Origin: Candidatus Aenigmatarchaeota archaeon
GTDB taxonomy: Archaea > Aenigmatarchaeota > Aenigmatarchaeia > PWEA01
DNA: 39,180 nucleotides
Direction: 5' to 3'
Assembly (NCBI GenBank): GCA_003555465.1
Contig: PWIB01000007.1
Span: 1 to 39,180 of the forward strand
Part shown: piece by piece, positions 1 through 39,180 of the stretch
Layout: every line of letters begins with the position of its first letter
Numbering within the stretch: position 1 is the first letter of the stretch
The notes under the pieces: generated by a model
Databases searched by the model: none
What the model saw: only the letters and a program-made list of their open reading frames with translations
What the model was told of the DNA's origin: nothing
Program-made: the position numbers and the translations under genes

Positions 1-188
1 CCCATGAACTCGTTCAAGGCTCTCTCCAGCGATTCAGTTTTTTGTTCAACTTTACAATAGACCTCATCAACGTCGCTCCATCCGAACTCCGAATCCCTAA
101 CCTCCTTTAGAAACCAGTCCTCGAAGTCCTGGAACTCGACCGACTCTTCTCTTTTTTCGTCAGCTGAAAAAAGTCCGAATGGAGACAT
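1..188 (-). CDS. hypothetical acidic protein, N-terminal part only (runs off the left edge)
   Basis: The rc ATG at 188-186 opens MSPFGLFSADEKREESVEFQDFEDWFLKEVRDSEFGWSDVDEVYCKVEQKTESLERALNEF with no stop before position 1. It is absent from the ORF track because it is truncated. It lies 23 nt downstream of the pcm stop on the same strand. Confidence 0.4.
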   Translation of the reverse strand, partial: MSPFGLFSADEKREESVEFQDFEDWFLKEVRDSEFGWSDVDEVYCKVEQKTESLERALNEFM

Positions 189-211
189 AGAAACAGATTT
201 GTTTTCAAAAC

Positions 212-859
212 TCAAAAACCTTTCTCGCCCTTCAGCTTGACAAACCTGTAACCTCTTTCCTTCTCAACAACTTCAGCTTCGCCCTCTGAGGTCTTCTCAA
301 CCACAACAAGGTCGTGTAGAACTGTACCTGAAACAGGAGAAACTATCCTTCCTCCGACTCTGAGCTGATCCACCCAGTCATCCTGAACCTCAGGCGAAAC
401 GGCCGTGCAGATTATACCATCGTAAGGCGCGTACTCCTCGAGACCTGTCGAACCGTCACCTACCACTACTTCAACGTTTTCCGCTCCTGCTTCCTTGAGG
501 TTTTTCCTGGCCTGCTCAGCCAGGCTTTCAAAGACCTCTACGGTGTAAACCTTTCCCTTTCCTCCGACCAGGTGTGAAAGCACGGCGGACTGCCATCCAG
601 AACCGGTTCCTATCTCCAGAATCCTGTCCCCTTCTTCGACGTCCAGAAACTCGGTCATCTTCGCGACAACGGAAGGCTGCGAAATGGTCTGTCCGTGTCC
701 TATGGAAAGAGGAGAGTCAACGTAAGCCTTGTCCTTTACTTTCCCGGGAACAAACAGATGGCGCGGCGCACTCCTTATGGCCTCCTCTACGCGGTGAGAG
801 GTCAGGTTTCCCTTGCTTCGCATCGTTTCGATTAATCCATCCTCCTTGTCCTCGCTCAT
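212..859 (-). CDS. pcm: protein-L-isoaspartate O-methyltransferase
   Basis: 215 aa. GHGQTISQPSVVA and the SAM motif ILEIGTGSGWQSA are typical of the PIMT family. Confidence 0.9.
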   Translation of the reverse strand: MSEDKEDGLIETMRSKGNLTSHRVEEAIRSAPRHLFVPGKVKDKAYVDSPLSIGHGQTISQPSVVAKMTEFLDVEEGDRILEIGTGSGWQSAVLSHLVGGKGKVYTVEVFESLAEQARKNLKEAGAENVEVVVGDGSTGLEEYAPYDGIICTAVSPEVQDDWVDQLRVGGRIVSPVSGTVLHDLVVVEKTSEGEAEVVEKERGYRFVKLKGEKGF

Positions 860-897
860 AGAAAACCTTTTAACTATCGCTCCACATAAAGCTTTCT

Positions 898-1752
898 ATG
901 GCAATGCCAGATGTCGACGAGACCGTGAGAAAGATAAAGGATCTGGAAATTCAAGGCGCACAGACTATAGCAAAGGAAAGCCTCAAAGTTCTATCGAAGA
1001 TAGTTGAGGAAGAAGGCTTCGGTGACAGGTTCAAGGAAGCAGCCGAGAAGCTCAAAAACGCGAGGCCTACGGGAGTTTCAGCCCACAACACGATAAGCTT
1101 TGTGGAAAGGAAGGAGGAAATAGAGGCTATAGACGCGACCCTTGACTACCTTAACACTGCGAAGCATGAGACCGGGAGACTGGCTGCAGACATGGTCGAA
1201 GACGAATCTGTTATAATGACGCATTGCCACTCCTCAGCGGTAATAGCTGCCTTCGAGGCACTTATGGAAAGGGACAAGGACTTCCGTGTAATAGTGACGG
1301 AAACCGAACCAAAGCTTCAGGGAGTCCAGACCGCGAAGGAGCTTCATGGAATGGGAATCCCTGTAAACTACATAGTCGACGCGGCTGCGGGTCTATACAT
1401 GTGGGCCGCTGACTACGTCTTCGTTGGAGTGGACTCGATAAAACCTTCCGGGGTTCTCAACAAGATAGGTACATACCTTCTTTCAGTCGCCGCGGACGAA
1501 GATCCAGAGACCGAGTTCTGGTTCTTAGCGACAAAGGACAAGTTCGACTACGACAACTTTTCCGACCTTGAGGAGAGGTCTCCGGACGAGATAGACGAAC
1601 ACGAGAACCTCGAAAAGGAGCACGAGCTCGTTCTGGAAAACCCGGCCTTCGACATGACGCCGTGGTCCAAGATAGACAAGCTTATAACCGAAGACGGAGA
1701 GATGAAGAAGCACGAAGTAGTTGATGAATTGAAGGGAAGCTTCAGGCTGTAA
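898..1752 (+). CDS. ribose-1,5-bisphosphate isomerase (eIF-2B alpha/beta/delta-like, e2b2 family)
   Basis: ARPTGVS, VIMTHCHSSAV, VIVTETEPKLQG, LNKIGT and NPAFDMTP match the e2b2/R15P isomerase family. It is the first gene of the operon with rbcL and deoA. Confidence 0.8.
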   Translation: MAMPDVDETVRKIKDLEIQGAQTIAKESLKVLSKIVEEEGFGDRFKEAAEKLKNARPTGVSAHNTISFVERKEEIEAIDATLDYLNTAKHETGRLAADMVEDESVIMTHCHSSAVIAAFEALMERDKDFRVIVTETEPKLQGVQTAKELHGMGIPVNYIVDAAAGLYMWAADYVFVGVDSIKPSGVLNKIGTYLLSVAADEDPETEFWFLATKDKFDYDNFSDLEERSPDEIDEHENLEKEHELVLENPAFDMTPWSKIDKLITEDGEMKKHEVVDELKGSFRL

Positions 1753-1783
1753 TCTATATTTTAAAAACAGTTCAGGTGATTTT

Positions 1784-3046
1784 ATGGAATTTGTAGATGA
1801 AAATTATGAACCAAAGGAAAGCGACATAGTCTGTCTTTTCCGTATAGAACCTTCAGAAAAAATCTCATTTGAAAATGCCGCTGCTAACGTTGCGAAGGAG
1901 TCCAGCGTAGGTACCTGGACACATATAGAAACTGTAAACGAAAGGGCGAAACGGATAAAGGCCCGCGTTTTCGAGATGAACGAACCCTACGCAAAGATAG
2001 CCTACCCTAAGGAGCTTTTCGAGCTGGACAACGTACCGCAGATTCTATCATCGATAGCTGGAAACATATTCGGTATGAAGCTTCTGAAAAACCTGAGGTT
2101 CGAGGACGTACGTTTCCCGTCGGAGCTCCTTGAAAAGTACAGAGGGCCGCAGGTCGGTCTTGATGGTATAAGAGACATTTTCTCTGTACAAGACAGACCT
2201 CTTCTGGGAACTATAGTTAAACCTAAGCTCGGCCTTGATTCGAAGGGACACGCAGAGGTAGCCTACAAGGCATGGAGAGGAGGACTTGATATAGTCAAGG
2301 ACGATGAAAACCTCAGCTCTATGACCTTCAACAGCTTCAGGGAACGTGTGGACAAGACTATGAAACTGAAGAAGAAGGCTGAGAAGGAAACAGGTGACAA
2401 GAAGGAGTATATGGGGAACATAACAGCGCCAGTATCGGAGATGAAGAAGAGGGCAGACTACCTCCTTGGTAAAGGAAGCAACTACGTTATGATAGACATC
2501 GTAACTACAGGATGGAGCGCTCTCCAGGAGATGCGCGACTACCTGGAAGGTAAAGACATCGTTATACATTGTCACCGTGCGGGACATGCCGCCTTCACGA
2601 GGAATAAAAAGCACGGGATGAGCATGCTTACGGTAGCGAAGTTCACCAGACTTATAGGCGGAGACCAGCTTCATATAGGTACCGCTGGAGTAGGTAAGAT
2701 GGAAGGTGGCGAGGACAAGATCCTGAGGATCGAAGAGGCCGTTGAATCCGAGAAAGAAGGGGAAGGCGAAAACAAACTTGCGCAGGACTGGAAGCATATA
2801 AACAGAACTGCAGCAGTAGCTTCAGGAGGCCTTAATCCTGGAGACATACCTGAACTCACTGACAAGATGGGGAAGGACATCGTGGCACAGTTCGGCGGAG
2901 GCTGTCACGGACATCCGGACGGTACGGAGGCCGGTGCAAGAGCAATAAGGCAGGCCTGTGAGGCTGTGATGGACGGAAGAAGTTTAGAAGAAGCCGCAGG
3001 AGAAAACGAAGAACTGAGGAAAGCACTGGAGAAGTGGAAGGAATGA
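1784..3046 (+). CDS. rbcL: ribulose bisphosphate carboxylase large subunit, form III
   Basis: 420 aa. Active-site motifs are GTIVKPKLGL, DIVKDDENL (carbamylated Lys), HCHRAGHAA and GGGCHGHPDG. No small-subunit gene is present. Confidence 0.95.
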   Translation: MEFVDENYEPKESDIVCLFRIEPSEKISFENAAANVAKESSVGTWTHIETVNERAKRIKARVFEMNEPYAKIAYPKELFELDNVPQILSSIAGNIFGMKLLKNLRFEDVRFPSELLEKYRGPQVGLDGIRDIFSVQDRPLLGTIVKPKLGLDSKGHAEVAYKAWRGGLDIVKDDENLSSMTFNSFRERVDKTMKLKKKAEKETGDKKEYMGNITAPVSEMKKRADYLLGKGSNYVMIDIVTTGWSALQEMRDYLEGKDIVIHCHRAGHAAFTRNKKHGMSMLTVAKFTRLIGGDQLHIGTAGVGKMEGGEDKILRIEEAVESEKEGEGENKLAQDWKHINRTAAVASGGLNPGDIPELTDKMGKDIVAQFGGGCHGHPDGTEAGARAIRQACEAVMDGRSLEEAAGENEELRKALEKWKE

Positions 3047-3300
3047 TAAATATAGGATGGATAGGAGCTTTACTGCTCCTCGCTGCATGGATTCCGGAAA
3101 CAGTAACTACCTTGAAAAGTGAAAGCCTTGAAGCTATAAATCCAAAGTTCATTGTATTCAGCTTCCTTGGTTCGGTCTTTCTAGCTTCGCACTCATACTT
3201 TATAGGCGATCTCGCCTTCCTTTTCCTCAATACAACTATAGCAGTGATCGTGGCCGCGGAGCTTGTGGTCTATCTTTATAAATCAAGAGCTATGGAATAG
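3034..3300 (+). CDS. small 3-TM membrane protein, SemiSWEET / PQ-loop-like
   Basis: 88 aa with three hydrophobic helices. TM1 ends in WIPE, where SemiSWEETs carry PQ. It is followed by a K.ES...I loop, and TM3 has a conserved-looking Asn (FLNTT). The start overlaps the rbcL stop: either the ATG at 3034, or the ATG at 3043 forming an ATGA overlap. Confidence 0.6.
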   Translation: MEGMINIGWIGALLLLAAWIPETVTTLKSESLEAINPKFIVFSFLGSVFLASHSYFIGDLAFLFLNTTIAVIVAAELVVYLYKSRAME

Positions 3301-3311
3301 TTGTGTTAACC

Positions 3312-4787
3312 ATGGAAGCGAAGGTAAAGACTCTGGACGTGAAAGCTGGGAAGCCCGTAGCTATCATAAACGACAGAGACGCAGCCGAACACTCTATATT
3401 TCTAGGCGACAGGATATGCCTCAAGTACGGAGAGACAGAAGGAATGGCCATTGTCGACACTTCAAGAGGTGTTCCAAGGGGAAACATCTACCTGTTCAAA
3501 GAAACTAAGGAAGAGATCAACGTGGAGGAAGGTGAAGTCGTAGAGGTCGAAAGCTCAATCAAGCCAGATTCCATAGACTACATAAAGAAGAAGGTCGAGG
3601 GGGAAGAGCTTGCAGAGGAAGAAACCCGTGCCATCGTCGAAGACGCGGTTGATTTCAAGCTGACGGATTCCGAGCTAATGGCCTATACCGTCGGCATAGA
3701 GATGTCTGATTTCTCTATGGAGGAAGCGAAGCATCTCACAAAGGCTATGGTGAATACAGGCGAAAAGATAGATGTCGAAGAAGCTCTGGACAAGCACTGT
3801 ATCGGAGGTGTTCCTGGGAACAGGACAACGCCTATAATTGTTTCTATAATCGCCGCCGCAGGATACAAGATACCTAAAACCTCCTCAAGAGCTATAACTT
3901 CTCCTGCAGGAACCGCGGATACCATGGAGGTTATAACTGACGTGAAGCACTCACTTGAAGAAATCGAAAGTATAGTTGACGAGGTAAATGGCTGTCTCTG
4001 TTGGGGAGGAGCCCTGAACCTGGCTCCTGCAGACGACGAGTTCATAAGGGTAAGGGATTCACTCAACCTGGACCCGTTGGAGCAGCTCCTGTCTTCAGTA
4101 CTTGCGAAGAAGAAGGCCGTGGGTGCAAACACCGTTCTAATTGATATACCAATGGGCGACGGTACCAAGGTTGAGGGCCAGGAAGAAGCCAGCAAGCTCT
4201 CAAGGAACTTCAAGGAGCTTGGAAGCGAGCTAGGAATGAACGTTATGACGCTTGTCTCGGACGGTTCAAGCCCTATAGGCAAAGGTATAGGACCGGCCTT
4301 AGAGGCGAGGGACTTTTTGGAGGTATTGAAGTCAGGTGGAAAGGAAGGGCCGGAAGATCTGAGGAACAAATCAGTAAAGATGGCCGATCTCCTACTTGAT
4401 GAAGTAGGTTCGAAGGAAAATGCGGAAGAAATTTTGGAAAGTGGAAGGGCTTACGACAAGTTCAAGGAGATATTGGATAAGCAAGGCGGTGGTATAAAGG
4501 AACCTGAAAACGTGGAGCTGGCCGAAAACAGGCATACTGTCAAGGCGGAGAAAAGAGGTCGCGTTAAAGGAATAAACAACGAACCTGTTAACAAAATTGC
4601 GAAGGCAGCAGGCTGTTCCAAGGAGAAGAGGTCAGGCCTGTATCTACACAAAAAGGAAGGTGATCCTGTGGAGGAAGGCGACGACCTCATAACCGTATAC
4701 TCCGAAAGTCCTAAAAGGCTGGAAAAGGCCGTGGAGCTTGCAGAGGAAAGGAAGGTCTACAGCTTCAAGTCTCTGCTTTCAGAATAA
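3312..4787 (+). CDS. deoA: AMP phosphorylase (thymidine phosphorylase family)
   Basis: HCIGGVPGNRTT, KTSSRAITSPAGTADTMEV and CWGGALNLAPADD match the archaeal AMPpase closely. I prefer the ATG at 3312 (MEAKVKTLDV) to the GTG at 3303 given in the track. Confidence 0.9.
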   Translation: MEAKVKTLDVKAGKPVAIINDRDAAEHSIFLGDRICLKYGETEGMAIVDTSRGVPRGNIYLFKETKEEINVEEGEVVEVESSIKPDSIDYIKKKVEGEELAEEETRAIVEDAVDFKLTDSELMAYTVGIEMSDFSMEEAKHLTKAMVNTGEKIDVEEALDKHCIGGVPGNRTTPIIVSIIAAAGYKIPKTSSRAITSPAGTADTMEVITDVKHSLEEIESIVDEVNGCLCWGGALNLAPADDEFIRVRDSLNLDPLEQLLSSVLAKKKAVGANTVLIDIPMGDGTKVEGQEEASKLSRNFKELGSELGMNVMTLVSDGSSPIGKGIGPALEARDFLEVLKSGGKEGPEDLRNKSVKMADLLLDEVGSKENAEEILESGRAYDKFKEILDKQGGGIKEPENVELAENRHTVKAEKRGRVKGINNEPVNKIAKAAGCSKEKRSGLYLHKKEGDPVEEGDDLITVYSESPKRLEKAVELAEERKVYSFKSLLSE

Positions 4788-4832
4788 AAAGAAAAAAGAA
4801 AGAGATAGGACTTTGGTTTTTCACTTCTCTCG

Positions 4833-5114
4833 TTACTTCGTCATCACGATGTCGATTGAGCTAACGTTGATCTCCTCACCTTCGTCGGTTTCTATCTCCT
4901 CGGTTCCTGTGTCGATGCTCTCGATCTTGGCATCTTCCTCGAACCTGTTCTTGGTAATCTCTGCGACGTCAACAGCTCTTGAGATCGCTTTACCTCTTGC
5001 CTTGATGTGTACTTCGTCCATTCCGTCGTTGAACTGGGTGACACAGGCAAGAACGTAGCTCATAGGTGGTTTGTTTCCAACGAAAATCACGTTGTCTTCT
5101 GCTTCTTCTGCCAT
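4833..5114 (-). CDS. albA: chromatin protein Alba
   Basis: [21 protein letters not shown]...[17 protein letters not shown] is the Alba signature. I prefer the ATG at 5114 to the GTG at 5123. Confidence 0.9.
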
Positions 5115-5269
5115 CGGATTCACCTCCGTTTTTTTGTTCAGTTGTTTAGATCTTTAGGTTTCCGGTTCCTTTGAACACTAAAGCCCACTTTCCCGTCCTC
5201 TTGATTGATCGATAAAAGTATTTAAAGTTTATGTAAACCCTACACCACAGAAGTTGTCATGGAACTTCT

Positions 5270-5566
5270 TCAGATATCACAAACAGTACAATCAGAAGGA
5301 CTGGCTACGTACTGACTACAAGGAACTTCCTCACCACCGACTTCGACTTCACCGTCTGGTTCATGAACAGTATCCCAATCTTCTTCACATAACTCTTGGT
5401 TCCTTGCCATAGGTGAGCAGCATGAGTTTATAACGGCCTCATCCTCTATGGGTCCGGGTTCAAAGCCTCCCATGAAGAAAGCTGTGAGAGCCAAAAGGAC
5501 TAAAACAGCTATGGCAAGAATCACAAGCATGTTAACAGGCATTGAAATACCTTTCTTTAAAGCCAT
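5270..5566 (-). CDS. small prepilin-like (class III signal peptide) acidic Cys-rich protein
   Basis: The N-terminus MALKKG/ISMPVNMLVILAIAVLVLLAL has a short basic leader ending in KG followed by a hydrophobic helix. The C-terminal half is acidic with 6 Cys. Confidence 0.55.
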   Translation of the reverse strand: MALKKGISMPVNMLVILAIAVLVLLALTAFFMGGFEPGPIEDEAVINSCCSPMARNQELCEEDWDTVHEPDGEVEVGGEEVPCSQYVASPSDCTVCDI

Positions 5567-5668
5567 AAGACCACTGTCATAGGTATAAAGATTGTGTTAT
5601 TTAAAACTTTTCCTTTTAAGTTCAATCACGACAACCAAAGTTTCAATAAAGATTAAATACCTTGAAAA

Positions 5669-5875
5669 TAAAGGTGTTTCTGTGGATGGGGGTCAAGGGT
5701 CCAGCCTGTCTTTTTAAGGCGTGGAGCGTGCGTCCCACAAGGTCCTTGAGGCCGGAGGGGCGTATGTGAGACGGACTGTAAAACACACGGGAGAACTCCG
5801 CGAGTCGCGCCGTCTGGGCAAGGCAATGGTGAGGAAGGTAGCCAGGACCTGAACAATGTCCCTCCACACCTTTTC
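5669..5875. ncRNA. GC-rich structured RNA candidate, class and strand unresolved
   Basis: A sharp GC-rich island sits in a 340-nt gap between AT-rich flanks. A terminal helix pairs UGUGGAUGGG (5681-5690) with CCCUCCACA (5857-5865). Internal helices are AGACGG (5769-5774) with CCGUCU (5810-5815) and a CGCG-AGU-CGCG hairpin (5799-5809). T-runs lie on both sides. The two track ORFs inside it translate to R/P/G/H-rich junk. Confidence 0.45.
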
Positions 5876-5909
5876 CCTCCGAAAAACTTTTAAGTCTTAG
5901 ATAAAGAGA

Positions 5910-6476
5910 GTGAAAGGCATGATTGAAGAAGATCTAGATACGCCGCTTGTAAGAGAAGTCATGTCAGAGGACCTGAACTACGCCAGCCGCGAAGATTCTG
6001 TCTGTGAGATAGCAAAAACCCTGAAGAAGGGCGACCGCGGCTCAGTCATAATAAAGGACGATGATGAGATAGAAGGTATAATCACTAATTCGGACATTGT
6101 CAACGAGTTCGTAGTTGACGGTAAAGGAAACAAGGCGAAGGAAATACTAACGGAAGATATGGTTACGATCTCCCCTGATATGGATATAGAGGATGCGGCA
6201 AGAGTTATGGTTAAGGAAGGTATAGAAAGGCTCGTGGTTATGGAGGGAGACAAGCTTGTAGGTATAATTTCTCAGCACGATATAATGCAGGTAAAGCCAG
6301 ATCTTTACCTTGATATAAGCCAGGGAATAAAGCTCGGTCCAGAAAGTGCAGAAATGACGCTGGAACAAAAGGAAGTAGGTCAGTGTGAGTCATGTGAGAA
6401 CTACTCCGAGGACCTGCAGGAGGTAAACGGAAACCTTCTCTGTCCAGAGTGTCAGGAAGATATGAACTTCGCTTAA
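5910..6476 (+). CDS. CBS-pair domain protein with C-terminal zinc ribbon
   Basis: Two CBS repeats are present (VMSEDLNY...GIITNSDIV and MVTISPDMDIEDAARVM...GIISQHDIM), followed by CESC...CPEC. The start may be the ATG at 5919 rather than the GTG at 5910. Confidence 0.8.
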   Translation: MKGMIEEDLDTPLVREVMSEDLNYASREDSVCEIAKTLKKGDRGSVIIKDDDEIEGIITNSDIVNEFVVDGKGNKAKEILTEDMVTISPDMDIEDAARVMVKEGIERLVVMEGDKLVGIISQHDIMQVKPDLYLDISQGIKLGPESAEMTLEQKEVGQCESCENYSEDLQEVNGNLLCPECQEDMNFA

Positions 6477-6853
6477 GAATTCAACTTCTTAGCTTCGCCG
6501 TGTATCAGAGCTAATCCTATGAAGGTAGACAGAACTCCTATGAAGAAGTTCAGTCCCAGCGGCATTAAAAGTATAAGAGGTATCCCCATAAGAAAAAACG
6601 CAAGTCCGAAGGCCAGTTTTCCCTTGTTGAAGCCTAGTTCCATCTCCATAATCTCCTCCTTGAACTCTTCAGTGTCTCTTTCCTCTAGGAACTCCTTGGC
6701 TTCGTCAAGCTTTTCTCCGTCTATGTCAAGGAAAAACCTTCCTGTGTAGCCACACTCAGTACAGCTGTATCCGCGTTCCATACCTATCAGTGCGAGGAAG
6801 TTAGCTCTGTCTGTCTTTATCTTCTCCGAACCACAGCTAGGGCAGATTTTCAT
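6473..6853 (-). CDS. zinc-ribbon membrane protein, unknown function
   Basis: N-terminal CPSCGS...CTECGY, an acidic linker, then two C-terminal TM helices. It converges on the CBS gene with a 4-nt overlap. Confidence 0.55.
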   Translation of the reverse strand: MKICPSCGSEKIKTDRANFLALIGMERGYSCTECGYTGRFFLDIDGEKLDEAKEFLEERDTEEFKEEIMEMELGFNKGKLAFGLAFFLMGIPLILLMPLGLNFFIGVLSTFIGLALIHGEAKKLNS

Positions 6854-6928
6854 AAGTTCTCCTTGTTTTCGAAGAGTTTAAGCTTTACCCTCATAAATTT
6901 TAAGTAGACTCCAAAAAGAAATGGTATT

Positions 6929-7588
6929 ATGCTAAAGGAAAGGATAGACGACTTTTACAGAAAGGAGGATAAGGACAGGGAGAGGGACTACTTCTACGCT
7001 TCCGAGGTAACGGACTGTAAGAGGAAGATATACTTCAAGGTCAAGGGTGCGGATAAAGAAAAACTGGATCCGCAGACAAACAGGAAGTTCGAGAGGGGTG
7101 ACCTCATACACCAGAGGCTGGTTTCCGCTCTTTACTCCGTTGGTGTCGTCACGGCTTCAGAGGTGGAGATGCCGAACCAGTCGCTGTTCCACGGAAGAGC
7201 CGATGCAATAGTCTCTATAAATGATGAAAACTACGTAGTTGAGATAAAGTCCGCGAGTCCGTACAGCTTCAAGACTCTTGATGGACCTAAGGAGTCATGG
7301 AGGAAACAGCTCCAACTCTATCTACACCACTTCGACATAGATCAAGGAATAATTCTCGTCGAATGTAAGGGTACTCAGAAGCTGAAGGAGTTCAGAGTCG
7401 AAAGGGACGACGAGGTCGTCGAGGAGCTGGAGGAGGAGTTCGAGAAGCTTCTGGAGATGATACAGAAGGATGTAGTGCCTAAAAAGCCCGACAAAGACGA
7501 CTGGAAGTTCGATAAATGCAAGTACTGCCTGTACGAAGAAGCATGCGAGGAAGCAAAAAACACTTTGAAAGGCTTCACGGGTGCCTAG
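6929..7588 (+). CDS. PD-(D/E)XK nuclease, Cas4/RecB-like with 4-Cys cluster
   Basis: An N-terminal Cys (TDCKRK), nuclease motifs GRADAIV and VEIKS, and C-terminal CKYCLYEEAC (C-x2-C-x5-C). This is the Cas4/AddB-type Fe-S nuclease pattern. Confidence 0.8.
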   Translation: MLKERIDDFYRKEDKDRERDYFYASEVTDCKRKIYFKVKGADKEKLDPQTNRKFERGDLIHQRLVSALYSVGVVTASEVEMPNQSLFHGRADAIVSINDENYVVEIKSASPYSFKTLDGPKESWRKQLQLYLHHFDIDQGIILVECKGTQKLKEFRVERDDEVVEELEEEFEKLLEMIQKDVVPKKPDKDDWKFDKCKYCLYEEACEEAKNTLKGFTGA

Positions 7589-7988
7589 AATTTCTAAGAG
7601 AGTCCTGGCCAGTGGAAAGTTCGACCTCCTGCATCCTGGACACATTTTCTATCTCGAGGAGTCGAAAAAGCTGGCGGAAGGAGGAGAACTCCTGGTAGTC
7701 ATAGCTCACGAAAACAATATCCAGGGCAATCTTTTCAGAAACGAAGAGAGGAAAAAGATGTTAGAAAGCCTTGAAGCTGTCGACAGGGTCTTTGTAGGCG
7801 AGGAAGACGTGGACTTCCTGAAAACTTTGAGGGAAGTTAAGCCGGAGGTAATAGCTCTGGGACACGACCAAAGACCCGAAGGACTGGAAAAAGCTCTGGA
7901 AAAATACGAGGGTAAGGTCGAGATCAAAAGGATAGAACCACACAGACCTGAAAAGTACTCATCAACAAGGTTAAAGGAAATGTTATAA
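7581..7988 (+). CDS. ribL: cytidylyltransferase-fold nucleotidyltransferase, probable archaeal FAD synthase
   Basis: SGKFDLLHPGHIFYL (H-x-G-H) and ALGHDQ resemble RibL. It has a GTG start that overlaps the upstream nuclease gene by 8 nt. Confidence 0.65.
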   Translation: MPRISKRVLASGKFDLLHPGHIFYLEESKKLAEGGELLVVIAHENNIQGNLFRNEERKKMLESLEAVDRVFVGEEDVDFLKTLREVKPEVIALGHDQRPEGLEKALEKYEGKVEIKRIEPHRPEKYSSTRLKEML

Positions 7989-7992
7989 GGTA

Positions 7993-8811
7993 CTAGTTCT
8001 CCAATCCTCTGAGAAAGCTGTGGATATTCTCACCGAGTTTCTGAGAATTATAACCTCCTTCCAGGACACAGAATACAGGTATTTCCAGTTCAGCCAACCT
8101 TTGCCCTATACTCCTGTAAGATTGAGTCGTTAGTTGTATTTTCGAGGCTAAAGGGTCTTCTTTGTATGTATCGAAGCCCGCAGAGACCGCCAAAATATCA
8201 AACTCTCTGTCCAGGCTCAACATCCTGTCCAGAACCTCGAGGTACTCTTCGTCCTTCACAGTACTCGTAAACAGGTGGTTGTGGCAGTTTTGCTCAGATT
8301 TTCTTCCCGTTCCCGGGAAACCTGAACCATGGAGCGAAACGTATTCGACGTTCTCCTCCCCGAGGAAGATATCCTGTGTGCCGTTCCCATGATGACGATC
8401 GATATCGACTATCAGTACTCTTTTGTCTAGCTTCTCCACAGCCACAGCTATGTTATTGAAGTAGCAGAACCCACCCAATCTTTCCCTGGTGGCGTGGTGC
8501 CCAGGAGGTCTCATCAATGAAAAGCCGTTTACCTCGGCGGCCTTTATCGCCCCGCCTACGGACAAACGCGCGTATTCGTATATGTCCTCGTAAGCAGGAC
8601 AGTCCATGCTGCGGAAGTTGCCTTCCCCGACCTTTCTTACCAGCTCCTGACTATGAACCTCCAGAATGTCCTCTTTTCTACATTTCTCAGGCTCCATGAA
8701 CTCGTAACCCTTCTCCTTCAAAAAATCAGCAGCCTTGGCGACTCTTTCAGGAGACTCGGGGTGACCTGCCCTAGAGAACCGAAGACATTTTTCAGAGTAT
8801 ACTATCTTCAT
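7993..8811 (-). CDS. histone deacetylase / acetoin utilisation family deacetylase
   Basis: MRPPGHHA, CYFNNIAVA, DIDRHHGNGTQDIF, SAGFDTY and LEGGYN are the catalytic motifs of the HDAC superfamily. Confidence 0.85.
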   Translation of the reverse strand: MKIVYSEKCLRFSRAGHPESPERVAKAADFLKEKGYEFMEPEKCRKEDILEVHSQELVRKVGEGNFRSMDCPAYEDIYEYARLSVGGAIKAAEVNGFSLMRPPGHHATRERLGGFCYFNNIAVAVEKLDKRVLIVDIDRHHGNGTQDIFLGEENVEYVSLHGSGFPGTGRKSEQNCHNHLFTSTVKDEEYLEVLDRMLSLDREFDILAVSAGFDTYKEDPLASKIQLTTQSYRSIGQRLAELEIPVFCVLEGGYNSQKLGENIHSFLRGLEN

Positions 8812-8926
8812 AAAGAAAAGATTTTTCTGAGGGTTTATAGACTTTTACAACTTACAGATACTGTCGAATTAAGCTTGTAGTAACTTTTTTGATTTCTTAA
8901 TCCGTGAAATCATTCAACAACAAAAC

Positions 8927-9115
8927 TCAGCAGCTCCTTTCTATAGGCTTGTCCAACCCCAGAGCTTCGATCAACTCGTCTTCTTTCTTTTGAGGATTGT
9001 AATCAATTGCCCTCACAAAACTACTGTTCTCTCTCTTCATATGCTCCTTGTATTTCTCAGCCCAAACTTCTTCAGAATCGTTCGCTCCAGGATGTTTTTC
9101 AATATACCCTACCAT
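8927..9115 (-). CDS. small hypothetical protein
   Basis: A 62-aa ORF with normal charged composition, standing alone between intergenic spacers. I recognise no motif. Confidence 0.3.
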   Translation of the reverse strand: MVGYIEKHPGANDSEEVWAEKYKEHMKRENSSFVRAIDYNPQKKEDELIEALGLDKPIERSC

Positions 9116-9184
9116 GATATCAAGACAAACCTAACACCCAAAAAATTTAAAGCTACCGGAGTTCACCTACCGAAAAGGGCTATC

Positions 9185-10753
9185 TCATATATCCTTAATC
9201 ATATAAGAACCCAGGAGACTGTATCCTAGATTCCTGTAGTACTCCCTGGCGCCGATGCCTGATATAACAGCCATGCTTTCCATGTCTTCTTCCTCGCAGA
9301 GCTCCTCGGCTCTGTCGAGAAGTTTGCTACCGTAGCCACTGTGCTGCACGCCTCCTCCCTCACTACCCAACGGAACCTCTTGTCCGTAAACGTGCAGCTC
9401 CCTGACAAGACCTGTCTTTCCGTCCAGTTCTTCGATGAAAGGATCGTCAGGAATCCTCAGTCTTAACAAAGCAGCTATAACGTCCTCGTCTCTGTCCTCG
9501 AAGGAGAGGAAGTATTCTTTTCCGTCGGAAGCCTCGTAGCTTCTCTCCGCGAGTTCAAAATTCAAGTTTTCCGCATCAATGTCGCTTCTACCTACCTCTC
9601 TGCACCTTATACATCTACATTCCTCGCCGCGTTCTTCCATTTCCCTTGAGACTATCTGGCGGAGGTTGGACTTTTCACAGCCCGCCACTATCGCTTCAGC
9701 AGGAACATCCCTGTTTAGCCTCATAACACGAACCCACGGCGGAATCCTCTTTCTCACTTCAACCATAAGATCTATTAACTCACCCTCGCTGTAAGGCTCG
9801 TATTCGCCTTCTCTGTACATCTCTTCAAGCTCCGAGTTTTTTACAACCAAAGTAGGATATATCTTCAAGGAGTCGGGCATAAACCGCTCGTCGGAGAACA
9901 GCTCCTCGAAATATTCGAGATCCTTATTCCTGGATGAACCAGGAAGGCCTGGCATGTAGTGGTATGTTACCTTGAGTCCGGAGTCCTTCAACAGCTTCGT
10001 TGCCTCTGCAACGTCCTCCACGGTGTGGCCTCTTTCTACTCTGCTGTACATGTCATCGTCGGGGACCTGCACACCCAGCTCCACGCGTGTAGTGCCTAAA
10101 TCCAACATATTACGAATCTCCTTCCCCTTACAGTAGTCCGGTCTTGTTTCCACAGTAAGACCAACACACCTGTGCTCCGCTTCCTCGTTTCTCTTCTTAG
10201 CCTCTTCCAGGCTTTTGCTTCTTTCACCATTCAGAGCTTCGAAGCAGCCCCTGACGAAATCCTTCTGGTAGGACAGGTCACGTGCAGGGAAGGTGCCTCC
10301 CATGACAATAAGCTCCACCTTGTTTGCATGGTGTCCTGTAAGATTCAACTGTTCGAGACGTCTCTGCGTTTGTCTGTACGGATCGAAGCCGTTCTGCTGT
10401 GCCCTCATCACCGCAGGCTCGTTGTCCACGTAGGACTGCGGAGCTTCAGGATCTCTGGGGCAGTAGACGCAGGTTCCGTGGGGGCATTCCGCCGGTGAAG
10501 ACATGACCGCAACTATAGAAACGCCGGACTTGCTTCTCGACGGCCTTCTTCTCAGTTTTTCCAAGACCTCCTCCCTTTCTTCACAGGAAGCGAGCTCCAG
10601 TACTTCCTCGTTCGAAGGAATCTTGCAGCCGTGTTCCGAAGCTATCTTCGTCTTCAGATCATGGACTTCCTCCCTCGGAATTTCTTCCTCCAGCAACCGC
10701 TCCAACACTTCTTCGGCAACTTCCCTCCTCTCCTCAGACCTTATCATCGACAT
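9185..10753 (-). CDS. elp3: Elp3-type radical SAM / GNAT tRNA carboxymethyluridine synthase
   Basis: 522 aa. The radical SAM cluster site CPHGTCVYCP is followed by a C-terminal GNAT region (HSGYGSKLL). Confidence 0.9.
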   Translation of the reverse strand: MSMIRSEERREVAEEVLERLLEEEIPREEVHDLKTKIASEHGCKIPSNEEVLELASCEEREEVLEKLRRRPSRSKSGVSIVAVMSSPAECPHGTCVYCPRDPEAPQSYVDNEPAVMRAQQNGFDPYRQTQRRLEQLNLTGHHANKVELIVMGGTFPARDLSYQKDFVRGCFEALNGERSKSLEEAKKRNEEAEHRCVGLTVETRPDYCKGKEIRNMLDLGTTRVELGVQVPDDDMYSRVERGHTVEDVAEATKLLKDSGLKVTYHYMPGLPGSSRNKDLEYFEELFSDERFMPDSLKIYPTLVVKNSELEEMYREGEYEPYSEGELIDLMVEVRKRIPPWVRVMRLNRDVPAEAIVAGCEKSNLRQIVSREMEERGEECRCIRCREVGRSDIDAENLNFELAERSYEASDGKEYFLSFEDRDEDVIAALLRLRIPDDPFIEELDGKTGLVRELHVYGQEVPLGSEGGGVQHSGYGSKLLDRAEELCEEEDMESMAVISGIGAREYYRNLGYSLLGSYMIKDI

Positions 10754-10805
10754 AGTTGTAAAAGGAGAACTGAAAGTTAAAAACTCACGGGTCTCATTTA
10801 GAATT

Positions 10806-11459
10806 ATGGAGCCTAAAGTCTTTTACGACGAAGTGGCTGAATCCTGGTACAACATCAGGCACTGGAGCCTTTTTCAAGAGGAGTTGGAAGAGCTGAACGA
10901 AAGATGGGAAGGAGGTAAGCTTCTGAATATAGGATGTGCCCATGGCTCCGACTTCCTACCCTTCGACAGAGAGAAGTTCGAACTCTACGGCCTGGACGTT
11001 TCAAAGGAACTTCTGAAAAAGGCAGAGGACTACTCCTCGAAGTTCAACTTCTCTCCAAAACTGATAGCAGGAGATATGAGAGAGCTTCCCTTCAGGCAGG
11101 AGAGCTTCGACAGTGTTATCTCCGTGGCTTCCCTGCATCACCTTCTCGAAAGGGAACAGAGAATCAAGGCCCTCGAGGAAATAAAGAGAGTTCTTAAACC
11201 AAACAAAGAGGCCTTCATAACCGTGTGGAACAAGAGGCAGAAGGAGTTCATAAGGGACAACAAGATTGTACAAAAAACGTGGGACTACAAGGGGAAAGAA
11301 CTAACCAGGAAATACTACCTGTACACTTACGGTGAGCTGAAAAAGGACCTGAAGCAAGCGGGCTTCGAAGTCCTGGAGCTCAAGCCTGAAAAGTCCTACC
11401 AAATACCCTTTGTCAAGGAGTTCTCGAGAAACATACTCTCTCTTATAAGAAAGCCTTGA
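10806..11459 (+). CDS. class I SAM methyltransferase, Trm9-like
   Basis: LLNIGCAHG (motif I), DMRELPF, and SVISVASLHHLLEREQRIKALEEIKRVLKPNKEAFITVW, which parallels the Trm9/ALKBH8 methyltransferase signature. The true start is the ATG at 10806. The track ORF starting at 10503 is an antisense extension into elp3. Confidence 0.7.
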   Translation: MEPKVFYDEVAESWYNIRHWSLFQEELEELNERWEGGKLLNIGCAHGSDFLPFDREKFELYGLDVSKELLKKAEDYSSKFNFSPKLIAGDMRELPFRQESFDSVISVASLHHLLEREQRIKALEEIKRVLKPNKEAFITVWNKRQKEFIRDNKIVQKTWDYKGKELTRKYYLYTYGELKKDLKQAGFEVLELKPEKSYQIPFVKEFSRNILSLIRKP

Positions 11460-11503
11460 GCTGGATATGCAAATTTTAATAGTAGCGCTGACAACTTTAA
11501 GAT

Positions 11504-12709
11504 ATGCCCTGGGTAGACAAGTACGAACCTGAGAGCCTTGAAGACTTTTCCGGCCAGAAGAAGCAGATAAACAAGCTGAAGGACTGGTACGGGAACTGGG
11601 GCCCAGGTGACGATGCGCTTCTAATGCACGGACCTCCGGGCAGCGGGAAGACAACTTCCGTATATGCTCTTGCCAATGACAGAAATCTGGAGATATTCGA
11701 GGTAAACGCTTCCGACAACAGGAACAAGAAGGACATAGAGAATCTGGCCGGCTCCGCGTCCCAACAGATGAGCCTCATGGGAAGGGAAAAGATTATACTT
11801 ATAGACGAGGTAGACGGACTCTCAGGAAACAAGGACCGCGGCGGAGTTTCAGCTATAATAGAAGTTATAAAGGAGTCGAAGTTTCCTGTAGTCCTTACAG
11901 CAAACGACGCCTACGAAAGCAAGCTACGGAGTCTGAGAAGATACTGCGAACTCGTGGACTTCGGTAAGGTACACCTCTCCTCCATGACAGCCAATCTTGC
12001 AAGGATATGTGAGGAAGAAGGTGTGGAAGCCGAAAGGAAGATTCTGAAGAGGATTGCTAGAAAGAGCTCCGGCGACATGCGTTCCGCTATAAACGACCTG
12101 GAAGCTGTTGCTAGAGGCCAAGAAAAGATAACGAAGGAGGACCTCGAGGCCTTAGGCTTCAGGGACAGGGAAAAAGAGATCTTCGAGGTATTGAAGGTCG
12201 TCTTCAAGACTATGACCGCAAAGACAGCCAAGGATATGGCAGACGACTCCGAAAAGGATCCAGACGAGCTGTTCTGGTGGATAGAACAAAACGTGCCGAA
12301 TGAGTACAAAAAAGAAATGGACGTAGCAGATGCATTTGAAAAGCTTTCAAAGGCTGACCTGTTCAAGACACGCATAAGAAGGAGGCAGAACTGGTCGCTT
12401 ATGAAGTACTACATAGCTCTTATGTCGGCGGGTGTCGCACTGGCAAAGAAGGAGAAGTACGGTGGTTTCACAAGATATCAGCCGCCTCAGAGGCTAAAAA
12501 GGTACGGTAAAAGCAAAGGTAAGAGGAAAGCTATGGAAGATATACATGGGAAGTTGGTAAATGAGCTGCACGTTTCCTCATCGAAAATGAAAATGGAGTA
12601 CATACCCCTAATGAAATGGATCATGAAAAAACAGGAAGGATCAGTCGAGGGACTGATGAAATCTTATGGACTTTCTGAAGAGGACTTAGAACAGATAAGG
12701 GATTTCTGA
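11504..12709 (+). CDS. rfcL: replication factor C large subunit
   Basis: PWVDKYEP (RFC box), Walker A GPPGSGKT, IILIDEVDG, and a basic C-terminal region. Confidence 0.85.
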   Translation: MPWVDKYEPESLEDFSGQKKQINKLKDWYGNWGPGDDALLMHGPPGSGKTTSVYALANDRNLEIFEVNASDNRNKKDIENLAGSASQQMSLMGREKIILIDEVDGLSGNKDRGGVSAIIEVIKESKFPVVLTANDAYESKLRSLRRYCELVDFGKVHLSSMTANLARICEEEGVEAERKILKRIARKSSGDMRSAINDLEAVARGQEKITKEDLEALGFRDREKEIFEVLKVVFKTMTAKTAKDMADDSEKDPDELFWWIEQNVPNEYKKEMDVADAFEKLSKADLFKTRIRRRQNWSLMKYYIALMSAGVALAKKEKYGGFTRYQPPQRLKRYGKSKGKRKAMEDIHGKLVNELHVSSSKMKMEYIPLMKWIMKKQEGSVEGLMKSYGLSEEDLEQIRDF

Positions 12710-12753
12710 AACCCATACTTTCTTCCTCACAATTAAGGAGGTGGTTGCGGCGG

Positions 12754-14232
12754 TTAAGGTGGTTCATAATCAATTCCACACGTACCACCAGTACAAACCA
12801 AACCTGAACAACAATCTGCATCGCTTTCACAATCTTCACCAAAGCCCTGACAGTCTTCCTCCTCAAAGGTCGCGGTTATTGAGTAGTCGTCTTCCATAGT
12901 TATATAGGTGCCAGCCGAGTCTGGATCTTCTATGTTTTCTGTGTCTCCTGCCCAACCATCGAAAGTATGGTCCAAGCTAGGAAAAGCGCCTAATTCTACT
13001 TCCTCGCCTTCCGCCCGGTTGGAAAATTCACCTTCACCGGGCTCATAAACAGAACCACCATCTTCCGAATCTATAAACAAGGTGTAAGTCTCTTCTACAA
13101 ATACAGGAGTTATATCATAGTTTCCATTCATTTCCACTTCCGTATTCATTTCTTCTGTATCCTCAACCTCCTCGACATCGCCCTGCCACTCAAAGAACTC
13201 CCATCCATCCTCAGGGTCAGCAGACAGTTCAACCGAAGTCCCCTGCTCATAATCTTCCTCGAATCCAGCCTCTACACTTCCACCATCAACTTCCACAGAA
13301 CCCCCACCTTCTATTTCAGGAATTGAAAGTGTAGCATACTCCTCAAACATGGCTTCAACATCCTTATCATCGTCCATGACAACAGTTATCTCCTCGTTTC
13401 CTTCTTCGCCGTCTGGAACATCACCTGACCATTCATCGAAATACGACCCCTCTTCGGATTCAGCACTCAGGTAAACTTCTTCGTCAGGAGGATAGGAATT
13501 TAATCCGGACATGTCTTCACCGTCTTGTCCTTCGACATTACCCCCCCCTTCCACATCAACATACAGCTCGTACATCTCTTCTAGATGAACCTTAGCAGTC
13601 TTGTCACTATCCATACCTATAACTATATCCTTTTCCTCATATTCCACTCCATCAACGCTCCAAAAATCAAAGCTGTAACCCTCGTCAGCTTCAAAGAAAA
13701 GGCTTACCTCCTCGCCTACGCCGAATACCTCTGTATAACCTGAGTCCACAGGCGCTCCATTGACAAAGATCTGCCCTTCATCGACGCCTTTCATCACCTG
13801 GAGTTCGTACTCCTCGGGACCGACCTGAAATGAGTCGTTCAGAAAAAAGCCAGGTGATGTCAAAAAAATCGACGCTGTAGTCCTGTGCTCAGCGTCGCAG
13901 TATTCATGATAGGTTATGTCTAGATGTGCTGTCCTGAATCTCATTCCTCTCTCGGCAACCTCCTTGAGCTCCTTCAGATCACGTTTCCTCGGGTAACCAT
14001 CCTCGCCACATTCGCTATCTGCCACTGTTCTGTCTATACTTTGTCTTATGCTGGTTGAGACTCCATCCTCCTGGTACATATGAAAATCCGTAAGCCTTAT
14101 CTCATCGTAAACCTCCAAAATACTAACAATTCCCATAACAGAAATCGCGACAATAACTATAGATATAACGAAAAACTGTCCTCTTTCACCTATATAATTA
14201 TATTTTGGCCATCTGGGCATGTTCAACCCCAT
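12754..14232 (-). CDS. surface protein: prepilin-like N-terminus, 4 InlB B-repeat-like domains, C-terminal 6-Cys module
   Basis: ERG/QFFVISIVIVAISVMGIV (class III signal-like). Four repeats of about 75 aa carry G(Y/S/W).F..W.GD ... A.F. The C-terminus is CQGFGEDCESDADCCSGLVCTGGTC. The start (14232 or 14220) overlaps the end of the DUF424 gene. Confidence 0.7.
   Translation of the reverse strand: MGLNMPRWPKYNYIGERGQFFVISIVIVAISVMGIVSILEVYDEIRLTDFHMYQEDGVSTSIRQSIDRTVADSECGEDGYPRKRDLKELKEVAERGMRFRTAHLDITYHEYCDAEHRTTASIFLTSPGFFLNDSFQVGPEEYELQVMKGVDEGQIFVNGAPVDSGYTEVFGVGEEVSLFFEADEGYSFDFWSVDGVEYEEKDIVIGMDSDKTAKVHLEEMYELYVDVEGGGNVEGQDGEDMSGLNSYPPDEEVYLSAESEEGSYFDEWSGDVPDGEEGNEEITVVMDDDKDVEAMFEEYATLSIPEIEGGGSVEVDGGSVEAGFEEDYEQGTSVELSADPEDGWEFFEWQGDVEEVEDTEEMNTEVEMNGNYDITPVFVEETYTLFIDSEDGGSVYEPGEGEFSNRAEGEEVELGAFPSLDHTFDGWAGDTENIEDPDSAGTYITMEDDYSITATFEEEDCQGFGEDCESDADCCSGLVCTGGTCGIDYEPP
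12859..13809 (-). repeat. four tandem protein-domain repeats (aa 142-458) inside the surface protein gene
   Basis: Repeat anchors are EGYSFDFWSVDG, EGSYFDEWSGDV, DGWEFFEWQGDV and DHTFDGWAGDT. Each is preceded by a Y.L.V..GG.V block and followed by (V/A/T).(F/L)EE. Confidence 0.75.
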
Positions 14233-14491
14233 CTATCTTTAGAACCTTGTCCTTTTCAAAGAATCCGTTTTCGACTAAAAGAGAAACGGCCTCGGGTCCA
14301 ACTGCGTTTATTATACTACTCTTCTCCGCCTTCTCGACAAGCTCCTCCGCGTCTATTCTTTTCTGGCCGTAAAAGCCCTCTTTGACCTCAAAGCTCCTCT
14401 TTTCATCCTCTAGAACTTCACCGAGAAGCTCCTCGTCACATACAGCAAGGACTTTCTGCCCTTCCCTTTCAGTGTAGTTGTGGTAGAACAT
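14198..14491 (-). CDS. DUF424 family protein
   Basis: VLAVCDEELLGEVLE...FYGQKRIDAEEL...INAVGPEAV...IDGVEHAQ matches the archaeal DUF424 pattern. It directly abuts aIF2-beta. Confidence 0.75.
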   Translation of the reverse strand: MFYHNYTEREGQKVLAVCDEELLGEVLEDEKRSFEVKEGFYGQKRIDAEELVEKAEKSSIINAVGPEAVSLLVENGFFEKDKVLKIDGVEHAQMAKI

Positions 14492-14893
14492 CTAAAACTG
14501 CCTTACAGCCTGTTTAGCACCACAGGCCTCGCATTTTATCTTCTTGATCCTTTCCTCCTCCACCAGCTCTGTATCTACCTTTTCACAGGCAGGACAGATT
14601 ACAAAATCATCAACGTACTGACTAACCTTGTCGGAGACCTTCCTTTCGGTTATCCTTCCCTGGAACACGGCTCTTGAGCCTTCTACGCTTCCGGGAACAC
14701 CTAGCTCTCTCCTGAGAAAGTTCATCATATGCTCCTCCGGCCTCCTCAGCTTGTCAGCTATCTTGGAAAAGTTCTTGATTATTGTCTTCTCTCCTTCCTG
14801 CATAGTTTCCGGTTCAGGAACTTCAAACCTTTCTTCGTCCACAGTCTCGGAAATCTTCTCCTCCGCTCTGTCGTAGAGTTCATCGTAATCCAT
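14492..14893 (-). CDS. eif2b: translation initiation factor aIF2 beta subunit
   Basis: DYDELYDRA, the KTIIKNF...ADKLRRPEEHMMNFLRRELG block, and the C-terminal zinc ribbon CPACEKVDT...CEACGA. Confidence 0.9.
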   Translation of the reverse strand: MDYDELYDRAEEKISETVDEERFEVPEPETMQEGEKTIIKNFSKIADKLRRPEEHMMNFLRRELGVPGSVEGSRAVFQGRITERKVSDKVSQYVDDFVICPACEKVDTELVEEERIKKIKCEACGAKQAVRQF

Positions 14894-14944
14894 AAAACCA
14901 CCTTATTGTCTAATTGACTAACAGACTTAATAACCTTAGATATT

Positions 14945-15709
14945 TTAAAGCTTCTTGATCTTGCCGGGTCTCGGCTCAAAGCACGTACCTTCAGTGAGAA
15001 GATCGTTTACCACGTTGTCTATATCGCTTTCTTCTGCGTCCACTTCGTCTATTATATCCTCGTAAGAAGCCCCTTCGCCTTCATCTATATCTTCTATGGC
15101 TTCGAGAACTTCGTTTCTGAGCTCACTCTTGTCCTCTTCCTCTTCGCCCTCACCGAAGCTGTCCTCTTCTTCGAGGCTCTCTGCCTTGATTATAGCTTCG
15201 GCCCTTTCAATGCCAACCTCCTCGGCAAAGACCTCCTCGCCGTTGTCAGGATGCTCATCCCTGAGCTCCTCCAACCTTTCCTTGTCCTCCTCCAAAGACT
15301 TGAGCTCTTCAACAACCTCAACAAGGTTCAAAGTCATGAGGTTAGGATCCTCTACCTCCTTCAGTATCTCAGAATTTATGTATATTTCTCCTTCATACTC
15401 CTGGACCTTTCCGACGCATAAGACGAGGTCGCCTTCCTCCACCTTCTCGTAGTCACCGAGGTCCTGGAAGAACTTTGCCCTTATGGTCTCCGTCTCGTCG
15501 TCAAGAACTATGAAAGCGTAGCTCTCGTCGTCGTTTACAAACTTAGTGGTGACAGTAGCTACAAGCTTGACCCTGCTTACCCTCTGGCCGCAGGGAGTTA
15601 TGAGGTAGTTACTTTTGAATCCTTCCTGTCTGAAATACCTGCCGCTGACCAAGTCCTCTACTAAAGCTCTCTTTGCTGTAAGCCTCTCCTGTTTTCCGTC
15701 CATATGCAT
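14945..15709 (-). CDS. OB-fold ssDNA-binding-like protein with acidic linker and C-terminal winged helix (RPA32/Rpa2-like)
   Basis: The N-terminal OB region is VSRVKLVATVT...AFIVLDDETETIRAKFF...GDLVLCVGKVQEYEGEIYIN. A long E/D linker follows, then the C-terminus LLTEGTCFEPRPGKIKKL. The ATG at 15709 overlaps the DUF3467 stop (TGATG). Confidence 0.65.
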   Translation of the reverse strand: MHMDGKQERLTAKRALVEDLVSGRYFRQEGFKSNYLITPCGQRVSRVKLVATVTTKFVNDDESYAFIVLDDETETIRAKFFQDLGDYEKVEEGDLVLCVGKVQEYEGEIYINSEILKEVEDPNLMTLNLVEVVEELKSLEEDKERLEELRDEHPDNGEEVFAEEVGIERAEAIIKAESLEEEDSFGEGEEEEDKSELRNEVLEAIEDIDEGEGASYEDIIDEVDAEESDIDNVVNDLLTEGTCFEPRPGKIKKL

Positions 15710-16038
15710 CAACCTATGTATGTTGGCTCGTCAGCATCGTCCGCTTCGATCTCTTCCTTGTCCTTCTTCTCCCTTTCCTTAACTTCTATCTCTCCGAACT
15801 TGTCCTCGTACTTCTCCACGTTCTTCTGCAAGACCTTCAGTATCTTCTTGGCGAGGACAGGATCCATGACAATGGGCTTGTGCCAGACTACAGACTCGAC
15901 GTTCCTTCCTTGCTTTGTTTTACTTACCTTCGGTGTGGACTGCTTGAAGTCGAAGACGAACTTGTGGGGATTGAACAGAACGGAAAACGAGTCGCTGAAA
16001 AAGGCTTCGTCCTCTTTCTCTTTACCTTTGTTTTTCAT
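15709..16038 (-). CDS. DUF3467 family protein
   Basis: 109 aa. FNPHKFVFDF...PIVMDPVLAKKILKVLQKNVEKYEDKFGEI follows the DUF3467 consensus (..EF.lDF ... P.hAKrLl.aLq.Ni.kYE..fG.I). Confidence 0.7.
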   Translation of the reverse strand: MKNKGKEKEDEAFFSDSFSVLFNPHKFVFDFKQSTPKVSKTKQGRNVESVVWHKPIVMDPVLAKKILKVLQKNVEKYEDKFGEIEVKEREKKDKEEIEADDADEPTYIG

Positions 16039-16041
16039 TAT

Positions 16042-19000
16042 TCACACCTTCTGAACATGTCCGGGTCTCGGTTCGAATATCATACCTTTGTTTTTCATCT
16101 CTTTTATTAGCTTGTCCGGCTTACTTAAACCTTCCTCCTCCAGAGCCGAAAGCAGATCTTCCTCGGGGATGTTCTTACCAAGGTCCTCCTCCAGGTTGTC
16201 CAGAACCTCCATAACCTTGCTCATCTTCGACCGCTCCGAGGCAGGGGTTCCCCCTTCAGCCCTGTCTATATCTATCTCGTGCGTCTCAGGATCCATTCCA
16301 AGCTGCTTTATAGAGTGCTTCATAAGCTTTATCGCACGCTGTGCATCCTCCTTCTTGACCTCTTCGTCCAGCCTCACCTTTGCCGAAGCCTCGGCCAGTC
16401 TCTGCAAGGCCTCGTACTGCCTCAAGGTTATAGGAACAGTGTCGCTCTCTGCGTCGACGTACTTGTTCCTCATATCCACGTAGAAGTTCTTCAGGGTCGC
16501 TGCGGCCTTCTTAGTCATCTGTGGCCTGCAGTTCCTCCTCGCGTAGGAGATGTATTTCTTCAGAAAGTCTATATCTATAAGAGGTTCAGCCTGGCTCTCG
16601 TCGCCAACTCTAGAGTCTATTATATGGTCTACGATCTTTTCGTCCCTGTCTCTGTCAGGCACGTCACGCAGTGCGAACTTCAGATCGAAACGTGAAAGTA
16701 AAGTATCGGGAATATCTATCTGCTCGGCTATAGGCCTGTATGGATCGAAACGGGAGAACTTGGGATTAGCACCACCGATTATAGAAGTTTCGGCAGGAAG
16801 CGTCGCCTGTATGGTCGCCTTGCTTATCGAAACTGTGTTATGTAAGACCATACCATTGGAGATAAAGGTTCTGCCCGGAACTGTAACATCGTAGACCATG
16901 TCCACGTCACTGGGAACCTTCTCGACAGCTTCGACTTGAACCCAACCCACTTCACTATCCACTATGTGGCCAAGGAACTCTATTTTTGTCTTCACCTGAA
17001 GCCTTTCCTTGAGAATTTGTTCCAGAACCTCCCTGTATTCCTCAAGCTCGGTGGAGTTATCCTCACGGTAGTAAACTGTTGAGTTTGAAACGCCAAGTTC
17101 TTCAGCTATAACGTCAACCCCAACTCCGAACTCACGTCTAACTTTTCTCAGTTCTTCACCCTTTAGTGGAAGAGAATTGACAGTGTTCAAGAGTTCTATG
17201 TACCTTTCCTCTAACTTTGACAATACTCTCTTTAGTGTAGGACGGGTAAAATTGAGGTTATTGTTTTCGTACTCTTCAAGGGACCATCCAACTGCCTCCT
17301 CCCTCGACATATTCAAATCCTCAAGAACCGACGTAAAAAGACCGCCGACTTCAGGAACAGTCTCAAAAAGGTTCTTCCGCAAAGACTTATCACCATCAAG
17401 ATAATCCCGAAGTCTTTGGTTCTCTTCTTCCTTGAGGAATCCTATCTCCTTCGCAAACTTACTGATGGAGTTTTGGCCGGTAACAGCCACTCTATATATC
17501 TTTTTCCCGGATTCTGCTTCCGAGGTTCTTATCTTACTAGGTATCGAAAACCGTAGAAGGAGGTCTGATATCTGCCTCGAAAGTTCCTCGGAAGAAGTGG
17601 TATAAACTACCTCCAGTCCACGGTCCTTGCTGACAATACCACCGTCCCCGGCAAAAGCCCGTCTGAGAAGATGTCTGATGTCCTTCTTACTGCATTTCAT
17701 TATCTTCTCCGGGATCCTCTTTTCATCATGCTTTACTAGAAGATCCTCACCTAGGCTATTAACAAAGTCTCGGAGTCTAGAGGATACGTACCTAAGCGTA
17801 GTCCTTTTCGAACCACGGTCGTTCCTCTCTCTCTCATAGGCTTCCAGACCGAAAAGATTCTCCATCAAAGATCTGAAATCCTCCAGTAGGTAAGGATCGG
17901 AGTTTGTAAAGTTAAGTCCGTTCTTGTTGCCGCGGTTCAACTCATAACCACAGTCAGATACTATATAGCCGATAAGGGAGCAGAGCTCGGGTGAGTTGTG
18001 TTCAGGAACTTTTATCTCCTTCGAGTTTGGATGGAAATCATCTACCTCTTCAAGTTCCTGTTCCTCTCCCTCTATCGGAAGGTTAAGTGGAACGGGAACC
18101 CAACTACCTTCCTCGACTTCATCGGCCCTGGAAGTAGTTATTTCACCATCCTTTATGGCCCAGACAGGATGTTCAGGGGTAACCTTGACTTCTCTTCCTG
18201 AAGAAGTCTTTATAACGTAAAAGTTATCAGGAGCCCCGTGTCTGCTGAGACGGGACGGCTTTCTAGGGTAAATAGATGAGAAATCTGTAGAAAGAAGATT
18301 TAAATCATCTTCCTCTGAAATCTCCAACATCTCACAGTCCTCACCTTCAACCACCTCCTCTTCATTGTCTTCCATGAAACTGTCAACAAGGTCGCCGATT
18401 TTTTCTGAGGAGCCATCAGGAAACAAAAGCTCGAAGTCGGGGTGGTAGCTCTGCGTCGACATGGCCTCATGCAGGTTAACCTGATCCTCCTTGGACATCT
18501 TGTCGAACTCGTCTATACAGAGGACGCCTTTGTTGGCGAGGACAAGAGCCCCAGCTTCTAGAACCCAGCCACCCATAAGCTCCTCATCCCTGACTACGGT
18601 CGCGGTATTATGAACTACCAAACCATTGGCCATAAATGAATGGCCGTCCTCTACTGTCAGATCGTAGACCCAGTCATCACCATCTTCAACAACATTGATC
18701 TCCTTAATACCATCGAAGTAAAGATCTGAATTTGCAATACGAGAAAGTTTTTCCACAGCCTCGTTGCTTCCATGTGATTTGAGTTCTTCAACAATCTCCT
18801 CCAACTTTCTCCTGGAAATATCCCTTCTATCCCTCTCATAGGAATAATTCTTGTAACCGTAAACCTCTTTTGCTGAAAGACCCAGGCCTTCCCGAGCTTC
18901 CTTGAGAAGGTCTCCTATGCCAGGTACCAAATCTACGTTTGTATGATACTCATCTATAGAATCAATTATTCTTTGAAGTTTTTCATCCTTCGAGGAAAGA

Positions 19001-21321
19001 TTGAACCCTATCTTTTCATTAAATCTCTCCAAATTTTCCTTCCCTTTTATCTCTAATGTATATTTTGGTGCAGACCTTATCTCTTCTCCTCTTATCTCAG
19101 AAACAGTCGGGTCCCTTTTTCTAATCTTTGATCTGATTCCAAAACGAAGCAAGAGAAGCCTTATCTGCCTAAGGTATTCTTTTGAGGATTGGGTCAAGTC
19201 TATATAACTAGCCCCATTATCTCTCTCTATTGCAGAGCCATCAGCATCAAAAAGCCCACTAATAAAGGGTGATATAAGTTTGTTTGGCAATTTTGAAAGG
19301 GCTCCAGAAACTTCAATCCTTTCCTTTTTCTCGCCTATAGGAATTCCCAAGCTCTGGCTTAGAGATCCAAATATTTTTGAGGCAAACCTTAATTGTGGAG
19401 TTTTTTCATCTTCCCTGTAAATACTTGATTCGATATTGAAGCTCCGAAGAGTTGACTCGGCCTGCTGTAAAACCTCGGACTCTGAATTAGTTAACCTTAA
19501 ACCAATACCACCGTAAGAAGTGCTATAAACATCACCATCTCCAGCAAGTAGGCCCTGCAAGTACATCATTTCCCCATCAATTTCCTTATGAAGTTCTATC
19601 TCATGTCCATTCCTTTGAGAAAGTTCAAGTATAGAAGGGAGATTTTCTTGTAAGCTGTTTCCGGTATACTCTGCAATCCTATCCAAATCTTTCAGCCTCG
19701 GAGCTCCTCTCAAATCGTCGTCCCTCCAATCATGATAAAGTCCGTCTTCAGAAATCCCTGTTTTCTGAGAAAAATTCCTTATGCCGCCATTGTTTCTGAG
19801 ATCTTCTGCAAAAGTTTGAACCGTCTCAGAGGAGTTCTGGAGCCTAGCTGTTTGGTCAATAATACGTGGGAGAAAGCTGCTATTTTCCTCGGGCTTGGTA
19901 TTTATTCTTCTCGGCACAGCCAAAAGCTCCTCCTTATCAACATCTTTAGCTTTCTTCCATTTTATCTCACCAGAATCAAATACTGGGAGAGGGTTATCAG
20001 GAGTCACAGTCACCTCTCTACCGGAGTAAGTCTCTACTTCGTAAAGCTTCTTCGGTGCTCTTATCTTCCAGAACTGAGAAACCTCCATTGGCCTTATCTT
20101 CATTGAATCTTTGTCGAAAGCCAGTATCTCCATAGAACTTGGATTAGAGGACTTGAATATCCCTTCTTCGTGCTTTTTTCTTCCGTTTTCATCAAACTCC
20201 TCTTCCACAACGTCTCTTATTTCTCTCATCTCACCATCATTCAGCGTAACAAGTGTATCTCCTGTCACACAGAGCCCAGCTGCCGTAGTTCCCTTTCCGG
20301 AAGCGTACTTACCTCGTGGAAGCATCTCCGCAGCAAGCTTAAGCATCTGCGTCTTACCAGCACTTGGATCCCCGACAAACAGAATATGTATGTCTCCACG
20401 TATCTTGGTTCCGTCCTCCAGTCTATGCGGCACACCACCGAAAAGCTGGAGTATTATAGACTCCTTCTCCTCCTCCAATCCGTACATGGAAGGAGCAAGT
20501 GACTTTACGAGCTTTTCATATATATTGTCGCTGTTTGCAAGCTCCCGTATCTTCTCTTCCTCTTCCTCCGTGACTTCCATCTCCTCGAAGGTAACCTCCT
20601 TGGGGTTTACCCAGTTAGCTTCAAGAAAGATATCAAGCTTCTTCGTCTTCTTGCCTTGAATACGCTTAGGCATCTCCCTTACTCTTCCCGTAAGCTCGAG
20701 TCGAGTTCCGGGATCTGTCCTCCTCTGCATCTTAGGTGTTGTAAGACCGTCCTTGAGGTAAACGGAGACCTCCCCAGGCTTTTCACCTGAGACCTTCTCA
20801 AACAGATCCTCCATATGTATCCACCTCGCGTCGCTCAGCTCCCTGTCCACCTGGTTGAATCCACGCTTACGGCCGCAGTCACAGCGAGAAGGATAACTCA
20901 TCCTCTTCTTCATCTGCGGAACCTCCATGGTTTCGCCACAGTCAGGACACTCAAAGATAGCGACCTCCAGCTCCGGCTTGACCTCCGAGGCTCTTTTAAC
21001 TGTACCCTCTACCTTCACGAACTTCCCCAGGTGCTTGCTCCTCAGGTCCTTTATCCTCGTCTTTTCATCATCAGGTATATTCTCCACACGAACATTGAGA
21101 CTGACCTCCTTGTCCGTGCCGAGGTCTATCTCATCGATAGCGTCCTCGGCAGCGTCGAAGAAGTCCTTCGGGTTCTCAAGCAGCTCTTCCGTCAGCTCGT
21201 GACCTGCATACTTGTCCAGTTCCTTGAAGTCTATAAGAACGAAGTCCTCGTCCTCTCTAACCGCCTCCAGAAGGTCCTCTTCGTAGAACTTTCTGAAAAA
21301 CTCCTCAAGCTCTTCGATCAT
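16042..21321 (-). CDS. mcm: MCM replicative helicase interrupted by two inteins (spliced length about 666 aa)
   Basis: Zinc motif CPDCG...CDCG, Walker A GDPSAGKTQ, Walker B CIDEFDKM, arginine finger SRFDL, and a C-terminal winged helix. The start is the ATG at 21321 (MIEELEEFF). The first 58 codons of the track ORF are an upstream artefact. Confidence 0.95.
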   Translation of the reverse strand: MIEELEEFFRKFYEEDLLEAVREDEDFVLIDFKELDKYAGHELTEELLENPKDFFDAAEDAIDEIDLGTDKEVSLNVRVENIPDDEKTRIKDLRSKHLGKFVKVEGTVKRASEVKPELEVAIFECPDCGETMEVPQMKKRMSYPSRCDCGRKRGFNQVDRELSDARWIHMEDLFEKVSGEKPGEVSVYLKDGLTTPKMQRRTDPGTRLELTGRVREMPKRIQGKKTKKLDIFLEANWVNPKEVTFEEMEVTEEEEEKIRELANSDNIYEKLVKSLAPSMYGLEEEKESIILQLFGGVPHRLEDGTKIRGDIHILFVGDPSAGKTQMLKLAAEMLPRGKYASGKGTTAAGLCVTGDTLVTLNDGEMREIRDVVEEEFDENGRKKHEEGIFKSSNPSSMEILAFDKDSMKIRPMEVSQFWKIRAPKKLYEVETYSGREVTVTPDNPLPVFDSGEIKWKKAKDVDKEELLAVPRRINTKPEENSSFLPRIIDQTARLQNSSETVQTFAEDLRNNGGIRNFSQKTGISEDGLYHDWRDDDLRGAPRLKDLDRIAEYTGNSLQENLPSILELSQRNGHEIELHKEIDGEMMYLQGLLAGDGDVYSTSYGGIGLRLTNSESEVLQQAESTLRSFNIESSIYREDEKTPQLRFASKIFGSLSQSLGIPIGEKKERIEVSGALSKLPNKLISPFISGLFDADGSAIERDNGASYIDLTQSSKEYLRQIRLLLLRFGIRSKIRKRDPTVSEIRGEEIRSAPKYTLEIKGKENLERFNEKIGFNLSSKDEKLQRIIDSIDEYHTNVDLVPGIGDLLKEAREGLGLSAKEVYGYKNYSYERDRRDISRRKLEEIVEELKSHGSNEAVEKLSRIANSDLYFDGIKEINVVEDGDDWVYDLTVEDGHSFMANGLVVHNTATVVRDEELMGGWVLEAGALVLANKGVLCIDEFDKMSKEDQVNLHEAMSTQSYHPDFELLFPDGSSEKIGDLVDSFMEDNEEEVVEGEDCEMLEISEEDDLNLLSTDFSSIYPRKPSRLSRHGAPDNFYVIKTSSGREVKVTPEHPVWAIKDGEITTSRADEVEEGSWVPVPLNLPIEGEEQELEEVDDFHPNSKEIKVPEHNSPELCSLIGYIVSDCGYELNRGNKNGLNFTNSDPYLLEDFRSLMENLFGLEAYERERNDRGSKRTTLRYVSSRLRDFVNSLGEDLLVKHDEKRIPEKIMKCSKKDIRHLLRRAFAGDGGIVSKDRGLEVVYTTSSEELSRQISDLLLRFSIPSKIRTSEAESGKKIYRVAVTGQNSISKFAKEIGFLKEEENQRLRDYLDGDKSLRKNLFETVPEVGGLFTSVLEDLNMSREEAVGWSLEEYENNNLNFTRPTLKRVLSKLEERYIELLNTVNSLPLKGEELRKVRREFGVGVDVIAEELGVSNSTVYYREDNSTELEEYREVLEQILKERLQVKTKIEFLGHIVDSEVGWVQVEAVEKVPSDVDMVYDVTVPGRTFISNGMVLHNTVSISKATIQATLPAETSIIGGANPKFSRFDPYRPIAEQIDIPDTLLSRFDLKFALRDVPDRDRDEKIVDHIIDSRVGDESQAEPLIDIDFLKKYISYARRNCRPQMTKKAAATLKNFYVDMRNKYVDAESDTVPITLRQYEALQRLAEASAKVRLDEEVKKEDAQRAIKLMKHSIKQLGMDPETHEIDIDRAEGGTPASERSKMSKVMEVLDNLEEDLGKNIPEEDLLSALEEEGLSKPDKLIKEMKNKGMIFEPRPGHVQKV
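16837..18450 (-). mobile_element. MCM intein 2 (538 aa), Ser1 intein with LAGLIDADG-type endonuclease region
   Basis: Junction HEAMSTQ / SYHPDFELLFPDG ... SNGMVLHN / TVSISKATI. Excision restores HEAM..QT.SI.KA. Block B is VTPEHP. Endonuclease-like motifs are LIGYIVSDCGY and LLRRAFAGDGGI. An HTH-like stretch reads IAEELGVSNSTVYY. Confidence 0.85.
18607..20271 (-). mobile_element. MCM intein 1 (555 aa) with LAGLIDADG homing endonuclease
   Basis: Extein junction GKGTTAAGL / CVTGDTLV ... NGLVVHN / TATVVRDE. After excision the conserved GKG..AAGLTA.VVRD is restored. Endonuclease motifs are LQGLLAGDGDV and FISGLFDADGSA. The DNA is more AT-rich than the exteins. Confidence 0.9.
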
Positions 21322-21376
21322 ACCCAACAAACCCCGTAGTAAATAATCCCCAACTCTACTTAAATTTAACCCAATC

Positions 21377-21387
21377 AAAAAAAAAAA
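21377..21387 (-). terminator. oligo-T tract (T11 on the minus strand)
   Basis: A run of 11 A on the plus strand lies downstream of the stop of the secreted-protein gene and upstream of the mcm start. Archaeal terminators are oligo-T. Confidence 0.4.
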
Positions 21388-21504
21388 GACTTTGATACCA
21401 ATAACTATTACTTCTTCAATTGAATATAATTCAAAGGTCTGTCTACGCCTCTCAACATAAGAAAAAACTAAATAGTGTAAACTTACCCAAAACACTTAAA
21501 CTAA

Positions 21505-22137
21505 TCAGGCGGGACAAGTCCACGGTTCACTGGGTGCACAAACTGATTTGTAATCATCGTCGTCACAGTAACAGTTGTACCCATCGGGGCAATCCACATC
21601 ATCTAAATGACATTGCTTAAATATCCAATCATTGTCGTCGTCATTGTCGTCGTCATCGTCATCACAGACGTAATCGACATATCCTTTAGTAGCTGCATCC
21701 TCAGGATCTTCAGGCCAAGCAACATGAACTATGTGGTTCCCGCTCATGTCTACGGCGGAGGTAGCTGGATAATCCGGTAAGTATTTATCATAGACATGAT
21801 CAGATATTTCTATGCAGGTATAACTTCCGTCGTCTTTTATCTCATTCACTACTTCTCCGTCTTCAGGACAAGCATCGTCAAAGAAGTCGGAAAGTTGATC
21901 GATGTTAGTAATATTTTTTCCGTCCATATTCAAGTTCTGGGCAGCTCCTTCACTCAGTTCTATCTCGCCTACGGGATGGCCCTGTGATGGGTTGGGGTTG
22001 CTGGTCGTGGCAGCTTCCATGCCTTCTGCTTCTCCGGCTTGTCCGGAGGCCGCCATTACTCCTGTGGCTGATATCATGATTGCTGCGAGGAGAACTATGA
22101 GTGCGTGCTGCTTTTCTATGTTCAGGACGAGCTTCAT
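21505..22137 (-). CDS. secreted acidic Cys-rich protein with poly-Asp tract
   Basis: Sec-type signal MKLVLNIEKQHALIVLLAAIMISATGVMA/AS. Contains LNMDGKNITNI and VDMSGNHIVHVAWPEDPEDAATKGYVDY, then CDDDDDDNDDDND and a Cys-rich tail. Nine Cys in total. Confidence 0.6.
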   Translation of the reverse strand: MKLVLNIEKQHALIVLLAAIMISATGVMAASGQAGEAEGMEAATTSNPNPSQGHPVGEIELSEGAAQNLNMDGKNITNIDQLSDFFDDACPEDGEVVNEIKDDGSYTCIEISDHVYDKYLPDYPATSAVDMSGNHIVHVAWPEDPEDAATKGYVDYVCDDDDDDNDDDNDWIFKQCHLDDVDCPDGYNCYCDDDDYKSVCAPSEPWTCPA

Positions 22138-22207
22138 TGTTGTATAGTTGTGGTTTTGTGTTTATAAAAATGATAGCTATAAGAATAAAAAGAAAAGAGA
22201 TGGGGAT

Positions 22208-22750
22208 TTAGAGGGCGTCTATTTCTTCTAGGTCTTCTTCTACCCTCTTGACTGCTTCCTTGACGTCGTCGATGGAACGTCCTCCTGTACAGACAATCTT
22301 TCCTGAACCGAACAGTAGGAAAGCCGCTTCCGGTTCCTCTATCCTGTAAACCAAGCCTGGGAACTGCTCCGGTTCGTACTCCGCATTTCTGAGCGTGAAA
22401 GCGATCTCGTTGAGCCTCAGCTTTCCGTCGAGCTGTGCTGAAGCGACGATGTTCTGGATCTTTATGTCCGTAACCTCGTCTACGTCGACCCCTGCTTTCC
22501 TTACACCTTCTAGAACCTTGTCTATCGCTTCTCTGGCTCCTTCGGGCGAGTTAGCTCCTGTACAGACTATCTTCCCTGAGTTGAAGATCAGCGCCGCAGC
22601 GTTTGGATCGTTCATCCTGTAAACGAGTCCTGGAAACTGCTCCGGTTCGTACTCCGTCCCAGGAAGGTGTGCAACCACCTGGTTAAGTGGAATCTTCGCG
22701 CTGAGAGTCGCGGACGCGACAACGTTCTCTATTTTAAGTTCATCAACCAT
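22208..22750 (-). CDS. tbp: TATA-box binding protein
   Basis: 180 aa. Two direct repeats with IENVVAS...EYEPEQFPGLVYR...SGKIVCTG and IQNIVAS...EYEPEQFPGLVYR...SGKIVCTG. Confidence 0.95.
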   Translation of the reverse strand: MVDELKIENVVASATLSAKIPLNQVVAHLPGTEYEPEQFPGLVYRMNDPNAAALIFNSGKIVCTGANSPEGAREAIDKVLEGVRKAGVDVDEVTDIKIQNIVASAQLDGKLRLNEIAFTLRNAEYEPEQFPGLVYRIEEPEAAFLLFGSGKIVCTGGRSIDDVKEAVKRVEEDLEEIDAL

Positions 22751-22801
22751 GTAGAATTCACCCGGTTTTTAAACCAGCACTTTACATATTGTTAAAAGGG
22801 G

Positions 22802-22822
22802 TTTATAAAGGTTTTATAAAGG
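22802..22822. promoter_or_regulatory. tandem exact TTTATAAAGG boxes in the tbp / minD divergent spacer
   Basis: TTTATAAAGG occurs at 22802-22811 and again at 22813-22822. A third TATA-like element, TTTTTATACC, lies at 22832-22841, about 32 nt before the minD ATG. Confidence 0.4.
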
Positions 22823-22872
22823 GTTGAAATGTTTTTATACCAAGAAGACAAAAACAACCGTAGTGGGGTCAC

Positions 22873-23634
22873 ATGACCGAGGTTATATCCGTAGTTTCTG
22901 GGAAAGGCGGTACAGGTAAAACGTTCACAGCCGCTAACCTCTCCCTTGCTTTACAGAACTTCGGAGAGCAGGTCGTTTGTTTGGACACAGACCTCGACTC
23001 TCCCAACCTGGCTCTTCAGCTGGGCCACACGCCCGAAGACCATACTATAGAGGACGTGCTGAGAGGTGAGGTAAGCGAGCTCAAGGGCGTAAACGTACAC
23101 GACTCCGGCTTAATGTTTGTACCCTCCTCCCTCCACCTCACCGACGACACGGTTTCCGAGGAAAGGATAAGGGAAATGGTGGACAGGTTTTCAAGCTTCG
23201 CCGACAGGACCGTTATAGACGCACCCCCAGGATTCAACGAAGGTTTCTACAGCAGCATGAGGAACTCGGACAGGATGCTGGTGGTCACAAATCCTGAATA
23301 CCAGGCTATAAACGATGTCAGAAAGATTGCTGAGGAAGCCGAGAAGCATGGAGTCAATATAGAAGGCGTAGTATTGAACAAGGTCGAAGGAATGCTGGAG
23401 GAAGCGAGCAAGGAGGAAATAGAGAAAACGACAGGTCTGGATGTGATTCAAACCATACCGCACCACAAGGAAGTGAGGAAAAGTATACACCAGATGGAAC
23501 CCGTCGCTTCGGACCCGCATTCGAAGATAGGGCACAGCTTCAGGGAGCTAGCTGCGAACATGACCGACAGGGAGTTCAAGGCTCCGTGGTACTCGAAAAT
23601 CGTCAGAAGCTGGAAAAAGCTTACAAGAAGATAA
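22873..23634 (+). CDS. minD: MinD/ParA-family P-loop ATPase
   Basis: Deviant Walker A SGKGGTGKT, DTDLDSPN and VIDAPPG. The basic amphipathic C-terminus is YSKIVRSWKKLTRR. Confidence 0.85.
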   Translation: MTEVISVVSGKGGTGKTFTAANLSLALQNFGEQVVCLDTDLDSPNLALQLGHTPEDHTIEDVLRGEVSELKGVNVHDSGLMFVPSSLHLTDDTVSEERIREMVDRFSSFADRTVIDAPPGFNEGFYSSMRNSDRMLVVTNPEYQAINDVRKIAEEAEKHGVNIEGVVLNKVEGMLEEASKEEIEKTTGLDVIQTIPHHKEVRKSIHQMEPVASDPHSKIGHSFRELAANMTDREFKAPWYSKIVRSWKKLTRR

Positions 23635-23635
23635 T

Positions 23636-25636
23636 ATGACCAAGAGTTCAGAAGAAGATTTTGTATTAAGATGTCCTCAGGAGGAGAATCCTGACTGGGG
23701 ATACGCCAGAAACAGGCAGTTCATACTTAAGAGAACCGACGCGTCCTGGAGTTCTTCCCTCTTCTCCGTCGATCTGCATAACTTCAAGATGCCTAACCGA
23801 GACTATCCGCAGCAAGGACTTCTGTTCAGAGTCAGAGACGAGTACACAAAGTTCCTTGATGCAGTAATGTTTAAGTTGATGCATGAAGGTGAAGTTATAG
23901 AGCTGGAGAACGAGGACGTAGAGGTTACTCCTTGGAGAGCAACCTACACATACAGCTCAGACGAAGCAGAGCTCAAGGTAACCTACTACCTGGCCAAATC
24001 TTCTTTGAAAGACAAAGCCGGCGGCTGGGTAGAGTTCGAAGTGGATTCTAAGCACGAAGAACTCGACCTGGTGGTTTCGCCTGTCGTAGATATAAGGCCA
24101 GTGGGCGAAGAGAGTCCTTCTGCTGACGACTACGGCATAAAAGCGAAGAAGGACGTTCTGACCGTCTCAAAACAAGGCAAAGAAATAATGTTCGGTCCCT
24201 GTGACAAAGCTATGGTCCAGACCGAGGTTGAAAAGTGGAAATACAAGCTCGGAGACGGCTTCAGACAAAGGACTGACGAAGGTGTAAAGTTCAGAAGCGT
24301 CGAAAAGAATCCTCTTAAGGCAGGACTCCTCACATACGAAATTTCAGGTGAAGACAATGTAAAGATGGCCGTGGCCTGCGGCAAAGATCTGGACAAAACG
24401 GATCTGGATTTCTTCAGGCAGACAAGCTACAGGAGAGATATTGAAGAGGCGGAGAAGATCCTTGACAGGTTCGAATTTTCAGAAGGTAAGAAAGGAAGGT
24501 TCATGAAGAACAGGCTTCTGACGCTCTCGAAGTTTTCCACGAGGGAAGGCGGAATGGAGATACCTGAAGCCGGGGACTGGTGGTTTAAGGATATATGGTT
24601 CCGAGATCTCTTTGAATCGTTGTTCCAGGAGATGGAGTTCTACAGGGAAGTCAAAGGCGAGGAGTGGATAAAGAAGCTGCTGACCTGGGCGAGGATATAT
24701 CTGAAGGACGGAATAATGGCCGCAAAGGCCGACGAAAACGAACCTGTATACAACTCAATAGACGGCTCATTGCTCTACCTCCTATGTGCCGCAAAGTATT
24801 ACGAGAAGACGGGCGACGGGAACTTCAAGGAAAACATGGAGAAGACCTTTGATTCCGTTATAGAGAGTCTGGAAGAGGAAGACGGCCTCGTGAGATGCAG
24901 GCCTGAATACTCCTGGCTGGACTCCGTCGTTGATGGTGAAGCAACAAGGGTTCCAGACAACTGGGACGTCGAAGACGAAGAAAGGTTCTTGCTTCCCGAA
25001 GTAAACGCTTTATGGATAAGGGTCCTCGAGGAGTACAACAAGATATACGGCGCTGACAGGGACGTAAGGAAAGCCTGGAACTCGTTTAAGGAAGTATTCT
25101 GGGACGAAAAGAAAGGCTTTATATACCACATAGTTTACGACGGCGAAGAAGCTTTAAAGGATCCGACGGAAAGCTCCGTGGCCGTGGTTTCGCTGGCCTT
25201 GCTCAAAGACTACTTCTTCGGCTACGAGCTCCTGGAGGCATGGAAAACAGTGAAGGAAAAGCTTCTCGTAGGAAGGAAGCCTGTTTTCTTCGACGACGGC
25301 TACCTGCCCTTTGGGATACTTACCAAAAACAGTAGGAAGGACATCTACCTCGGCGACGAAGAGTACCACGAAGCTGTTGTATGGCCGAGAGACAGTCCCT
25401 ACCTCTTCACACTTCTGGAGAAGATAGGCAGAAAAGGTATAAAGGAAGACATAATGAAAAACATGCTTGACCATCAGATGTCCGAGGGAGTTGTGTTTTA
25501 CAACCAGGAGCTGTTTTCGCTTCCTGAAGGTGAGAACCCTTGCGAGACTTCTCTTTCATCAAACCCAGTGCCGGTAAAGAATCCTGTACAGCTATGGTCC
25601 CACTTCCTACCCGACCTGCAGGTTAAGAAGGAATGA
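23636..25636 (+). CDS. glycogen debranching enzyme, amylo-alpha-1,6-glucosidase (GDE_C) type
   Basis: 666 aa. WWFKDIWFRDLFESL, SIDGSLLYLLCAAKYYEKTGD, EVNALWIRVLEEY and VWPRDSPYLF are typical of the archaeal GDE (alpha/alpha)6 family. It starts 1 nt after the minD stop. Confidence 0.85.
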   Translation: MTKSSEEDFVLRCPQEENPDWGYARNRQFILKRTDASWSSSLFSVDLHNFKMPNRDYPQQGLLFRVRDEYTKFLDAVMFKLMHEGEVIELENEDVEVTPWRATYTYSSDEAELKVTYYLAKSSLKDKAGGWVEFEVDSKHEELDLVVSPVVDIRPVGEESPSADDYGIKAKKDVLTVSKQGKEIMFGPCDKAMVQTEVEKWKYKLGDGFRQRTDEGVKFRSVEKNPLKAGLLTYEISGEDNVKMAVACGKDLDKTDLDFFRQTSYRRDIEEAEKILDRFEFSEGKKGRFMKNRLLTLSKFSTREGGMEIPEAGDWWFKDIWFRDLFESLFQEMEFYREVKGEEWIKKLLTWARIYLKDGIMAAKADENEPVYNSIDGSLLYLLCAAKYYEKTGDGNFKENMEKTFDSVIESLEEEDGLVRCRPEYSWLDSVVDGEATRVPDNWDVEDEERFLLPEVNALWIRVLEEYNKIYGADRDVRKAWNSFKEVFWDEKKGFIYHIVYDGEEALKDPTESSVAVVSLALLKDYFFGYELLEAWKTVKEKLLVGRKPVFFDDGYLPFGILTKNSRKDIYLGDEEYHEAVVWPRDSPYLFTLLEKIGRKGIKEDIMKNMLDHQMSEGVVFYNQELFSLPEGENPCETSLSSNPVPVKNPVQLWSHFLPDLQVKKE

Positions 25637-27171
25637 TAAAAATGAAGAGCCTCTTTCTTGTAACAGAGCTTTACGAACCTGCTGGAGGTCTGCATAGATA
25701 CACTACACATCTTCTCTCGGTCTGGGAAGAAGCTCTTGAAAGGGAAAAGACGGATATAGAGCCAATGGTCCTTTCGGTGAAGAACAGCGAGGACCCTCAG
25801 AAGGACCTTGAGGTAGCGGAGGAGTTCTCGGACTTTATGGAGGAAGAGGACGTCAAGGTACATAGAGGTGAGAGAGGCGGACATACCTGTTACTTCCTTG
25901 AAGGCGAGGTACCTGACCTGGAACAACTCCACTGGAGGTTATGGAACAACTACGGCATAGACTCCTCAAAGACGTCAAAGGGACTGGAATGGTACAACGA
26001 CACCCTTTCCTCGTTCTGGTACTGGGCACCGAAGTTTGTCGAGTACCTCATCGAAGAAGAAAAAATGGAGTTCAAATGTATAGATGCACAGGACTGGCTG
26101 GCCTTCCCTGCTGGCTTCCTGACCTCAGAAAGACTGGATATACCCCTGGTATGCAGAATACACTCAGGTGAATACGGAAGAAGTCTGGGTAATCCGGACG
26201 AAGAGGACGCGCCCATACAGATAGAGACCGCATCGCTAGCCTTCGCCGACTATGTTCAAGGTGTCTCCGTTTCTGAAACGGCCTTCCAGATAACACATCT
26301 CATGCCGCTGAAGGAAAGGCTTGACGAGGAGCTGAGGGAAAGGCGAGGCGAGGAATGGTACAGATATCAGAAAGTAAGGAACGAAAAGATAAAGTCCTTC
26401 CTCCTGTACGAATCTGAAAGTGAAATGACCCTTCTGAAGGACCTTATCGGAGGCATGCCAAATGGAATAATCCTCGACGAATGGGAGGAGGTCGATAAGG
26501 AGGATATAAAGGACGGTGAGGAGAGGTTGAGTGAACTACTTCCATCAAAGGAAAACTTCATATTCTTCATAGGAAGGACCTCCTACAGAAAAGGTCTGGA
26601 CTTTCTTCTCGAGGCGCTCTCAAAGTACAAGGAACAGTACAGTGACACTGGCCTGGTTATAGCTTCTTCGATGCATTCCGATACGTACAGAGAATACAAA
26701 GGCAAGCTGAAAGAGATGGACCTCAGCGAGGACGTACAGATACTCAACCAGTGGCTGGAACCGGAGGAGAAGAGAAGGCTGATGTGCGCCTCGGACGTGA
26801 TAGCCCTCCCCTCTGTCTACGAACCCTTCGGAATAGTCGCTTTGGAAGGTCTTGCAGCTGACTACGCCGCAGAGAGCAACGGACTGACTGGCCCTGTGAC
26901 GGTAGTTGGAAACACAGGTGGCATGTCCGAGATAATAAAGAGCGGAGTCAACGGTTTCGAGGTCCCGATAAAGAACTTCGAGATAGATCCTGATATGCTT
27001 CACCGCGCGCTGAAGAAAGCACTGGACCAGGAAAACAGAGTAAAGATCTCAAGGGAAGGAGCAAAGCGCGTGCAGGATAACCAGTTCCGCTGGAGCTACA
27101 TACTTGAAAGAATTCTGGAAGTATACGACAAGGCCGAGAGAAACTGGAAGGAAAGGCTCAAAAACCTCTAG
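25633..27171 (+). CDS. GT-B glycosyltransferase (glycogen synthase-like, long form)
   Basis: 512 aa. N-terminal EPAGGL, C-terminal FIGRTSYRKG and SVYEPFGIVALEG (E-x7-E). ATGA overlap with the debranching gene. Confidence 0.75.
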   Translation: MIKMKSLFLVTELYEPAGGLHRYTTHLLSVWEEALEREKTDIEPMVLSVKNSEDPQKDLEVAEEFSDFMEEEDVKVHRGERGGHTCYFLEGEVPDLEQLHWRLWNNYGIDSSKTSKGLEWYNDTLSSFWYWAPKFVEYLIEEEKMEFKCIDAQDWLAFPAGFLTSERLDIPLVCRIHSGEYGRSLGNPDEEDAPIQIETASLAFADYVQGVSVSETAFQITHLMPLKERLDEELRERRGEEWYRYQKVRNEKIKSFLLYESESEMTLLKDLIGGMPNGIILDEWEEVDKEDIKDGEERLSELLPSKENFIFFIGRTSYRKGLDFLLEALSKYKEQYSDTGLVIASSMHSDTYREYKGKLKEMDLSEDVQILNQWLEPEEKRRLMCASDVIALPSVYEPFGIVALEGLAADYAAESNGLTGPVTVVGNTGGMSEIIKSGVNGFEVPIKNFEIDPDMLHRALKKALDQENRVKISREGAKRVQDNQFRWSYILERILEVYDKAERNWKERLKNL

Positions 27172-28406
27172 TCCTTTTCCTCTCTTACCCTTTTCTTGAA
27201 GTCCCGGAGAACTTCCATGAATGAACGGAAGGCATCGTAGTGGTTGTCGAAAGCCGAGAAGTATGAGTGGACGTCTCCGTCGCCTTCGCCCTTGTTACAC
27301 AAGTAGTAAAGATGGTCGCTGGTCAGTAACTTCCTCCATACCTCTATAAGGTGTTCGTTTCCTGTCTCCTTTACGTGATCCTCCAACATCTTCAGCTCCT
27401 CGAACAGATACTGCTGCATCCAGTTGCCGAGCCAGGCGCTTTCATCCCTCTCCATGTCGGCCCACGAAACCGAATCGTACTCAAACACGTCTATTTCACC
27501 CTTTGGCTCATGGCTGTCTACAACTTCGGAAGGTGTCTTGAAGCTGAGACCGTCCTGTGAAATCACCTCTCCCGGAAGGCTTCTGAGGAAGGAAAAGATT
27601 CCGGAGTCTGCCCAGTGGTGCTCACCGAAGGTCTCGTAGTCCATGGAGAGGTTCACGACCTCGCCTTCGGTCTCCGAAAGCCAGCTTGCAAACTTGTCAG
27701 CAGTCAGCGGCCATTTGTCCCACCACCTTGCCGAGAAGCGGAAGGCTATATCGTCGGAGAGACCGTAGTTCTTAGTTATGACGGGTATCGAGGCAGAGTC
27801 CTTTGGCGGCCTGTAGAGGTAGTTGGGTGATCTCCATCCAAGGATACGGTCTGCTCCCTCGGTTATTATACCCTGGAAACCGAGGTCGTCAACGGTCTCG
27901 GCGATCTTGTTGTTGTAAAGAGCTTCCGTATTGGAAAATACCTTAGGCTCGACGCCGAACTCCTCCCTGACAAGTTCCCTGTGAAGCTCGACCTGCTCTT
28001 TGAACTCGTCGTGGTCATCGAACAAGGAAGCGAGGGAGTGATGGTAAGTTTCGCCTAGGATCTCGACCTTTCCTGTATCGACAAGCTCCCTGAAGGACTT
28101 AAGTACTTGAGGATCGAACTCCTTGCACTGCTCTATGAAGGTCCCGGTAAGGGAGAAGGCTATCTTGAAATCCTCTTCTTTGTCCTCAAAGTCCTTGATG
28201 GCCTGCTTCAATACATCGTTGGCCGGGTAATAACACTTCTTAGCGACGCGGTGGAATATTTCTTTATCCGTTCCGCCCTTATCGAAGTAAAAGTCGTGGA
28301 GACTCTCGTGGTCATTGCCAGAACTGTCAAGAAAGGCGTGCTTCTTCAACCTCCATGGCTGATGTACCTTGAAGTATAGAGTTACTGACGTCATCTGATC
28401 CCCCAT
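27168..28406 (-). CDS. glycoside hydrolase family 57 (alpha-amylase-like)
   Basis: LYFKVHQPWRLK, GETYHHSL and DYETFGEHHW match GH57 conserved regions. Confidence 0.85.
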   Translation of the reverse strand: MGDQMTSVTLYFKVHQPWRLKKHAFLDSSGNDHESLHDFYFDKGGTDKEIFHRVAKKCYYPANDVLKQAIKDFEDKEEDFKIAFSLTGTFIEQCKEFDPQVLKSFRELVDTGKVEILGETYHHSLASLFDDHDEFKEQVELHRELVREEFGVEPKVFSNTEALYNNKIAETVDDLGFQGIITEGADRILGWRSPNYLYRPPKDSASIPVITKNYGLSDDIAFRFSARWWDKWPLTADKFASWLSETEGEVVNLSMDYETFGEHHWADSGIFSFLRSLPGEVISQDGLSFKTPSEVVDSHEPKGEIDVFEYDSVSWADMERDESAWLGNWMQQYLFEELKMLEDHVKETGNEHLIEVWRKLLTSDHLYYLCNKGEGDGDVHSYFSAFDNHYDAFRSFMEVLRDFKKRVREEKD

Positions 28407-28429
28407 ACAGGTCCCCTAAACCTGTTGTC

Positions 28430-28445
28430 TTGTTTGTTTGTTTGT
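28430..28445. repeat. (TTGT)4 microsatellite in the GH57 / GT divergent spacer
   Basis: ttgtttgtttgtttgt read directly from the sequence, 24 nt upstream of the GH57 start codon. Confidence 0.9.
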
Positions 28446-28597
28446 TCATTTAAATAAGTTTTCAGGGGAAATAAACAAATCTCGTTAATTCTCAGGTTAT
28501 TTGAAGACAATTAGTAAAGTTTTTAAGCAAAGATTCCAAAACTTACCTTTAACGGTACAAGCTTCGTTTATAGGCCTGTAAAAGCGTGGGGTTTTGA

Positions 28598-29266
28598 ATG
28601 AGTGTTGAATCCGTACTTATGTTGACACAGAAGTACAGCGAAGGCGAGAAGATAAGCGAATACTGTCAAAGGCTTGCATCGCATCTCGAGGACGAAGGAG
28701 TCGAAACACATCTTGTTTGCTTCGGAGACGAAGACGTGGACGAGAAAGTAGGAAGTGTAAATCTACACAAGTTCTCCTTCAAGATGCATGGAGACAACTA
28801 CTTCTCCTGGTCCATGCTGCTCCAGTCGAGATTCATGGAGAAGATAGACGAGATAGTCGAGGAAGAAGACGTTGATGTAATCCATGCCAACAACTGGCCG
28901 ACCTTGCCTGCAAGCCTCACTGCAAGCAAGCTTCATGAACTTCCATTCGTAGTTACCTACCATTCTATAGAGGAGGAAAGGGGGATGGACAACCCACATT
29001 CCCATCAAATTTCAGATCTGGAGTGGGAAGGGATAGAGGAAGCTTCCTTCATAGTTGTCCACAAGGACAAAACAAAGGAAGCCATGGAAGTTTACGATCT
29101 CCCCGAGAAAAAGGTCAAGCTTCTCGCCAATGAGGACTGGGAGAAAGACGTGAAGAAACTCTACGATAGAGCGGCACAGGTAAACTCAAACCTTCAAAAT
29201 ATGGAAAAGGAGGCTGAAGATAACCATGGAAATTTTGATGCTTACGTGGGAGTATCCTCCGAATAA
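28598..29266 (+). CDS. N-domain-only paralog of the downstream GT4 glycosyltransferase
   Basis: 222 aa, alignable along its length with aa 1-180 of the next gene (VLMLT/ILMLT, DVIHANNWP/DIIHAHDWS, FVVTYHS/MVTTLHS, DLEWEG/DLEWYG). It lacks the KVGG motif and the whole C-terminal Rossmann domain. Confidence 0.65.
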   Translation: MSVESVLMLTQKYSEGEKISEYCQRLASHLEDEGVETHLVCFGDEDVDEKVGSVNLHKFSFKMHGDNYFSWSMLLQSRFMEKIDEIVEEEDVDVIHANNWPTLPASLTASKLHELPFVVTYHSIEEERGMDNPHSHQISDLEWEGIEEASFIVVHKDKTKEAMEVYDLPEKKVKLLANEDWEKDVKKLYDRAAQVNSNLQNMEKEAEDNHGNFDAYVGVSSE

Positions 29267-30374
29267 GGTAGGAGGAGTCGCAGCACACGTCGAGGATCTT
29301 TCGAAGACCTTGAACGAAATGGGTCATGATATAACCGTTATAACCTTCGGCGAAGAAGAGGAGTCAGAAGTAAAGGACGGTATAGAAGTTCATAGAATAA
29401 ACGCTAAGGAAGGACCCGATATAACCAGCTGGGTCCTGATGTCAAACCACAGGATGCAGAAAAAAGGTGTCGAGCTGCTCAAGGAAAAGGACTTCGATAT
29501 CATTCATGCACACGACTGGTCGGCTGTTCCTGCTGCAGCTTCCTTAAAGGAAGTAACGGACGCTCCTATGGTGACCACCTTACATTCCCTGGAGAGAAGC
29601 CGTGTAGGAAGCATACACTCCGATATGAGCAAGCTGATAAACGATCTGGAGTGGTACGGAGCCTACGAAGCCGACAAGGTCATAACCGTCGGTGAGGATA
29701 TAAGGGACGAGATACTCCACCATTTCTCAGTTCCAGAGGAAAAGTTACATCACGTACCGAACGGAGTCTTCGCTGATAAGTTTCAGAAAGGCAATTCCGT
29801 AAGAGACGAGATAGCTCTGGACTGGGAGATACCTGTCCTCTTCGTCGGGAGACTATGCCACCAAAAAGGCGTAAGGCATCTTATAGAGGCTATGCCTAAG
29901 GTGCTTGACAAAAAGCCTGAGGTTAAGTTCATAGTAGCCGGAGGGGGCGGAGGTGTAGACCATTACAGAAATATGGCCGAGTCCATTGGTGTGGACGACA
30001 AGGCCTACTTCCCAGGTTTCGTTCCAGACGACCAGCTTATAGACCTGTACAACTCCGTGGACGCCACGGTGATGCCATCGGTTTACGAGCCGTTCGGAAT
30101 CGTAGCCCTGGAATCAATGTCCGCTGGAACTCCCGTCGTGGGAAGCCATGTAGGCGGGATAAAGCAAACGGTTGTGCACGAGTGGACAGGCCTACACGTA
30201 GAGCCAGCGAACCCGGACTCGATAGCCTGGGGAATAGAGAAGGCCATTTCGGATCCGACGTGGAACGACTGGATGGGAAAGAACGGAAAGAAGCGTGCCG
30301 AGGAAAAGTTTACGTGGCATAGAGTCGCGGACATGACCTTGGACGTTTACGACAAGGCGATAAAAACCAAATAA
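29226..30374 (+). CDS. GT4/GT5-type glycosyltransferase, probable glycogen synthase
   Basis: 382 aa. PPNKVGGVAAHV (K-x-G-G), LFVGRLCHQKG and SVYEPFGIVALESM (E-x7-E). Confidence 0.8.
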   Translation: MEILMLTWEYPPNKVGGVAAHVEDLSKTLNEMGHDITVITFGEEEESEVKDGIEVHRINAKEGPDITSWVLMSNHRMQKKGVELLKEKDFDIIHAHDWSAVPAAASLKEVTDAPMVTTLHSLERSRVGSIHSDMSKLINDLEWYGAYEADKVITVGEDIRDEILHHFSVPEEKLHHVPNGVFADKFQKGNSVRDEIALDWEIPVLFVGRLCHQKGVRHLIEAMPKVLDKKPEVKFIVAGGGGGVDHYRNMAESIGVDDKAYFPGFVPDDQLIDLYNSVDATVMPSVYEPFGIVALESMSAGTPVVGSHVGGIKQTVVHEWTGLHVEPANPDSIAWGIEKAISDPTWNDWMGKNGKKRAEEKFTWHRVADMTLDVYDKAIKTK

Positions 30375-30404
30375 TTTAAAGTCGCTATCCCCAATATTCT
30401 CCTT

Positions 30405-31970
30405 ATGCCGCAAAAATCTATAGCTTACTTCTGCATGGAGTACGGACTTGATTCCGACTTCAAGATCTATGCAGGCGGACTTGGAATTCTTTCAGGGGAC
30501 ATGCTAAAGGCAGCAGAAGAAAGAGATGACGATATTATAGGAATAGGAGTACTGTGGCAGGAAGGCTATACCGAGCAGATCATAGAGGACGGAAAGCCCG
30601 TTGACAAGTCCTTCAAGCATGACTACGACTTCCTCGAAGAAACAGGGATAGGCTTCAGCATCGAGGTAAAGAACGAGGAGGTAGGATGCAAGGTCTACAG
30701 GGTAACCGAATTCAATAACAAGCCTCTTTACCTTATAGATACGGACCTCGAAGAAAACAGCGACTGGGCAAGGAAGCTAACATCAAGACTCTACGGTGGT
30801 AGCTGGGAGGACCAGCTCGTACAGAAGATACTCTTCGCAAAGGCCGGTCTGAGGGTCGTGGAGGAACTCGACTTCGAACCGGACTACTACCATCTCAGTG
30901 AGACGGACTCTGTGTTCGTGGCTATAGAGCTCCTCGAGGAGAAGCTGGACAGATGGGGCTTGGGGGAAGCCAAGGAGGAAGTAAAGGAGATCGTAAGGTT
31001 TACAACACACACGCCTATAGATGCTGGGAATCCTAAATATAACTACAGTTTACTTCACAAGGTCAACTACCCCGGAAACATCGCATACCAGAGCCTGAAG
31101 GAGATAGCAGGAAATCCCTTCAACACAACCTTGGTCGGTCTAAGGCTATCGGGCAAAGCCAACGCGGTTTCGAAGAGGCACATGAAAACTGTGAAGGAAA
31201 TGTGGTCAAGGTATATGCAAACCGAGCCTATAGTAGGCGTTACAAACGGCATACACCTTCCTACCTGGAGGTCGAAGGAGGTTGAGGAAGCTGAAGACCT
31301 CTGGGAGGTTCACCAGGAACAGAAAAGGGAGCTCGTGGAGCATATAGGAGCAGATATAGACATGGACAAGCCTTTGATAGGCTTCGCGAAGAGGATGCCC
31401 GACTACAAGAGGCCTTACCTTCCCTTCCACGACATCGAAAGGTTTGAAGAGCTGAAAGACGAGATAAATATTGTATTCTCAGGAAAGGCTCACCCCGACT
31501 TCAAGGAGTCGAAGGAAAGGGTAGAGAAGATAGTAGGCTACGCTGAGAAATACGATTCCGTCCACTGGATAGAGAACTATTCGATGAAGGACGCGGAGAA
31601 GCTTGTGAAAGGGTGTGACGTTTGGCTGTCATGTTCTGTGCCTCCCAAGGAGGCCTGCAGCACCTCGGTTATCAAGGCAGCCGTAAACGGCGTTCTCAAC
31701 CTCTCGACCCTGGATGGATGGTGGTGGGAAGCGTGCAACCATGGAGAAAACGGATGGCAGTACGGCGACGAAAAGATACTCGAGGACAGGGAAAAGCAGG
31801 ACGCGCACGATGCGGAAGCTCTCTACAGGGTGATAGAGGAAGAAGTCGTCCCGGCTTACAGGGAAAGAGAAAAATGGATAGAGATGATGAAGAGTTCGAT
31901 AAAGACCGTGGAGGACAACTACACAGCAAAGAAGATGCTGGAAAAATACTTTACAAAGGTATGGACATGA
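30405..31970 (+). CDS. alpha-glucan phosphorylase (GT35), short form
   Basis: YFCMEYGL, YAGGLGILSGD, HTPIDAGN, and the PLP-Lys region PPKEACSTSVIKAAVNGVLNLSTLDGWWWE. At 521 aa it is shorter than classical enzymes. Confidence 0.85.
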   Translation: MPQKSIAYFCMEYGLDSDFKIYAGGLGILSGDMLKAAEERDDDIIGIGVLWQEGYTEQIIEDGKPVDKSFKHDYDFLEETGIGFSIEVKNEEVGCKVYRVTEFNNKPLYLIDTDLEENSDWARKLTSRLYGGSWEDQLVQKILFAKAGLRVVEELDFEPDYYHLSETDSVFVAIELLEEKLDRWGLGEAKEEVKEIVRFTTHTPIDAGNPKYNYSLLHKVNYPGNIAYQSLKEIAGNPFNTTLVGLRLSGKANAVSKRHMKTVKEMWSRYMQTEPIVGVTNGIHLPTWRSKEVEEAEDLWEVHQEQKRELVEHIGADIDMDKPLIGFAKRMPDYKRPYLPFHDIERFEELKDEINIVFSGKAHPDFKESKERVEKIVGYAEKYDSVHWIENYSMKDAEKLVKGCDVWLSCSVPPKEACSTSVIKAAVNGVLNLSTLDGWWWEACNHGENGWQYGDEKILEDREKQDAHDAEALYRVIEEEVVPAYREREKWIEMMKSSIKTVEDNYTAKKMLEKYFTKVWT

Positions 31971-32677
31971 GAAAGAAACTCAAATTCGGCGGAAGGAAGG
32001 TGGAGCCTGATGTACGTATGCTTTACGACATGGAAGAGGTAGTTTACGACAAGGATTGGTTGAAAGGTGCGGAAAACGTTCCTCTGTACTTCATGTACCG
32101 CGACCTGTACAAGCAAGGTGACGAGAAAAGGATAAAGGAAAGGGGTCTGAGGTACGACATAACTGTAATTCCGCCCAAGATGCTCGGAAAGGAGTATGTA
32201 AAGACGAAGGGACACTTTCACGAAACGGCGAAAAACATGACATACCCCGAACTTTACGGAGTCCTGGAAGGCAGTGCTCACTACCTACTTCAGAAGGGAA
32301 GAGGAGAAGAAGCCGAGAGGACTGTCCTGGTAAAGGCCGAGAAGGGCGACAAAGTAATAATACCGCCAGGATACGGACATATAACTATAAACCCAACCTC
32401 CGAAAAGCTGAAGATGGCCAACTGGGTTTTCAGAAACTTCGACTCCGTATACGGCCCCATAGTAGAAAAAGGCGGCGCGGCCTGGTTCGAGACGGATGAA
32501 GGTTTCAAGAGAAACGACAACTACAGTAAGGTTCCTGAGTTGGAGGTATTCAAAGCCTCGGAAAACGACCAGTTCGAAGGGGAAATATACAGCCTGATAG
32601 AAGATCCGGGCAAACTCGACTTCCTGAGCTCACCGGAACAAAATAAAAAAGTTTTTGAAGATCTGGAGTTTTTCTGA
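31967..32677 (+). CDS. pgiA: cupin-type glucose-6-phosphate isomerase
   Basis: TKGHFH and IIPPGYGHITIN match the cPGI metal-binding motifs. The ATG at 31967 overlaps the phosphorylase stop (ATGA); the ATG at 31961 is an alternative. The track ORF from 31622 is an out-of-frame overlap artefact. Confidence 0.85.
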   Translation: MRKKLKFGGRKVEPDVRMLYDMEEVVYDKDWLKGAENVPLYFMYRDLYKQGDEKRIKERGLRYDITVIPPKMLGKEYVKTKGHFHETAKNMTYPELYGVLEGSAHYLLQKGRGEEAERTVLVKAEKGDKVIIPPGYGHITINPTSEKLKMANWVFRNFDSVYGPIVEKGGAAWFETDEGFKRNDNYSKVPELEVFKASENDQFEGEIYSLIEDPGKLDFLSSPEQNKKVFEDLEFF

Positions 32678-32684
32678 AAGCTGC

Positions 32685-32855
32685 TCAGACGGATATGGCA
32701 TCCACAGGACAGACGTCCTCTGACTGCTTGGCTTCCTTTGTATCCTCGTCCTTGATCACTTCCGCCTTCCCCTGATCATTCATCTCAAATATATCAGGAG
32801 CTACTGAAACGCAGGATCCACATCCTATGCATGCATCTTCATCAACTTCAACCAT
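32685..32855 (-). CDS. fdx: small ferredoxin (56 aa), not in the ORF track
   Basis: My own translation is MVEVDEDACIGCGSCVSVAPDIFEMNDQGKAEVIKDEDTKEAKQSEDVCPVDAISV. It shows the C-x2-C-x2-C ... CP pattern of single-cluster ferredoxins. TATA-like ggttaaatac lies upstream. Confidence 0.75.
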   Translation of the reverse strand: MVEVDEDACIGCGSCVSVAPDIFEMNDQGKAEVIKDEDTKEAKQSEDVCPVDAISV

Positions 32856-32904
32856 GTTCTCACGGTCTTTATAGGAAATCGGTTGTATTTAACCTTTTTG
32901 GAGG

Positions 32905-32991
32905 TCACAGAACATACAGGTATCTTATAACAAAGGCTACGATCATCATAACTACGAATATCGCTACCAGGACCCTTGTTTCTCGACTCAT
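32905..32991 (-). CDS. possible 28-aa single-TM micropeptide
   Basis: MSRETRVLVAIFVVMMIVAFVIRYLYVL. Its ATG overlaps the DUF59 stop (TAATG). Coupling and hydrophobicity are the only support. Confidence 0.3.
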   Translation of the reverse strand: MSRETRVLVAIFVVMMIVAFVIRYLYVL

Positions 32992-33290
32992 TATTCCATC
33001 CCTAGCTCTTCCTTTGCCTCGTCGCTCATCTTATCAGGCGACCATGGAGGATCGAAGACCATGTCTACTCCAACCTTCTCTACCCCTTCCAGCTCCGATA
33101 CTCCTTCCTCGACCTTATTCACGAAAACTTTGTGCATCGGACATCCTGGCGAGGTAAGGGTCATCTCTATCTCCACTTCGCCGTTGTTTACCTCAACATC
33201 GTAGATGAAGCCCATGTTGACTATATCGATCTTTGTATCGGGATCCTCTATTTCACCTAACTTCTCCATAACGTCTTCCTCGGAAACCAT
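32991..33290 (-). CDS. DUF59 / MIP18-family Fe-S assembly protein
   Basis: EIEDPDTKIDIVNMGFIYDV...MTLTSPGCPM...VFDPPWSPDKMS is the DUF59 (SufT/PaaD-like) signature. Confidence 0.85.
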   Translation of the reverse strand: MVSEEDVMEKLGEIEDPDTKIDIVNMGFIYDVEVNNGEVEIEMTLTSPGCPMHKVFVNKVEEGVSELEGVEKVGVDMVFDPPWSPDKMSDEAKEELGME

Positions 33291-33343
33291 TTTAACACCT
33301 CTTTACTTCAAACTTTTTAACCTAAAAAAGCTTTAGTGTAACT

Positions 33344-35623
33344 ATGCCGGACTATGTTGTAGGCCTGGAGGAGGTGGACAAAGACGATGTAGGCCTTGTA
33401 GGCGGAAAAAACGCCTCACTGGGCGAGATGATAAGCGACGTAGAGGTTCCTGTTCCTCCTGGATTCGCTGTAACGTCAAAGGGCTACGACTTCTTCATAT
33501 GGAAAGCAGGCATAAAGAAGGATATAAGAAGCATACTCGAAGATGCAGATATAGACAACGTGGACGAGCTCAGAGAAGCAGGGAAGGAAGTGAGGGAGTT
33601 TATAAAAAATTCTGAAGTTCCCAAGGAACTCAGAGAAGAGATAAGAGAGGAATACGAAAGGCTTTCTGAGAAGCTGGGCATGGAAGAGCCTCTCGTAGCT
33701 GTCAGAAGCTCAGCCACAGCCGAGGACCTTCCAACGGCGTCATTTGCAGGACAGCAGGATACCTACCTGAATATATCAGGCGTAGAAGAGCTTGTCGAAG
33801 CTACCAAAAAGTGCATAGCATCACTCTTCACGGACAGAGCTATACACTACAGGGAGGAGAAGGGATTCAACCATTTCAAGGTGAAGCTATCCGTCGGAGT
33901 ACAGAAGATGGTCGACGCATCATGCTCCGGAATAATGTTTACAATACAGCCTGATTCCGGTTACGAGAAAATTCTGCATATAGACGGCAGCTGGGGACTC
34001 GGGGAGATGGTAGTAGGCGGGAAGGTAAATCCTGATAGATACAGCTATTTCAAGCCCACTGAAAGCCTTGTGTCCCGTGACCTCGGCAAAAAGGAGAAAG
34101 AGATGGTCCGGGAGAACGAAGAGACAAAGGTAAAGGAAGTCAGCGAGGAGAGGAGAGAAAGGTACGTACTCAGCGAGGAGGAAGCCGAGGAGCTTTCCGA
34201 ATACGGCGTAATGATAGAGCAACACTACGGAAGGCCCATGGACATCGAGTGGGCAAGAGACAAGGATACAGGACAGCTGTACATACTACAGGCAAGGCCT
34301 GAAACCGTTCATTCGCAGAAGGAAGGTAATGTACTAAAGAACTACCGCCTGGAAGAGGAAGGCGAACTGCTGTGTACAGGCCAGGCTATAGGAAGGAAGA
34401 TAGGCTCAGGTGAAGTAAACGTTATAATGGACTCGGAGGAGATCGGAAGGTTTGATGAAGGGGAAATCCTGGTTACGGACATGACGGACCCGGACTGGGA
34501 GCCTGTTATGAAGAAGGCCTCGGCTATAGTCACGGAGAAAGGCGGCGCAACCTCCCACGCAGCCATAGTTTCCAGAGAGTTGGGAATACCTGCTGTCGTA
34601 GGCACTGAAGACGCAAGTGAGGTCCTCGAAACCGGACAGGAAGCTACGGTCGACTGTTCAGGTGGCGAGGGTAAGATATTAGAAGGAAAAATAAAGTTCA
34701 GTGTCGAAGAGAAGGACATAGAGGAGATACCTGAAACAGAAACGGACGTTCTTTTGAATGTAGGTGTCCCTGAAAACTCCTTCGACCTCGGACAGTATCC
34801 TGTACAGGGTGTTGGTCTGGCCAGACAGGAGTTCATCGTAGGTTCCTATATAGGTGAACACCCCCTTAAGATGGTGGAACAAGACAGAGGTGGGGAGTAC
34901 ATAAAGGAACTTTCCTATGCGATAGGAAAGATAGGTGCAGGTTTTTACCCGCGGCCTGTAGTCGTAAGGTTATCCGACTTCAAGACGAATGAATACGCGG
35001 ACCTCGAAGGCGGTGAGGACTACGAGCCAAAGGAGGAGAACCCGATGATAGGCTGGAGGGGAGCCTCGAGATACGTTTCAGAGGAGTTCAAAGAGGCCTT
35101 CAGGCTCGAATGTGAAGCTATAAAGCGCGTAAGAGAAGGGATGGGACTTGAAAACGTCAAGATAATGGTTCCTTTCTGCAGAACCTTAGAGGAGGCAAAG
35201 AGGGTCAAGAAAAGGCTGGAGGAAAATGGACTGGTCCAAGGTGAAAACGGTCTCGAAATATATATGATGGCCGAGGTCCCCTCGAACGTTGTACTTGCCG
35301 ACAGGTTTGCCGAGGAGTTCGACGGCTTCTCCGTTGGATCCAACGACCTGACACAGCTTATGTTAGGTGTGGACAGAGACAACGAAAACCTTCAGCATAT
35401 TTTCGACGAGAGGAACGAAGCAGTGAAAAGAAGGATAAGTGAACTGATAGACAAGGCGAAGGAAAATGACAAGGAAGTAAGTATCTGCGGAAACGCTCCC
35501 TCGATGTATCCTGAATACACGGAATTTCTCGTAAAGGAGGGTATAGACGCAATATCCGTAACTCCTGACGTAGCTTTGAAGACATTGTTCCGCGTCAAAG
35601 AAGCTGAAGAAAGTAAAGGTTAA
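33344..35623 (+). CDS. ppsA: phosphoenolpyruvate synthase
   Basis: 759 aa. VGGKNASLGEM, the phospho-His region TEKGGATSHAAIVSRELGIPAVVG, and a C-terminal PEP-utilising TIM domain with GSNDLTQL and ICGNAPS. Confidence 0.95.
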   Translation: MPDYVVGLEEVDKDDVGLVGGKNASLGEMISDVEVPVPPGFAVTSKGYDFFIWKAGIKKDIRSILEDADIDNVDELREAGKEVREFIKNSEVPKELREEIREEYERLSEKLGMEEPLVAVRSSATAEDLPTASFAGQQDTYLNISGVEELVEATKKCIASLFTDRAIHYREEKGFNHFKVKLSVGVQKMVDASCSGIMFTIQPDSGYEKILHIDGSWGLGEMVVGGKVNPDRYSYFKPTESLVSRDLGKKEKEMVRENEETKVKEVSEERRERYVLSEEEAEELSEYGVMIEQHYGRPMDIEWARDKDTGQLYILQARPETVHSQKEGNVLKNYRLEEEGELLCTGQAIGRKIGSGEVNVIMDSEEIGRFDEGEILVTDMTDPDWEPVMKKASAIVTEKGGATSHAAIVSRELGIPAVVGTEDASEVLETGQEATVDCSGGEGKILEGKIKFSVEEKDIEEIPETETDVLLNVGVPENSFDLGQYPVQGVGLARQEFIVGSYIGEHPLKMVEQDRGGEYIKELSYAIGKIGAGFYPRPVVVRLSDFKTNEYADLEGGEDYEPKEENPMIGWRGASRYVSEEFKEAFRLECEAIKRVREGMGLENVKIMVPFCRTLEEAKRVKKRLEENGLVQGENGLEIYMMAEVPSNVVLADRFAEEFDGFSVGSNDLTQLMLGVDRDNENLQHIFDERNEAVKRRISELIDKAKENDKEVSICGNAPSMYPEYTEFLVKEGIDAISVTPDVALKTLFRVKEAEESKG

Positions 35624-35656
35624 GAATTTTAAGCCTTCCTCCTAAAATCTCCTTGT

Positions 35657-36010
35657 ATGGTCGAAGTATCACATAAGGATGAGAAGTTCGTTGAAGCTCA
35701 AACCAAGGACTCCTTTACAGGTAAGTTAATAGGCCTTATGTTCCGAAGACTGGATAAAGAAGAAGGTCTGTTGCTGGAGTTTTCAAATGAAGGAAAGTGG
35801 GGTATATGGATGCTTTTTGTACCTCAGGACCTCGGCCTGCTATTTCTCGACAAAAACAAGGAGATAGTCGACATGAAGGAGGCGAAGAAGATTAGCTTAA
35901 ACCCGGAAACATGGAAGATTTATAAGCCTGAGGAGAAATGCAAGTATGTGCTGGAATGCAACACGGAAAAGCTAAACACAATCGAAAAGGGTGAAAAACT
36001 GAATTGGTAA
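35657..36010 (+). CDS. DUF192 family protein
   Basis: GLMFRR...EEGLLLEF...WGIWMLFVPQDLGLLFLDKNKEIV follows the DUF192 (COG1430) pattern. Confidence 0.7.
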   Translation: MVEVSHKDEKFVEAQTKDSFTGKLIGLMFRRLDKEEGLLLEFSNEGKWGIWMLFVPQDLGLLFLDKNKEIVDMKEAKKISLNPETWKIYKPEEKCKYVLECNTEKLNTIEKGEKLNW

Positions 36011-36011
36011 T

Positions 36012-36902
36012 ATGGACGAGGAAGTTCTAAGAAAGTACAGGATGGCAGGAGATATAGCAGCCAAGGCAAGAGAGTTCGGCAAAGAGCTTGTAGAGGAAGG
36101 AGCTTCATATCTGGAGGTCGTCGAAAAAACCGAAGAGAAGATAAGAGACCTAGGCGGCAAACCGGCATTTCCTGTTAACCTCTCAGTAAACGAAGTAGGT
36201 GCCCATGACACAGCCGACGTCGGTGAGAAAAGAAAGATCGACTCGGGCCTTGTCAAGCTGGACGTCGGAGTTCACGTGGACGGATACATAGGCGACACTG
36301 CTGTAACTGTACCTGTGAACACGGAAAAGGAAGAGCTCGTGGAAGCATCGAGAAGAGCTCTGGACAACGCGCTGGAGATGATAGAACCCGGAAGAAAGGT
36401 ATCCGAGGTCTCTTCGAAAATAGAGGAGACCATAAAGGAGTTCGGATACAACCCTATAAGGAATCTAACCGGCCACGGCCTTGAGCAGTACGACCTGCAT
36501 GCTAAAATAGAGTTTCCGAATGTAGAAACGGGAATAGACTACGAGCTGAAGGAAGGTGACGTCTTTGCCCTGGAGCCCTTCGCTACAGACGGCTCGGGAA
36601 AGGTGATCGAGTCAAATCGCAAGCTTATACTTATGTGGAAGGAGGACAAATCCGTGAGGTCCCGCGAAGGAAGGAAGATACTGAAGATGGCCAAGGATGA
36701 TTTCAACAAGCTTCCATTTTCAAAGAGATGGCTGACCGAGAATGTATCCAAGCTTAGACTGAAGATGTCCCTTAGACAGCTAACAGATAGAAACGCATTG
36801 CATGAATACCCGGTTCTGAGGGAGGTAGACAAAGGAGACATATCCCAGGCTGAGCATACAGTAATAGTGAAGGACGAACCTGAGGTAACAACGAAAGTTT
36901 AG
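36012..36902 (+). CDS. map: type 2 methionine aminopeptidase
   Basis: 296 aa. PVNLSVNEVGAHD, KLDVGVHVDGYIGDTA, NLTGHGL, ALEPFAT and AQAEHTV carry the metal ligands of the archaeal MetAP2 type. Confidence 0.9.
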   Translation: MDEEVLRKYRMAGDIAAKAREFGKELVEEGASYLEVVEKTEEKIRDLGGKPAFPVNLSVNEVGAHDTADVGEKRKIDSGLVKLDVGVHVDGYIGDTAVTVPVNTEKEELVEASRRALDNALEMIEPGRKVSEVSSKIEETIKEFGYNPIRNLTGHGLEQYDLHAKIEFPNVETGIDYELKEGDVFALEPFATDGSGKVIESNRKLILMWKEDKSVRSREGRKILKMAKDDFNKLPFSKRWLTENVSKLRLKMSLRQLTDRNALHEYPVLREVDKGDISQAEHTVIVKDEPEVTTKV

Positions 36903-39180
36903 TCCGACCAGTACTTCTTAGTTCTTGTATACTCCTTCTCCTTTTCAAGTATAGCTTCGTAGAACTCATCTTCATCGTCCTTCTGCTGTGCAAGTATCCT
37001 TATAGCTGTTTCGGGTCCAACGCCCTTTCCTGCCAGAGCCTTTATGAACTCCCTACCGTATGTGAGTACGAGGTCGGCTGTATGCTCCATCCTGTCCCTC
37101 ATATCCTCCTCTTTCTCCGTAAGTTCTTTGCCTTCAACTATCTTCTCCAGTACCTCTTCCTTCCTCTCCTCATAAGGCTTGACAACAGTTATCCTTCCGG
37201 AACCGCAGGAAGAGCACTTTATATCATCGGACAGGTCCCTGACCTTCTTGGTTATCCTGTACTCGCCGCATCGCATACACATGAGACGAACCTTTGTGTT
37301 CTTTATCCTGTTCTTGAAAGCTTTGAATATCTCCTTCTGAGGCTTTTCAGGCCCCATCAGCTCCTGGAACTTGTGGCTCAAGCCCTTTTCGCCTATTTCA
37401 CCGCCCTCACACTCCCTCAGCTCCAGCTTCCCTTCCTGTATCCTCTTAAGCACTTGTTTAGCTCCATCCAAATCCAGCTTCTCCTGGAAAACCTCCCTCT
37501 TCGCTTCGTCGTGTATAGGTGAGTCACGGTAGGACTTCACAATACCGTCTATATTCACCTTGTCCCACTTAGCACGTTTCTGCACAGCTCCGAATCTCTT
37601 CGCAGCGTGTATGAAGCGCCATTTGAAAAGCTGACTCTTCTCTATAGAATCATCAAGAATCATCTCCAGGTCCTCTGGCTCAGTTCTCTCCATAACGCTC
37701 TTAACCATTTGAAGATCAGCTCCCCGGACCATTATCCTATAAGGATCGTTCTTCACAGCTATAGACCTTCCTTTCTCCTTCATAAGGACAGAAGCGAGGA
37801 ACTTTGAAAGAGTCTGGTTGGTCAAAGTCCCGTTACAGGAATGTATTACAACGAACTTCCCCTTCTTCTCGAGGAACATCTCACCTTCTTTAGCTATCTC
37901 TCCCATACTCTCCTTAACGTACTTCGCTATGTTGTCGGCAGCACCCTCCGAGACAGGATACTCTTCCATTACTCTTTCCTTCGCTTCGTCTATACCTTCC
38001 TCCTGTATCCATCCTTTGACCTTCCTGCGTAGCTCCTCGACGTCCTTGGCAACGCTCCTCGGTACAGGTATTAGTTCACCTTCCCAGGCCGGAACAGCTG
38101 AATCAATCTCGTTGACAGGCTCGACAAGCACCTTTCCTTCATCCACTGAAAGAATCCTCCAGCTCCTTCCCTTCATGATGAAGGTGGTTCCTGGTTCGCC
38201 GTACTCCGCTACAAAGGACTCGTCCAGCTGACCCACGTCCTGGCTCTGTACTGTGTCTACGACCTGATAGTTGTATACGTCCGGTATTGTAGACAGGTTC
38301 TCGTAGTAGTACTCCCAGGCCTTCTTCGACCTTTTCACCTTCTCGTCTATCCAGAGGTAGTATAAATTCGAAAGGAAACGTAGCACTTCATAGAACTTCT
38401 GCTCCGAAAGCTCGCTGTAGAAGTAGCTTCTGGTGACTAAATCATAGATCTCCTTCCAATCAAGTCCGTACTCGTCTATACAGTAACCTACGACCTGGTT
38501 GGCTAGAACGTCTAAAGCTCCCTTATGGAACTTCGTAGGCTCCAGCTCCTTATCCAGAGCTTTCTTAGCTATTACAGCCGATTCGATTACATCGTCATCG
38601 TTCCTTGCTATTATCTTTCCACGGGACTCTGCCTCCACCTGATGACCACTTCGACCTATCCTCTGAAGAAGTCTCTTGACCTGCCTCGGCGAACCATACT
38701 GGAGAACTCGGTCTATATGACCAATATCTATACCTAGCTCGAGGGAAGACGTACATATAAGGCTCTTTATCTCGCCTTCCTTGAAGTCGTCCTCGTTGTC
38801 TATCCTTACGTCCTTGGACAACGAAGAGTGGTGTATTGAATGATCGTACTCCTTCTCCAGCCTGTTTAGGCGGGAGGAAAGCACTTCAGAAGACTCCCTT
38901 GTGTTCGTAAAGACGAGGGAGGACTCGCTTTCCTCTATGAGGTCATGGATCCTTCTGAGGCGTGACGCGGCCTCCTTGTCCGTGAAAAGCTTTTCTCCAA
39001 GCTCTTCGTCCTCCTGCCTCGCCTCGGGCATCTCTACATCTATCTCGAAGTCCTTGGTTTCAACAGCGCTTATAACCTCAGCTTCATCTGAAAGAGTACT
39101 CGCAACCTCCTCCGGCGAGCCTACAGTAGCGGAAAGTCCGATCATCTGAGGATTTCCACAAAGCTCCTTGAGCCTCTCGA
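36899..39180 (-). CDS. lhr: Lhr-type large DEAD/DEAH helicase, C-terminal about 760 aa (N-terminus beyond the right edge)
   Basis: The reading frame stays open to position 39180 (..ERLKELCGNPQMIGLSATVG). Contains SAT motif III, VFTNTR, TSSLELGIDIG and QRIGRSGH, plus a C-terminal CMRCG...CSSCG zinc ribbon. It converges on map with a 4-nt overlap. Confidence 0.85.
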   Translation of the reverse strand, partial: ERLKELCGNPQMIGLSATVGSPEEVASTLSDEAEVISAVETKDFEIDVEMPEARQEDEELGEKLFTDKEAASRLRRIHDLIEESESSLVFTNTRESSEVLSSRLNRLEKEYDHSIHHSSLSKDVRIDNEDDFKEGEIKSLICTSSLELGIDIGHIDRVLQYGSPRQVKRLLQRIGRSGHQVEAESRGKIIARNDDDVIESAVIAKKALDKELEPTKFHKGALDVLANQVVGYCIDEYGLDWKEIYDLVTRSYFYSELSEQKFYEVLRFLSNLYYLWIDEKVKRSKKAWEYYYENLSTIPDVYNYQVVDTVQSQDVGQLDESFVAEYGEPGTTFIMKGRSWRILSVDEGKVLVEPVNEIDSAVPAWEGELIPVPRSVAKDVEELRRKVKGWIQEEGIDEAKERVMEEYPVSEGAADNIAKYVKESMGEIAKEGEMFLEKKGKFVVIHSCNGTLTNQTLSKFLASVLMKEKGRSIAVKNDPYRIMVRGADLQMVKSVMERTEPEDLEMILDDSIEKSQLFKWRFIHAAKRFGAVQKRAKWDKVNIDGIVKSYRDSPIHDEAKREVFQEKLDLDGAKQVLKRIQEGKLELRECEGGEIGEKGLSHKFQELMGPEKPQKEIFKAFKNRIKNTKVRLMCMRCGEYRITKKVRDLSDDIKCSSCGSGRITVVKPYEERKEEVLEKIVEGKELTEKEEDMRDRMEHTADLVLTYGREFIKALAGKGVGPETAIRILAQQKDDEDEFYEAILEKEKEYTRTKKYWSD

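Follow-up and report, generated by a model that had tools for sequence, protein, structure and literature searches.

The window, a 39,180-nt stretch of DNA, carries on its minus strand a gene (gene X, nt 12754 to 14232) for a modular surface protein in which a conserved N-terminal module (N-module) is joined to four Flg_new_2 repeats and a six-cysteine tail. With about even confidence, we read its product as a pilin-like modular adhesin with a class III signal, encoded at a hypervariable locus; its cleavage and its assembly into filaments are putative. What is new here is the unannotated N-module family, its ancestral position linked to aIF2-beta, the variety of its cargo, and the swap of the locus at the strain level.

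The open reading frame that an earlier, sequence-only reading had placed here is real, spanning 492 aa on the minus strand in the ORF listing. The true start is likely the second ATG (M5, nt 14220), which would give a protein of 488 aa, since orthologues begin with M[PL]RW, the database protein P0001 begins at M5, and a GGGG stretch lies 6 nt upstream. The protein is strongly acidic (pI 4.05; D+E, 26%; K+R, 4.3%) and contains eight cysteines, at residues 75, 112, 461, 468, 474, 475, 480, and 485. The three-part build that had been proposed, a pilin-type N terminus, four repeats, and a six-Cys tail, was borne out by four Flg_new_2 domains and by knottin-spaced cysteines. An exact database look-up of P0001 returned no record, and a contig scan with the full protein recovered only two unrelated Flg_new_2 proteins, one from a Thermoplasmata MAG and one from a Balneolaceae MAG. 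The window comes from a DPANN archaeon of the halophile type, salt-loving and with a tiny genome, and the nearest relatives bearing names are labeled Ca. Aenigmatarchaeota; an ectosymbiotic lifestyle is plausible. Two identities for the protein were rejected: it fits a SPEARE-type giant protein in neither size nor domains, and its C terminus carries no signal for a PGF-CTERM/archaeosortase anchor.

The N terminus begins with a short charged leader (residues 1 to 18, ...NYIGERG; nt 14179 to 14232, minus strand), whose coding region overlaps the 3' end of the DUF424 gene. The leader ends in [KR][GA], at a putative prepilin-peptidase site, R-G|Q, and is followed by a hydrophobic helix of about 20 residues (residues 19 to 39, nt 14116 to 14178, minus strand), giving ERG|QFFVISIVIVAISVMGIVSIL, the sequence that had been claimed. 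Both features are supported by column counts over 52 family members, and in the AlphaFold2 (AF2) model the helix runs from residue 17 on. At the junction, [KR] is found in 50/52 members, [GA] in 51/52, Q in 51/52, [FW] in 52/52, and [FY] in 51/52, despite leader lengths that range from 3 to 36 aa. The three-residue leaders (M-K-G) are genuine in many members, which have no in-frame start farther upstream. By the same counts, the hydrophobic helix is the best-conserved stretch of the family, its first eight residues above all. A Sec signal peptide cut after the helix was rejected, since this most conserved region continues into the folded head. The head (residues 40 to 141, nt 13810 to 14115, minus strand) is supported by the AF2 model and the orthologue alignment. 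Modeled from a 52-sequence alignment (pLDDT 87, core >90), the N-module has an N-terminal helix of about 55 residues that is kinked once, together with a second helix and a three-stranded sheet; in the head, two helices are packed on the sheet. Cys75 and Cys112 are conserved in 43/52 and 45/52 members, respectively, and a PRKR[DN]L motif in the head is invariant among close orthologues in the alignment.

The class III-signal reading draws real support from the junction: [KR][GA]Q, conserved in 96 to 98% of the 52 members, matches the KG|Q site of pilins processed by EppA. No pilin profile or solved pilin matches the module. EppA-dependent pilins of Methanococcus are cut at KG|Q and require Gln at +1 (PMC4371748). 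The N-module family has this Gln at +1 in 51/52 members and is unlike characterized EppA substrates in its F/W at +2, its F/Y at +3, and its Ile or Val, not Glu, at +5. The EppA-dependent Epd pilins of Methanococcus maripaludis ("system 1") share with gene X the K-G|Q junction and the obligatory +1 Gln, and several of their genes, among them that of the major pilin, are found away from the pilus locus, as gene X likewise stands apart. The Epd pilins differ in having Glu at +5, where the gene X family has F/W-F/Y-I-I-S after the Gln, and in the fold of the head. EppA-type system 1 filaments are found in methanogens and DPANN archaea, and pilin genes that stand alone are known, as are class III-signal proteins whose genes are separate from pilus loci. 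Halophilic DPANN MAGs contain Tad-like pilus clusters with prepilin peptidases and no annotated pilins (PMC9563170).

Pilin and class III models of Pfam and NCBIfam gave no significant match in the 52 members, the best scores being those of NCBIfam UpsA (E = 0.033, two members) and "prepilin peptidase-dependent pilin" (E = 0.074, one member). When N-module members were compared with Pfam, class III and pilin families included, nothing was found at E ≤ 1. A Foldseek search of the N-module model against the PDB returned no pilin, pseudopilin, or archaellin, and its best matches (E = 0.03) were unrelated alpha+beta domains; the family profile matched nothing among PDB sequences. Because neither profile nor structure links the N-module to pilins, we infer its pilin membership rather than observe it.

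The pilin-type anchor of the sequence-only reading needs enlarging: the class III-like N terminus stands, but it is one end of a whole 140-aa module with an unannotated family of its own. Residues 5 to 147 define this family, which has at least 69 representatives at E ≤ 1e-3 among 1.84 billion proteins. A second search added 39 members, none with a Pfam domain, and Pfam and NCBIfam scans of the N-module and 52 relatives assigned no family. Few members have a source name; nearly all of these are called "hypothetical protein," and several come from Ca. Aenigmarchaeota MAGs. Most members are stand-alone proteins of 115 to 140 aa with no extension, P0059 and P0079 being examples of the stand-alone module. 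The extended relatives carry Laminin_G_3, CBM96 with NosD/beta-helix, CARDB, DUF2341, or Cys-rich tails, the largest cargo being about 1300 aa. DUF2341 is a domain of PilY-type pilus adhesins (PMC4858521). A conserved module common to short stand-alone members, with an independently folded C-terminal module in others, is the build of a modular pilin, conditional on the module being a pilin. One relative with matching synteny over 12 genes has only the 135-aa module, which points to recent accretion of the gene X extension. The sequence-only reading had named a lineage-wide housekeeping protein of known function as its refutation, and half of this holds: the base module is lineage-wide, but it matched no known function.

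Modular type IV pilins such as PilB and PilC of Streptococcus sanguinis graft a C-terminal adhesive or lectin module onto a class III pilin module (PMC8179133, PMC9934059). The gene X family is alike in having one conserved N-module and interchangeable cargo (Flg_new_2, LamG, CBM96, CARDB, or Cys-rich). In contrast to PilB and PilC, gene X is archaeal and lies outside a pilus locus, its N-module has no sequence or Foldseek similarity to solved pilins, its cargo consists of a stalk of tandem B-repeats topped by a knot-like module, and its processing and assembly are putative. The class III substrate-binding proteins of the Sulfolobales "bindosome" are also large and extracellular, with a pilin-type N terminus and genes separate from filament loci, and are presumed to share the machinery that mounts them. 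Unlike them, gene X has no solute-binding domain and no adjacent ABC transporter; its cargo is of adhesion or carbohydrate-binding type.

Directly upstream of gene X lies the gene for DUF424 (nt 14198 to 14491, minus strand; Pfam E = 1.9e-23), preceded by that for aIF2-beta (nt 14492 to 14893, minus strand; Pfam E = 5.7e-37), the conserved upstream neighbor of the family. The claims that gene X overlaps DUF424 at its start and is co-oriented with both genes were confirmed. Counted from M1 the overlap measures 35 nt, and from M5 it measures 23 nt; a DUF424/X overlap is present in loci L001, L002, L007, L050, and L052 as well. Downstream, the conserved neighbor is the gene for the RFC large subunit (nt 11504 to 12709, plus strand; Pfam and synteny), which is convergent with gene X across a 44-nt gap. 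In metagenomes searched with a 10-sequence subset of the N-module alignment, a member of the gene X family lies immediately downstream of aIF2-beta in 36/41 loci, so what had been called an odd operon partnership is not odd: this position is ancestral to the family. The gene order MCM-RPA-aIF2beta-X, facing RFC, is kept in dozens of loci across deep divergence. Between matching loci, the N-module of X is 26 to 45% identical, compared with 42 to 85% for aIF2-beta when the near-identical L001 is left out; judged by these identities, gene X evolves far faster than its neighbors.

That no assembly machinery is visible in the window was upheld when its ORFs were scanned with Pfam. Neither the ORFs of the 39-kb window nor those within 10 kb in L050 include a pilus ATPase, platform protein, or prepilin peptidase. 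Searches of the window for Rfam families and for tRNAs gave no match, and a bacterial-type promoter/terminator scan, which does not apply to archaea, gave chance-level counts. The window also encodes a second class III-like small protein (nt 5270 to 5566, with a KKG|IS junction), which is conserved.

The metagenome contig L001 is 98.6 to 99% identical to the window in DNA over 2.5 kb upstream (blastn and alignment). This similarity ends within the last few codons and the stop of DUF424, at about nt 14205, and the segment from nt 12601 to 14205 has no detectable DNA similarity to L001 by either method. Beyond the end of DUF424, the two are unalignable save for a short conserved QFFVIS block; the N-module of L001 is 35% identical to that of the window and is joined to a different domain set. 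The hypervariability of the locus is thus read from one pair of sequences, in which L001 is a single 5-kb metagenome contig; an exact look-up of the RPA protein of the window found only one short extra contig and no further alleles. In bacteria, strain-variable pilin alleles occupy a fixed chromosomal locus, as in the pilA groups of Pseudomonas aeruginosa and pilE of Neisseria. The X locus is alike in that its flanks and the extreme N terminus are conserved, the remainder being unrelated between close strains; it differs in that no silent cassettes or accessory genes were seen at the locus, in this one sequence pair.

The four repeats had been proposed to be of the InlB B-repeat type, and the profile check agreed: PF18998 (Flg_new_2, divergent InlB B-repeat) matched gene X in four stretches with E = 1e-30 and 105.9 bits against a cut-off of 23.6. 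The TIGR02543 Listeria/Bacteroides repeat model reached 12.5 bits against a cut-off of 20.95 (E = 0.14). On the basis of PF18998, repeat alignment, and AF2, the repeats, all on the minus strand, comprise residues 142 to 220 (nt 13573 to 13809; pLDDT 82 to 91), 221 to 299 (nt 13336 to 13572), 300 to 380 (nt 13093 to 13335; containing the best Pfam stretch, 316 to 379), and 381 to 458 (nt 12859 to 13092). They are 23 to 40% identical pairwise and are modeled as all-beta domains (pLDDT about 80 to 92). A search for tandem repeats in the DNA across gene X found none, which indicates that the duplication is old and rules out recent repeat expansion. With the full-length model, Foldseek gave low TM-scores and nothing beyond generic surface proteins built of tandem beta-domains, such as PitA and SdrD, and was uninformative. 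Gene X thus resembles the surface proteins with Flg_new_2 or InlB B-repeats (PF18998, PF09479) in having four bona fide PF18998 domains, and other surface proteins of halophiles contain related repeats, among them P0007, which has a PGF-CTERM-like end. However, known Flg_new_2 surface proteins have Sec signal peptides and C-terminal or cell wall anchors, whereas the repeats of gene X follow a pilin-like module.

The tail (residues 459 to 492, nt 12757 to 12858, minus strand) contains the terminal six-Cys, knot-spaced module that had been described, with the spacing C-x6-C-x5-CC-x4-C-x4-C. This fits the knottin consensus, CX3-7CX3-6CX0-5CX1-4CX4-13C. PF07740 (Toxin_12, ICK) scored 20.4 bits on the tail (E = 8e-4), under its 21-bit cut-off. 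A phmmer search of PDB sequences gave 49 matches at E < 10, all to small disulfide-rich mini-proteins, mostly knottin/ICK toxins, squash trypsin inhibitors, and conotoxins, and also Dickkopf; the best was cyriotoxin-1a (E = 0.003). The tail is knottin-like by spacing, and its knottin fold is putative, the AF2 pLDDT being <50. Similar tails are present in P0061 and P0003 (C-x6-C-x6-CC-x4-C-x6-C in the latter), and Cys-rich tails recur on the N-module members P0061, P0090, and P0107. The tail shares its Cys spacing and the local motifs GFG and CCSGLxC with ICK mini-proteins such as the spider toxin cyriotoxin-1a; unlike these, it is fused to the C terminus of a 450-aa archaeal surface protein and scores below the Pfam cut-off.

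These features suggest how the protein would be made and displayed. Gene X would be co-transcribed, and probably also translationally coupled, with aIF2-beta and DUF424, given the conserved overlap of 23 to 35 nt and the conserved synteny. Extracellular-type domains and Cys pairs across the whole family argue for insertion with the N terminus inside and the C terminus outside. The near-invariant [KR][GA]|Q junction suggests that a prepilin peptidase of the EppA/PibD type, with its gene elsewhere, would cut off the leader behind Gly18, making the Gln the new N terminus. The hydrophobic helix would then either anchor the protein in the membrane or let it join a type IV filament, as a subunit of low abundance or at the tip; with cargo of up to about 1300 aa in relatives, a place in a filament is hard to envisage anywhere but at the tip. 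The alpha/beta head, which a disulfide between Cys75 and Cys112 probably closes, bears the four Flg_new_2 beta-domains, which may serve as a rigid, highly acidic stalk displaying the 34-residue cystine-knot-like tip as the putative binding end. The product would thus be a modular protein that is displayed at the surface, anchored by its N terminus, and based on a pilin-like module conserved in DPANN cluster-2 archaea. Most likely, the cargo sets the specificity with which a host cell or surface is contacted and is under diversifying selection, since the base module is lineage-wide, the cargo varies among relatives, and genomes that are nearly identical differ by replacement of the whole locus.

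A less probable reading, though one with real weight, is that gene X encodes a plain, uncleaved type II (signal-anchor) membrane protein whose helix is only a tether, with neither peptidase nor filament involved and with display and binding unchanged. The lack of a pilin profile or structure match for the N-module and of assembly genes near gene X would be expected of such an anchor, and the M-K-G leaders of many members could satisfy the positive-inside rule with a single Lys. The very large cargos of relatives are also easier to reconcile with a membrane anchor than with a subunit of a filament. However, a plain anchor leaves unexplained the near-invariant Gly/Ala and Gln at the border of the helix and the top conservation of the first eight helix residues, and the K-G-Q junction is exactly an EppA-type site. 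The pilin-like reading also has a far-reaching form, which we consider rather doubtful: the aIF2-beta-linked N-module would be the hitherto unannotated type IV filament subunit of DPANN cluster-2 (Aenigmatarchaeota and halophilic relatives) and a universal mount for host-recognition modules that are specific to lineage and strain and are swapped by recombination, the locus would set partner specificity, and the allele in the window would carry the first archaeal knottin.

The nearest sequence matches of the tail are ion channel toxins and squash trypsin inhibitors, and Cys-rich tails recur on three N-module members; the protein could be a device for effector delivery rather than an adhesin. 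Its knottin-like tip, whether attached to the stalk or set free from it, would then target the host or competitors by inhibiting proteases, blocking channels, or acting as a toxin. We regard this as unlikely, since these marginal matches owe most to the Cys pattern, the knottin fold is putative, and there is no processing site between stalk and tail. Moreover, in orthologues the place of the tail is taken by other domains, lectin-like or otherwise of binding type, which suggests that binding is the role they share. The order MCM-RPA-aIF2beta-X-RFC, so widely kept, might instead indicate a housekeeping role of the base module with aIF2-beta, DUF424, MCM, RPA, or RFC, the extension being incidental. 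The membrane helix, the extracytoplasmic-type Cys pair, the exclusively extracellular-type cargo, and an evolution far faster than that of aIF2-beta make this extremely improbable.

How DPANN archaea recognize and attach to their hosts is an open question, and published genome surveys report pilus machineries and no pilins (PMC9563170). Knottins are reported to be absent from archaea in the KNOTTIN database paper (PMC5753296); if the tail of gene X is a true knottin, the fold extends to Archaea. The X locus offers a concrete candidate for host contact in DPANN archaea that is easily found beside aIF2-beta. Its conserved pilin-like base lends itself to work on processing and assembly, and its variable cargo to comparison across strains and partners. 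That the locus is swapped between genomes so nearly identical suggests diversifying selection, the expected mark of a determinant of host specificity or of a virus receptor.

For the modular surface-protein gene X (12754..14232, minus strand), we established gene structure, domain identities, family conservation, synteny and allele divergence. All the elements described in the sequence-only reading were found, namely the ORF, the repeats, the six-cysteine tail, the overlap with DUF424 and the lack of assembly genes. The listed ORF encodes 492 amino acids; translation more probably begins at the second ATG (M5, nt 14220), where orthologues and the database protein P0001 start with M[PL]RW and which GGGG precedes by 6 nt. 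With a pI of 4.05 (D+E 26%, K+R 4%), the protein is extremely acidic; two of its eight cysteines are N-terminal and six fall within the final 32 residues. Pfam assigned four stretches to Flg_new_2 (PF18998, the divergent InlB B-repeat; E=1e-30), bearing out the proposed B-repeat-type tandem domains, and TIGR02543, the classical Listeria/Bacteroides repeat model, stayed below its cut-off. The repeat units (residues 142-220, 221-299, 300-380 and 381-458) are 23-40% identical in pairs and were modelled confidently by AlphaFold2 as four all-beta domains (pLDDT ~80-92). No DNA-level tandem repeat was found in X, indicating that the repeat duplication is old. P0007, a 665-aa acidic surface protein, contains Flg_new_2 repeats 39% identical to those of X, with the common motif EWSGDVP.(D/E)EEG..IT..MDDDK(D/E)(I/V).A.FEE. 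Its C-terminus is PGF-CTERM-like (GIPGFTSMILVLGIIIAVAIYQKKKH), so this repeat subtype is also present on halophile surface proteins that are anchored differently.

The tail of X has the spacing C-x6-C-x5-CC-x4-C-x4-C and scored 20.4 bits against Pfam Toxin_12 (ICK), slightly below the 21-bit cut-off. A phmmer search of PDB sequences returned 49 matches at E<10, every one a small disulfide-rich mini-protein; most are ICK toxins, squash trypsin inhibitors and conotoxins, and Dickkopf is also present. The best match, cyriotoxin-1a (E=0.003), has GFG and CCSGLxC in common with the tail. Because the AlphaFold2 model is unreliable here (pLDDT <50) and the Toxin_12 score is below cut-off, the earlier description of a cystine-knot-spaced tip is confirmed as regards spacing, but a knottin fold is not. 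The KNOTTIN database paper describes archaea as without knottins (PMC5753296), and a knottin-like tip in an archaeon is new.

Only a handful of full-length relatives of X were found among 5.8 billion proteins. They have residues 1-145 in common, after which their architectures diverge: the window protein (492 aa) continues with four Flg_new_2 domains and the 6-Cys tail, P0003 (437 aa) with CARDB, two Flg_new_2 domains and a 6-Cys tail, and P0002 (304 aa) with Flg_new_2 repeats. An in-frame TAG (..FEELE*YELTIDV..) ends P0002 at 2522..2545 of its locus, L002, yet the frame goes on to encode one more Flg_new_2 repeat, the third, and a differently spaced Cys-rich tail; the stop may reflect a pseudogene, a sequencing error or strain variation. 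An exhaustive search of 1.84 billion representative proteins with a profile of residues 5-147, the pilin-like N-module, recovered 69 families at E<=1e-3, mostly stand-alone proteins of 115-140 aa beginning M(K)KGQFF[IV]I[SA]xVI. In a 52-member alignment, the junction reads [KR] (50/52), [GA] (51/52), Q (51/52), [FW] (52/52) and [FY] (51/52), and is almost invariant, although leader lengths ahead of it run from 3 to 36 residues; the shortest leaders, M-K-G, are genuine, as no in-frame start lies further upstream. Conservation peaks at the beginning of the hydrophobic helix, over its initial eight residues, and Cys75 and Cys112 (window numbering) are kept in 43 and 45 of the 52 members. The AlphaFold2 model built from this alignment (pLDDT 87, core >90) predicts a three-stranded sheet and two helices, the N-terminal one ~55 residues long and kinked once. 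None of the members is recognised by a Pfam or NCBIfam model. Few members have a source name, nearly all of these being "hypothetical protein"; several come from Ca. Aenigmarchaeota/Aenigmatarchaeota MAGs, and one has an evidently spurious enzyme label. The N-module is a new, unannotated and structurally distinct family.

Extended members carry varied cargo: Laminin_G_3 in P0093, CBM96 and NosD/beta-helix in P0099, weak F5/8-C or MAM-like regions in P0119 and P0123, long Cys-rich regions in P0090 and P0107, and a short knot-like tail in P0061. P0058 carries CARDB, Flg_new_2 and DUF2341, a domain recorded both in PilY-type adhesins of pilus tips and in clade-1 pilus loci of archaea (PMC4858521). 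In the non-halophile locus L037, a 1436-aa chain (6001..10311) has the N-module followed by many lectin-like domains. The same locus has a second class III-like protein (4487..5557; MKG|AVDLITIIIVACMVV) with a lectin-like C-terminus, inserted between RPA and aIF2-beta. All of the cargo on extended members consists of extracellular binding-type domains, which fixes the N-module topology as N-in/C-out. It also makes the family a parallel to the "modular pilin" concept set out for Streptococcus sanguinis PilB and PilC. Precedents exist for class III-signal proteins bearing functional cargo, for B-repeat stalks and for hypervariable pilin loci. What is new is the N-module as a mounting platform with interchangeable cargo.

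The first 23-35 nt of X fall within the end of DUF424, with aIF2-beta directly upstream. Scanning metagenomes with part of the N-module family yielded 41 loci. In 36, the X-family gene starts 3-35 nt downstream of aIF2-beta in the same orientation, with RPA and MCM upstream and RFC-large convergent downstream wherever the contig reaches; two are short contigs with DUF424 directly upstream, one has no upstream sequence, and two are exceptions with aIF2-beta not nearby. The halophile-type loci (L001, L002, L007/8, L050/51 and L052) all read aIF2beta-DUF424-X with the same overlap. L050 (GCA_046539305.1, labelled Ca. Aenigmatarchaeota) matches the gene order of the window for a run of twelve genes (GH57, GT, GDE, MinD, TBP, MCM, DUF3467, RPA, aIF2beta, DUF424, X, RFC). 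Its X is a 135-aa module only, so the window's 350-aa extension is a lineage-specific accretion onto a lineage-wide gene. The pairing of X with aIF2-beta and DUF424 had been called odd for an adhesin; co-orientation and overlap stand, and the oddity does not, since the linkage is ancestral. This strict linkage of the N-module to aIF2-beta across a DPANN clade is new. The acidic proteome and the relatives of the X locus assign the window to a halophilic DPANN cluster-2 lineage, which may be Nanohaloarchaeota or the halophilic Aenigmatarchaeota of PMC13195033.

Several other genes of the window were characterized. MCM (16042..21495, minus strand) reaches 1817 aa through two inteins that contain LAGLIDADG endonuclease domains; L050 and L052 encode MCMs of 665-666 aa that lack inteins. 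An AMP-salvage set (IF-2B-family isomerase, form III-type RuBisCO and an AMP phosphorylase-like gene) and a glycogen-type cluster (GDE, GT1/GT4 synthases, GH57 and phosphorylase), located at 898..4787 and 23636..31970, are typical of fermentative DPANN. Two GT4-family ORFs overlap on the plus strand: 29226..30374 is full length, and 28598..29266 (222 aa), with an N-terminal Glyco_transf_4 domain only, may be a gene fragment or partial duplication.

L001, a contig of ENA ERZ27266004, was compared with the window by blastn and alignment. Over 16656..14153 (MCM 3' end, DUF3467, RPA, aIF2-beta and DUF424), the DNA is 98.6% identical and the proteins are 98-100% identical. Identity collapses in the final few codons and stop of DUF424 (~nt 14205), past which only the QFFVIS block is alignable. 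The rest of X gives no blastn alignment; protein identity in the N-module is 35%, and the domain sets differ, with CARDB and two repeats in L001 versus four repeats in the window. Similarity returns in RFC-large, but at only 84.7% DNA identity. Two more locus pairs, both non-halophile, show ~92% identity upstream versus 72-73% in X, and distant relatives are 26-45% identical to the window copy in the N-module and 42-85% in aIF2-beta. This pattern suggests an allele swapped by recombination, with diversity kept by selection, the strongest case being one 5-kb metagenome contig. Such swapping would be expected of a host-recognition or virus-exposed surface protein.

Between MCM and TBP, 21505..22137 (minus strand) encodes an acidic secreted protein of 210 aa with a Sec-type signal peptide, whose C-terminal end combines poly-Asp with a Cys-rich tail. 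At the corresponding site, L052 encodes a 253-aa protein that has the motifs SQGHPV.EI.LS and WPED..DAATK.YVDYVC in common with it; in L050 the gene is absent and TBP directly adjoins MCM. The site is a possible second islet of variable surface proteins.

The best-supported reading of the X N-module, held with moderate confidence, is that it is a class III-signal, pilin-like sequence. The K-G|Q junction of the family is exactly where EppA, an enzyme that needs Gln at +1, cuts the Epd pilins of Methanococcus maripaludis (PMC4371748); unlike those pilins, the family is aromatic at +2/+3 and has a residue other than Glu at +5. EppA-type "system 1" filaments have been reported in methanogens and DPANN (bioRxiv 2026.04.22.720090), and halophilic DPANN MAGs contain Tad-like clusters with prepilin peptidases for which "no pilins were annotated" (PMC9563170). 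The main rival, that X is an uncleaved signal-anchor membrane protein, seems rather unlikely to us. It draws on searches in which Pfam and NCBIfam pilin profiles matched no N-module member, Foldseek of the model returned no pilin, pseudopilin or archaellin (best E 0.03, to unrelated alpha+beta domains) and the N-module profile found nothing among PDB sequences. When the substantial ORFs of the window were scanned with Pfam, no pilus ATPase, platform protein or prepilin peptidase was revealed, in agreement with the sequence-only reading, and no pilus assembly genes lie within 10 kb in L050. However, a plain anchor would need neither the invariant Gly/Ala-Gln border nor a sequence-conserved helix. 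There is also ample precedent for class III-signal proteins whose genes lie apart from filament loci, among them the major Methanococcus pilin and the Sulfolobus binding proteins. Topology and display function are alike under the pilin-like and signal-anchor readings.

The window contains a second pilin-like candidate, a 98-aa ORF (5270..5566, minus strand) too short for the 110-aa ORF list. Its N-terminus, MALKKG|ISMPVNMLVILAIAVLVLLALTAFF, resembles a PibD-type class III signal (compare UpsB KGIS) and is followed by an acidic region with seven cysteines. The ORF has no Pfam family and is conserved in P0168 (64% identical, with LKKGLSMPVNMLVILA kept) and P0169 (57%), making it a candidate small pilin of the same organism. 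The ~340 nt between this ORF and the CBS-domain gene (5570..5910) contain no convincing ORF, tRNA or Rfam match, the sole Rfam match, rteR, being at chance level (E=0.35).

On the pilin-like reading, X would be co-transcribed with aIF2-beta and DUF424, its product inserted Sec-dependently and the leader removed after Gly18 by an A24 peptidase encoded elsewhere. The protein would then be retained in the membrane or built into a type IV filament as a minor or tip subunit. Its head would hold a Cys75-Cys112 disulfide, the four Flg_new_2 domains would form an acidic stalk, and the knot-like tip would be the binding end for a host envelope component. X, whose processing, assembly, fold and binding we infer, is a good, testable lead on DPANN host contact.
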